Assembly: GCA_047495785.1 (NCBI GenBank)
Contig: JBLDXI010000020.1
Location: 2,604,001 to 2,668,000 of the forward strand
DNA from: Lepidodermella squamata
Lineage: Eukaryota > Animalia > Gastrotricha
Length of the DNA stretch: 64,000 nucleotides
Direction: 5' to 3'
Shown: positions 1 through 64,000 of the stretch, piece after piece
Layout of the letters: each line of letters begins with the position of its first letter
How positions within the stretch are numbered: position 1 is the stretch's first letter
Program-made: the position numbers and the translations under genes
The notes under the pieces: generated by a model
Told to the model about the DNA's origin: nothing
The model's database searches: none
The model's input: the letters and a program-made list of their open reading frames with translations, nothing else

Positions 1-393
1 TGGTTATGACCGCGCTAATTCCGAATAACAAGCGTGGGCTAACGGCCTGTGAACTAGAAGACAACATCGTGTCATTGTTCGGATCTTCATTCAAACTCCC
101 ACCTACTTGCGCGAATCTGCAACATTTCGTCGATCGGTATTTGGACTCTGATGTCGCTAGATGCCCTTCGTCAGTTTTTCAACCTCGAATCTATTCAAGT
201 TTATTATAGATCTCGTTTTATAGGCAAAATGGCTGGGTCTATCGCGTTACCCCGAAAACTGAAGAATATGAATCAGAATATATATAACGTATCGAATCTC
301 TTTCAAAATATCGCTTTCGCTTTTCTAGAACGGTGCTTGGCAAATTGCGAAATTATGCTCATTTTCATCTTGTTACGAGAGAAATATTTATAA
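1..393 (+). CDS. Partial (5'-truncated) LOTUS/OST-HTH domain gene, paralog of the LOTUS at 484
   Basis: ORF 6-209 (ALIPNNKRGLTACELEDNIVSLFGSSFKLP..LQHFV) aligns with 484-692 (ALIANNETGLTAQELSAEVDELLDAPFKLP..FEDLL). A possible phase-2 intron at 170-209 leads into the frame of ORF 151-393. The 3' end is uncertain. Confidence 0.5.
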
Positions 394-483
394 TTGAGAA
401 TGAAAGAATCAAAAATTCGCGAAATGACGTCAATAGCATGAATATTTTCCGGTTATTTTTTAAGCTATAGATAACGCTTTAAA

Positions 484-3315
484 ATGTCGCTGATGGATCC
501 AGCTCATCGCGAACTGGTCAGAAAAATAATATCGCCAGCTTTAATTGCCAACAACGAGACTGGGTTGACTGCCCAGGAATTATCTGCTGAAGTTGACGAA
601 TTGTTAGACGCTCCTTTCAAGTTACCAGAGGGTGTTTCTTCATTCGAAGATCTTCTTATACGCGAATTCGCCGACGAATTTTGCAAAATTTGGTAAACAA
701 TTATAAAAATTGAAAAAAATTCGTCATGATTAAAAACCGATTTCAGCCGTGCTGATGGTGCCAACGTGTTCAAGGCCCTTCAAAAACCTGAAAATATTGA
801 GCTGTTGAAGATCGTCCAGAATAAAAATTTAATATTGAAGAAAGAAGCCGTCGTAAATCGACCAGCTGTTGCGATTCAACGACCATGTTCGAGTTTATCT
901 CAAGATTCTGAATCAGACCAAAAGCTAGTTCAGCTTTTCGCCGGTAAAATATAGCTAATCCCGAAAATTTGTTCAATTTTTTCTGTTACTGCAGGTTTGA
1001 GTGTCAAATCTGATATCAATCAAGCCTCTAAAATTTTGCGAGAGTTTGAAGACGTTTTTAAGCGATTTCGAGAATTTTCCGAACGTTACCAATTGACCTT
1101 TAAGCCGAAAACTGATGAAGGATCGAAGCTCCCGGCGAACATTACTGAACTTTTGGCGAGCTGCCGCAAAATTGCTGATGAAATCAATGTAAAAGGCTGT
1201 GAAACTGGTCGTGATTCAGGCTTGAGTGAAACCACCAGCCCTACCCCGACAAATTCTGAGCCGGAATCGAGCTTTTCTCCTCAATTGGTCGAGTTTACTA
1301 GCGTGCCTCGAATTGTCGATAATACGAAGCGATTTCGAGCTAAAATTACCTCTGTTTTATCCACGACCGTTTTCAGCGTTGTTTTAGACAGTGATTTCGA
1401 AATTTTGTCTGAAATCGAGAGCCTAGCTAATAAAATCGGGAAACCAGCCTCTCCTGCTCAAATCATTGAAGTCGGTTCGGTAATGCTGGCGAAGCGTGTC
1501 GATGGCACTCATCGCGTTTTCATCGAGTCGAAAAACGACCTGTGCCGTAATGCAAGTGTTTGGCTTTTGGATTACGGCTATAGGGCTCTTCTGGTCTCAT
1601 TTGATGATTTGATCTCGATTCCGTCAGAAAATCGTGAGAAACTCGGGAAAACTCTCGCGCTGGCTTTCAAGATTGAAGCGAGTGATTTTGGCATCTACTC
1701 AGGTTGTGATCAGGCTCTTCCAGTTATCCGAGAATTTTTAACCGGAAAAATAGCATATTTCAATGTTCTCAGTATCACTCGAAGGTATGATTATTGTAGA
1801 ATATTCCTTATTTAATAAAAAAAATTCGATATTCTAGACGGAAGGCCAATCTTCCTCCCCTCGTTGAATCGGATTTTGACGACCAAAACGGGATTTTTAA
1901 TGCAATTTCTCAGGAATTGATTGTAAATAAGCTCAAGGCTGGCATGAAATTCCGTGCTCATGTCATGTTTTTCAACGTGGAAGACTCGAAATTGAAGCTT
2001 TTCATTCGCCCAGTGTCTGAAACTTCCGAAAAAATTCTGGCCAATATTGAGAAAAAAGTCGCCAGACGAATGGCCGAAGGACCTGTTTACCCGAATTTCG
2101 CTGAGTTGACTGAAAATACTGAAGTTATTGCGTCTTTCAACGGTCTCTTCTACCGATGTCGAGTTGTTAAAATGCTCGAGAAGGATAGAGTTGAAGTATT
2201 TTTCTACGACTACGGCTACTCGAAAACTGTCGATTTACTCAAATTAAGTGTCTTGCCGTCAAAATTGAATTCAAACGTCTTTCCACCTCAAACATTCTGC
2301 TGCCAAATTTCTGAGCTCTCGAATGTGAAATGGCGACCAGAAGCTGCTGATATTTTGAATGCTGAAGGCATTTTCGACTCGCCTGTTGACGTTAAAGTGA
2401 TTTGCTGCCGGCCGGTTGATAAAAGCTACACGATTTCATGTAAATTAACCGAAAATGGGAAGGGAAACATTGGCGATCTGTTGAAATATCGACTCGATCT
2501 TTTCGCTCCTAATGTGTCTAATTTTATCAAAGACACGGTTGAATCTGGAAAAAGTAGTGACGTGAAAGTTATTCCTTCAGCCAAGGAAGAGGGTGAGATT
2601 TCCGAATCTGACCCTGATGAAGATATTTTCGGGAGCGAGGAAAAACCCGAAACCTACGCGGAAAAATTGCTGGCGAATAACACCAGCAATCAACAGATTG
2701 TTAAAGCTGAGTTGATCGGTTTTATCTCACCGAATAATTTTCGCTGCCGGTTTAGCGGCTTGAAATCCGATTTTGAAAAATTGAGATGTGAACTCGATGG
2801 CCTGTCAAATCCTCACTTCGACGAATTGCCCCTGCTGAAATCGCCGCAAATCGGTGAAGCTTGCCTCGTGTGGCATAAAAATCGGTACCATCGAGCTCAA
2901 GTTGTGCATGTTGCCGGGCATAGTTGCCGCCTTAATTTTATTGACGAAGCTAGTCAAGAAGTGGCAATTAAGCAGCTGATTTTCAAGTTACCAGCTAGAT
3001 TCGCCGCTCTACCGGCTTGTGGATTTTTGTTCACTTTAGCTGATGTTTCTGATAAGCTTTCGAGTTATTTCGAACCGAAACTTCGCGCATTTGCCGAAAA
3101 TTTATGTGAAAGGAAAAGTCCGATCGAGGTAATTTCTCAATTTTTTTGTATAATTTTCCGAATTTTCAAAAAATTCATAGATTTTGAAAACTGAGGAGGA
3201 AGTTGATGGCGCTATTTCGAAGATTCGTGGCGATGCCCTGGTTTTATCTGAACAGCCCTTCAATTTGAGGCAGCGAATTCTGCGTGATTATGCCCGGCCT
3301 ACGAAGCTCAACTAA
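484..3315 (+). CDS. LOTUS + three extended Tudor domain protein (TDRD5/TDRD7/Tejas/Tapas-like)
   Basis: Exons 484-692, 747-943, 995-1784, 1838-3128 and 3181-3315 join in frame through GT-AG introns. N-terminal LOTUS with an eLOTUS-like extension (VFKALQKPENIELLKIVQNK). Tudor signatures VWLLDYGY, FYRCRV..VFFYDYGY and YHRAQV..FIDEA. Confidence 0.85.
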
Positions 3316-3669
3316 ACGTCGGAAAATTCTTGATTTGAAACAATTTTAATATTGTTTGCCGTGAAACTATTTGGCCCTGTTAATTTTGAACCTAAATCTA
3401 AATTCAGTTTCAAATTTTCAAATTTCTCTTTATTCTATGAAAACTTATTCCAAGTCGATATCTTATTTCGATATTTGAATTTGTATAGGTGTTCTTTTTT
3501 CAATAAAATGGAAATCGCTTTGAATAATCTGGACCTGATGAAAATTACCATTTTCCAAAAGACGGGAATTTCTCAAGTGATCTTGAGTCCACCTTCCAAA
3601 TTTGAAAAAATGCTTCAATTTTATTTATTTTGTGTTTTTAGATTTTTTCAATTTTTCTATTAATTTACG

Positions 3670-5498
3670 ATGGAAACCCAGGTGCCAGGTATGTGATTTT
3701 TCATTCAAATAATTCTTCCTAATTTATCGCTAATTATTTTACAGCCCCGATTCGTGAACTGGCTTTCTTGGTCGAAAAGGCTCGAAGTTTGAAAACCGAT
3801 GACCTGGAAATTTGCCTCCGCCCGAAAAATTCACACGTGATTCTGTCCCAAGTCGCGTTTCCTAAATCGATGTCATCGCTGATATCGTTGATGCGAGACT
3901 TCGTCAGCCAGGTCGAGCAGTCGCAGCCAGTCTCGCCCGTCTCCCAGCCATCGCCTGCTCAAAATGGCCGTGATTCTGGGCTTAGTCTCGAAAATTTGTC
4001 GATAGAAGACGTGCCTCTTAAATCAAGCTATTCGCCTGGCCAGGAGTTTCGCGGAAATGTCATGCAGTGTTCGGTTAAAGATTCGAAACTGTTCATTTTC
4101 ATTCGCCCGATTTGCCCGAAAGATGATGCCGCTCTAGAAAAAATTGAGGCGAAAATGGCTGAACTCGTCGAAAATGACGAATTGCCGGAAAAATTTGGCG
4201 GCGTATTCCACCTTAATGAAGAATTGGCCGGATTATTCGACGGTTTCTACTACCGCTGCAAGCCTGTAACGACGACTGTTGTTAATGGCAAATTGAAAGT
4301 CTTTTTCTACGACTATGGCAACGAGGAGGAGGTTGAGATCTCGGAGCTGAGGCCGCTGAGTGGCGATTTATCGACCCAGACCCTTGGCCCTCAGGTCGTT
4401 CGATGCCAACTCGCTGGTATGGAAAGCCAGAAAATCCAACCGGAAACGGCGAAATCGTTGGAGCGAGAGGGCATTTTCGACGCATCGGTCGATGTCAAAG
4501 TTGTTTCGGCCGCTGAATCTGGTTTCTACGTCACAATTGAATACACAAACTCGGAAAACAAAAAAGTCGACTTGTGCCAACTCGTCAAAAGTCGATCAGA
4601 TTTTCTCACTCCAGCCGCTCCTGTCTTTGTCCCAGCCGCTATTCTGCAAAGCTACAAGGCTGAGCCTTTGCCTATCAAAAGCCCCGAAGCTCCTGCGAAG
4701 AAGGAAGTTAAATTTAAGGAGGATTTAACTCCTGAGCCGGTTCATCATCGCAATATCGAAGAAATGGGTCGATCGAAAAGTGCGATTGGCTTCGGTGATG
4801 AGGGTGATTTCGCGCTCGAATTTCCGCCTTTCCAAGTCCCGAAATCTGACTTTGCCGCGGTCTGCATGGCCTTTGTGCCTCCCGAGGGTTTTCTATGCCG
4901 CCTCGCTAGCCAAGAATCTCTGTACAATCAAGTCATGTTGAGCCTGAGCTTGCTCGGCCAAACTAAGCAGCGACCCCTTGAGCCTATCAATATTGGCGAT
5001 GCGTGCCTGGTTGCGCATGCCAACTCGTACTACCGCGGCCAAGTTGTTCAAATCGGCTCGCATAGCTGCCGCATTGCGTTGGTCGACGAGGGTAGCCAGC
5101 AAATGGTGAAAAATCATTCGATCTACCGTTTGCCGGCGAAATTTGCCGATGTTCCGCCGTTGACGTTCCAGTTCACGCTGTCGCAGGTTCCCGAGCATTT
5201 GTCCAGCTACTTCCAGAAGCAACTCATGAATTTCGGCACCGATTTTTGCGAGAAAAATTCTGTTATTAAGGTAAACATTTTATTTCTGGTTCTTTCTTAT
5301 GGTAGCAAAACTTGAGATTTTTAGAACGCGATTTTCTAAGCTTTCCGGTTTTTTTTTAAGATTTGCATGACGAAAGAATTTTCCGACAAAGCGGTCGTGA
5401 AAGTCTGGGGCAATGCCAAGGTGCTTGAGAAAGACGGCCAATCAGTCGACCTGCGGGAGAAATACTTAACCGAATTTGTGCGCCCTGGAAAGGCTTGA
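3670..5498 (+). CDS. Two-Tudor-domain protein, LOTUS-less paralog of the upstream gene
   Basis: Exons 3670-3688, 3745-5270 and 5361-5498. Tudor motifs FYYRCK..VFFYDYGNEE and YYRGQV..LVDEG. Collinear with Tudor 2-3 of the 484 gene, with the last intron at the equivalent position. Confidence 0.85.
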
Positions 5499-6417
5499 CT
5501 TGATGCTAAAACGAAAATAACGAAATTTTCTACTTGAGAAATAACTTTTTCATCAACAAAACGTGCTCAAAATTAGTGCTCAATACTAGTGTGTTATACA
5601 ATGTGAAGAATCTGTATGCAATGAAATCTGGCATTATTTACTCGAAAATATGTAAAAAAAAGAATAATAATTTTGCAACCCGTTGATTACAAATGTGATA
5701 AGGTTCTTGTTATCCTGCTCGTTGCGGAAAAAGTGCTATGTCGACCTTTTTTGTTTGTGTGTAGAGTTATATTTCTACACATCTAAATAATCTCTGCTCG
5801 ATTTACTATTGATGAAAATAAAGATTGATCCCATGAACACGTTAGGTTTTATTTTTCAAGCTCTGTGTGAATTTCAGATTTCGAAGCGAAAAATCGCGCG
5901 ATAAGTTCACTCGATCGAATTTTAATTTTGCCCATCTGAAGCCCATAGCGTTCCACGCCTGAGCTGCAAGTGAGCACTCGAGGGCCAAGTCACCATGATA
6001 TAACTCAGAACTCGGAATTCGATTTTCTTGCTATCCATATCAAAGGTTGAACAGCTTACGCCAGAAACACCTCGTTGTCCTTTATTTATCATTTTCGACG
6101 AGAAACAAATAATTGCTGTCAGGCTTGTTGTGTGATAGCCTGTTTTTCATAGTTTGAAAAATAATTTATTTCCCACTTCACAATAATGTTAACAGTGATG
6201 ATGAATTCCGCAGTCCGCATGAAGAGCCATGGTGAGAAATAATAGGTGGGAAGCCAAGGTAGAGTCGTGTGGCAAGTCTTACGGCACATCAGATAACTGC
6301 TGGGTATCAAGCCGATTTTTCATGTTAGATTCGTTTGATTGTTTTAAGGCGCCGAGAGCGTCTCTGATAGAGGGTGGTAAAATAAAAGGGTCAACATATT
6401 TGCACCACTATAAATGA

Positions 6418-7052
6418 GGTTCCAGCACTAAATTTAAGCGTCCTGGCACACAATTTGTCAGATTCTTTGCGATTTCGGCATTTTCGGTTTTCGATCAATA
6501 CTGATGCCCTCCCTGAACCTAGGATTTTTATTTTAGCTACTTCGTGCCCCAAGCTAAGTAGAAAAATTATCGATGTTGAGTTCCCAGACGTCTGATATAG
6601 GGAAAATCACTGATTTGTAAGATCGATACTTGGAATCGATATCGGCTCTATAGGATGATGTATAATTCGCAAACTGACCGCTCATAGCGCGAAATACGCG
6701 AAATATGAAGGTCTAACGGTTAGGCATGATAACACAACATTTGAGATTATAGCGAAGACTAAAAACTCGGCAAACCGAATTGTTAGGCCTTTCCTTCATT
6801 TTTTTCAAACCAAGTCGAAACCCCGTTTTACATTTGAGACCGCCCTTTATTTGGGGCCCGACCATTATTATTTCGAACCCTTCTCTACTCACCACATGTT
6901 GTTATACAACGCTTCCAGTCACCAGAGGTCACCTCTGAAGCGGCCTCTAAATGGATCGGCATATGCTCGGCTGTTTTAACTCGAGACTTTTCGGGCAGTA
7001 CGGTATTTAGGGAAAATCTAGTGCTGGAGCCTCAAATTTAGGGTGCACATCC
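6418..7052. mobile_element. Non-autonomous TIR-type repeat (family A)
   Basis: The ends GGTTCCAGCACTAAATTT... and ...AAATCTAGTGCTGGAGCCTCAAATTTAGGG are imperfect inverted repeats. The interior (ACTGATTTGTAA.ATCGATACTTGGAATCGATAT...) matches 63118-63408, and the TIR recurs at 22428-22470. Confidence 0.55.
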
Positions 7053-9549
7053 AAAATAAAATCCTTGCTGCAACCCAAACATGCCGATGTTGATGTCGAA
7101 GATTCAGTTGTCGATTGCAGTAATAGCGAGACTCTGTTTTCGGCGGTGACTATACATAATTTGCGTCTAGACGTCTATTACCAAACTACAAAACAAAAAA
7201 CTAAATTTGCAGTCCAAAGGATTCATAATTGCTCCCGCATAGACTGCCATCGTATTGCACAACATGAACGGTTAAAAGAACAGGAACAGAGATGAACGAA
7301 TGCCATGAACGAATATTAGCTCAATGTTTAAAGTTAACACCGATTTTTGTGGCTAATCGGCTAATCGGCGCATCGGAATATGGTTTATGGTTTATTCACC
7401 AAAAATGTTCGGCGTCATCATAATATTATTAACAATATTATTAGGCCTCTAGATCGCTCATCTGAATCTTTGAAAAAATTAACATCGAATTTAAAGGGAA
7501 AGCATTTTGACGACAGTTCGTTCCAGGTTTTAACAGCTCGCTCCAATCTCGTGTAAATTTAAATATCCATAACCGATTCGTTGGTGGTTTGCGGTTACCG
7601 GCGAGCGAAGTTTGACTTGGAAGCGTTGACTGTTGACTGATTCGCGGGATTTCGTTCGCCGCTTGGGTATCAGTTAGAAGTTAGAACCGCTAACCGCTCA
7701 CGACGCATGCCAAGAAAATGGTCCGTATTGGAATTTTGCATATTTGAGAAAACCAGCAGCTAGCGCTCTTTTATTAATACGCAGCTTCCCTTTTTTATTT
7801 GACGGCATGAAAAATATATGGGCCTTTGGTGTGCGTCTCATATAGATTACGAGCTGTGACTGGTAACATGGGCGTAATACGTTGAAAAATTTCATTGTGG
7901 CAACCGCACAACCCAGTTCACGGAGGAGCAACTCCGTTCTTGCTCTGACTTTTCTCGATCACGATCACGAATTTAGGAATTCTCCTCGTACTCAAGCTGT
8001 CGCCATAAGGCGGAGCTAGTGAGCGAACTGACGCTCTAAGAAAGGTTTGGTCTGGCACAAGGGAAGGAAGCAAAACTCAAGGGTCTGGCACACTAACTAC
8101 TTACCGATGTCCCATGTCCCTACCCCTGGTGGGACTCCGGTTATTGCAGTCTGCTGGCTTTTTAGCGCCCTTGCGCGCTAACAATTTAAATTTGAGATTT
8201 AAAAATTTAGTTTTACAATTAGTCAATGGTATATTGTTATGATGCAAATTTTTCCATTAATAAGTGTGGAATGGAAAACTTATCAAATGATTCAGGGGCC
8301 CTTCAGGAGCAGGTCATGACCTGCTAGGATTATGACCTTTGAATTTTCAAATTCAAATTTCATTAGCGGAGCGTTGGTTGCGTATCTCGAGGGTCTTGGA
8401 TGCTAAAGGATTTTTTGAAGACTGCTATTTATCTCGCCCCCTAGCACCCTCTTCTCTTGCGACACCTCGTCTATCTTCTGACTGGTCTATCTTTCTGACC
8501 CCAATCCCCCTTCCACATTTCTTAAGACCACTTCCGCTTCCTCCGTCGGGGGTTGTGGAAGGCGTGGGTGAGGGGGCTGCGCCCCCTTCCCCACGCCTTC
8601 CACGAACTTCATACATCGCGTTTTATCACCCCCTCGGCTCTAACCTAACAAATCTAGGTCTATGTTCATTCTGTAGGTCTATGGCCCCAACGATAGGTCT
8701 GCGGCTGGGCTTATATTTCTGATCGTTTATTGTTACTTAGAATTAAGTACGCAATGCTGTGTTACGCAACTTCTACAGCATGCCCTGAATGCTCACCGTG
8801 TCCTTGATTACATTGATTACATTGATGTACTTTTTTATAAGCGAAACTTGAACAAAAGTTAAAAGATTTGAAAATCAATGCATAATAGGCACTGCGCATG
8901 AGTAAACTCAAGCGGCTGTTGTTTCCAGATAGCTGGATTATAAGCATTCATGGATGAGAAATAATCTTTAGTTGACTGTTGACTGATGGCTTCACGTCAA
9001 CCGACCTCCTGAATAATCGGTACTCTGATAATTCATATCACCCGAACAATCAATAAATTACAATTCCCGGAACGTCTAGTGCAGCAATAGTCGAGACTCG
9101 ATGTTGACACTAGTCCGGTGAATCAAAACCTCATTAGATAGGAATGATAAGTCTTACTTACAAGGTCGCAGTCATCACCTTCGCCATCTTCCCGCAATCA
9201 AATTCCGCAAAAGACAATTTGGCGAAATTACCTATCGTAAACAGTGCATTGCGATCCGCAATCGAACTCTCGAAGAATTGTGCTGGACCATTTTGTCTTG
9301 TCTCTTGTCTCTTTCATGATATACAAATTATATCCTGCATATCATGTAGCTAACGGATTACTTGATCAGAGACCAAAATCGCAGAGATTTTGCTACTTCG
9401 CTTCATTTAAACGTTTCCTTGTGGCTTCTACTCAAGACACAAGTCCGAAGCCAACACAATGGTTTCCATAAATGAGTGACGAGTCAGAAGAAATGCCGGT
9501 CGTCGGTCGTTCTCTGACATCTGAAGTTCTAAATCCCCGATCCTCGGAG

Positions 9550-9636
9550 CCTCTGTGACCTCTGAACCTCTAAACCTCTGAACCTCTAAACCTCTAAACC
9601 TCTGAACCTCTAACCCCTTGAACCTCTGACCTCTGA
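9550..9636. repeat. Tandem 8-mer repeat (CCTCTRAA)n
   Basis: Directly visible run cctctgaa-cctctaaa-cctctgaa..., about 10 imperfect units. Confidence 0.85.
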
Positions 9637-11246
9637 GGTGCCTGTTGAGACAGAAAAATCATGCGGCAAATTTGATCGATCTCGAATTACAAATTTAATA
9701 AAAAATTTATTTAAAATGTATATTCTCAACGCAATTCAATCAATTCTATTATTTTTGCAAATAAACATTCGTCAAAAACTTTTTTCGACGATTTTTGCCA
9801 ATTATTGCCTCCTATGGCTCGCATCCTCAGGGAACTGGGAGCTGTGGGAACTTTGGCGACTTAGTCGCCCTAAGGAGCTCCGCTGCGCTCCGCAAAAATC
9901 CAGGAAAAGTGTCCCTAGTAGAAAGCATTGTTCCTCGGACTTCTTCGCAACTTTGTTGCAATCCTACTCAAAAACTGACCGAGATTTTGAATGGTATCTT
10001 CGGTAACTATGATTGGACCCACTCTGAATCGCTTAGACCAAAGACCAGTCGCCAATCGCCAAACGCCTGGTGCCTTTAGAAATCACATCTCCGAAGAAGA
10101 GTTCGTCCGACAAGGCGGCTGTCATGGTAGAACATCGTGCAATCGAAGTCTCGGCATCCCAGCACATGACACCTGACTGATACGAGCATCTCGTTTGGTG
10201 CCATTGACAAGTATAAATATTTCCTTCGAAAATACATAATTCGAGATTCGAGTACTGCTCCAAGCCAGAACAGGCTCTGCGTTTAAACCTTTCCAGCTCC
10301 TTTCGAGAGGGATCTCTATGATTGGGTTTGTTGAATACGGCGTGAAGATGCTACTTCAAAGAGCCAGAAACTTGCGTGCGAAACAATAGAAAGTATAAAC
10401 TCTTCATGTTTATCGGTGTTAAAATAATAGACCTCAGCATTCATATTCTGTAGTAGTAGTAGTATTAGTGTTCATTTCAGTCAACATTTCACTCATTGGC
10501 AGGGGAGGCCGCGAATTCAACCACCGCCCTCCAATGCTCGCAGCTTCCTTCAGACGTGTAAAGTCATTCTCGCTATTGATTTCGATAAGTGATTCGGGTA
10601 TGCGATAGACAGGAGACTATATGTGTGATCATTGTTCCATGATTCCATGATCATTGATGGCGACGGTAATTTAACTCGAGTATATATCGCTTTGTTGATG
10701 TCATTTGATAGCATAGCTTATATTAATTTTCACTTTCTGTCGGTTTCTGCATCTGAAGTTTAACTTGGGATAAGCGTTTCATTTCACATCTATACACATG
10801 CAAAGCAGTGTATACACACGGCATCGAAAAAGCTGGCTGACTATGCGACTTTCTATGGCCGATTTTCGACAAGGTGATAGTGCATTTTTTTCACTCCACG
10901 CGTCCATCTTATATCTTATAATGGAGTCTTGGAACTTTAGTGTCTACTTGTCGTTTCTTGCCACGGCATATCTTTCAACTTGCAAGCGGTGTGGCAAAAG
11001 GCAAAAGAAACTTGTGACGGGAAACAACTTGTTTGCTTCAAGTGAAACATCAACAAAAGATAAGATAATCGCTTACATATATCGTTACCTCAACCGCATG
11101 ACCGTTCACTTATCTTACCCGTGTCTCCATCGTGTGTTATCGTTCTCTAGTTGCCTGATTGGTATTAGCCGCGAGAGTGCGTTATTCTAATCACAACTCC
11201 GTTTTGTTATGATAGGCTTATCTCTTATCTCAAGTTATTAAGTTAC

Positions 11247-12474
11247 ATGGATTTCGTGAGTGAGGAGGCATCGGTCATTTTTCAATGTCAGGCTGGCTCG
11301 ATATACACCCTTGGTTAGTTTTCGATGCAGAAAGCTCTTGGTTATGAACTCTTTGTTTCTATTTCAGATAACGGCGATGTTATAGGGGTTGAGAAGCTGC
11401 GTTTGCTGGAAGTGGGTATTTTTTTTAAGCTGGACGCCGAAGGAAAACTGTCGGCTGGTGATGCATCCAGTCAAACCTGTGGCTACATTCAGCTAAATGA
11501 TGTTTACTACCCAATATCGTCGGATAATTTCGATTCGAAGGTCTTCATGGCTGTCCTTGGGACGCGCATAATTTTTTTGTTCAATGCACCTCACCGGCCT
11601 AATATCGTTATGTCAGTCGATATTCCTCAGAAAGAAACAGATTCATTGATCGAGGTTCTCTCACAACTCAACATGCTTGGCATGGTCATGCTGAAAAAGG
11701 TCTTGACTAGCCGACAGCTCTACGTTCCGACCGGTACGATCAATCCTAATATTGAGCGATTTTCTGACAGCGTTCTCAGTGGTGCTACTGCTTTTTCAAA
11801 CATGACATATCGCGGTGCTTCGTGGTGCCAGTCCGCCCTGGAAAAACTGCGCGGGAAAGTCGCGGCCAAGCCGGTTGAGAACATACAAGAGACTGCAACT
11901 GCGGAGAATTCTACTGTTGTCAGCCCACGGCTAAGTAAAACTATGCACTACGCGAGTGTCGCCAGTAAATCCGTGGCGTCTTTCACGTCTGGGTTAGTTG
12001 AAACCAGTTCAAAACTCTCAGCCCAGGCTTTGAAAGCCCTGGCTAATAAAGGCAAAGACGCGACGGTTTTAAAGAAAATCCCGGTGAAGTGGAAAGATTC
12101 AGCGTTTATGATCGGTTCTTCGGTGGCTGTTTCAACCGGAATCGCCTTCAGTGGTCTTGAGAAAGCATTTTTCCAGGTCGGCAAAACCGCTGCTAGTGTT
12201 GCAACAGATGCAATCGCAGCAAAGTAATTAAATCCATTTTCCGAGAGAAAATTCAGTTAACTTTTTTTCAAAATTTAGACATGGGAATAACGTTGGATCC
12301 GTGACATCAGATGCATTAAATGCAGCTGGTTCGACAATATTAGTCTGGCATAATTTATCAAACTTCACGTTTCGAAATCTCGCGGTTAAAGGTGCCAAAT
12401 TAGCAATATCCGGAGATGAGAATCGCGAAACAATCAACTTGGGTGATCGGCTTGAAATCGCTCGTTTGGAATAA
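11247..12474 (+). CDS. Spartin (SPG20)-like senescence-domain protein, lacking the MIT domain
   Basis: Exons 11247-11313, 11368-12223 and 12279-12474. Senescence-domain pattern SVLSGA..RGA..FSGLEKA..TDAIAAKHG..VTSDALNAAG, preceded by the YIQLNDVYYPI segment. Confidence 0.75.
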
Positions 12475-12685
12475 AGAGGGATCAAACTAATAATATCAAA
12501 ACTAATTCATTCTGTTTTTTCTTTTCTCACAATCGCAAAGTTTATTTACCCAAGCTGAAATTTTGCTCAAAATTCAGGTACAACTGGTTCTTTTTAATCT
12601 TTTTAATTTGTGCCCTTGGAAAGCTGATTAATAAATTAACCCTTATTAAATTGATTTTAGAGTTTTACCTCTCAAGCTACCCTCA

Positions 12686-14580
<1,895 letters not shown>

Positions 14581-14844
14581 AAACTCTGAAAATCGTGAAA
14601 ATAACATTGTTCTGATTATGATTGTGACGATTCAATTGATAGTGCATGAAATGCGTTACGATTCCTATTACTCCCGATGATGATTACTGCTTCCTTTATA
14701 TAATCCGAATATTTGGTGCTGATTTTATGGCACACGGTGATTTTGAGATTGAAACGAACGACTTTTAAATCAACATTATTTATTCAACATTTTCGCCTGG
14801 ATTTTGAATGTTTTTTAAATATTTTTTAGATATAATTGAATAAT

Positions 14845-15833
14845 ATGGCATCTCATTTCGATGTGCTGTTACTTTTCACCGTATTGGTAACACTTGCAAG
14901 CCTTATTTTGTGCTATGTTGCTGCATTGGGAGGTAAATTATTTCGACAAATTTTAAATTTAATTTTACATTAATTGTAAAATTCCAGATGATGACTTCAA
15001 CATAGCCGATATGCCTTATATTTCGGACATCGCCATGCATAAATGGTCTCGCTGCTTGTTCACAATGGCAATGAACATGTTCGCCTATTTCACCGCTCTT
15101 CTCATGTTCATTCGTTATCTCCATTGCAAAGGTAAAAAAAATCGAAGAAAAAATTCTGAAAAATTCGCAATTTTTTCCGTATTTTAATCCAGAAATGATG
15201 GCATCGATTGGAGTGAATCAGGAGCATTTGCGCCGTTTGATTCGTATAAACAAGGGATCTCTCGTTCTCGGCCTCTTCGTCTGCATAGCCCTGGTTGTAT
15301 ACGTCAATTTCTACTCGGTGGTGCCGAACACCGGCGATTCATCTCACATGTTCCACCTTGTATCCATGATGATTTTCTACTTTTTCGGCTTCGTCTACAT
15401 CACAATGCAAACCTACTTCTCGCACGTCACTCGTCCCAACTTCACAACAGACCTTCAATATCGAATCCAGCTAGTCTTAAACGGCATGGTTTGCGTAACT
15501 ATGTTGGCCTCTTTCATTTTGGGCATGGTCGCGCATGAGAGTAGTGTTGACATGAAATCTCAGCTGCAAATGGCTGAAGCGAACGGTGACGAGCCGACCA
15601 CGACCCCGGCGCCCGGGCCCCCTTCGCCCATCCATCGGGCGAGTGCCATTTTCCAATGGCTCACCGTTTTTCTGCTTTTCGCGTATGACATCGCGTTTGT
15701 CCCCGTTTTTCGACGCATCAGAATCGACTTTTTGTTGCATACGGATACCGCTTTATCAGCCCTGGCTGGCAATATTCCAGGCATCAACGGCGCCAATGTT
15801 CAGATCCGCCCTCCGAATTACAATCGAATTTAA
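14845..15833 (+). CDS. DRAM/TMEM150 (Frag1/DRAM/Sfk1) family membrane protein
   Basis: Three exons. Hydrophobic N-terminal helix, PYISD motif, FIRY, a His-containing TM4 (MFHLVSM) and a terminal ASAIFQW helix; six TM segments in total. Confidence 0.85.
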
Positions 15834-16280
15834 TAATGTTGTGCTTTTAATCGACAAAAAACGCGCTTTCTTCGCCGGGAAAAGTTGTTTCGTCACATAT
15901 TTGTGGGGTGAAATGTTATCAACTCAAGCAGCTCTATTTTGCAATATATACACACATAAGATCAGCACAGCAGCAGGCTCAGTATTTGAGGGTTATTTTA
16001 TAACAGCAAAATCAGAGGTATTGCTTTGTCGCTTCAATGTATTGTTCTTGTCATTTTTTAACGCATGGCAGTAGCTGTAGAAACAAACGTGTGAGAGTTT
16101 TTTTATACCCGAAACATTGTGAAATTTGAATAAAACGAAAACGATTCATCTCCTACGCGTGTGATAATGTGTGATAAGATAACTGGATGAAGGCGTTGCC
16201 GGCTGATATGATCTTAAAGATACCAGTTTCTCATACTAATCCGCCCAGTCTAATGCAGTTCTACATGGCTGAAAATAACA

Positions 16281-19200
16281 ATGAATTTGCCTAATTTTGT
16301 TTTCATCGCTTCAGTTTTGTTTAGTGGCCTTGGAGAGGCTAAAATAGAGTCGTTTTGCTCGTTCGAGGAATATGACCCGAAGTGTAATTTCAAGATTCCA
16401 CGAGAAGATCCGGAGAGGTTGCTGCAATGGGTTACTGTGACAGCCGACCAGTCAAAAGGCCCAGATTTGCCGAAAACTGACGCGGCAGGCGATCCGAAGG
16501 GGTCTTACATCTACGCAAAGTTCGGGAAGAGCACGGAAAATGCTGATGATGCGCAATTTCAGTCGAGATCTATCGTGTCAAGCGATGAAGTTGCTGCTGT
16601 TAGATTCAGTTACTACATTTATGGCACCAGATTGGCTCAAGTTATTCTATATCAAAAGGTCAGGGTTTAATCTTGAACTTCTAATGTATCCACAAAACTT
16701 CGAAAATTTGGCTGAATTCATTATTCTTCCAAGCTGTTTGAAAGCTGATTTTTTGAATATTTTCCGAGAGTTTATAAGGGTTACCGAACCGTAAATTTTC
16801 TTCAGGAGATGTCTATATTAAATTTTGCTTTCATTTTAGTGCAAATCCACCTTGAAAGTACTCTGGGATCAAGATGGATTCTCGAATTACGAGCCATCGT
16901 GGAGATCGGTTCAAATCCCGATTGAAACTACATCCTCCTTAACAGGCTGTACCTTGATATTCGCCGTTGAATATTTCGATAAAGCCAGCGAATTTCACGG
17001 GGCAATTGCTTTGGACAGCATCGCTACGTCAGCCACTGCATTTGACGTCGAACCGGAAAATGGGACATTTTGCTCGTTTGAATACCCGAAATCAAGTGGG
17101 AAACTGTGGTCACCCGTAAAAATGGAATCGGTCACCAGACCAGGTGCTAGAACTGGTACTTGGGACGTGATATCTGTCACTAGTGACCGTGATTTCATCG
17201 GGGTCGACCGGACTTTTTTGTCACCCCTGGGTCACGTGGCTCGAATGGCCGCGAGCAGTTCATTGGACGAGGCCGGGTGTTTTTCGTCCACCTTAATGGG
17301 AAATTTCCCAATCAGAAACCCATCTCGAGCTCCAAGGCAATGCCTGAGATTAGCGGCGAAATGGATGACAAACCAGCTCAATATCACAGAAAGAACAACT
17401 ACAGCTCAAATCTACGTCCACCTTATCGAAGATTCGACCTCAAAAATTGTTGGGACATTATGGTCCGGATCTCTTGCAGTCCAACCCGCGCTAGATATCA
17501 GATGGTGGACAACCTTACAGGCCTATCTCGATCTTAGAGCCTACGCCCAGGAAATTCGGACAGATTTTGACAATCCTAAAACTTATCGATTAGCAATTGA
17601 AGGCGTGATTTGTTCCGATCAATGGGTTCGATTGACTGGTATCGCTATTGATGATATCAGTTATGACTCATCGAATTGCCAATGGGCTGGCGATGAAGAT
17701 TTCGAAGTCGCAAATTCGAGGAGTTTATGGACCACTGAACCTGGGGTTAAGCTATGGAATTACGGCTGGCTTAGAGTGCCGGCTAACCACGGTTTCAGCT
17801 ACCTTAACCCACCTATTGATCACACTAAACTCGGCACGAAAAAGGGCTGGGTTGTTGTATCTGAGACAGATTTAACAGCGTTTTCCGATTTGAGTATCGA
17901 TTTACATCACGTGACGTCAGATTTTTGCGTCAGTTTCTGGATTTGGACGAAATTTGAGCCGGATATGAGCAGCAAATACGTGACAATTAGTAATTTTATC
18001 GATCAAGAAACACAACGCTATCAGGTCGATTTACCGAAAAATTATAACGAAGACTGGTTTCTGGTCACCCTGCCATTTTCAGCGACAACTTATTCAGTTT
18101 CGAGGGTCATAATTCGAGCTAGGGGTGGTTTTGCGATTGACGACCTAACATACACGCCGGGTCGGTGTAACCAGGGTAGAAATGTGATAGCGAAAGACCC
18201 GGTCCCGGATAATACCGGCGACTATTATTTGGCGGAAAATGGCGGAATTGCCTGTGATTTCGACGCGAAATGCGATTTTTGGACAATTGCAACGTCGAGT
18301 TTTATCGAAAATAACGATCATTTTGAAATTGTTAAGGCGGGTAGTAAAAACGGGCCGAGTAAGGACGCTTCTCTCAGCGATGGAAATTACGTCCAGCTGG
18401 TACCAAAAATCGGCACGGAACCCGACCAAACCTCGCCAACTGCCTTGATTTACTCGCAAGAGATTGATGTGGCTAATCACGGCTGTTTTTCGTTCGATTA
18501 CTTTGTATACGGAACTTCAACAGGCACATTAAAGGCCTATTTACTGTCTAAAACGGTTGAAATGCTTCCGATATGGGTCCGACACGGTTCGCAAAAAGAT
18601 TCGTGGCTCAGGGCTCAAATCGATTTGACCCAATTTCTAGAGACGAAAAATTCGAATTTTAAGCTGGTCATTGAAGCGGAACGATTTACTACCAGTTTTT
18701 CCGGCGCGATAGCTATCGATAATTTGAAATTGGAGGAGAAATGTGTTGAAAAAGTTCAGCCATCCAGAACTTGCTCTTTTGAAGGCATGGACCCACAAAA
18801 CGTTTGCACCCTGAAGCTTGATGGCGCTGAATCACCCGTTATCCAGGTGAATCAGCTACCTTTAGGTTCAGGCCTTCAAAACGACGCTTCCTTAGGAACA
18901 GAGCTCGGTCACGTGATTTTGCTGAATGGCTTCGAAAGTCAGAAGAAATCGTTCACATTACAACAGGACGAATTCGGCTGCATGTCCTTTGCCTACCAGC
19001 GTGGGACACCCTGCGCGAAATTCGCCATGACCCTGAAAGACGTGAAAAATAACCAGCTATACCGGCAGCATTTGCTGCTACCAGCCGGTGATACGGCAGA
19101 TTTCAACTCGTGGACGCGTTTATTCGTCGATTTGCCGCAGCAATTAGTCGCGAAAAGTCCGATTAATTCCGTAAATCAGCATCTTGTGACTATTGAAGTG

Positions 19201-22200
19201 TCCTATATTGAATCGGCGGGGTGTGCTTCGAATAGCGAGTTCAACTGGGCTGCTTTTGACGAGTTCATTTTTACGAAATCTAACTGCCCTCGGCCTTATT
19301 CCTGCGATTTCGAGCAATGCCCTCGTTTTGATATCGGAAATCTACCAACTGGAAATTCTTTGCCATGGCTGAGCCAAATTAATCAAAATCTACTCAAAAT
19401 TCAAGGCCCTGATTTTGACAGTATCGGCTATAATGGTTCAAAATCGTCTTACGGCCTTGTCGATTTGACCTCTGGTGATTTGCGTGAAAATTCGATTTTT
19501 TCGACTGAATGGTTGTATGACCCACCGAATTCCGGAAAACCACTCACCGTGACGTTTTTCTACCTTATCTCGCCATCCGGTCCGGTTATTGGTACCGGGG
19601 AGTTGAGTATTTTCCTCGAAACCCCTGGTAAAAAGTCGCTGATCTGGCAAACCGCCCAGGGCAGTGGATCGTGGCAGTACGGTCGAGCCTCGATTCTTCA
19701 ACCAAGCGTGTCCTATCGATTAATTTTTCAAGGCCGACGACGCGGATCGGTGGATAAATTGATGTTGACTATCGATGATATTAACATTCTACCGGGTTTC
19801 GATAGCGCAACCATCCCGTCAAGTGCTGACCCAGCTAAAACGTTCACGTGCTCATTCGACTGGAACGAGGATGTAGATAATTGCAACATCAACTGGCCGA
19901 AACAGTTGTTGAGTGATCCGAAGTCGACGAATATCGCATGGGCTGTTACTAGGGCTCAAGAATCACCCGAGCGTGACCTTCCGAAAATCGACTCAACTGG
20001 CGCGGCGAATGGTTATTACGCCTATGTTGCGATTAACAGCAAAGCAAGTGGCGCTACCAAGGCTAGACTCGACTCGGTACCTGTCAATTCGAATGAAAAA
20101 ATCGGCGCTATTCGGTTCCGGTATTACATTTACGGAACCAGTCTGGCTTCTTTGGAACTCGTGAAAACTGTGAGAAATAAAATTTTCGAATTTTCTATTA
20201 ATTTTCTAAAATTTTTAGTGCGGTGGGATTGATTCAATTCTCTGGCAAAATCTTGGCGTTAGCTCAACCTCTTCTAAATGGGCATCCCAGCAAGTTCTAA
20301 CCGGCGATATTTCAGGGTGCTCTATCGCTTTCGTAGCCAAAACAACCCAGATTTTTAACGGGGTTGTAGCCATCGATTCAATTGAAACTTCTTCTCAATG
20401 GCAAGAATTAGACGCAAATATCGACTCAACATGTACTTTTGAGTACGAAACTTGTTCAAAACGCTGGTCACCAGAAGCCTCGATTCGACCCTCAGTCGAA
20501 AAAATCGATTGGAAAATCGTGAAAGCCAGTGATGAGGCCTCCTTAAACGGAGCTGATGCTACGCTAAATTCACCCAACGGCCACGCTTTGGTAATGAAAG
20601 CTCCGGTAGGCGGCAGGGCGACTTGCTATTCCGGGGTCGTTCGAAGCTCGTTCAAAGTCGAAAACCCGTCCAAACACCCTGTTCAATGCCTTCAGATGAA
20701 AGCTCGAGTTCTAAGCTCGAAAATCGATTATACCTCTGCGGATATTTTCGTACATATCGCAGACCAATCTAGCCCGATTTGGTCAGGATCCTTAGCTCAG
20801 GTTCAGGCCACGTCAAAGCCTGAATGGCTGATAATTAACGCCAGGCTTGATTTAACAACCTGGGCCCGGGAGCAGCGAAATTCATTTGAAGAAACTAATT
20901 TTTCAGCTAATTTATTAATCGAAGGCCTAATTTGCGCTAAGGACGTAGTGGCTAATCTAGGAATTGCGATTGACGACCTTCGTTACAACGCGCAAAGCTG
21001 CCGAACTTCCCTTGATGACAATTTTGAGTTCGAAAACGAAATTTCAGTATGGAACCCTGCCCCGGGTGTCGGATCTACTGGGTTCAATTGGCTCAGGGTT
21101 CAATCGGGACATTCCTTCAGTTTCCTATCCCCACCTTCCGACCATTCCTATCCGGATGAGAAGGGTCGAGGGAATGCGTTAGTATCCGATGAAAGTACAT
21201 CCGCTAAGTCGGTTATAGTCGCGGATCTTGTTGATGTAACCTCGAAATTTTGCCTCAACTTTTGGATTTGGACCAAAGCTTCTGGGGCTGATAAATCACT
21301 GACCGTCGGGCTTAAAGATGGCGGCGATTACACGATTCGGACTGTTTCAAGCGCGTATAAAGATACCTGGGAGTTGGTTACCCTACCCCTGACCCCGGTC
21401 GGAAATTCGGTAACTAGGGTTCGAATTGAATCTAGAGGAGGGTTCGCAATAGATGATATCACCTACAGCAATAGTCCTTGTAAAATCAGGCCGTCAAAAG
21501 TTTTGAAAATCACCGCTCTTGGCTTGAGAAATTCCGATGAGAATTTGATCCCAGCGAATCCTATCAATAGAGCTGGGTTATATTTTTGCGATTTCGAAGG
21601 TCCCTGCAGCCGTTTTACTGTCGCAAGTTCGCCTGAAAACGAGCATTTTGAGGTTGTAAATGCAACTTACGGCTTTCAATCATTGAATGGGCCTAAATCT
21701 GACGCAACTTTACCAAAATCAACCTTGGGAAGTTATTTACTCCTCGTACCGAAATTGACTGGTTCAAAGCCTGATGTAACCGCCTTAACAGCTTACATTT
21801 ATTCCAACGATTTTAAAACGTCAGAATTTGGCTGTTTAACGTTTTCCTACTACATTTTCGGCCCTGCTACTGGCTCTATAAAGGTATATGCCTTAGCTGG
21901 CGGCGTCAATCAGCTACCTGTTGCGACAATTCGAGGTTCGAAACTCGATGAATGGGTGACTTATATGATCAGCATGTCAAATCTGGCCGATTCTCTGACC
22001 GAAAGTTTCCGTTTAGTCATCGAAGCGGAACGTTACGAGTCGTATTACTACGGCGGTATTGCGATAGATGACATTGAAATGTCGGATACGTGCTCGAAGC
22101 CGAGTGAAAAATTGGATGAGGATTACACGTGCTCTTTCGAGGGTCTCGACCAGGCGAATTGTGAGCCGGATCTAGATAGTGGTACTTTCAAAGTTCAGCA

Positions 22201-25200
22201 GGTCAAAGAACTCGAGTTGCAGACTGGTTTGAAAAGTGACGCATCGCTGAACTCGGAACTGGGTCACGTTTTATTTTCTCAATTTGGCGAAACGATGGAA
22301 ACTTTTATCCTAAGGTTCGATTTTAATTATTAAATTATTGAATTTTGAAATTATGAAAATTGAAAATTAAAATTTCGGATTTTCCATTTTAAAATAATTT
22401 TTTTATATTTTTGGTGTGCCAATTTAAGGTTCCAGTGCTGAATTTGAGTCTCCAGCACTAGATTTTCCCAAAGGATTCGAAAAATTTGGTAGTCGGGGTT
22501 GGATGCCTAAAATGGTATTAGAAATTATAGAATTTCAGAATAATTTTAGAAATTAAAAAAAAATCTTGAAAATTGGCGCAAAATAGGAAATAAAGTGAAC
22601 ATTAAAAATTCCCGCTTTAGTGCATTAAATTTCCAATTTCAATTTGATTTAGCATTTTCTTTTAATCTTGAAAACCGAAAATTCAGAGTGAAATTCACTA
22701 ATTTTCCTTGAATTTTTTTTCAGATATTCAGAGGCTTACAGTTGTTTATCCTTTGTCTACCAACGAGGCACGCCTTGCTCTCAAATCTGGCTCGGCATCG
22801 AAAACGACGATGGCTCATTGATCCGGCGTCACATTCTCGCTGCGCCGATCGGCGATAACGACGAATTCGGAAAATGGCGCCCAATTTCATTCGACCTACC
22901 CCGGTCAGTCCTAACAACAAGCGGAACCAGCCCAACTAAAATTAGTCGAATCAAAATCGGCGTAAAACCAGCTGGCGATTCTGAATTATTCGGCTGTACT
23001 GAGCAGGAAATTTTACAATGGGTTGCTTTTGACGAATTTTCCTTCTCAACCGACAGCTGCCAACGCCCGGTTACCTGCAACCCCGGTGGCCATTGCTTTA
23101 ATTTCGAAATCGGATCCTTACCCACAAATTACTACATGCCGTGGTTGGTTGGAAATGGCAATTCCAAGCTCAGCAAAATTACTGGACCTAGCTCTGATCC
23201 TATGGATTCAGTTCCGACTCGTTACGGCCTTATTGACCTAGTTAACGGACGGGGAAAAACCGATTTACCCGATACCGGGTTTTTCGCTACCGAATGGCTG
23301 ATCGGCTCTGATCAACCTTTAACCATCGAATTTTTCTATTTCATCTCACCATCTGATAGCCAGAATTCAGAACTGAGTGTATATCTCGAAATTTTGAATG
23401 GCGAAAAACAACTCATCTGGCGGATGAGTAAGGGCGACGCATCTTGGCAATACGGCCGGGTAACTTCGACGCCGAAATTCGGAAAATTCCGGGTAATTTT
23501 TGAGGGTAAAAGGCCTGAAAGTAAACAGGAATTAATGCTGGCTATCGATGATATAAGCTTGATTGATGGCTTTTCCGGGGCTATAATTCCGAATGATGCC
23601 AATCCGAACCCGGTTGAACCTACTACTGTTGCGCCAATAACGACTCAAGGTGTTACTACAACCTTAAAACCGGTTGTTACAACGGTTTTGCCAACAACTG
23701 AAGGTCCAGTAACTTCGACAAAAATTCCGATTGAAGTGACTACAACTCAAAAAATCGACGAAACAACTACAATGAATAACCCTGTTACTACTACAGGAAT
23801 TTTGACGACTGGCTCTGAAACCAGTTTGGCCACTGAAACTACCCAGAACTTGGATTCGACCACCCAGTCTATAACTGCTGAACCCTCTACTACGGATTCT
23901 AACTTGGAGACAACCACCCAGTCAATAACTGAACCTTCTGTTACTACCAAAATCGACATTGACACGACTACTAGCAATGATATTTCGACTACCGAGTCGA
24001 ATTTTGAGACTTCGGCCGTTACAACAACAGAAAATACGGAAACTACTGCGACTGAAGTAATAGTCGATACTACAACCGTGGAAATTGACCCAGTTACTAC
24101 AACACCCAGCCTGGTTGAAACTACTACTTCCAAGGAAGAAATTACAACTACAGCTCAGGTAGACGAATCGACTACAACCGCGATTTCATCCCGACCTTCA
24201 ACAGTCCAGCCGCCGCCAACCCTCGACGAGGTGTACCCGGTTATCTACGGCGCTATGATAGTCGACCAGGTTATAGTGAATAACCGCGTAATAACCTGGC
24301 AAGACGTCTCCGAATCATCGGCAATCAGCGAATCAGTATCAACGATAATTCGGCGACAATTGATTCTGATTTACACGCGGGCGGGTTATGAGCAGTCTGA
24401 TCTAACGATTTCTAGGCTGTTTGAAGTTAAACAGTCGACGAATCGGGCTGGCGAGAGTCAAATCGGAGCGGATTATCGAGCGTATTTTTCGGACCCTATT
24501 AGCAAGGTGACGGATTTGGTCAAGTTTGGCTATCAGGTTGCGGCTCAGATTGATAGGACTGTTACTACAATGGCTAATGAAGGAATTTTCGAGCCGACCT
24601 TTGGCTCGGGATCTATCAAGGTTACGGTCGATAGCGTTGGATACATCGAAAAACCAAATACTAACTCAGGTAATAACATTTTATCCTCATTTTTTCCAGC
24701 CATTTTTGAAGTTTTTGGTTTAATTCAGGAATGTCTTTCTTCGATCGAACTTTTTTGAATTTGAATTTAAAATTTAAAATTTCTATCAAAATTTATTTTA
24801 ATTAATTTCTATTCAATTTATAATTTAATTTTTAACTAATTTTAATTTTAATTTTGATCTTGAATTAGGATTAATTTTTTTTTAGGAATTTTGATATTTT
24901 TCTCTGTTACTCTTAAATAATTTTTATATTTTTATATATTTCAGGCGAGTTGGATGCTGGTGAAATTGCCGGTATTGTTATCGGGAGCATTGCCGGTTTC
25001 GCTCTAATCTGCGTCGTCGCATTTTTCGGCTTCCGATTTTTCAAAAAGCGCCAATCCCGCGCCAACGATATGAGGCCCTCACGAAGCAACTACTACGACT
25101 CAGCTGCTTATGAAGACGAGTTGGAAAAGCAACGCTCCACCCAGTTTGAGCTATCGGTAAAGCGGAAGGACACAAACCGGAGTAAATCGAGCTCGAAATC

Positions 25201-26264
25201 TAAGCAAAGCAGCAGCGGTGGCAGTAGTAGCGGTGAGAGTAGTGGCGATGAAGAAGTTGCGGCGACTCAGGAAAGGCGGGTAGATGATACGGATATGTCG
25301 TCGGATTTTGCGGTTAGAGCCCCACGCATGCAGCCAACAGCTTACGCCGGCTATAGTGGAGCCGCCAAGGTAAGGCCGAATCGTTAGACTAAGCTTAAAA
25401 TACAGCGTGTCCCAAAAGTTGCGCAACTATTTTTCAACTTGGCAACTTTTTGTAGGAAATTCAAATAATTTTTTGAAAATTAACCCTACCGAGAGAAAGG
25501 TCCGACTTTTATCTGCGATTCAACGAAGAAATGAAAAATTTACCGGAGAAAACCCGGAAAATCACGATGGTAACTGGTTCGGTAATTTTCGGTATTTTAC
25601 CCCGTTGGACCAAATTTCTCCGGACTTTTTTAATCCTTTTAACAACTGGCATACTTGATTACCATTGTCGTAATTTTTTGAATTTTTCTAAATATTTTCT
25701 GGCCCTTGGATGGGAATAGGTCTCTCATTTTAGAGTTTTTGAACCCTTTTCTGTGTTTTTTCTTTGCTTGCGATACTTATGGGACACGCTGTATATACCA
25801 AAATTACGATAAAATTCGAAATTAAATTTACGAAGCTGGCAAACCTTAGGCTCAATGGTGGAATTGAAAAAAGATTTTCCTATTTTTTATTTAATTTTTG
25901 TGTGGAAAAAGTTGTTGTGAATATTTTGTGAATTTTTTCCTATTATTTTAGCGAAACCAACTTTAAACTTGTTTATAATAATTTATAATAATTTATAATA
26001 ATTTTTATAATTTATATTAAATTATTCAAATCACGTTCGCAGATTTATGGGAATGTCGTATACAGAAAATTACGCACTAAATTTTTTTTTGAAATTTTTG
26101 TTCAATTATTTGGCGGGTTAAATAATCGAAATTTATTTGTGGTAAAATTCGGATCCATTTCTTCAATGTGTCTCAATTTTTTCTTTTCGATTTTTCTTCA
26201 GGCGACTCAACCAGCACAACCGGCTCGTCGCAAGAATTCAGATGATTCAGAAAGATCGTACTAA
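16281..26264 (+). CDS. ~2745-aa type I membrane protein: signal peptide, 12 MAM domains, Thr-rich mucin stalk, SEA-like domain, TM, Ser-rich tail
   Basis: Exons 16281-16658, 16840-20169, 20219-22314, 22724-24669, 24945-25369 and 26202-26264 join in frame (8238 nt). Repeated CSFE/CDFE...IAIDD MAM signatures. TM segment EIAGIVIGSIAGFALICVVAFF. AATAAA follows the last exon. Confidence 0.85.
22428..22470. repeat. Solo TIR fragment of repeat family A in MAM-gene intron 3
   Basis: GGTTCCAGTGCTGAATTTGAGTCTCCAGCACTAGATTTTCC is the near reverse complement of the ends at ~7011-7052 and ~63370-63408. Confidence 0.6.
25403..25791. mobile_element. Tc1/mariner-type MITE (family B), intronic
   Basis: TIRs CAGCGTGTCCCA(A)AAGT...ACTTATGGGACACGCTG are flanked by TA on both sides. 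Related copies lie at 43220-44024 and 34090-34368. Confidence 0.85.
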
Positions 26265-26505
26265 TTATTCCAAATGATTGCTATTGAAATAAAACCAGGC
26301 TTCAATTTGCTATTTGAGATTGAATAAAATGATATTTAAAATTATTCATAAAAATATTAATGACATAATTTTGCTTTATTATATTCAGCTATAGGTAGTA
26401 ATCGCTGAGCTACGTACTCATTGTTTTAACGATAAGATAAGAAACGCAGGAAATGCGATTGTTGTTACGACTTGGTACTTGAAGTATTACAGACTTGCAT
26501 TCGAA

Positions 26506-27099
26506 ATGAACTCGCACAAAATGCGAACATTTTCAATGGTATTTTTCGTTATTTCTCTCTTCGGAGAGGCAGCAGCAGCAGCTTCGCAAACTAGAAGCGA
26601 TGGTAAATTAAATTACGATCTCATTTTCCGGCTCTATTCGAGGCCTTTTACCGCAGATTTGATGGATGATAGAGGTGCTGTAGCTGGAATAATCATAGGA
26701 TGCGTAGCAGCCGTGTTCATCCTCACGATTTTCCTGCTCTACCTTGCCTTCAAAGTCAGCTTAAGGTTGAATTTTTCAGCTCGATTTTCGTGAGATTTTT
26801 CAACTAAATTTTTTGAAATCAGATTGCCGGTTATTGACGATAGCAGCGATAGTTCGGCTGATGACCACCTGTCGGCGAGGACGAGTGCTGCGATGTCGAA
26901 AAGTCACACCTTGTCGCCGCCGCCTGAATTTCCCGAACAGCAGCCGTACTACTTGAATAATGGGATAAATACTGGATCTGTTGAAGGATTGGCTATTTAC
27001 ATGGTAGCTTCAGATCCTGCCTATGCACGCCCACCTGTTGTGGATGAAAAATTCGTTCCGCATGGCGATGATGAATTTGAGAATGATGTTGCTCTGTGA
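26506..27099 (+). CDS. Small type I single-pass membrane protein, unknown function
   Basis: Signal peptide (MRTFSMVFFVISLFGEAAAA), a tiny ectodomain, TM GAVAGIIIGCVAAVFILTIFLLYLAF, two short introns and an acidic tail ending DVAL. Confidence 0.7.
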
Positions 27100-27243
27100 A
27101 AATTCGGATTTTGTTTATTAATAAAAATGTTACGTTATATATAGATTTTTGTTTACCGTGACTACATCAGGGTCACCGGGGGACATGCCAAAATGAGGTG
27201 AAGACACAACGTGTACAGGTTATTACCGTTTGATACCCTAACC

Positions 27244-27410
27244 CAAGGGTTTATCTAGCCACCCTCAACCCACCCCCAACCCACCTCCAAAATTTGGCTA
27301 CCCACCCCCAAATTTCGAGCATTTTTGGCTATTTTTGAGCTTTTGAGGTCTATTTTAACCCCATTTTACGACTACCCACCCCCAATTCGAAAAGGCTAGA
27401 TAAACCCTTG
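27244..27410. mobile_element. hAT-type MITE
   Basis: Perfect 17-bp TIR CAAGGGTTTATCTAGCC/GGCTAGATAAACCCTTG. 8-bp TSD CCCTAACC/CCCTAGCC (one mismatch). Confidence 0.8.
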
Positions 27411-28257
27411 CCCTAGCCCACGAAAAGCCAGCACGTGCTTGGTTGAGTTGAATGCAAATTTCCCGAAACGAAAAAACAAGTCAAGTTATGGAAAAATTTC
27501 GGAATTTTCAAATTTCCCAATGTCACTCCGCCTTCGATTTTTGAGTGGACCAAGTCACCTATTTCATTCTACGGAGCATATGCATAAAGATCAAACCGGA
27601 ACCACAACAACTTTAAACGGCCCTTTCAAAAGCTACCCAACGGTGCCCCGCTCATGGGGGCCTTAAAATATGTAAGTGGTGTATATCTCACCATATTTGA
27701 TATAAAATCGCCGGATGCTGGGTAACGATTCCGGTTTCCAATGGTTAAGAAAAAATCCTTTCCCAGGTTGTATAAAATAGTATATTTTGGTAATTTTTGT
27801 TGGATCCTGAACTATAGGTATAATTCTTTATTTGGTTGTCAAGCTTTTGGATTTGCAATTAGCACAAACTAATTTAATTTATTGACTGGAAAGTTTTGAC
27901 ATTTGAAAGTTTTGAATGGCTATCTTCGAATTCAGTGACTTTGATGACTAATTTATCACAAACAGATTTTTTTTTAGAAATTTGAAGTTATTTTGTGGTA
28001 TTGAAGGGGGGGAAGTTCCCTAAAGTCTCGCCCAAAATGATAATTTGACGTAATTCTAAGTGCAGTATGTCTCGCGATTATCGTCTGTTTCGTTGTTTTT
28101 CGTAACCCTTCTTATCATTAAATAAGGTCAGAAAGCATTTTTTATCTAACCGCCGGTGTGTCGCGTTTTTGCTTTATGGAAACCTTCAGTTTAGCGAGCC
28201 AGCTATATTTTTTACCTTAAATTGTTCGATATCCACTCTGAATCTATATTACTAGCC

Positions 28258-29235
28258 ATGGATTTGGGTCAACCTTGGTGGCAAAATGACCAGTTACCTG
28301 AAAATCATGCCGAACAAAGAGCTTTGAGCGCTGCTCTCAGTAACGACCCAGTCATTTTCGGGGGTCACGCCATGTCGCCTTTCTTTCCCTGTTTCTGGCC
28401 TGTCATTCGCAACTTCCCAGTCGAAGAAAGTGACGTAATTATTTCAAGTTTCCCAAAATCTGGTACAACATGGCTACAGCACATTGTCTGGCTAGTTACC
28501 ACGGGCGATTTCGAAACTAATGTCCCGATAGATAGACGCATTCCTTACATGGAATTTCCAAACCCGCCTGTTCCGAAGACTATACTTCAATTAGCTGAGC
28601 AGAAACCGCCTCGTCTGGTAAAAACTCACGTCCCATCTAAATTTTTGCCGATAAATTGGAGCAAGGGCAAGATAGTATACATCTATAGAAACATCAAGGA
28701 CGTCCTTGTATCCTATTATTTTATGATGCGAAATTTCGGCCGTGAAGGAACGTTGGACGACTTAGTTCGCAAATTTATAGCTGGAATTGGTAATTTTTTC
28801 CAATTTTAAGCTCATCCTGTTATGCTTTAATACAATTTTTCAGGTATCGGAACGCAACCTTACGGAGCCCACGTGGAAGGTTACATGGAACTGGCGAGCT
28901 CAAGCGATAAGGTCCTGATCCTTTGTTACGAAGACATGATGAAGGACCGCCGGGCTGGTATTGCTAAAGTTGCGAAATTTCTCGGCAAAGATTTGAGCGA
29001 GGAAATGTTGGACAAAATCTGCGAGGCATCATCTTTTGATGCGATGAAAGACAACGAAACTGTCAATTACAGTTGGCGCCGGTATGATATGATTAAGGAC
29101 TTCACGCCTTTCATTCGAAAAGGCAAGAGTGGAGGTTGGCGTGACCACTTTAATGATCCTGTTTTGCTGGCCGAGCTAGATGCATATCTCGCTAAAACTG
29201 TCAAGCCTGAAATTCTCGAGAAAACGGCGGTCTGA
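28258..29235 (+). CDS. Cytosolic sulfotransferase (SULT) copy 1
   Basis: Two exons. 5'-PSB SFPKSGTTW, catalytic KTH, 3'-PB YRNIKDVLVSYY and RKGKSGGWRDHF. Confidence 0.92.
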
Positions 29236-29738
29236 GAATATAAATTATCTTATTATTTATCCTATATTGTGAAAAAAATTGACTATTATTAATGGCATGA
29301 CCATAAAGAGTTGATGAAGTGGGTTGCCACACCCACGATTGTTTTATTGATTCACACCCCGAATAAACGCCTCCAATCATAAACTTTTTTGAAGTACGAG
29401 AGAGGATTCGCGGTTTGGCAGTGGCCTTCTTCAACTCCATCAGCTCTTGAAATTGGCATGGTTCTTGACAAAACATGAGCATTTTCACTTTGTCACTACC
29501 ACCTCAGCTCCCTGAGTTACAAATCTTGACTTTCGATCAGGCTTGAGATCCGGTTACTATCCAAGCAATTAGCATAATCAGGAATCCCCTTGCTCGACTA
29601 GGTTTAAATTGCAGAACTTTTAATGAGCAAAAGCCGATTTCGACCTTCGGAAAACAGGTTTTGTCTGAAGCTACCCTTGGTTACAATATAAACTCCACTT
29701 TGGTTTTCATGGTTTTGGATTCTCAGTAATTTTATATA

Positions 29739-30771
29739 ATATACGGAAGACAAGAAGGGTATATGGGTTTATAATCGCCTGAAGGCGATTTTAAACCCAT
29801 ATAACCTGATTGGCTTCCGTATATGTGTGTTATCCGGGTCGTATCGTAAAATTTTCAGGGTTACTAGTATTGTATGGTACACTCTCGCTGAATTTCTATT
29901 GATTTGATTTGAAATTAAAAGATCCAACTTAAAAAAATCATGAAATTTGTTTCTCGTTCATTTTTTTCTCGCATTCTTCATTTTGCGAGGTTTTGGTTTG
30001 TTTTTCACATCGAATTTCCCGCATTTCTCGCATGCTCAACAAATTGCTGCTACTGAATCACAAAATTGGGCTGTCGGACGCAAGATGGTTCTGCTCGGTT
30101 GGATTTGGATGGCTATCAATGCGACTTTCAAGCGACCCTTCGACTTTCAAACGAAAGGCTGCTATTTGCCATGGTGTCAGGAATCGCTCGATTTTCGAAC
30201 CATGCCGCTCTGTATCTTCTAGCTTTCAATGTCGCAATCGATGCCCTGTTGCGATTTCTCGGATTCTCGGATCCAATGCTGCCTGAGCTGTCTTCGATTT
30301 CATCCAAAGCTGGCCGATCGTTGCTTGATCCCCGCGACATCCTGGACGAATTCTGCTCAATTTCCGCGAAATTCTGGACGAGTTCTGCCCGATTTTGCGA
30401 ATCTCTGGACGAGTTCTGCCCGATTTTCACGAGCTCATGGCCAAGTGCTGTTCGATGGAGGTGAATGCTGCCCGATTTGATACCGGTCTCGCGCTTTTTC
30501 TTCCGGAGTTTGCCCAATTTTCACCCCATTTTTGTGATTTACAATAAAATCGTTTTGAAGTGTTGCTTGAACTTTTTTGGGTTTCTCTTGTGTGTTTGAC
30601 AAGTGGGGTTTTTGGTGATATTTTCTGGACAAGCGGGCATTTTTTGATATAAAAATATCAAAAAATGCCTGCCTGTTTAGAAAATATCAAAAAATCCCTG
30701 CTTGGAAGAAGGTTTTATGAGTTTATAATTCGGCCATTAAGAAGGCATATTTTACGATACGATCCGGATAA
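29739..30771. mobile_element. Hairpin-bearing non-autonomous element
   Basis: 23-bp inverted repeats at 29830-29852 and 30749-30771. Long palindromes at 29739-29824 and 30600-30704. No convincing ORF. Confidence 0.55.
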
Positions 30772-30934
30772 TTCACCGTACTTCACCACCCGCCTCGATG
30801 TTATCATTGAATCAAGAGTCTAAAAACAGTTATCTAGACATCGGTGTGCGGTTTATTTTGTTTTGATATAACCTGCAACTTCGCAAGGCAGCTTTTTTAC
30901 CCTAATATAATATTTCTTAGTTCTATAGCCAATC

Positions 30935-31904
30935 ATGAATTTTGGTCATTCTTGGTGGCAAAATGACCAGCTACCTGAAAATCAGGCCGAGCAAATGGCT
31001 TTAAGCGATGCTCTTAGCAAAGACCCAGTCATTTTCGGTGGCTACGCCATGTCCCCATTTTTCCCTTGTTTCTGGCCGATAATTCGCGACTTCCCAATAG
31101 ACCCGAGCGACGTAATTATCGCTAGTGTCCCGAAATCTGGCACGACCTGGCTACAACATATTGTCTGGCTGGTCATCACAGGCGATTTCGAAACCAAAGT
31201 CCCGATAGATACACGCATTCCTTACTTGGAATTTCCAAACCCACCTGTTCCGAAAACTGTGTTGAGGCTTGCAGAGCAGAAACCACCTCGTCTGATAAAA
31301 ACTCACGCTCCAGCTAAATTCCTGCCGTTAAATTGGCACAAGGCCAAAGTGATATACATCTATCGAAACATCAAGGACGTCCTTGTTTCTTACTATTTCA
31401 TGGCAAGAAACTTTGGCTTTGAAGGGACCTTCGAGGATTTGGTACGCAAATTTATGGCTGGAAACGGTAATTTTTCCCCAAAATATACTTCACCTTTAGC
31501 GCTTTTTTGCAGCTATGGAATCGCAACCTTACGGGCCTCATGTCGAAGGTTACATGGAACTGGCTCGATCGAGCGAGAAAGTGCTGATTCTTTGCTACGA
31601 AGACATGACGAAGGACCGCCGAGGTGGTATTGTTGAAATTGCGAAATTCCTCGGCAAAGATTTGAGCGGTGAGATGCTGGACAAAATCTACAACGATTCG
31701 TCTTTTGAAGCTATGAAAAAGAACGAAACTGTCAATTACAGTTGGAGCGGATATAATATGATCAAGGACGGCACGCCGTTCATCCGAAAAGGCAAGAGTG
31801 GAGGCTGGCGTGACCACTTTACTGATCCTGTTTTGCTGGCCGAGCTAGATGCCTATCTCGCTAAAACTGTAAAACCTGAAATTCTCGAAAAAACTGCAGT
31901 CTGA
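30935..31904 (+). CDS. Cytosolic sulfotransferase copy 2
   Basis: Motifs SVPKSGTTW, KTH, YRNIKD and RKGKSGGW; same phase-1 intron as copy 1. Confidence 0.92.
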
Positions 31905-32017
31905 GAATTTAGTTGATATTATTATTATTATTTTATTTTTTTATTATTTTATTTTAATTGACTTATTAATGGCATGAATTATGACCACAAAGAGCTTATT
32001 TTGCTTATTATGCTATG

Positions 32018-32060
32018 ACTGTCAAGCGTGAAATTCTCGAGAAAACTGCGGTCTGAGAAT
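32018..32060 (+). pseudogene. Relic 3' end of an additional SULT copy
   Basis: actgtcaagcgtgaaattctcgagaaaactgcggtctgagaatat closely matches the last codons, stop and UTR of SULT copy 1 (~29197-29241). Confidence 0.7.
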
Positions 32061-32333
32061 ATGATTACTTCATTAATTTTATAGCTTGACATTATGACCA
32101 TGTTGAATTTAATTTATTTGCATGTCACACGAACTATGTCCCATTATTTTATTGATTTACTGGTCTAATAAATCGAGCGGGAATTTTTTCCTCACAATCG
32201 CCAACATCCAGTTGTTTTTAGACAAGACGCGCGAAAAACTCAATTTTTCACCGCTTTCAATTCACATTATTTTATGCTTTTCCAACTCCTCATCATAAAC
32301 ATGAAATTATTGCGCAGGTGTGGGTAATCAATT

Positions 32334-32583
32334 AAAAATCACGAAATAGCGAACGACGGGGTGCCGAGACATCGCACCTGGAGTCTTGAATGATAAGAGT
32401 CACGAGAATTATAGGGCGCGGTAAGCGGCCGGCGAGCTGCGTGGTAAGCGAACTGTGTCCTGACCGCTCAAGTGAGCCTCGGCCCCCTGCGAGGCAGTGC
32501 GCGCCCGGCATGTGTGTCACGACAATTAACTCAAGTCACGGACACAATGCGCAATGCGCCCCTGTGACCCTGCGACTCCAGTC
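32334..32583 (-). ncRNA. Candidate structured non-coding RNA (unassigned)
   Basis: GC-rich island with nested helices that extend through G-U pairs only on the minus strand, then a 3' hairpin and a T5 tract. Confidence 0.3.
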
Positions 32584-33039
32584 ACTTAAAAACAAGTCTA
32601 ACAGACTACCCCGATATTTTTCATTATCCAAATAACTTCTCGGTCATGATAGATAGAGTTGCCAAATTGTCACTTAAATTGTCATCTATCAGTGAATTGT
32701 TATTTTGAGCATTTTAGCATTTTGATTTCAATTTCATAATCAGTTTCTGACTTAGAAACTGACAATAATTTCCCAATACTATAAAATAAATTTTACTAGA
32801 AAAATAAACTGGGTCTGGGGCGTAGCTAGAACCTTATACTTGGGCTATGCTTCATAAATTCGTCAAACATAGTACTTTTCCCTTGTCAAATCAAGTCGAA
32901 CCTTGGATCTATAGAGAAAGATATAACTATGTCTAGAATATAGATGAAGATTTCACTTTCTATTTAGAATTTAAAATTAGACTTAGTTGTGAAAAATGTG
33001 ACACTTGTACTGACATTATATCAGACATTTACAGCGTGT

Positions 33040-33580
33040 TGGTATCGTTTACCTTGGCGAATCTGCGAATTTCATCGACAGCCACAGCATCAGCTATAAT
33101 GAGAATGACGGCATTCACATTGCGCCCGGGTCGATTCTATGCATGGTGCACAGAAGGGAACTTTGCATTGTCAGCAATACACGACTGCTAATTGTACCCT
33201 CGGTGGTGATCACGACCGGCTGTCTCTCTCTAACTTATTCGATTAGTCTGAAGAATACATCAGGTGCTGGCTCATCGATAACTTTGACTCCTGATCGGTG
33301 TAACGACAGAAGACGACTATGGGCATTGCTTCATGGGCAAGGCAGACCAATCGCACAAGGAGCTTTCGTGTACTTGATGTAGTCTGGTCACAGTTCGCTG
33401 CATCTTTGCTCTGTTACCTCGACGTCCTTTGCGGTCAAGTTTTCAATCGGTTTTTCATCGGTCAAGTCGAACCGGCGCGTTGCCAAATCGATTCGAGGTA
33501 CTATGGTTACAACTTCTGCTGCTTCTTCCTCGTCATTCGATGATGATGACTCGTGCGACTCGTTGTTCGTTAGAATTTAG
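33040..33580 (-). pseudogene. Possible decayed coding fragment, unidentified
   Basis: One minus-strand frame reads like protein (SSSSNDEEEAAEVVTIVPRIDLATRRFDLTDEKPIENL...) but carries several in-frame stops. No family recognised. Confidence 0.25.
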
Positions 33581-34089
33581 AATTAGACTTTGAAACCTTG
33601 GTGTGAAAAATAATGCGGCAATTGTGCTTACATTATCAGCCTTATTAATTTCTAGTTATATGTGGGTTTTAAAAAATAGCTGTGCCTCTCTGAATTAGCA
33701 AGTTGCTCATGCTTTCGACGCAATAATGTCTCTATCTTGCATAAAAATTGCTGTTGATTCGATTTTGAAAATTATTTTGGCGCTCTATTTTACTCTGGAT
33801 GTGACACCTGTTTTTCTATAGAGTCCGAGGCGTTGAGTTTTTATGTCTCGCGTTAATTTGCTACATTGTCTACCGTTTAGTCGTGAATTTACGCGTATAA
33901 TGCGCCTGAAAATTAATTAAAATCTCCGACATCATTTTTCTATGTTATATTATGAAAAAATCTGCGTGTCTCAACGGCAAAGAATTAAATAAAAACGATA
34001 AAATTGAAAACATTTTCGCATTTCTCAGCAACAGTGGTATCAACAGCATTAGCAGAAATCAAGAGAAATCAGAGAGTACCTATCTCAGA

Positions 34090-34368
34090 CGAAATTTCCA
34101 AAATTTACCGGAAAACCCCCATGTAAGAGGTTTTGGTAATTATCAGTATTTACGCGATCGGACCAAATTCTCCGGACTTTTTTAATCCCATTAAATTAAT
34201 TAAATTAATCCCATCTAAAATGAGAGACAGAAGTCACATCTCATGGCCAGCAAAATTATAGAAAAATTCTTCAAAAAAAACGAGAAGGGTAATTTTCCTA
34301 TAATTTTGCTGGCCGTGAGATATGACTTCTGTCTCTCATTTTAGCTTTTCTGATTATGGGACACGCTG
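34090..34368. mobile_element. Partial family-B MITE with internal foldback
   Basis: Interior similar to 25540-25640. Ends ...TTATGGGACACGCTG|TA. Contains an inverted duplication at 34215-34344. Confidence 0.7.
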
Positions 34369-34898
34369 TAATATAAGCTCTGCTCTGATGGAATTTTCAT
34401 CTAATCGAATAAATAAAATTCAGCCTGAATTTTGTGGAGGATGTGGATAGTAATATCAGCCTCTTAATAATTCAGCGCAAAAATTGTTATCTCTCCCGAC
34501 TAAATACAGCCGCAGCTGCAATTTCCATGCCATATTACACACCCATTTTTGGAAAGCGTTTCAAAATCCGAACTATCAGGTGATACTATAGCGATTCAAT
34601 ATTTCTCGGATAAAATATTTATTTGCCAAAGCCACGCTGATCAGAAACAGATCTCGATTTACAATTAGCGGTACTTAAATAAACACGAAAATTCCGAAAA
34701 TCGGAAAATTCCTAACCGAAGAAAAAGGTTAGTGTCATTTCTCGCTAGTTTCAAGCCTCTTTTTATCAGTCATAAGCACACAGAGCTCGAAAAATGTTAT
34801 CTTGCGGTGTTGTTTGCTGTAATCGACAACTCGCAGTTTTATGAACAATATTATTCTTTCATAAGTTTACGAGTTAATTTTCCCTAATCCAACCATTC

Positions 34899-35876
34899 AT
34901 GGATTTCGGTCAACCTTGGTGGCAAAATGACCAGCTACCTGAAAATCATGCCGAACAAAGGGCCTTGAAAGCTGCTCTTAGTAGAGAACCGGTTATTTTT
35001 GGAGGTCATGCCATGTCATCGTTTTTCCCCTGCTTCTGGCCCGTAATTCGCAACTTCCCAATCGACCCGAGTGACTTGATTATTGCAAGTGTCCCAAAAT
35101 CTGGCACAACCTGGCTACAACACATTGTCTGGCTTGTTACGACCGGCGATTTCGAAACCAAAGTCCCGATAGATAGACGTATTCCTTATTTGGAATATCC
35201 TAACCCGCCTGTTCCGAAAACTGTACTTCAATTAGCTGAGCAGAAACCGCCTCGTGTGGTAAAAACTCACGTTCCGGCTAAATTTTTGCCGATAAATTGG
35301 CACAAGGCCAAATTGATATACATCTATCGAAACATCAAGGACGTTCTTGTATCCTATTATTTCATGATGAGAAATTTCGGCCTGGACGTACCGTTCGAAG
35401 ACTTGGTCCGAAAATACTTGACAGCAGGAAATGGTATAATTGTTAATTTCTTATTTTGAGGCTGCATCATAACAATTTTTGAAGCTATGGAAACACAACC
35501 TTACGGGCCTCACGTTGAGGGGTACTTGGAATTGGCGAGATCGAGCGATAAAATTCTAATTCTATGCTACGAAGACATGATGAAAGACCGCCGAGCTGGA
35601 ATTGTCAAAATCGCAAAATTCCTCGGCAAAGAGCTGAGCGACGAGATGATTGACAAAATCTACAACGACTCGTCGTTTGAAGCTATGAAAAAGAATGAAA
35701 CTGTCAATTACAGCTGGCGAGAGCAGGACTTGGTCGAGGGACATACTCCGTTTATTCGTAAGGGCAAAGCAGGAGGCTGGCGGGACCATTTCACCGATCC
35801 GGCTTTGCTGGCTGAATTCGACGCATATCTCGTTAGAACTGTTCCCAATGAAGTTCTTGAAAAAACATCAGTATGA
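34899..35876 (+). CDS. Cytosolic sulfotransferase copy 3
   Basis: Motifs SVPKSGTTW, KTH, YRNIKD and RKGKAGGW; conserved intron. Confidence 0.92.
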
Positions 35877-36235
35877 GACTTAGAAATGTTGAATTTTGAG
35901 TACTGAGCCCCAGAATTTCAAATGAAACAAAAAATGAAATTAAAATGAAAAAAGATCATGAGAAATTAGAACCAGGTAATGTACCCCAACAACTTACTGT
36001 AGAATTTAGTATCCGCTTTTTTCAGCGGTCTAAAATTGAATATTGAATGCAATCAGGCGTATTTTTTAGATTTCCTTCAGCTAAAATGATGAAATTTTCT
36101 TCTAAAAATTTCCGCAATCCAATCCAAGAATGTAAATTTAGCCCGAATTTCGAGACAAGTTGAGGATATCTTGGGACTAATAGGACTAATAGGAGGATGT
36201 ATTTGAAGTCTCTTGATAATTTAGCGTGAAACTGT

Positions 36236-37572
36236 GGCTGCATATCTAACCATCCGAACATAATATTCTTTCATCGTGACAAAATATCTGCGAACCATCC
36301 GAAAGATGTTTTTAGGGTCGAAACGCGAATTTTATCCGAAAATGTCTTTTATACATCCGAATATTAGTGATTGTGTCGCAATAAAAGGGGGCGCCATAAA
36401 AGTGCAGCGTGGCAGCCACGTGCAGAATAGAACAAGCCGGCCTGTGGAATCATTCGATATCATTCTTTCGATAATGGCTTTCGATAATGCAGTTAACATT
36501 ACCAAAATTGATTTTACTCGTGACTCTGTTTTTGAGTGCGAGCGATGTTCCTTACGTCGTCAACCCAGAATTGGAGGAGGAAGATGGTCGTCCGTTGTCG
36601 CCTTCAGGGGATGAATTTGATATATTCGAATCCCTGCAACCCGGGTTGTCATTCGTCGCCGCCAAGCAGTACATAAGGACGAACTACCCTGATTTGTGGG
36701 TCGATTCGACGCATCCTCACCCTCGGAACTCAGGCTTCACGGTTTATTATGTCTGCAGAATGCGAAAAAGTGGTGCGAAGATTTGCAAATACAAGGGCAC
36801 GCTGAATTACACCAACGAACAGGCTGTGTTTGTGGCCGGTGGCGAGCACAACCATCCGCTTGTAGACAAGGGCAAAGACGTGAAAAAGATATTTCCTCTA
36901 ATTATTTTTTTCGTAGTTTCATTGCTTAGTCCAACTTATGTGGGCTGATCTGCGAAGCACCGAACACGCCGCTGTTTACGAGGAATTTATTGCCTATTTC
37001 GAGGGTGTTTACGTCTATGGCCCATTGGCTTGTTGGTATGAGGGGGCTAACGAATTCAATCTGACCAACAATGGAGTCGAAGCCAAGAATAATGCACGCT
37101 GAAGTTACAGCTGTAGTTGCACCTAGTCGAGGTGGTGGTCGTGGTCGAGGTCGGGGTAGCCGGTCCGAGCCCGAGACAGCCCCAGCTGCCCGTGATGTTC
37201 TTGCTGCAGCTGTACGAACAACGCGCAGTACTCGATCGCAGGCTCAAGCCATGGCCCAACCTGTTGTCGCTGCTCAACCTATAGCCCCTATAGCCCCTAT
37301 AGCCCCAGTCGCAGTTCGAGGTGCACATGGGCGTGGACGCGGGCAAGGTCGTGGGGTTGCCGAGGCCGCCGTCCCTCCGGTGCGTCGTCCTCGGGGTCGA
37401 CCCCCAATTCGGCGTTGAGTTTATTACTGCGTCACGACGAGTAGAGATGTGAAGTGAAATAAATAATTAACGATGCAAAAAAGACTTTTTTAATTTTCGG
37501 ATACATCACGATGCTCGCATACATTTTGTTCGGAGTGAAAATATTATTATCCGGATGGTTAGATATTACCTC
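36236..37572 (+). mobile_element. Internally deleted Mutator (MULE) transposon
   Basis: TIRs ATATCTAACCATCCG.../...CGGATGGTTAGATAT with TSD GAAACTGT (36228-35 and 37573-80). Encodes a WRKY/FLYWCH-like finger (YYVC..C..HNH), the MULE catalytic-E segment WYEG..TNNGVEAKNN and a C-terminal AT-hook RRPRGRPP. Confidence 0.85.
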
Positions 37573-38090
37573 GAAACTGTTTATCTCTTCCGACTAAATA
37601 TAGACGCAGCAGAAGTTTCCAGGCTATCACACACCCTATAGCAAATATGACGCACTCTATCACAGGATAACGCACTCTTTGACCTACCTTGTCTGATAAC
37701 CCCTAATTCGACTCTATAGGAATAGCTGAAAGAGATAATGTTTATCGGGCAAATTTGAACATTTTTTTCAGTATTTTTTACATGGCTGCTACAACACTTT
37801 CCACTATTAGGATTCACTCTTTCTGAGTTTTTTTCACACTTGTGCGCCAGCTATATATTTCAAGAGGTGTTTATTAATTTATTATTTTATTATTTTATTG
37901 TTGGTATTAAGTGTTATTTTCACACTATTTAGTGTACCAAAAGGTGGTTTTTTATTCAGGTCTAAGACAGTAAATAAAAAACTATACTAATCAGGCGATG
38001 TTTATAAGCTTCCTCAAATGGCCGAAACCAGCAGTTTGGAAACATTTTCTCCTTCTTTTTCCCGCTAGAGTTTTGTCGTAAAAGTCAATA

Positions 38091-39265
38091 ATGGAAAAGT
38101 TTCGCGATTTGTGGCACAACAGTCTATTGTCACCTGTTCACGCCGAGCAGAGAGAATTAGCCGGCGTCCTAACCGATGACCACATCATCTACGGCGGCCA
38201 TGCTATGATGCCGTTTTTCCCCTGCTTCTGGCCTGTCATTCGCAACTTCCCAGTCGACCCGAGTGACGTCATCATCGCCAGTGTCCCAAAATCAGGCACA
38301 ACATGGCTACAACACATTGTCTGGCTGGTCATGACCGGCGATTTTGAGACTAAGGTCTCAATTGATCGGCGGATCCCGTTTCTCGAGTACCCGAACCCGC
38401 CTGTCCCGCAAACCGTGGTTGAACTAGCTGAACGCAAACCGCCTCGCCTCCTTAAAACGCATGCGGCATCTAAATTTTTGCCGACGAATTGGCACAAGGC
38501 CAAGCTGATTTACATCTATCGCAACGTCAAAGACGCTATGGTGTCGTTTTTCCACATGATCAAAAATTTCGGATATCCTGGAAATTTCGACGAATTTGTG
38601 CGGAAGTACCTTGATGACGGAAATGGTAATTTTATCCTGCAATGAATTTGATTTTTTTCAAAAATTTTCGAAAAATATCAAATTTCAAATATTAAAAAGT
38701 TTTTTAAATCTTCAAAATTATTTAAAATATTTTTCAAATTTCCAAATATTCAAAATTTTTTGAAATATTTTTGAAATACTTTTCAAATTTTCAAATATTC
38801 TCAAATATTTTTATCAACTTCATTCATCTGAATTATTCCATTTTTCTTAATTTTTTTCCTCAATTCTCAGTAATGGAGTCACAGCCGTACGGACCTCATG
38901 TTGAAGGCTACTTGGAACTCGAGAGAACCCACAAAGATCACGCGCTAACCTTGTGCTATGAGGACATGATGAAAGACCGCCGAGCCGGAATTGTCAAAAT
39001 CGCAAAATTCCTCGGCAAAGACCTGAGCGACGAAATGATAGACAAAATCTACAACGACTCGTCGTTCGAAGCTATGAAAAAGAATGAAACTGTCAACTAC
39101 AGCTGGCGAGAGTACGACATGGTCGAGGGACATACGCCGTTCATTAGACAGGGCAAGGCTGGAGGTTGGCGGGACTATTTCACCGATCCGGCTTTGCTGG
39201 CTGAATTCGATGCTTACCTTGCCAAAACTGTTGCGCCGAAAATTCTCGAAAAAACATCTGCCTAA
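38091..39265 (+). CDS. Cytosolic sulfotransferase copy 4 (most diverged; longer intron)
   Basis: Motifs SVPKSGTTW, KTH, YRNVKDAMVSFF and RQGKAGGW; intron ~38627-38870. Confidence 0.92.
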
Positions 39266-39350
39266 AAATGAAATTTTTGACTCAAAAACAATGCGACGTG
39301 ATTTTATTGCTAAATTTTAACGCAAAAATAAAATTGAAATCATGTTAGTT

Positions 39351-42300
39351 TCATGAGCTCTTCATCAAAGGTTGACGCCATTCCATCCGAAGTTTGGCTG
39401 CTGATGACAATTCTGGGGACAGGCGGTTTCTTTTAAAAAATTGAAATAAATCAGAATTAAGTAATAAACTATTTTTTCTCACTCTTTTTGTGAAAATCGA
39501 TCCCAATTTGAGGTCAATAAGGGACACGCTTTTATGCTCGCTAATTGTACCACTTTTCAATTTCGCATCGGCCAATCGCATCGCTTTTCTCTCGGACCGC
39601 TATACAGATGAATGTATTGAATATTGAAAAGGAGGAATTTCAATAAATTTATACCTCAAGTTGCTGCATCAAACAAGCGACGACTAGATTAACCAAGAAA
39701 AATTGAGTGACCGCGAAAAATGACGTGAAATAAATCGGCGCCAGGGTTGTAATTAACGCCTCGTCATTTCGATCTTTATTGACCCTCGCCTCAGGATCCT
39801 TCGCGAAATCGTTCGCATCTTCGAGCACACTTTTCCAATCATCGCCTGTCGACACGCGAAACAGCGTGAGAACAGCCATGCCGAAATTTTGAAAATTCGC
39901 GTGGCGAGAAATTCCATCGCAATGATTTTCCGGGCACTGAAGATTCCCTAACAATTCCACGCCCAGAGTTGCGTAGATGAAGAAAATCAGGCCGAATAAC
40001 ATTGCCATATTGCCAACCTGCGGCAAAATCTGGCGCAGAGTGTTTAAAAGCGATTGAACGCCCTTTGCGACTTTCAGCAATTTCAATATTCGGAAAACTC
40101 GAATTATTCGAACGACTCGAAGAATTCCAGGGTCTAATGCGAACGATTTGTAATCATCGACTAGCTTTTCGAAAGCAATCTGTCCCAAGCTGGAGATAAC
40201 AACGAAAAAATCGAGCCGGTTCCAGGAGTTGCGGAAATATTGGCGAGGTCCGTACGCAATCAGGCGTAAAATTGAGTCGAGTGTGAAAATTATTGTGAAT
40301 ACGAGATCGGTTAGTTTGAGAGCTTCGAAACTTTCCCTCGGCATTTGGTAATATTCGGCTGCCATGACAAAAATATTCGCGATTATCAAAATCGCATTTA
40401 TAAGATCGAGGAAGATGCTTTCGCAAATTCTTATAAGAAATTTTTGCCATTTCGGGTAATTTTTTGCTCGAATTTCCTGAATTTTAGGTTCGATTTTTAA
40501 CTCGGTATGTCGACCAGGAGACGTCATCGTGGTGAGGGTTGAGCTTGTATCACCGGCTAGTTGTCCCCTCATGTGGTTGTAGTTATTGACTATCACGCCC
40601 ATGAACATTTCAACCATGCAAAAACCGATAATTAGGATGAAAGACAGGAAGAATAGGATGCGCCAGGGTGCGTAATTTCGAACAGGCTGGAATGGAAATT
40701 AACAAAAAAATTCAAATGATTTTCACAAAAATACCTGTAAATCCATGTCGACGCAATTTAGGCCATTTTGAGCAATGTCAACCCATCCGTCGAATGTTGC
40801 GACAATCTTCGAAATTAAAAAAAATAATAAAATAAAAGTGTTCAAGACAACTTACTGTCAATGCTGATAATGCCTGGAAAAAGTCGTCGAAATTGTACTC
40901 TTCACGTTTCCATTCTAAACCATCGATCGATAGGCAATCACTTCGATTTTTTACCATCTCCAATTGCGATTCCAAGTAATGTTTCGAATGATTTGAGTGA
41001 TTTTTCGAATTTTCTTCACTGATCGCACATTCGTGGTAACAGCCTCGGAGTAGCTGAAGGCCCAATACCGCAAACGTCACCAGAAAAATTCCGCAAATTA
41101 TGAAAATATTTCCAATCGATTTCATCGAAACAGCCAAAGTGCTCGAAACGGATTTCAACGCTAAGAATGAAAATTAAAAAAAAAATTAATTATAGAGAAA
41201 TTTAATAATAAATCAATTAATATTTTCAATTAATCAAATTTTAATTAAACAAAAATTTACCAGGCGTTTTGTTAATGGCTCGAAGGGGTTTGAACGCTTT
41301 CAACAGCCTCAAAGCTCTCAGGACTCGAAAAATCGAATTTCCCTCGCCATCTTTCAATTCAATCAAATCAATTGTAATATCAAGAATTGAGACGAGGACA
41401 AGCAGAAAATCGACGCAATTCCAAACATTTCGCAAGTAAGAACCCGGGCCTTGAACAAAACCAAGCGCAATGATTTTGATGAGACATTCGAGCAGAAAAA
41501 TTCCGGCGAAAAAGTAGTTAGCCGAATCGAGGCATATCCTTTCGATACTGCCGTTTTCAATCGAAGGTCTCTCCAAGGCCAAAGCGAGGCAACTCAAAGC
41601 AACGATAGCCAGCATGACGTCATCGTACTTCGGGGTCGAAATCAGCCAAGCGAGAAATTCTCGCAATCGATTGTCCCTCGCGAATAGATACAAAGAATAA
41701 TCTTTTCTAGGGTCACATGTCGAGTTCTTAGTCGACTCTTTATCAGCAAGATTTTCTTGAATAATCCACTGCTCCTTTTTCAACTTGTTCCAATTTCTTA
41801 ATCTCGCGAATTTAGTTCGCATTCGTATTGACCAAGGAATTTTTTTCGGCATATCTATATCGACATCGATATCGTCCGGGAAAGGCGGCGGCGGGGCAGT
41901 TTTGATTTCATGGCTCCGAGTCGAGAAGAAAGAAATCGTCTCACTGTGCAGCGAAGCGTTTCGGTTGCTAGCGAACGAAAAGTGGGACATGGTTGGCGAT
42001 CGAGTTATCGAGGTCAAATCTGAGAGTGAAGACGATCGGCAACTAACTCCGTCGTCAATCGATTGGAAACTTTTCCGGTAATTTTTCCCAGGTAATCTCG
42101 GGCTTAATTCCAGCCCCCTTTGCAGTCTACGCTGAGCATTTCGATTGTAGATATTAGGGCTATTCCTAGCCCGTACCATTTGCCGGCGGCTGTGGCGAAA
42201 ATTAGCCATGTGAGGGGTTGAAATTGGTTGAAGCTCAACGGCCATTTTGTAGGACGAAAGTGATGTTAAATCTCCGTCTGGGTTGGAAATTTTGCCGCAA

Positions 42301-45300
42301 GTGCTTGGGGGCCGGCTTAGGATTACGACTGGATGGCGGCGGATAGCACGGCTATAGGATTGCCGCCTTTTCCGCTGAATCCTTGGTCCAATTGTTTCTT
42401 TCTTTTGCCAAGCCTAGAAAATAATCAAAAAGCTCCCATTATAAGTAATTAAAGGAAAATTTCTAACAGATGCTAAGGAGAGGAATCTCATTGCTTTGGC
42501 AACAGGAATAGCTTTGTTTTGAAATTTCTTGCCAGTTGGAGACGAACCGACGTCAATTATAGCTGAAAATTGACATTTTTTGAAAATTTTACGAATTTTT
42601 ATTCATTTACCAAGCAGCATGCTTAAGATGACGTAGTTGCCGAACATGAGCAGGAAAACGAAATACACCGCAGGCCAGTAAGATGAAGCTGATTTCATGG
42701 CTTGCCTCAAAGGATCCGTCCAATCGTCATCTTGGGTTAGGATCCTTAAAACAGTCATCAGTGACGCTAGCATTGAATCGAAATATTGAGGCCGATCTTT
42801 GTCGCATTCATGGTTATGAATTCGGCTTGAATTTAGCAATGTGAAGTTCGAATCCAATACTGGCAGGCACTTCAAATCACATCCGAATAGACTTATCCTT
42901 TGAAAATCAGGAAGGTTCAGCGTGAAGTTCCTTTCGGAAGGAAAAACATACCCTAAAACTACGAAAATGAATACGAATAGGCTGAAAAGTAGCAGGAAGG
43001 GCGTGATACTGTTCATTGTTCGATACATGGCCGTCAGTTGTTTTTGTAGAGTTGGCGAAAAACGAAGCATTTTAAATAGTCGAAGAAGCCTGAGGGTGCG
43101 GAGAACAGTCAGGCCTGTCGCGTTTCCGACACCACTTTGAGCCAACTCCACCAGGCTGAAGGGGAAAAAATTGAAAATTAAAAAAAATGAAGTTGAATTT
43201 TTCCTGTAATTTTGAACTACATGGTGCCCCAGAAGCTGCGCGACTACTTATTCAATAAGCAACCTTTTGTATATTTAATTATTTGTATATTGTTGTAAAT
43301 TAAAATTTAATTCAACAATTTAAAAAAATTGAATCTACCGAGAGAAAATTCCAACTTTTATCCGCGATTTAACCGAAGAAATAAATAATTTGCCGGAGAA
43401 ATCTCGGAAAACCCCGATGGTAACTGGTTCGGTAATTTTCGGTATTTTACCCGGTTGGACCTAATTTTCCGGACTTTTTTAATCCCATTAACAAGTGGCA
43501 TACTAGATTACTATCGGGTCTTCCTGTTACCGGAACCAAATTTAAAGTGAACGGAACCAAATTTGCTGCAGCGGAACCAAATTTTAGAATTTTCTAGTGG
43601 CCTGAAATCGCTTTTCGGATATTTATTGCATGTCAAAATTGGCCCCAATAATTCTAGAAAATTCACCAGTGAATTCAGCGCAACATTCTCTATAAGAATT
43701 AATACGCAGTGTTCAATTCAGAATTCATGCTTAGCCTAAAATTCTTAGAAATATTCAAAAAATGACTCTTGGCATATTTCGAGTTTGGTTCCGCAAAAAG
43801 CAAATTTGGTTCCGCTACAGCGTATTTGGTTCCGATACAGCAAATTTGGTTCCGCTCACTGTAAATTTGGTTCCGCTAAAAGATATTCCCATTACTATCC
43901 CCGTGATTTTTTTATTTTTTCTGAAATTTGTCTGGCCGTGAGATGTAACTTTGCTTCTCATTTCAGAGTTTCTGAACCCTTTTCCGTGTATTTGTTTTGC
44001 TTGCATTACTTATGGGACACGTAATACAAGCTTAGAATTATTTTTTTAATTAATTTTTTTATAGGTAGTACCGTATCTTCTAGATAGCCAATAATTCAAA
44101 ATGAGGTTCAGCTAGAAGTAAAATTAATTGACATTTTTTGTTAATTTTGAAAAATCGAGCCAACCTGATAATGACAACAACCAAATCGAGCATGTTGAAA
44201 CCATCTCGAATATATTCGACGAATCCAAAGGCAAACAGCTTTACAACGAGTTCCAACGTGAAAAGAGCCGTTAAAACAACGTTTGTAATATCAACGGCGT
44301 AGGTCAACCAATCCGGCTGCTGATAATGCTCGACCGCCATCGATATTGTACTGACAATGATTGCTAAGGCAATGAGGCCTTGAAAAATTTCTCCCAGAAG
44401 AATCCGCCTCAAATAAAGACGGTATTTCCGAAATGTTTGGCGGCAATTTATCTCCGGAATTTTTTCATTGTCCGAACTATTTTCGTCAAATTTTCCGCTT
44501 CTGTCGCTACAACAAGGCAGTTTTTTCTTCAAAAAATCGAACATCTCGTCGATGAGTAATGTGTAAAAACTTCGCGGGTCGTTCATTTTCGGCAGATTTT
44601 CGGCAGACGTCAAAATCAACTCTGGAGTATCAGCTCTCGGAAGCGCCATGGCGTTATTAACGTTAGATAACCAAGCGCCAACTGAAGATTGGCGTCGCAT
44701 TTTAGCCTCCTCAATATTTTCTTCCTCCTTAAAAAATTGAAAAAATTGAAATTCAGGAACCTAAAACCTAAAATTTTACAATTTTTTCAGCCAGGCGCCG
44801 TTTCGTTTGGGGAATTTGAACTGCTACGACGATGAAGGTCAAGTTTGAAACTCCAAAGTTGACGACCAGAACCAGTGTTACAAAGTAAGGCCAAACCCAA
44901 AACGAACTAATTAAAATTCATAACCAGATTTTCGGAATTTTTTTAGTTACCTGACATCTTGAACAGAGTACATAATTGAGCTCCAACCCTCGGGAGAAAC
45001 AGCCTGAAATTTTTTGTTTCAATTCAGAAATTATCGCGGTGAGTTTTATTACCTGGAAAATGGTAATGAAAGCTATGAAAATGTTGTCGAAACCGATTCC
45101 GCCGTCCATAGGATTGCTGTCACCGGCTTTGCAGAAATTATAAGAGGGGATCAGTCGAGAGCAGAGATGTTCTTTGTCCTCATTTTCCTCGAAAAGTTCA
45201 TGACACATCGATTCTTGGATTCTAATTTAAAATATTCAAACAAATTCAGAAAAATGTGAATAAATTTACTCATAATTAGGAATATCACTGCACTGGGAAT

Positions 45301-46514
45301 ATCCGCCGCATGTAAAATCTGGAAATGAAGGCGTCACGTAAATCCTAGGCATTTCGATCGATTTTTGATGAGCCGAAGTTTTGTTTGATCGATTTGTATA
45401 GATTTGATAACTGATCAGATAATTGCGTTCGATTTCCAACATTTCAACGGTAAAACGGCTATCATTATGCAAATGTGACACTGGGGGTTGGAAAAAGCAT
45501 CGTTGCCGTAATAAACCGGCCCAAATTTGAACGCCAATAATGCCGAAAATGAAGTAGACGAACAGCAAGACGCCAATGATACTGCTCAAGGTAGGTAAAA
45601 TATCGGTTAGCAGTGTCACGAGCAATCTCAAGCCTGAAGAAATTTCGTTTTAATACATTTGAAAAATCGAGGAATTTATACTTGGAATTCGTTTTATTGC
45701 TCGGATGGGTCTCAAAATTCTGATGACCCGAATAAAGGTCCAATCGGTTGAATTCGAAGCACTATCGCTGCTTTGAAAGCTCAAATAATCAGCAAAACTA
45801 AATTAAGAAAATTGAAAAATTAAACAGATTAATCACGTAAAAAAAAATTACCTAGCTAAAACGATGAGAAAATCCAGCCGGTTCCAAACGTCGGCTAGGT
45901 ACGCGCCACGGTGACCAATTGCGCATTTGGACAGCATTTTTACGAGCATTTCGAAGAGGAAGAAAGCGCTAATGACCATATCGATGATTCTCAGGGCGCG
46001 ACATTTGGCCGTCCGGCACTGTCCGAACTTCATGTTATCTTCACACGGGTCGAAAGTTGCCATGGCAACGCAATTGATTGCTATCACAATTAGGCTGATC
46101 CTTTCAAACCACTTGAAAAAAATTGGATTATTTTTTATTTTATTTTCTCATTAAAAGGTTGACTTATCTCCAGTTGACGAGCTTTGTCGCATTTTTTCGA
46201 ATTATGTTAGTTTCTTTGAAGCAGAAGAAAGACTTGTTTGACGTTAGGATTTGGCAAAATTTATTTTCGAAGCAATTGCTCTCCACCCATCTCAAGGCTA
46301 CAGCTGTTGAGGTTGTTCTATGAGAAATTGCCTCAGATCCATGAAGGCTAGCTATTTCGAGCTTGTCCTTTGTCATATTTCGGAAAATATCTAAGTATTC
46401 TTTTGCACCTGGTTGAGGGTTTCGGTGCATTGCTATACGTGAGCCGGTAATATTAGTCGATATTTTTAGTGCGCCTTTTACGTTGAGGCCGCTGCTCATC
46501 GTAGGAGGGGTCAT
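39351..46514 (-). CDS. Divergent T-type voltage-gated channel alpha1 (Cav3 family)
   Basis: Four 6-TM repeats over many exons. Cav3-diagnostic segments [35 protein letters not shown], a gating-brake-like DPRSFYTLL, and [25 protein letters not shown]. All four S4 segments are intact. Pore loops SPEGW / TQDDDW / TFDGW / TGDDW. Confidence 0.9.
43220..44024. mobile_element. Family-B MITE copy in a Cav3 intron, interrupted by a nested insertion
   Basis: Degenerate TIR CATGGTGCCCCAGAAG... and ...ACTTATGGGACACG. The interior is collinear with 25403-25791. Confidence 0.75.
43516..43890. mobile_element. Foldback/MULE-like non-autonomous element nested in the MITE
   Basis: 9-bp TSD ATTACTATC (43507-15 and 43891-99), GGG...CCC termini, and subterminal ~20-bp repeats containing CGGAACCAAATTT (3 left, 5 inverted right). 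Confidence 0.85.
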
Positions 46515-47793
46515 CGATTATTGTTACTCGCATTTTTAATCATTAGCAGATTAATTATTCAAGTTTGACTGGTAGAAATGCATATAGGCTGGCCGTTCAA
46601 ATTTTTTGGATAATCGATCAAGAAAAATGATATCCGGAAATCGAACGAGATTCCTTGGAAATTTGATAATAATTATGACAATTAGCGGCGGAATAATGAA
46701 TAAAATACACTTCGCTGTCTCACAAAATTCAGTGTTAACATTTTTCAAAATATTTTCAACTGATGATGTGCAAATTTGAAGGTCCGAAAATTTCAACTCG
46801 AAAGCAAACTTTAACACTTCTCAAAGCCGAATTTTATTTGCAACAATAATTCAGAAATACTCCGATTCAATTTTCAGTACAAGTCGACCGCGCGTCAGAC
46901 AGGTAAATGTCTCTTTGTAGAGTTGGCCGAAAATAGATTTTGCACCCGCGTGAACCGGGAATGCAGCAAACAGAGTCTACAACAAACCATTATTCCCAGT
47001 TAAACGAACAATATGGCCATTGTTTTTATATCGTCCATTGTGCAGCTAGTAACTTTTGACTGCTTTTTATTTTTTAATTATTGTTCTTTACTTTTGAATA
47101 ACTTTTGAATAACTTAATTTCTTGGCTTGCTCTGTTCCCTGTGTCATCTCAGTGAAAATGAAAGAATTACATGAATGGCTCGAAAAATGAACTCTGCAAA
47201 ATAGATGAAGCTTAATGTTGATCAGCGAAGAGAGGTAGATTATTGCCATTTGTTTCTCAATTTTTTTATTTTATTGAAAACTCCCCATTTTTATTCATAA
47301 TAGTATCCCCAGGGTTTAGGGACTATGTCGGTTCAAAAATATAAAAATTAACGATTCCCAAAAATTAACTTTCGAATTTTTCAAAAATTTCGAGGTTGAA
47401 ATTTTAGTATAAGCCCGGGAACAAAAACGGTAACTTGTGATTTCCGTGGATTTTTAATTTTCTGATAAATGCATCAAGTTATCAAACTTCCTAGAGGTCC
47501 CTTATCCTTCACATTATCTCTACCTACTCAAATGTGACTATTCTCGAAAAGATAATATGTCTATTTTATTTACCTATTTATTTTCATCACATGCAGGGGG
47601 GTGCCATGTGCCATATGGCGGCTAATTTCATTCAGCTACCACGTGACTACTTCTCGCGTGGATAAACGCACTCTTGAGATGCAAATAAAAAGTGGGCTCG
47701 AATATTATTTGAAGACTTTTTTGACCGACTTTGCTTCATGGACAGATTTGAGATTTCGTCGACTTTTTTCTAGTTTTTTACGCATGAAAGAAA

Positions 47794-49506
47794 ATGGCTG
47801 TTTCCATTTACCTGCAAATTCTGCTAATAACGGGGATGGTTGTTCAGGCAACTACGTCATCTTACACCTCGCGTAAATTGGAAGAAATCAAAAGCAACAT
47901 GTCCCCCGACCTCGTCAAGCTGATTTCAACAACTAAATACGCTCTTTTCGTCGCTGATGTAGGATCTCGTTCCCACGCCAAGCCGATGATTGCCATTTCT
48001 CAAGAAATGATTAAACGCGGCCATCGAACAGCCATCGCCAGCGCCATGGAAGAGGCGAGAACATGGGCAAAACCAGGTCAATTTGGCAATTTTATCAAGC
48101 TGAAGTCGACCGAAGAATACCTCAACCCTGGTACTCATTCGAATCATACAAGCAAGGTCGCTACTGATCTCGTAAGGGGAAACCCTGAGGCTCCAGGTAA
48201 AATTAATTTTTCGGAAAAATTATTAAAAAATTTTAAAATTTTAGTTTTTGAATTGGTCGCAAAAATGCGCCTATTCATGCTGGCAAACTATTATGAGGGC
48301 GCATACCGCAGTTTGAAAGATGCTTGTGAGCAAGATCGGCCTGACATTCTCGTCTGTGATTGGATGTCCCTTTCCTGCCCGGACGTGGCCAATCTATTGA
48401 AAATCCCATTTGTGGCCACTGGCCCGAATTCAGCGTTGCCAATGTTGCCAAAAGTGCCGAGCTGGCTGCCGACCTTGTTCGCACCGAAAAGCCCATATGA
48501 AGCCACTTTTTTCGAACGACTCCACGCAAAATTCGTCATTTTACCGCAATTTCTCTACTACTTCAAACCGTATTTCTCCGGACTGGCGGCCGCGAGGCAA
48601 AAGTTGGGAATCGCCCAAGATGTTTCTTACAAAAACAAACATTTCTTCGTTCACAATTACTTCGGCTTCGAACACGCCCGCAGTTTATCGCCATTCATCC
48701 ACGAACTCGGCCCGATTGTCGAGCCTGATATCTATGAAATGGACAAGGATTTACTGAACTGGCTTAATCAAGCCCACGAGCGGAAAGAAAGCGTTGTCTA
48801 CGTCGCATTCGGCTCTGCTTTTGTTCCCACGGACGAAACGATGCAAGCTTTGATTAAAGGCATTCTTCTCTGCAATCAGCATCAGTCGAAAGTCAACCTT
48901 CTATGGTCGTACGGTTTGTCCGATCTTGATAAATCTGTACCGCAGGAGGTGAAGGGTTCTTCTAATCTTCGAATGGAAAAACGAGTTGCTCAAATCAAGG
49001 TGTTGAACCACCCAGCTGTTCATCTTTTTGTTAGCCACGGTGGAATGGAGAGCGTTCTCGAAGGCTTTTTAGCCGGGAAGCCAATTATTGTAAATCCTCT
49101 CTACGCTGATCAGCCGATGAATGCAATGCGGGCGAAAGAGCTCGGGGTGGCTGAAATCATCGAAAAAGGACCAGCCGACGCTGTTCAACGGCAAATGTGT
49201 GCCTATTCGAGTCAATTATTAACTCGTTTCCGAAGTACAGAAGAAACGTTGATGCAAAGTCTGGCGAAAACTGGCGCGGCGTTCTACTACAACGCGCAGA
49301 GGTTCGAACAGGCGGTGGATGTCATTGAAATGGAAATGGCAATTGGGTCAGATCACTTGCGCATGTTTGAAGATGAGGCTGCGTTCTACAGGATTTATGA
49401 CCTTGACCTTTACGCAGCGCTTTTATTGCCTGTTCTTGCAATTTTATTGCTTTTAAAGCGACGTTGCTGCAAAAGCAAAAACTCATCTAAATCAAAGAAA
49501 GAATAA
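47794..49506 (+). CDS. UDP-glycosyltransferase (GT1/UGT), ER-membrane type
   Basis: Signal peptide, catalytic His (GSRSH), UGT signature VAQIKVLNHPAVHLFVSHGGMESVLEG..PLYADQ, C-terminal TM and a Lys-rich ER-retrieval tail. One in-frame 48-nt intron at 48197-48244. Confidence 0.92.
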   Translation: MAVSIYLQILLITGMVVQATTSSYTSRKLEEIKSNMSPDLVKLISTTKYALFVADVGSRSHAKPMIAISQEMIKRGHRTAIASAMEEARTWAKPGQFGNFIKLKSTEEYLNPGTHSNHTSKVATDLVRGNPEAPGKINFSEKLLKNFKILVFELVAKMRLFMLANYYEGAYRSLKDACEQDRPDILVCDWMSLSCPDVANLLKIPFVATGPNSALPMLPKVPSWLPTLFAPKSPYEATFFERLHAKFVILPQFLYYFKPYFSGLAAARQKLGIAQDVSYKNKHFFVHNYFGFEHARSLSPFIHELGPIVEPDIYEMDKDLLNWLNQAHERKESVVYVAFGSAFVPTDETMQALIKGILLCNQHQSKVNLLWSYGLSDLDKSVPQEVKGSSNLRMEKRVAQIKVLNHPAVHLFVSHGGMESVLEGFLAGKPIIVNPLYADQPMNAMRAKELGVAEIIEKGPADAVQRQMCAYSSQLLTRFRSTEETLMQSLAKTGAAFYYNAQRFEQAVDVIEMEMAIGSDHLRMFEDEAAFYRIYDLDLYAALLLPVLAILLLLKRRCCKSKNSSKSKKE

Positions 49507-49527
49507 ATCTTCAGAATAAAAAATAGC

Positions 49528-50690
49528 AAGCAGCAGCGTGGATTTGTAAACTGCCCTGGGACTTGTATAAATTCAACCATTGTTAACGGTGTTCTCAAAA
49601 AAGCAAAAACCGACAAGTCGGATTGTGTGGTCGTATTTTTAGATCTCGCGAAACCTTACGATAATATAGGCTTTAAACACAATAGGAAAACGCTATATTC
49701 GCTACCGCAATCCCGACGCTTTCACGGCGATCCATCTTTTCCCTCTTATTCAGAAATTCGACACAGGTAGAATCCAATGGCTGAAAATCTAAATCTATCT
49801 GCTTCAATCGCGGTGTCATGCAGGGATTGCCGATATCCCCATCCGTGTTCGACTTATACATCGATTTTGTCATTAGAGAATTGGCTGACAAGAACATAAG
49901 TGATATGTATGGAATGTATGGATTCCAGATATGGAATTGCAGAGGACATGGACTCCGTGTCAGTTCTTAGCTTCGCCGATGACACCACTCCAATTGCTAT
50001 AATAGCCGCGAATCTGCATGCATTCTAGTCAGAATGGCAATCAATCTGTTTTCTGAAATCGGTTTGGACGTTAATGTTCGCAAATGCAAAGCCATGATCG
50101 TCGTTGAAATGGCGAATTGTCGACGGATCCATTGATAATAGACGAACAATTCCTGTTCTGCACCCTAACGAGACTATCAAATATCTTGGAGTAACATATG
50201 CTGACGAGTTGACGTTTGATCATTCTGAAGTTACCATTCAGGTCATGGGCGATTTGCAACGACTTGTTGATTGCTAAGTTCTACACCCCGACCAGAAGCT
50301 AAACATTATCAACCAATTCATTTGGCCTATGCTCATTTATACGCTTCAAAACGCTCCCTTACGAAAGCTGACAGCATCTTTCCTTCATCGCGTCGATATA
50401 GAGTTTCTTAGGGCAGTAAAGCAGAAATACCAGCAGCAACGCCAGCCTTTGACAGCAAAAGAGGCGCGATCTATACTTCGGTATCGGGCTTTCGAGAGTT
50501 GGTCCGAATTGCCTGAAAAAGGGCAAGGTGTAAGACTTTCCGGCTGGAAACGACTGGATCTCAAACAAAACTGGATTATCGACTTCGGAATGGACAACGG
50601 CCCTCAAATTCTTGACGAACTGTGCCGACGTTGCAGCAGCTCATGGTGGAAACAAGCCCCTCAACACTACCCGGTGTCGCTACGGTGATG
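49528..50690 (+). mobile_element. Decayed non-LTR retrotransposon RT (R2/NeSL-like, RLE type)
   Basis: Frame-shifted motifs QQRGF, VFLDLAKPYD, RGVMQGLPISP, LSFADD, YLGV, PDQKLNIINQFIWPMLIY and CRRC. Confidence 0.85.
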
Positions 50691-52254
50691 CCGAGAAAGC
50701 TTGGTTCAAAAGAAAGATTATTAGATTGGTCCAAGAACTCAATCAAAACGTAAATGCCAAAAAATGAGATATCGCCATTGCCAATTCGAAAAAAGATTTA
50801 AGTAACGCTTATAATTTTTTGCCTCACATTTTTTTAATAATTCCGTAATCATGAGGAATTATGCTGAGCGGGTTTCACCAGTCGATAGACCTAGTCTGTT
50901 GCAAACTTTCCTAAAATCCTCGTTAAATTGGATGAAATTTGGGAAATTGGCGACGAAAATGCTTCTTGTGATTTTTTGGAGAATTATTGGTAATTTTCAC
51001 CAATAATACGAGTGAAGCGAGGAATTTTTGAGGATTTTCCACTAGAAAGGCTCCGAAGCCTCCTTAAAATGAGGTTACAGCAGTCTTTTTCCAGGCGTTA
51101 CTTCGATTTTGGTTGTTACATTTGTTACATTCCAAAAAATTTGTTCGCTTTCGGGCTCGGTAACTACCAAAAAATCTTTTGTAACAACCAATCGGTTGCT
51201 TAAAAAAACCCTGCCTCACATCAAAAACAACTATTAGGAAAAAAACCTACGGCTCTCGAGGACGACCCAAGTAAGATGGGTCAAACTCGATTGAGATAAT
51301 AGTAGAATAGTAGTGGACTGGCACGCCACAGAATTAACGGCATTATAATAGAGATGAGTGGCAAACAACGGTTTCAGAATTGGAAAATTATGCAGTTTAT
51401 GGTAAGAGCAAATTGCTAACTGCTGGGGTGGGCGTTTTTCTTAAATTTTGCCTTCCTTCGCCTTCCACAAAACCCGAAAGTGTATAGACGCCATAGTCGC
51501 GTGGAAGTCAAAGAAAGCTGGTTTCCGCACCCGTGTATTCATTTTGCTAGCAGCAAACAAAGTCTACAACAAACAAGAAGTATTAGGCAGTATTAACGTT
51601 TAACGGAACAATAATAACGCCATTGTTTGTTGTACAGCTGGTACCTTCGGACTGCTGCTTTTTATTTCTATAATTATTGTTCTTTGCTGTTAAATAACTT
51701 CCTCTCTTAGCTGCTCTTAGGTCCTGAGTCATCGCACAGTAATTTCGATTTTTTTCCTAAAAAAGAAAGAAGTCGTGAATGGCAGGAAAAATGAACTATG
51801 CAGAATATAGAAGGAGCTTGATTTTGCACAGGCCAATAATCAGCTAAGAGTGGTTAGCTTCGCGACATATTTCTTGATAATTAAGCAAAAAGAGTAACTC
51901 CTGATTTCCATAGTTTTTTCATTTTCTGATAAAATTCAGCGTAGAAGTTATCCTTTGCTTTATCTTTCCCTACCTCATGGTGCTCCTAAAAATAATACTT
52001 AATTATCATTTACCCAGTTATTTATCATCACTTAGAGGGTGTCATATGCTATCACGTGACCTTTCTTCTCGCGTGTATAAACGCCATAGACATAATTCCT
52101 AAATTATGTTATAAACGCACTCTGAAGATACGACTCAAAAGAGGGCTTCAATATTATTTTCAATAATGAACTTTTTGACCGATTTTGGGCTTCTTGGGCA
52201 TATTTGAGGAGATTTCGTCGAGCTTTTTGTAGGTTTTTTTACGCATGAAGGATA

Positions 52255-54141
52255 ATGGCTGTTTCCATTCCAGCCTACCTGCAAATTCTGCTAATAATGG
52301 CGATGGTTGTTCAGGCAGTCTCGTCGTCATCTATCTTCGCGTAAATTGGAAGAAATCAACGCCAACATGTCACCCGACCTCGTCAAGCTGATTTCAACAA
52401 CTAAATACGCTCTATTCGTCGCTGATGTAGCATCTCGATCTCACGCCAAGCCGATGATTGCCATTTCTCAAGAAATGATTAAACGCGGCCATCGAACAGC
52501 TTTCGCCAGCGCCATGGAAGAGGCGAGAACATGGGTGAAACCAGGCCAATTTGGTAATTTTATCAAGCTGAAGTCGACCGAAGAATACCTGAATCCTGAT
52601 ACACATTCCAATCAAACAAGCAATTTCGCTATAGACCTCGTAAGGGACAATCCTGAGACGCCAGGTAAAATAATTTTTCGAACAAATTATTTAAAATGTT
52701 TTAAAAATTACAGTTTTTGAATTGGCCGCGAAAATATTGCGTTTATTCATACTGTCGAACTATTATGAAGGCGCTTTCCGCAGTTTAAAAGACTCTTGTG
52801 AGCAAGATCGGCCTGACATTCTCGTCTGTGATTGGAAAAACGAGTTGCTCAAATCAAGGTGTTGAACCACCCAGCTGTTCATCTTTTTGTTAGCCACGGT
52901 GGAATGGAGAGCGTTCTCGAAGGCTTTTTAGCCGGGAAGCCAATTATTGTAAATCCTCTCTACGCTGATCAGCCGATGAATGCAATGCGGGCGAAAGAGC
53001 TGGGCGTGGCTGAAATCATCGAAAAAGGACCAGCCGACGCTGTTCAACGGCAAATGTGTGCCTATTCGAGTCAATTATTAGCTCGTTTCCGCAGCAGGGA
53101 AGAAACGTTGATGCAAAATTTGGCGAAAACTGGCGCGGCGTTCTACTACAACGCGCAGAGATTTGAACAGGCAGTGGATGTCATAGAAATGGAAATGGCA
53201 ATTGGGTCAGATCACTTGCGAATGTTTGAAGATGAGGCTGCGTTCTACAGGCTTTATGACCTTGACCTTTACGCAGCGCTTTTATTGCCTGTTTTCGCAA
53301 TTTTATTGCTTTTAAAGCGACGATGCTGCAAAAGCAAAAAATCATCTAAATCCATAGATAAATAAATAAGAGAGATCTGACACGCTAGTACATTTATGTG
53401 TGCCGAAATGAGTCATCACGATTTTTTGCTTTCTTGGTCGCGTGACCTGTAAATCACTTGTCAAGAGCTCTATAAGCAATACGGTCAAATCAACGCAACT
53501 GACAAGTGATTTCGGGTGGCTACTTCACCTCACTCTATCTCAAAAGACCCCATCTTCAATTTTCTCCAAAAAAATAGGACATGTATATCTCACCTTCAAC
53601 TCAACGCTTGTAAAACCGGAAATTCCGGCCGGGGAACGGTTTTTGGTAGAAAAATTCTAAAAGATGCAAGTTTCCACACAGTGATTATTATTGCTTTTTC
53701 GAGCTTTTTGCAAAAAATCGCCAGATGAATCACAGCGTCATCTGCAATAATTATGATTCACGCCACCAAAAAAACTAGCGCCATTAAATTGATTGCTGAA
53801 ATGTGGAAGATTTGAAAAATTCTAGGAAATTAACGGAAGGCCGGCCGCGAATTCGGAAAAAATGTAGATGTAGCTCGAGTTTGATACTTCAAAATAAAAT
53901 TAGTTCGGAGAAAATCGAAGGAGGCGTGTTTTGAGATAAATTGAGGTGAAGTAGCCACCCGAAATCACTTGTCACTTGCGTTGATTATGCCGTATTTTTT
54001 ATAGTGATGTTGACAAGTGATTTTCAGGCCACGCGACCAAGAAGCAAAAACTCTTGATGAATCATTTCGGCACACATAAATGTACTAGCGTGTCAGATCT
54101 CTCTTATTTATTTATCTATGTCTAAATCAAAGAAAGAATGA
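52255..54141 (+). pseudogene. UGT pseudogene (duplicate of 47794-49506)
   Basis: Frameshift after the signal peptide (stop 52342-44), a 613-bp internal deletion at ~52836, and a transposon inserted in the final codons. Confidence 0.88.
53353..54120. mobile_element. Non-autonomous DNA transposon with ~200-bp TIRs (P- or hAT-like)
   Basis: CATAGATAAATAAATAAGAGAGATCTGACACGC... and its reverse complement at the other end. Perfect 8-bp TSD TCTAAATC (53345-52 and 54121-28). Confidence 0.92.
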
Positions 54142-54597
54142 AGTCTCGCTCTCAATCTTCAGAATAAAACATTAAGGTGGCTTTATAAACCATCTTTATT
54201 TAATATAAATAATCAGTGTATTGAATCGCTTGTTCCGCCCAGATTATCACATTTCAACAAGTCCAGAAAGCGAAAAATGGGGCTTTGCAAATTTTTCGTA
54301 TTTTCCGGCAGATCGTGAACAAGTGTGTTATCTCGTATCCTGATAAAATCTGAGAAGTGGTACGTTTATTGCTCAGTTGGGCTATTGGTCCAAGACCTCA
54401 ATCAAAATGTAATTGGCAAAAAATGAGATATCCCAATTGCCAATTCGAAAAAGATTATTTGATTCGACATATATTTATATGAAAAAATGATAAGGCGGAA
54501 ATATTGTTTGGAGATAAGGATGTGTCATGATAAGAACTTAGTACAAGCCTCAGTTTGGATAAGCCCAGCCAGCGCGATAATCGTAGTGCTTCCAGAA

Positions 54598-55929
54598 ATG
54601 GCTTTGACAGATTTCCTATTATCCACGTTAATTTTAGCGGCCACAAAGCAGTCAGGCCTTGATGTTGGAACCTCGGCTGATTACCAAATCTACCCAAGAG
54701 CTCTCGGCAACTTCACTGTCGGCCAGGTTCTAGTCTTTGGAGATGCCGTCAAGTGGCCCGGGGTGACAGCTGAAAATACTCCTAAAATTAGCTCGATAAT
54801 GCGGGATGAACTGGCGAAAATCGCCGAGAATCCAGGAATTCCTGGGGTTAATGTCATCATTTCGCGGCTTTCAGATGCTACGCAATTGATGGTTAAAGAT
54901 GGAATTAGCGCAGAATTTGACATTTCAACAAAATTAACGTATTTGACGAACGCGACTGATCTCGAAAAGGTTCGATCGCAGCTGGAAGAGATACTTGTGG
55001 GTAGCATTGAAGAAATAGCGTTGAAAGGAGGATTCGACGCGTCATTTGGCCACGGAACTGCAGTTTTCATCAATGTGACCAAAGTTGAAGCTATTCCCGT
55101 TGACAACTCAGCTGATTTTCAAATCTATCCAAGACTCATCGGCCATTTCACCGTCGGGCAAGTTCTACTCGATCAAAACGCCGTCAAGTGGCCTGGAGTC
55201 ACAGCTGAAAATACTCCTAAAATAATTTCGATAATGCGGGATGAGCTAGTGAAAATTGCCGAAAACGCAGGAATTCCTGGGGTTAGCGTGAGAATTTCGA
55301 GGCTTTCCGAAGCCACTCAATGGATGGTTAACGATGGAATTAGCGCGGAATTTAACATTTCAACAAAATTGACATATTTGACTAACGCGACTGATCTTGA
55401 AAAAGTTCGGTTGGAGCTGGAAGAGATATTTATGGGTAGCATTGAAGACATCTCTTCAAAAGGAGGCTTCAACTCAACATTTGGCTATGGAACCCCGGTA
55501 ATCATCAATGTTACTAAAGTTGAAGCTGTCCCAGTTAATTCTAATCCAGATTCAGGTAAACTAAATTTGATTTGCCAGACTTCGAATTTCAATGAAATTA
55601 TCTTAAAGGAATGGACGAAGGGACGCTCATCGCGATTATAGTAGCATGTTCAACAGGAGGATTAGCGCTGATTCTACTAACAGTTTACATTCTTCTACGA
55701 TATCGACTAAAGTGAGGAAATAATTTTGGAATTCCAAGAAAATTTGATCAAATTTTACATTATTTCTAGCAAAATGATCACATCCCCTGGAAGTTCCCGC
55801 ACTAACAGCTACACCAATCAATGCTACACGACTTCAGAGGCAACTCAATCGACTGTAATAATCACTGATCAAACTTCAAATAGCAAACAGCAAAAATCAA
55901 ATTACGACTCATTTGTGGAGGCTTTTTAA
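54598..55929 (+). CDS. Type I membrane protein with two tandem ~138-aa SEA-like repeats
   Basis: Putative signal peptide MALTDFLLSTLILAA. Two highly similar repeats (ADYQIYPR.../ADFQIYPR...). Introns lead to TM MDEGTLIAIIVACSTGGLALILLTVYILL and a Ser/Thr tail. Confidence 0.8.
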
Positions 55930-56006
55930 TATGAGTAAAACAGAAATATTGACCTTGAAAAAATTGAGAATTTATTAAAAAGCTAAAAAAGGAATTATAA
56001 TATTGT

Positions 56007-56389
56007 TTAAAATTCTGATTCGAAGGCGACGTTGGTTGAACTGAGCGGGGTCGGTCGAATTTCTTCCAAGGGAATATTTTCCGGTTTTTTCGCCGATTTT
56101 TCAGGCTCACGAGGTTCAGTTTTTGGTCTTTCTGGGTCAGCGTTCTGTTGTTGGTCGCTGCTGAAAAAATAATCAAATTATGAAGCAATCAAATTATTAG
56201 GTTAAAATTTACTCACATTTCCTCTTCGTCCTCTACAATGCAACATCTCAAAGATAGGACAACTATGATTGCGATGAGTAAAATTCCGAAAATTGACGAA
56301 CTGACGATGAGGGAGATGAAATCAGCGACTCGAACTATCTCCAACTCCTCTTCCAACTCTTCGCAGTCTATCCACTCGTCGTCGGACAT
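56007..56389 (-). CDS. Small single-pass membrane protein, unknown function
   Basis: Acidic N-terminus, TM FISLIVSSSIFGILLIAIIVVLSL followed by RCC, a GTGAGT...TTTCAG intron, and a charged tail ending ESEF. The start is uncertain. Confidence 0.55.
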
Positions 56390-57070
56390 ATTATGGGGCA
56401 AATAAATCGCAGCAAAAGCAAGTTGGCAAGTGGTAATAAACTGCAGTTACTTACACATGTCCGCCCACTTTTAACTTACTTGCTTGTTTCCTCATTGTTC
56501 AGGACATTAAGTATATGGGAAACTAATTTCCCACGATAAGACGGTGTTATCTCAATGCTGGGATTTGAAATACACGATCAATTGATAAAACGGTAAATTT
56601 AACCGCGAAACAGTCCAACTTTGGGACCAAAACAATTTGAATAAATTTGCAATAGTAAATTAAGATCCACATCCATTAAAACATGGTGACTACCAAAATC
56701 GATATTGGAAAATTTTGGTAGTTTCGAAGCAGTGAATTCGCTGGAAAAGGTCGACCTCAACGTCGAGATTTTCGATTTTTTATCGATATTCCGCATTTCG
56801 ATCGCCAAAAAATCGCAAACTTGAAAACCTGAATGAGCTTTTTTCAGCTTTTTGGTTTCGATTAGCATTGTTATCGCACACGCTCATATCTGGCCACCGG
56901 AAACTAAAGATAAAGATAAAATTGAATATCGGAGTAAAGAAGCACTGAAAATATGACTTATGTCAACGTGGCAACGTTTTTCACAGAAAATACTATCCCG
57001 CCCTTTTTTAGGGTTTTTCCACAAATCTAGATAGCTCACTAATAAATTCTCTTGAGTTAAAAAATTAACC

Positions 57071-57875
<805 letters not shown>

Positions 57876-57953
57876 CAAAAAAAACGAACAAAAATTGATT
57901 ATTTTATGCCCGCGAAATTAAGAAATAAAATCGGCAGCTTTTTTCATTTTTTA

Positions 57954-58910
57954 TTATGAATCATCCTCAGCAATATCAGAGGGAACGAGGCGCCAATCTG
58001 GATACACCTGTCGATCAGTGATAAAATTGCCTTTGAAGTCTGAAACTCGATCATCCCAAGGTCCAGTAACTCGACTCGCGAGGTAAAGAACTGAATCCGC
58101 CCCTTCACCCACGCTTTTCACGCCATTAGGATTCATATCAGTCTTAATACTACCTGAAAAAAGATAATTTTTTATATATAAAAAATGCGAGATAAAAATT
58201 CGGGAATTACCAGGACAAACCGTATTTATTGCCAGATTTTTATCTTTGCTGATCGGTAAATTTTGGATTATTACCGAAAATTGCGAAATTGCCGCGTGAG
58301 TGAAACCCATCGGGATAAGGTCGCCAATTTTAAAGTTCAAATGAAGCGATTTATTCGGGTCGACCTTGAGCCAACCCAACTGTTTCAGGTCCTGATTTTC
58401 AGCCGTCAAAGCTTCGATGAAATTGTTGACAAATGCCGAGAGATCTTCGCAAGATTTCGTCGAATCAAGCTGAAGTTGCCGTTCAGGGGTCAATTTGTGA
58501 TAGAAGAATCTTGCCAGTCGACTAGAAATGTTGATAACACTCGCATTTTGCGTCATCAAAGGAAGTAATTCCAGGGTGACTTGAAGCGTGCCAAAATAAT
58601 TTATTCCGATCATTTGCCGGATCGAACCAAGGTCTGACGTAGCCATGACTCCAGCATTATTGATCAATAAATCAATCCCATCTGGATGGTTAATTTTCAG
58701 GTATTCTTTGAACTCGAGAATGCTTCCTGAATCAGCGATATCGAGCCGGTGAAAACAGACATTTTTCAAGCCAAGCGATTCAGCGGCTGATTTTCCGCGA
58801 ATTTCGTCGCGAGATGTGAGATAGATTGTCCAAGACGAGTTCGTTTCGGCCAGCGATTTCACAATCTGGTAACCCAGACCTCGATTTGCGCCTGTAACTA
58901 TAGCTATCAT
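57954..58910 (-). CDS. Carbonyl reductase (CBR1)-like short-chain dehydrogenase with atypical active site
   Basis: Motifs IVTGANRGLG, YLTSRDEIRG, LINNAG, INYFGT, INISS, the CBR-type helical insertion ending GW, and VCPG..KTDM. One in-frame intron. The start could be 58970. Confidence 0.85.
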   Translation of the reverse strand: MIAIVTGANRGLGYQIVKSLAETNSSWTIYLTSRDEIRGKSAAESLGLKNVCFHRLDIADSGSILEFKEYLKINHPDGIDLLINNAGVMATSDLGSIRQMIGINYFGTLQVTLELLPLMTQNASVINISSRLARFFYHKLTPERQLQLDSTKSCEDLSAFVNNFIEALTAENQDLKQLGWLKVDPNKSLHLNFKIGDLIPMGFTHAAISQFSVIIQNLPISKDKNLAINTVCPGNSRIFISHFLYIKNYLFSGSIKTDMNPNGVKSVGEGADSVLYLASRVTGPWDDRVSDFKGNFITDRQVYPDWRLVPSDIAEDDS

Positions 58911-59085
58911 GATACAGAGGTTAGGTTTCAGTTTCAAAATGTCACTAACTAATTGAAAATATTTGCCCATCTGGGTAACTAGAACGCGCGTGCCAAGCCA
59001 TCTGATGCATATCTGAAGCCTATTAAGGGCAGCAAAGTTATTTCGTCAGGCTCAGATAATTTTACACAAATTTAATGCTTACACT

Positions 59086-62000
59086 ATGAAGTTGTTGTTA
59101 GCCCTAACGTTAATCTCATTAGGATGTATTTTCTGCTTGGCGGATAAGTTAAATCAGGTTAGCAATATATATAACACAATTTCCGACGATTTTTACCTGG
59201 AATTATTTCAGCACCAGAAACGAAACAACGAAGAAGAGGAGGAATACCAGGCAACTGATTTAGCCGACAATGAAGAGGAATCAGAAAACATCGACGATCT
59301 CTTGCAAGAAATTGGCGAGCTAGCCGTCAGAAAATACGGATCAGCATCGGTAAAAAAATTTCATTTCTTTCATGAAAATTTCAATAATAATTAATTCAGG
59401 AGCATCGCGGCGTGGGTGATGAGTGGCCGATAATTCCTGTAAATTTCAATAACGATGAAATTACGGCTGATATGCTTGAAGCTGGAGAAAACGATCTCGG
59501 TTCAACGCCTAGCCAAGAAGATGGCGAAGTCCGAGAAGAGGAAGAAGAAGAAGCCGAAGCCGAAGCAGATGATTTTGCGCCCCAAACTGAGGCTAATAAC
59601 GGCGATGAAAACGAAGTATCAGAACTTGAGTCCACCTCTGATGTTGAAAGCGAAGACCGGTCAGCTCTCGAAGATTGCAACATCGTGCTCACGAAGCAGC
59701 AAGCTCGGGCTATGTTGTACGATTTGAAGAAGGAATTGCGAATGGAATCGGGCGATGAGCGAGGTCTGGACAGCTTTGCTAAACTCTGGGAGTTACCTAT
59801 TCCATATTTCATCAGCAATACTTTCAGTAAGTTTGTGCTTCAACATTTCAGATTGATTTAATCTTATTTGAATAATCAGATGAATCAGAGAAGAGCAGTA
59901 TTCGTGCCGGTTCTAAAATGTGGGAGACCGAAACGTGCATTCGATTCAAGGAAACTAAACAGCCGTCAAAGACTAATCCCGGCATTACCATTCAGCCGGG
60001 CAAAGGGTGAATTTCGCACCGAAATAAACTTCTATTATTTTAATAATTATTTAACTCTTTATTTCAGCTGCTCGTCGAATGTAGGTCAAACTGGGCCTGG
60101 CTATCAAAACTTGACCTTGGAAAGAAACGACCACTGCTTTCGCGTAATTTCCCTTTGACCTAATTTAGACGTAAAAAACTTTTATTGCTATGGTAGCTCG
60201 CTACAATCGCCCACGAATTTGCTCATGCTCTTGGAATGGTAATGAAATAATTTCGAAAAAAATCGTGAATATTCAAATTTTTTCAGAAACACGAGCATTC
60301 TCGCGCAGATCGAGAGGGAAGTGTCCGGGTGAACGAACAACTCGTTCCAGCGTAAGAATTTTCTAGCCGCTAACTCATGTTTACCCTAATTTTGAATGAT
60401 TCATCAGGAATATGCGCCATAACTATATTCCTATGGACCCTGATCGCGACTACAACTACGACACGCCTTACGACTTCCAGTCAGCGTTGCACTACCCCTC
60501 TGGTACAAAGTCATTCAGAGTAGTTGAACCTCTCGACATGCGATTCTGGTCGTCGATGGGCCAACGCAACGAACTGTCCTTCATCGACGTAAAACGCATC
60601 AACTTTCATTACCACTGCATAGGTAAATATATTAAATATTTAAAGTTCGTTTTTTTTTAATTTAATTTTTAAATTTGCATAGAAAAGAAATGCTCAGGTG
60701 TAGTTCTACGCAATCCGTGCCGTAACGGTGGTTATCAGGACCCAAATAACTGCAATCGTTGCAAGTGTCCGCCTGGTTACAGCGGCGCCTATTGTACGGT
60801 GATTCCAAAATCAACTCCGTCATCATGCGGCGGTGAGATTAAAATCAGCCCTGGGGAAACAAAAATCATCCGCTCGCCAAATTACCCAAAATCTTACCCT
60901 CCAAACGCTCGCTGCACGTGGTGGATCAAAGCCGTAAGCTCTATTCTTTATTTAATTTTGAGCATTAAATTCCATTTTTTCATAAATTTTCAGCCAAAAG
61001 GAAGTGGCTTGCTGTTTGGATTCGAAAAACGTCCCGACGTTTATTGCTTCAAAAATTGTAATTATCATTTATTTTTTATCCACGTGACCGTATTTTTTGC
61101 CTTTATAAGCTTTCTGTCGAGATTTTGTCGAAATCCGCACCGATGATAATCCTCTGATGGATGGGCCAAGGTAGCAAAAGAAAATAATTAGCTGAAATTA
61201 TTTTTTTTCAATTTTTTTCTTGAGGTTTTGCCGCTGTGGAATCAGCAATGGTCGCGTTGTCACGACGAAGAAGAACAAAGCCATCGTCATGTTCAATTCC
61301 TACGACAGGGTTTCGAAAAAAGATTCGTTAGGCTTCCATTTGGTCGTCTACGCGACAAAGCGAGGTCAAGACGCGTTGAAACTCGCCAAAAGCGATTGCC
61401 GCCTCACGAGTACAGGCTTCGATTATTCCGGACCGCGCGCTACAACAGATTCCGGCGAGGAATGCCTGGCGTGGTCGAAGCAGACCGAATTCGCTGCGGA
61501 GTTGTTTCCGGAATTTAAAACGGTTGGAAATAAATGCCGGAACCCGAATAGTGCCGCGGCGCCTTGGTGCTTTTTGGCTTCGGATCCGAAGAAGCGCGAA
61601 TTCTGCAAAGGCATTCCGAAGTGCCAAGATTTGGCTTCAACGAGCTCGGTAAAATAATTTAAAATTTATTTATCTTATCAATTTATTTTTTTCGAATTCA
61701 ATTTTTTTCATTTAAAAAATGAATTTTTCCTAATTTATTAAAGGGATCAGATGCAGTTGAAGAGTTTTATTCGATTTCGTCAATTGGCGAGACTGATTGG
61801 AAATCAGCTGCTCGAACGTGCCGTCGTAAAGACCAGCAACTAGCAACCCTGAAAAATCCGACCGAAATCAAAGCAGCCGCAGCCGTTCTCGCCGGTAACG
61901 CTGCTTGGATCGGACTTCGTTACATCAAGGCACAAAAGGGCATGTGGATCGACGGCACTGATTTTCAGTTCGACTCGTCAACTTACTGGCTGCCTGGCGA

Positions 62001-62794
62001 ACCGTCCAATGCCGGCGAGTGTCTGAGCTATCAAACGACAGACGGACTCGTCGGATTCAATGATGACTTTTGCGTCAAGAAAAAAGCCGTTTTGTGCCAA
62101 AATACGGTAAGTTTTTAAATCACCAAGCCTAAAGTCGAGGGAAAAAATTGCGTTGCCTAATAAAAAAGTTATTCCTCAATTTCATCATCAAAATTTGAAA
62201 TTTATTTGAAATTTAAATTTTTTATTTCCGAATTTTCGTAAATTTTTGAAGGCGAGGAAAACTCGAAGCGATTTATTGTTCTCCCGAATTTTTCAGATTT
62301 CCTCCAATTTTCTCCGATTTTTTGAGCAATTTATCATTTTTTCTCTTGAATTTGAAAATTTTGAAAATTTTGACAATTTGATTTTTTTCTAAATTTACTA
62401 GGACATGCAATATGTCGTAGTAAAGAACAAGATGTCTTGGCCCGATGCTGTTGCCTTTTGCCGTGAAGAAGGCGGTCGGCTGGCTATACTCGCCAATGCT
62501 ATCGGCGAAGATGCGGCTCGAGCGGCGTACCGAGAAGCCGGCGTGACTTCAGCCTGGCTCGGTTCGAGGCGCTTGAACCAAGGCCAGTGGCTGTGGATCG
62601 ACGGTGAACTTTCATCCGAAACGCCGGAAACAGACGGAAAAACGAATCTTTGTATGTTCAAATTTTCGAGATTTTCTAAAATTTTCTTATCGAAATATCC
62701 TATGTCCATAGGTGCTGTGATCTCGAGCGATGGCTCCATTGAAAGCAGCGAATGCGACGCATCGTATTCAGTGCTCTGCGAGAGGAGCGGATAA
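59086..62794 (+). CDS. Astacin metalloprotease with EGF, CUB, kringle and two C-type lectin domains
   Basis: Signal peptide and acidic pro-region. HEFAHALGM|KHEHSRADR zinc motif across an intron, then YDFQSALHY. EGF CRNGGYQDPNNCNRCKCPPGYSG, CUB CGG..IRSPNYP..CTW, kringle YSG..T.SG..CLAW..NKCRNP..PWCF, and CTLs with WIGL..EPS..FND and SWPDA..C..WLG. Confidence 0.88.
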
Positions 62795-63117
62795 TCATCA
62801 TTTATCAAACTGCTATGTCAAACATTTTAATGTTTTGTTATTTCGCTGATCAATTTTGTTATGTGGCTTGTTATAATAAAGTGGATGAAGACCCTGGTAG
62901 TATTGTGCGGATTTTTCTTTTTTTCAAGTGTAGGGGTTGTTGGGGCAATTTTAGATCCATAACGTGATTTTTTTTCAACAATTTTCCAACACGAACATAG
63001 CAAGTTTAAATACCCCCGCCATTATCCCGACTTTGAAAATTCAAAAATGAGAGAAATAACTCCAGATTCTGAGCACATTTATGGGTCTGAATGTTTGCGC
63101 AACTAAAAAGGTTCAGA

Positions 63118-63408
63118 GGTTCAACTCTGAAACTAAGCGTCCTGGAACTAAACTTTTCCAATTCTTTGCGAACTTCGTTTGTTGACTGATACTGATTTGT
63201 AAAATCGATACTTGGAATCGATATAGGCTTTACAGGCGGAAGTATAACTTGTAAAGTGACTGCCCATAGCGCAGAATACGCCTAATGTGGAGATCTATCG
63301 GTTGTAGGCAATGTAACAAAACAAAACATCATGATTTTAAGGATAAAGCTCTAAAAACCATAATTTGGTGAAATCTAGTGCTGGAGTCTCGAATTGAGTA
63401 CTGGAACC
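63118..63408. mobile_element. Shorter copy of repeat family A
   Basis: Collinear similarity with 6418-7052, including both ends. Confidence 0.6.
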
Positions 63409-63722
63409 CTAAATTAAAGTTGGCAGAGCCCATATTATATTATTTATAAATCCGATTCGGCTATGGGATCCAATTAGGCTTTGGAGAAATGACGCAAACT
63501 CAGGATAAAACAGTGTTTGAAATGATTTTTTATTTCCAGTTTCAATGTGGCGTTTTGTGTGTACCCGCTCATTTTAACCTGCGCAGCTATAGACGGCCAG
63601 GCGGCACCGGGGCGCGTGCTCAAACAAGCGCATCTGCTACCTGTCACAGTGTATAAAAACTGAACCGCGAATCGTGGCCCCTCAAAGCAGTAGCTAAAAC
63701 ATATCTTCAACAAAACAGCAAA

Positions 63723-64000
63723 ATGATAAGATTTTTATTACTATCTACCGCCTTGTTGTATTTTTGTTGTTACCCGGCGCAATCATCAGCTGAAAATCAT
63801 CCAAATCAGGTGAGAAAATTTGCCGTGTTTTTTTAATAAAAATAATTTATTAAATTTGCAGGCTCGTCATGCGCGCGAAGAAAATTTCGAAGATGAAGAG
63901 CTGTTTCAAGAAAACGATGGAGAAATTGGAGACGCCGAGCATGAAGCTGAGCAGCTGCACGATGTCTTGAACGAATTGGGCGATCTTGCTGCGAAACGAT
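63723..64000 (+). CDS. 5' part of a paralog of the 59086 astacin (truncated by the window end)
   Basis: Signal peptide ending NQ|GT at the same intron position as in the astacin. The acidic segment LHDVLNELGDLAAKR matches IDDLLQEIGELAVRK. Confidence 0.7.

What the first reader, a model, noticed from the sequence alone, without database searches (positions are those of the whole stretch)
39351..46514. T-type (Cav3) channel with a non-canonical E-D-D-D selectivity filter and a DII pore insertion
Seen: pore loops [18 protein letters not shown] (42723-42731), DIII ATFDGW and DIV STGDDW. Known: Cav3 channels have an EEDD ring with TLEGW / TQEDW / SKDGW / TGDNW. Here the DII Glu is Asp with one extra acidic residue, DIV gains an Asp at +1, and DI has Pro before the Glu. 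The frames examined and all four S4 sensors are intact, so this looks like a functional, fast-evolving paralog. Inference: altered ion selectivity or divalent/proton block, and possibly an undescribed channel subtype.
Basis: partly seen in the sequence, partly recalled or inferred. Interest (0 to 1): 0.75.

Follow-up and report, generated by a model that had tools for sequence, protein, structure and literature searches.

The report
T-type calcium channel, unusual acidic pore
This is an intact gene for a T-type (Cav3) voltage-gated calcium channel in a small invertebrate whose ion-selecting pore reads E-D-D-D with one extra aspartate, not the E-E-D-D that reviews call invariant; it is one of at least 14 such divergent genes in this genome, and no current has been measured.

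Summary
A 16-exon minus-strand gene (39351-46514, about 1798 aa) encodes a four-domain channel. Its pore loops read AVSPEGW, LTQDDDW (DDD at 42731-42723), ATFDGW and STGDDW, and all four S4 sensors are intact.

Its DIV exon matches solved Cav3 structures at 1e-125, against 1e-86 for Cav1. It sits on the Cav3 side of a 100/100 branch.

It is not a lone oddity:
- The genome has 14 Cav3-type loci and none has the canonical TQEDW.
- Twelve of them have Asp at the DII ring position.
- The one-residue DII insertion is shared with two paralogues (C42, C13) and an environmental relative.
- Only the third Asp (Gly in those relatives) is private to this gene. The DIV +1 Asp recurs in three other paralogues.

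Synonymous sites against the sister copy are saturated. Where dN/dS could be computed it is 0.09-0.2.

I read it as a working low-voltage-activated channel with the most acidic filter of the family, probably still calcium-preferring but with altered divalent and proton handling. That is inference; expression and currents are untested.

Reviews state that Cav3 is "always EEDD" and present as one or two genes in invertebrates. The scan already reported paralogues of this gene on other contigs (s1-422071, s1-374252, s1-407495). Exons were searched one by one and never joined.

The parts
39351..46514 (-). Whole Cav3-type channel gene. The 16-exon model gives about 1798 aa, with the stop codon at 39353-39351 and an AATAAA near 39308.
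   Evidence: Each exon was checked on its own for an open frame, its phase and its splice dinucleotides. The gene is collinear with canonical Cav3 P0005 and P0004 and with the C42 paralogue.
46167..46514 (-). Exon 1: N-terminus up to ...KLVNWR. It is followed by an intron with AT-AA termini instead of GT-AG.
   Evidence: The junction sequence is conserved with C42, which has no intron there. The same /ATAAGT...CAA/ arrangement occurs in the C12 paralogue.
45852..46111 (-). Exon 2: DI S1-S3, including the Cys-rich S1-S2 loop (PCEDN..C..C).
   Evidence: Pfam Ion_trans 1.2e-11. It is 70% identical to C42.
45682..45797 (-). Exon 3: DI S4 ([14 protein letters not shown]).
45053..45633 (-). Exons 4 and 5 (45633-45270 and 45221-45053): DI S5, the turret and the P1 helix.
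44951..45003 (-). Exon 6: DI filter AVSPEGW. The ring Glu is at 44991-44989 and Pro sits at the -1 position.
44165..44906 (-). Exons 7 and 8 (44906-44780 and 44727-44165): DI S6, the I-II linker ([13 protein letters not shown]...) and DII S1-S3.
42952..43155 (-). Exon 9a: DII S4-S5. It is followed by a 54-nt in-frame GT-AG intron at 42951-42898.
   Evidence: C42 has an intron at the same place.
42611..42897 (-). Exon 9b: DII turret with three Cys, P1 helix, filter LTQDDDW and S6.
42723..42731 (-). The three Asp codons GAT GAC GAT. They are the ring position, the +1 position and the inserted residue.
   Evidence: MAFFT places the gap in canonical Cav3 just before the Trp.
41261..42562 (-). Exons 10 and 11 (42562-42468 and 42413-41261): II-III linker and DIII S1-S4.
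40856..41160 (-). Exon 12: DIII S5 and turret.
40735..40806 (-). Exon 13: DIII filter IVATFDGW. The ring Asp is at 40791-40789, and Phe stands where canonical Cav3 has Lys or Arg.
39655..40686 (-). Exon 14: DIII S6, the III-IV linker and all of DIV. The filter STGDDW is at 39852-39835.
39351..39599 (-). Exon 15: short C-terminal tail of 82 aa with no IQ or GPHH module.

Best explanation
The region holds an intact, selectively maintained gene of the Cav3 (T-type) voltage-gated channel lineage. It is one of 14 Cav3-type loci that arose by a lineage-specific radiation in this small invertebrate.

What is shown:
- The protein has four 6-TM domains with full S4 sensors.
- Its pore ring reads Glu-Asp-Asp-Asp.
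- Its DII filter loop is one residue longer than in any described Cav3 (TQDDDW against TQEDW).
- Its DIV loop has Asp instead of Asn at +1.

History inferred from the paralogues: first came Glu to Asp in DII, which is common to most of the radiation. Then one residue (Gly) was inserted before the Trp in the ancestor of the window/C42/C13 group. Last came Gly to Asp in the window gene alone, a single GGT-to-GAT type change.

How it probably works (inferred, not measured): it is a low-voltage-activated cation channel. Seven acidic side chains line the filter region, against five in canonical Cav3. Both DII and DIV carry the "DDW" arrangement that makes engineered CavAb and the "beacon" class of channels calcium-selective. 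I therefore expect it to remain calcium-preferring.

Its ring site should be weaker and wider, as in the engineered Cav3.1 EDDD mutant. That mutant shows less Cd2+ block, more Mn2+, Cd2+ and Na+ passage, and slightly more negative and faster activation. The outer divalent and proton binding site should be stronger.

Within the family it would be the most calcium-committed member. Paralogues with TQDAW, TQDSW, TQESW or TRDNW are candidates for sodium-permeable T-type channels.
For: Family:
- The DIV exon matches PDB Cav3.1/3.2/3.3 at 8e-125 to 2e-115, against Cav1.2 at 1e-85, Nav1.5 at 2e-74 and NALCN at 1e-27.
- The DIII exon's best match is Cav3.2 at 1e-65, on the orthologous domain.
- Trees built from the single DIV exon separate Cav3 from Cav1/2 and Nav at 100* and 100/100*.
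- Window plus C42 are supported at 98/84*. With environmental P0035 the support is 100/100*.

Integrity:
- All 16 exons are open and their phases agree. Fourteen of 15 introns are GT-AG.
- The odd first intron is conserved in paralogue C12.

Constraint:
- Against C42, dN is 0.28-0.48 and dS is saturated. dN/dS is 0.09-0.2 in the two exons where it could be computed.
- The motif codons differ synonymously between copies.

Shared pore changes: the pore-loop table for 14 loci plus the environmental relative comes.

No canonical copy:
- The only TQEDW-coding DNA in 121 Mb is a chance hit.
- A canonical Cav3 query finds only the same 14 loci.

Loop geometry: an AF2 model of relative P0039 puts Q-D-D-G in the coil between P1 (which ends at T156) and P2 (which starts at W161).

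Functional analogies:
- The Cav3.1 EDDD mutant is described in bioRxiv 10.1101/626069.
- The beacon Asp and CavAb TLDDWSD are described in PMC10120453.
Against: - There is no expression or splicing evidence. Searches with the DIV exon found no transcript-derived or near-identical protein.
- No orthologue close enough for a recent dN/dS was found, so recent loss of function cannot be excluded.
- Which of the three Asp faces the permeation path is unknown. The only model is of a relative that lacks DI and has low local confidence (pLDDT 56-71).
- The gating-brake second helix was not detected by sequence search.
- The predicted direction of the selectivity change rests on analogies with mutants of other channels. 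Those analogies pull in opposite directions: EDDD lowers divalent affinity, while extra outer Asp residues raise it.
Confidence: 0.7

Rival explanations
1. The pore changes are functionally near-neutral. The channel is an ordinary calcium-selective T-type channel. Glu to Asp is conservative, and the extra acidic residues sit outside the constriction and change little.
For: - The ring stays fully acidic and the DII +1 Asp is retained.
- The Cav3.1 EDDD mutant still gives T-type currents with only small gating shifts.
- PMC10120453 states that channels with an Asp at the beacon position are calcium-selective whether the ring residue is Glu or Asp.
Against: - The same mutant work reports changed Cd2+ block and higher Mn2+, Cd2+ and Na+ permeability.
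- A one-residue lengthening of the filter loop is unprecedented among 50 Cav3 representatives.
- The paralogues vary widely at exactly these positions: DII +1 is D/A/S/N/G and DIV +1 is N/D/K/R/H. That looks like functional diversification, not drift at neutral sites.
Confidence: 0.2
2. The channel has lost calcium preference. It works mainly as a sodium or non-selective cation channel, a T-type-derived substitute for a sodium channel.
For: - EDDD raises monovalent permeability in Cav3.1.
- Natural Cav3 variants can be more than 90% sodium-carrying without any ring change (PMC4436565; PMC9694082).
- A longer DII loop could widen the pore.
Against: - This copy keeps the DII +1 Asp and adds two more Asp residues, one in DII and one at DIV +1. 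In the published classification that predicts calcium selectivity or strong calcium block.
- No turret Lys could be assigned as a neutraliser.
- Paralogues with neutral residues at +1 are better candidates for this role.
Confidence: 0.08
3. The gene is a recently dead or unexpressed copy of a large family, or the DDD is an assembly error.
For: - No transcript evidence was obtainable.
- The gene belongs to a 14-member family in which redundancy is plausible.
- Intron 1 lacks GT-AG termini.
Against: - About 5.4 kb of coding sequence in 16 exons has no stop or frame break, even though amino-acid identity to the nearest copy in the aligned exons is only about 38-70%.
- All S4 charges and pore helices are conserved.
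- The odd intron is conserved in C12.
- The insertion is shared by three other genes with different codons.
Confidence: 0.03

Closest known systems
Canonical Cav3 T-type channels (human Cav3.1-3.3, PDB 6KZO, 9AYG, 7WLI; Lymnaea LCav3; C. elegans CCA-1; Trichoplax TCav3)
   Same: - Four-domain architecture and full S4 sensors.
- Best sequence match in every domain tested.
- Cys-rich DI S1-S2 loop and Cys in the DII turret.
- The Q-x-x-x-TK-R-R motif after IS6.
- No AID, IQ or GPHH modules.
- Asp at the ring positions of DIII and DIV, and Asp at DII +1.
   Different: - The DII ring residue is Asp, not Glu.
- The DII filter loop is one residue longer, and the extra residue is acidic.
- DIV +1 is Asp, not Asn.
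- DI has Pro instead of Leu before the Glu.
- DIII has Phe instead of Lys or Arg before the Asp.
- The C-terminal tail is very short.
- It is one of 14 genes, not one or two.
Engineered Cav3.1 pore mutant EDDD (Garza-Lopez et al., bioRxiv 10.1101/626069 and their earlier permeation study cited there)
   Same: It has the same ring composition, E-D-D-D. This gene is a natural counterpart of that mutant.
   Different: The mutant has no insertion, no extra Asp in DII or DIV, and sits in a mammalian background. Its properties were measured; here nothing has been measured.
Paralogues in the same genome (C42, C13) and the environmental relative P0039 (ENA ERZ23486787), all with TQDDGW
   Same: - Same one-residue-longer DII loop and same Asp-Asp pair.
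- Same QAVS(L/P)EGW in DI and (T/S)FDGW in DIII.
- C42 has the same exon structure.
   Different: - The inserted residue is Gly in all of them and Asp only in the window gene.
- DIV +1 is Asn (C42), Arg (C13) or His (P0039) instead of Asp.
CavAb, the NavAb channel engineered to TLDDWSD
   Same: The Asp-Asp-Trp filter motif, which the window gene carries in both DII and DIV, is the motif that confers calcium selectivity on CavAb (as described in PMC10120453).
   Different: CavAb is a homotetrameric bacterial channel with the motif in all four subunits. There is no homology at the level of the gene family branch.

Membership tests
Cav3 (T-type) lineage, by descent | Four homologous 6-TM domains in one polypeptide, each with a positively charged S4 | tested here: met
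   Pfam Ion_trans hits lie in exons of all four domains. The gene is collinear with P0005 and P0004. The S4 sequences were read.
Cav3 (T-type) lineage, by descent | Closer in sequence and in trees to Cav3 than to Cav1, Cav2, Nav or NALCN | tested here: met
   The DIV exon matches Cav3 at 1e-125 against 1e-86 for the best non-Cav3 hit. The DIII exon's best match is Cav3.2. Trees give 100* and 100/100*. The DII exons alone barely discriminate.
Cav3 (T-type) lineage, by descent | No Cav-beta binding AID in the I-II linker, and no GPHH or IQ module after DIV | tested here: met
   Pfam finds only Ion_trans and PKD_channel in the linker, DIV and tail exons at E up to 0.1. No GY..WI motif or IQ motif is seen on reading the exon translations.
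Cav3 (T-type) lineage, by descent | Helix-loop-helix gating brake in the proximal I-II linker | tested here: inconclusive
   The first-helix motif [13 protein letters not shown] resembles the canonical TQFSETKQRE. A candidate second helix, [18 protein letters not shown], was not matched by BLAST or phmmer.
Cav3 (T-type) lineage, by descent | Cys-rich DI S1-S2 loop and a Cys in the DII turret that bridge the voltage sensor and the pore | tested here: met
   PCEDN..GQC..KC is in exon 2 and C..C...C is in exon 9b. The feature is described in PMC9694082. The disulfide bond itself cannot be tested here.
Canonical T-type channel as defined in reviews (EE(D)DD filter) | Ring of Glu-Glu-Asp-Asp at the narrowest site | tested here: not met
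   DII has Asp (GAT at 42731-42729), so the ring reads E-D-D-D. The reviews that say "always EEDD" are PMC4436565 and PMC10120453.
Canonical T-type channel as defined in reviews (EE(D)DD filter) | Asp at DII +1 (the "beacon") and Asn at DIV +1, with a three-residue Q-E-D loop before the Trp | tested here: not met
   The DII +1 Asp is present under the MAFFT alignment. However, the loop has four residues (Q-D-D-D) and DIV +1 is Asp. The loop lengthening is supported by the AF2 secondary structure of relative P0039.
Canonical T-type channel as defined in reviews (EE(D)DD filter) | Low-voltage activation with fast inactivation and slow deactivation | not testable with these tools
   This needs electrophysiology.
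Cav1/Cav2 high-voltage-activated channels | EEEE ring, AID and IQ domain | tested here: not met
   The ring is E-D-D-D. No AID, IQ or GPHH module was found. The gene falls on the other side of a 100/100 branch.
NALCN and Nav1/Nav2 | Lys or Ala in the ring (EEKE, DEKA, DEEA) and a DII loop one residue shorter than in Cav | tested here: not met
   The ring is all acidic and the DII loop is longer, not shorter. PDB E-values are 1e-27 for NALCN and 2e-74 for Nav, against 1e-125 for Cav3.

The most novel reading that the evidence does not exclude
This animal lineage has replaced the single canonical EE(D)DD T-type channel of other invertebrates with a radiation of at least 14 Cav3 genes. Their filters have diversified at exactly the positions that current theory says set the Ca2+/Na+ choice:
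- DII ring: Asp or Glu.
- DII +1: D, A, S, N or G.
- A one-residue loop insertion in DII.
- DIV +1: N, D, K, R or H.

On this reading the window gene, with DDD in DII and DD in DIV, is the extreme calcium- and divalent-binding end of a natural allelic series. The series does by gene duplication what molluscs and nematodes do by alternative splicing of exon 12. If so, the family is a ready-made natural test of the "beacon" model of selectivity.
Probability: 0.35. Interest if true: 0.8.

Novelty: new variant of a known kind. Interest (0 to 1): 0.62.

Why it matters
Reviews of four-domain channels state that the Cav3 ring is EEDD "from choanoflagellate to human", that the DII +1 Asp is universal apart from one cnidarian gene, and that invertebrates carry one Cav3 gene, or two in cnidarians and flatworms (PMC4436565, PMC10120453, PMC9694082).

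This genome breaks all three statements. This gene is the most extreme case for negative charge in the filter.

Natural, selection-tested variants at the ring and +1 positions are what is needed to test how short, wide Ca2+/Na+ filters choose ions. They include a change in loop length that nobody has engineered. The proteins are small enough (about 1800 aa) to express.

The finding also bears on how an animal can diversify excitability by duplicating T-type channels.

Tried and rejected
- **Nematode origin:** suggested by the TTTCAG acceptors and roughly 50-nt introns. The SL1 leader is absent from the genome, and earlier scan notes propose a gastrotrich. I could not test the organism.
- **COX1 barcode:** the assembly has no COX1 match.
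- **A canonical Cav3 elsewhere in the genome:** rejected.
- **More relatives carrying the insertion:**
  - The word-indexed protein search with the DIV exon found only distant Nav fragments.
  - The JGI metagenome scan returned three canonical Cav3 fragments.
  - P0035's contigs are cut before DII.
- **An alternative DII turret exon (12a/12b type) in the 1009-nt intron:** none was found, only a foldback repeat.
- **Gating-brake detection by BLAST or phmmer:** no signal for the second helix.
- **Per-exon dN/dS against C42:** dS is saturated in most exons.
- **Weaker four-domain loci (C21, C2, C25, C54, C9):** I replaced that step.
- **Folding or searching the spliced full-length protein:** not done.
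- **Pfam:** failed on a frame slip of mine and was corrected.
Full report
**What is there**

The window is part of a 121-Mb, 151-contig eukaryotic assembly; it lies at G000:C20:2604001-2668000. Between 39351 and 46514 the minus strand carries a compact gene cut by very short introns.

Exon-sized open frames match Pfam Ion_trans in four successive blocks. I read the pore loops from the DNA.
- DI is AVSPEGW.
- DIII is ATFDGW.
- DIV is STGDDW at 39852-39835.

I derived a 16-exon model and checked every exon on its own for an open frame, its phase and the flanking dinucleotides.
- All exons are open and their phases agree.
- The lengths sum to 5397 nt, about 1798 aa.
- Fourteen of 15 introns are GT-AG.
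- Fourteen introns are 44-100 nt long and one is 1009 nt.

I did not hand a spliced model to any tool. Every search used single exons by reference.

All four S4 segments keep their Arg/Lys periodicity.

**Which family**

The DIV exon (322 aa) matches solved Cav3.1, Cav3.2 and Cav3.3 at 8e-125 to 2e-115. The next best are Cav1.2 at 1e-85, Nav1.5 at 2e-74 and NALCN at 1e-27.

The DIII voltage-sensor exon is best matched by Cav3.2 on the orthologous domain, at 1e-65. The DII exons discriminate poorly.

A HMMER search of 1.84 billion representatives with the DIV exon returned Cav3 proteins at the top: fish, Hydra, a nematomorph and a filarial nematode. None was nearly identical.

Trees built from the DIV exon alone put the window gene on the Cav3 side of a 100* branch and a 100/100* branch.

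Pfam finds no GPHH, IQ or AID-type module. The Cys-rich DI S1-S2 loop and the turret cysteines typical of Cav3 are present.

The first helix of the gating brake is recognisable ([13 protein letters not shown]). The second was not detected by search.

By descent this is a Cav3 gene. By the review definition of a T-type filter (EE(D)DD) it is not canonical.

**It is not alone**

The genome has 14 Cav3-type loci: this one on C20, and others on C42, C13, C12, C15 and C38 (duplicated on C112, probably a haplotig), plus eight in a tandem cluster on C32.

I read their pore loops.
- DII reads TQDD(G/D)W in three genes: the window gene, C42 and C13.
- It reads TQDDW, TQDAW, TQDSW, TRDDW or TRDNW in nine.
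- It reads TQESW or TQEAW in two.
- None reads TQEDW.

DNA able to encode T-Q-E-D-W occurs once in the whole genome, in non-channel sequence. A canonical Cav3 used as a query finds only these same loci as strong matches.

Among 50 Cav3-class representatives from other organisms, DII is TQEDW in 33 of the 35 that could be read. The exceptions are one TQDDW (a tilapia Cav3.2-like protein) and one TQEAW. None has an extra residue.

An environmental relative, P0039, comes from an ENA metagenome. It is a single 1094-aa ORF and carries QAVSLEGW / TQDDGW / SFDGW / TGDHW.

In the careful tree the window gene is sister to C42 (98/84*). Environmental P0035 lies outside them (100/100*). The whole radiation forms a 98/95* clade, apart from the long-branched C15.

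The insertion-bearing genes form one clade in the best tree, but with weak support of 67/36. A single origin of the insertion is therefore compatible with the data but not proven.

**Order of events (inferred)**

MAFFT aligns TQ-D-D-G-W with TQ-E-D-gap-W. This suggests three steps:
1. The ring Glu became Asp.
2. One residue was then inserted just before the Trp.
3. In the window gene alone that Gly became Asp. The window codon is GAT, against GGA, GGC or GGT in the others.

The DIV Asn-to-Asp change (GAT against AAT) recurs in C32-A, C32-E and C12. The Pro before the DI Glu is shared with C42 only.

**Is it maintained?**

Against C42, dN per exon is 0.28-0.48 while dS is saturated. In the two exons where dS could be estimated, dN/dS is 0.09 and 0.2.

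The transmembrane exons are 57-70% identical and the turrets 35-40%. Codons of the conserved filter residues differ synonymously among copies.

Intron 1 lacks GT-AG. It reads TGG AG|ATAAGTC...TTTCAA|G TGG, which gives AT-AA termini. The C12 paralogue has the same arrangement. C32-F has AT-AC at this site, C32-A and C32-H have GT-AG, and C42 has no intron there. I take it to be a conserved unusual intron, not a lesion.

An in-frame GT 12 nt upstream is an alternative donor.

I found no evidence on expression.

**How it probably works**

An AlphaFold2 model of P0039 was built with 27 aligned Cav3 sequences. Its mean pLDDT is 57.7, and 56-71 around the DII pore. It places Q157-D158-D159-G160 in the coil between the P1 helix, which ends at T156, and the P2 helix, which starts at W161.

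So the extra residue lengthens the filter loop itself. This is weak evidence: the model is of a relative and lacks DI.

The engineered Cav3.1 EDDD mutant has the following properties (bioRxiv 10.1101/626069):
- It is less sensitive to Cd2+.
- It is more permeable to Cd2+, Mn2+ and Na+.
- It activates slightly more negatively and faster.

On the other side, PMC10120453 says two things:
- An Asp at the +1 "beacon" position gives calcium selectivity whether the ring residue is Glu or Asp.
- TLDDWSD is what turns NavAb into a calcium channel.

The window gene has Asp-Asp-Trp in both DII and DIV, and seven acidic filter residues against the canonical five.

I therefore commit to this reading: a low-voltage-activated, still calcium-preferring channel with a weaker ring site and a stronger outer divalent and proton site. 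I put the whole reading at about 0.7. The structural and evolutionary part is close to certain; the permeation part is about 0.5-0.6.

The rivals are near-neutral changes (0.2), a mainly sodium-carrying channel (0.08), and a dead gene or sequence error (0.03).

**Comparison with what is known**

PMC4436565 states that EEDD is present in all Cav3 channels in every known animal species.

[quoted passage not shown] PMC9694082 states that the DII outer Asp is universal except in one anthozoan gene.

I found no paper linking Cav3 with gastrotrichs or rotifers, and none describing a natural EDDD Cav3.

The gene is therefore a new variant of a known kind.

**Earlier notes of this scan**

On other contigs of the same genome the scan had already reported three related things:
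- a Cav3-like gene with E/D/D/D plus a one-residue DII insertion (s1-422071);
- an EDDD Cav3 (s1-374252);
- a five-gene T-type cluster (s1-407495).

My own reading of C42, C13 and the C32 cluster agrees with them.

The "probable gastrotrich" label (s1-374127, s1-422687) is not tested here. I showed only that the nematode SL1 leader is absent, and the assembly gives no COX1 match.

Nothing in the window looks human or viral.

Noticed in passing
window 46112-46168 (minus); L025 about 9281-9699 (minus); L022 about 1012-1275: Intron 1 of the window gene has AT-AA termini (/ATAAGTC...TTTCAA/) at the junction ...NW(R)|WFER. The C12 paralogue has the same arrangement. C32-F has AT-AC at this site, C32-A and C32-H have GT-AG, and C42, C13 and several others have no intron. 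So this is a minor-type or atypical intron site evolving within one gene family.
   Followed up: partly
window 43509-43897: The only long intron of the gene (1009 nt) holds a foldback. Its arms are at 43509-43582 and 43824-43897, each 74 nt and 82% complementary. They are built of roughly 21-nt subrepeats (AAATTTGGTTCCGC...). This is probably a small inverted-repeat element. There is no alternative turret exon.
   Followed up: partly
G000:C32:4334000-4487000 (L017-L024), C12 (L025), C15 (L027), C38 (L028): The other Cav3 paralogues vary at the positions thought to set the Ca2+/Na+ choice. DII +1 is D, A, S or N. Arg replaces Gln in TRDDW and TRDNW. DIV +1 is N, D, K (C32-B) or R (C13). C12 has DIII LDDW and C15 has DIII FDNW.
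   Followed up: partly
P0029 (Rotaria sordida CAF1358221.1) and P0031 (Oreochromis XP_039472111.1): A bdelloid rotifer Cav3-like protein has DII ISIQKDW, with Lys at the ring position. A tilapia Cav3.2-like protein has TQDDW. So departures from EEDD exist in public annotations outside this genome too.
   Followed up: no
G000:C38:596000-606000 and G000:C112:43000-46300: Two contigs give identical scores for the same Cav3 locus. This is probably an uncollapsed haplotig or a very recent duplicate.
   Followed up: no
window 38091-39265 (+), 47794-49506 (+), 16852-24758 (+), 1917-5315 (+): The neighbouring genes are a two-exon sulfotransferase-like gene converging on the channel's 3' end, an intronless 570-aa UDP-glycosyltransferase, three large ORFs with MAM domains, and two Tudor-domain ORFs.
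   Followed up: partly
L015, L016, L030 (ENA ERZ23486787, ERZ23486764): One metagenome sample set holds relatives of both the C13-type gene (P0039) and the window/C42-type gene (P0035). P0039 is encoded as one 3.3-kb intron-free ORF covering DII S3 to the C-terminus. An uncultured relative of this animal therefore has the same channel subfamilies with fewer introns.
   Followed up: partly
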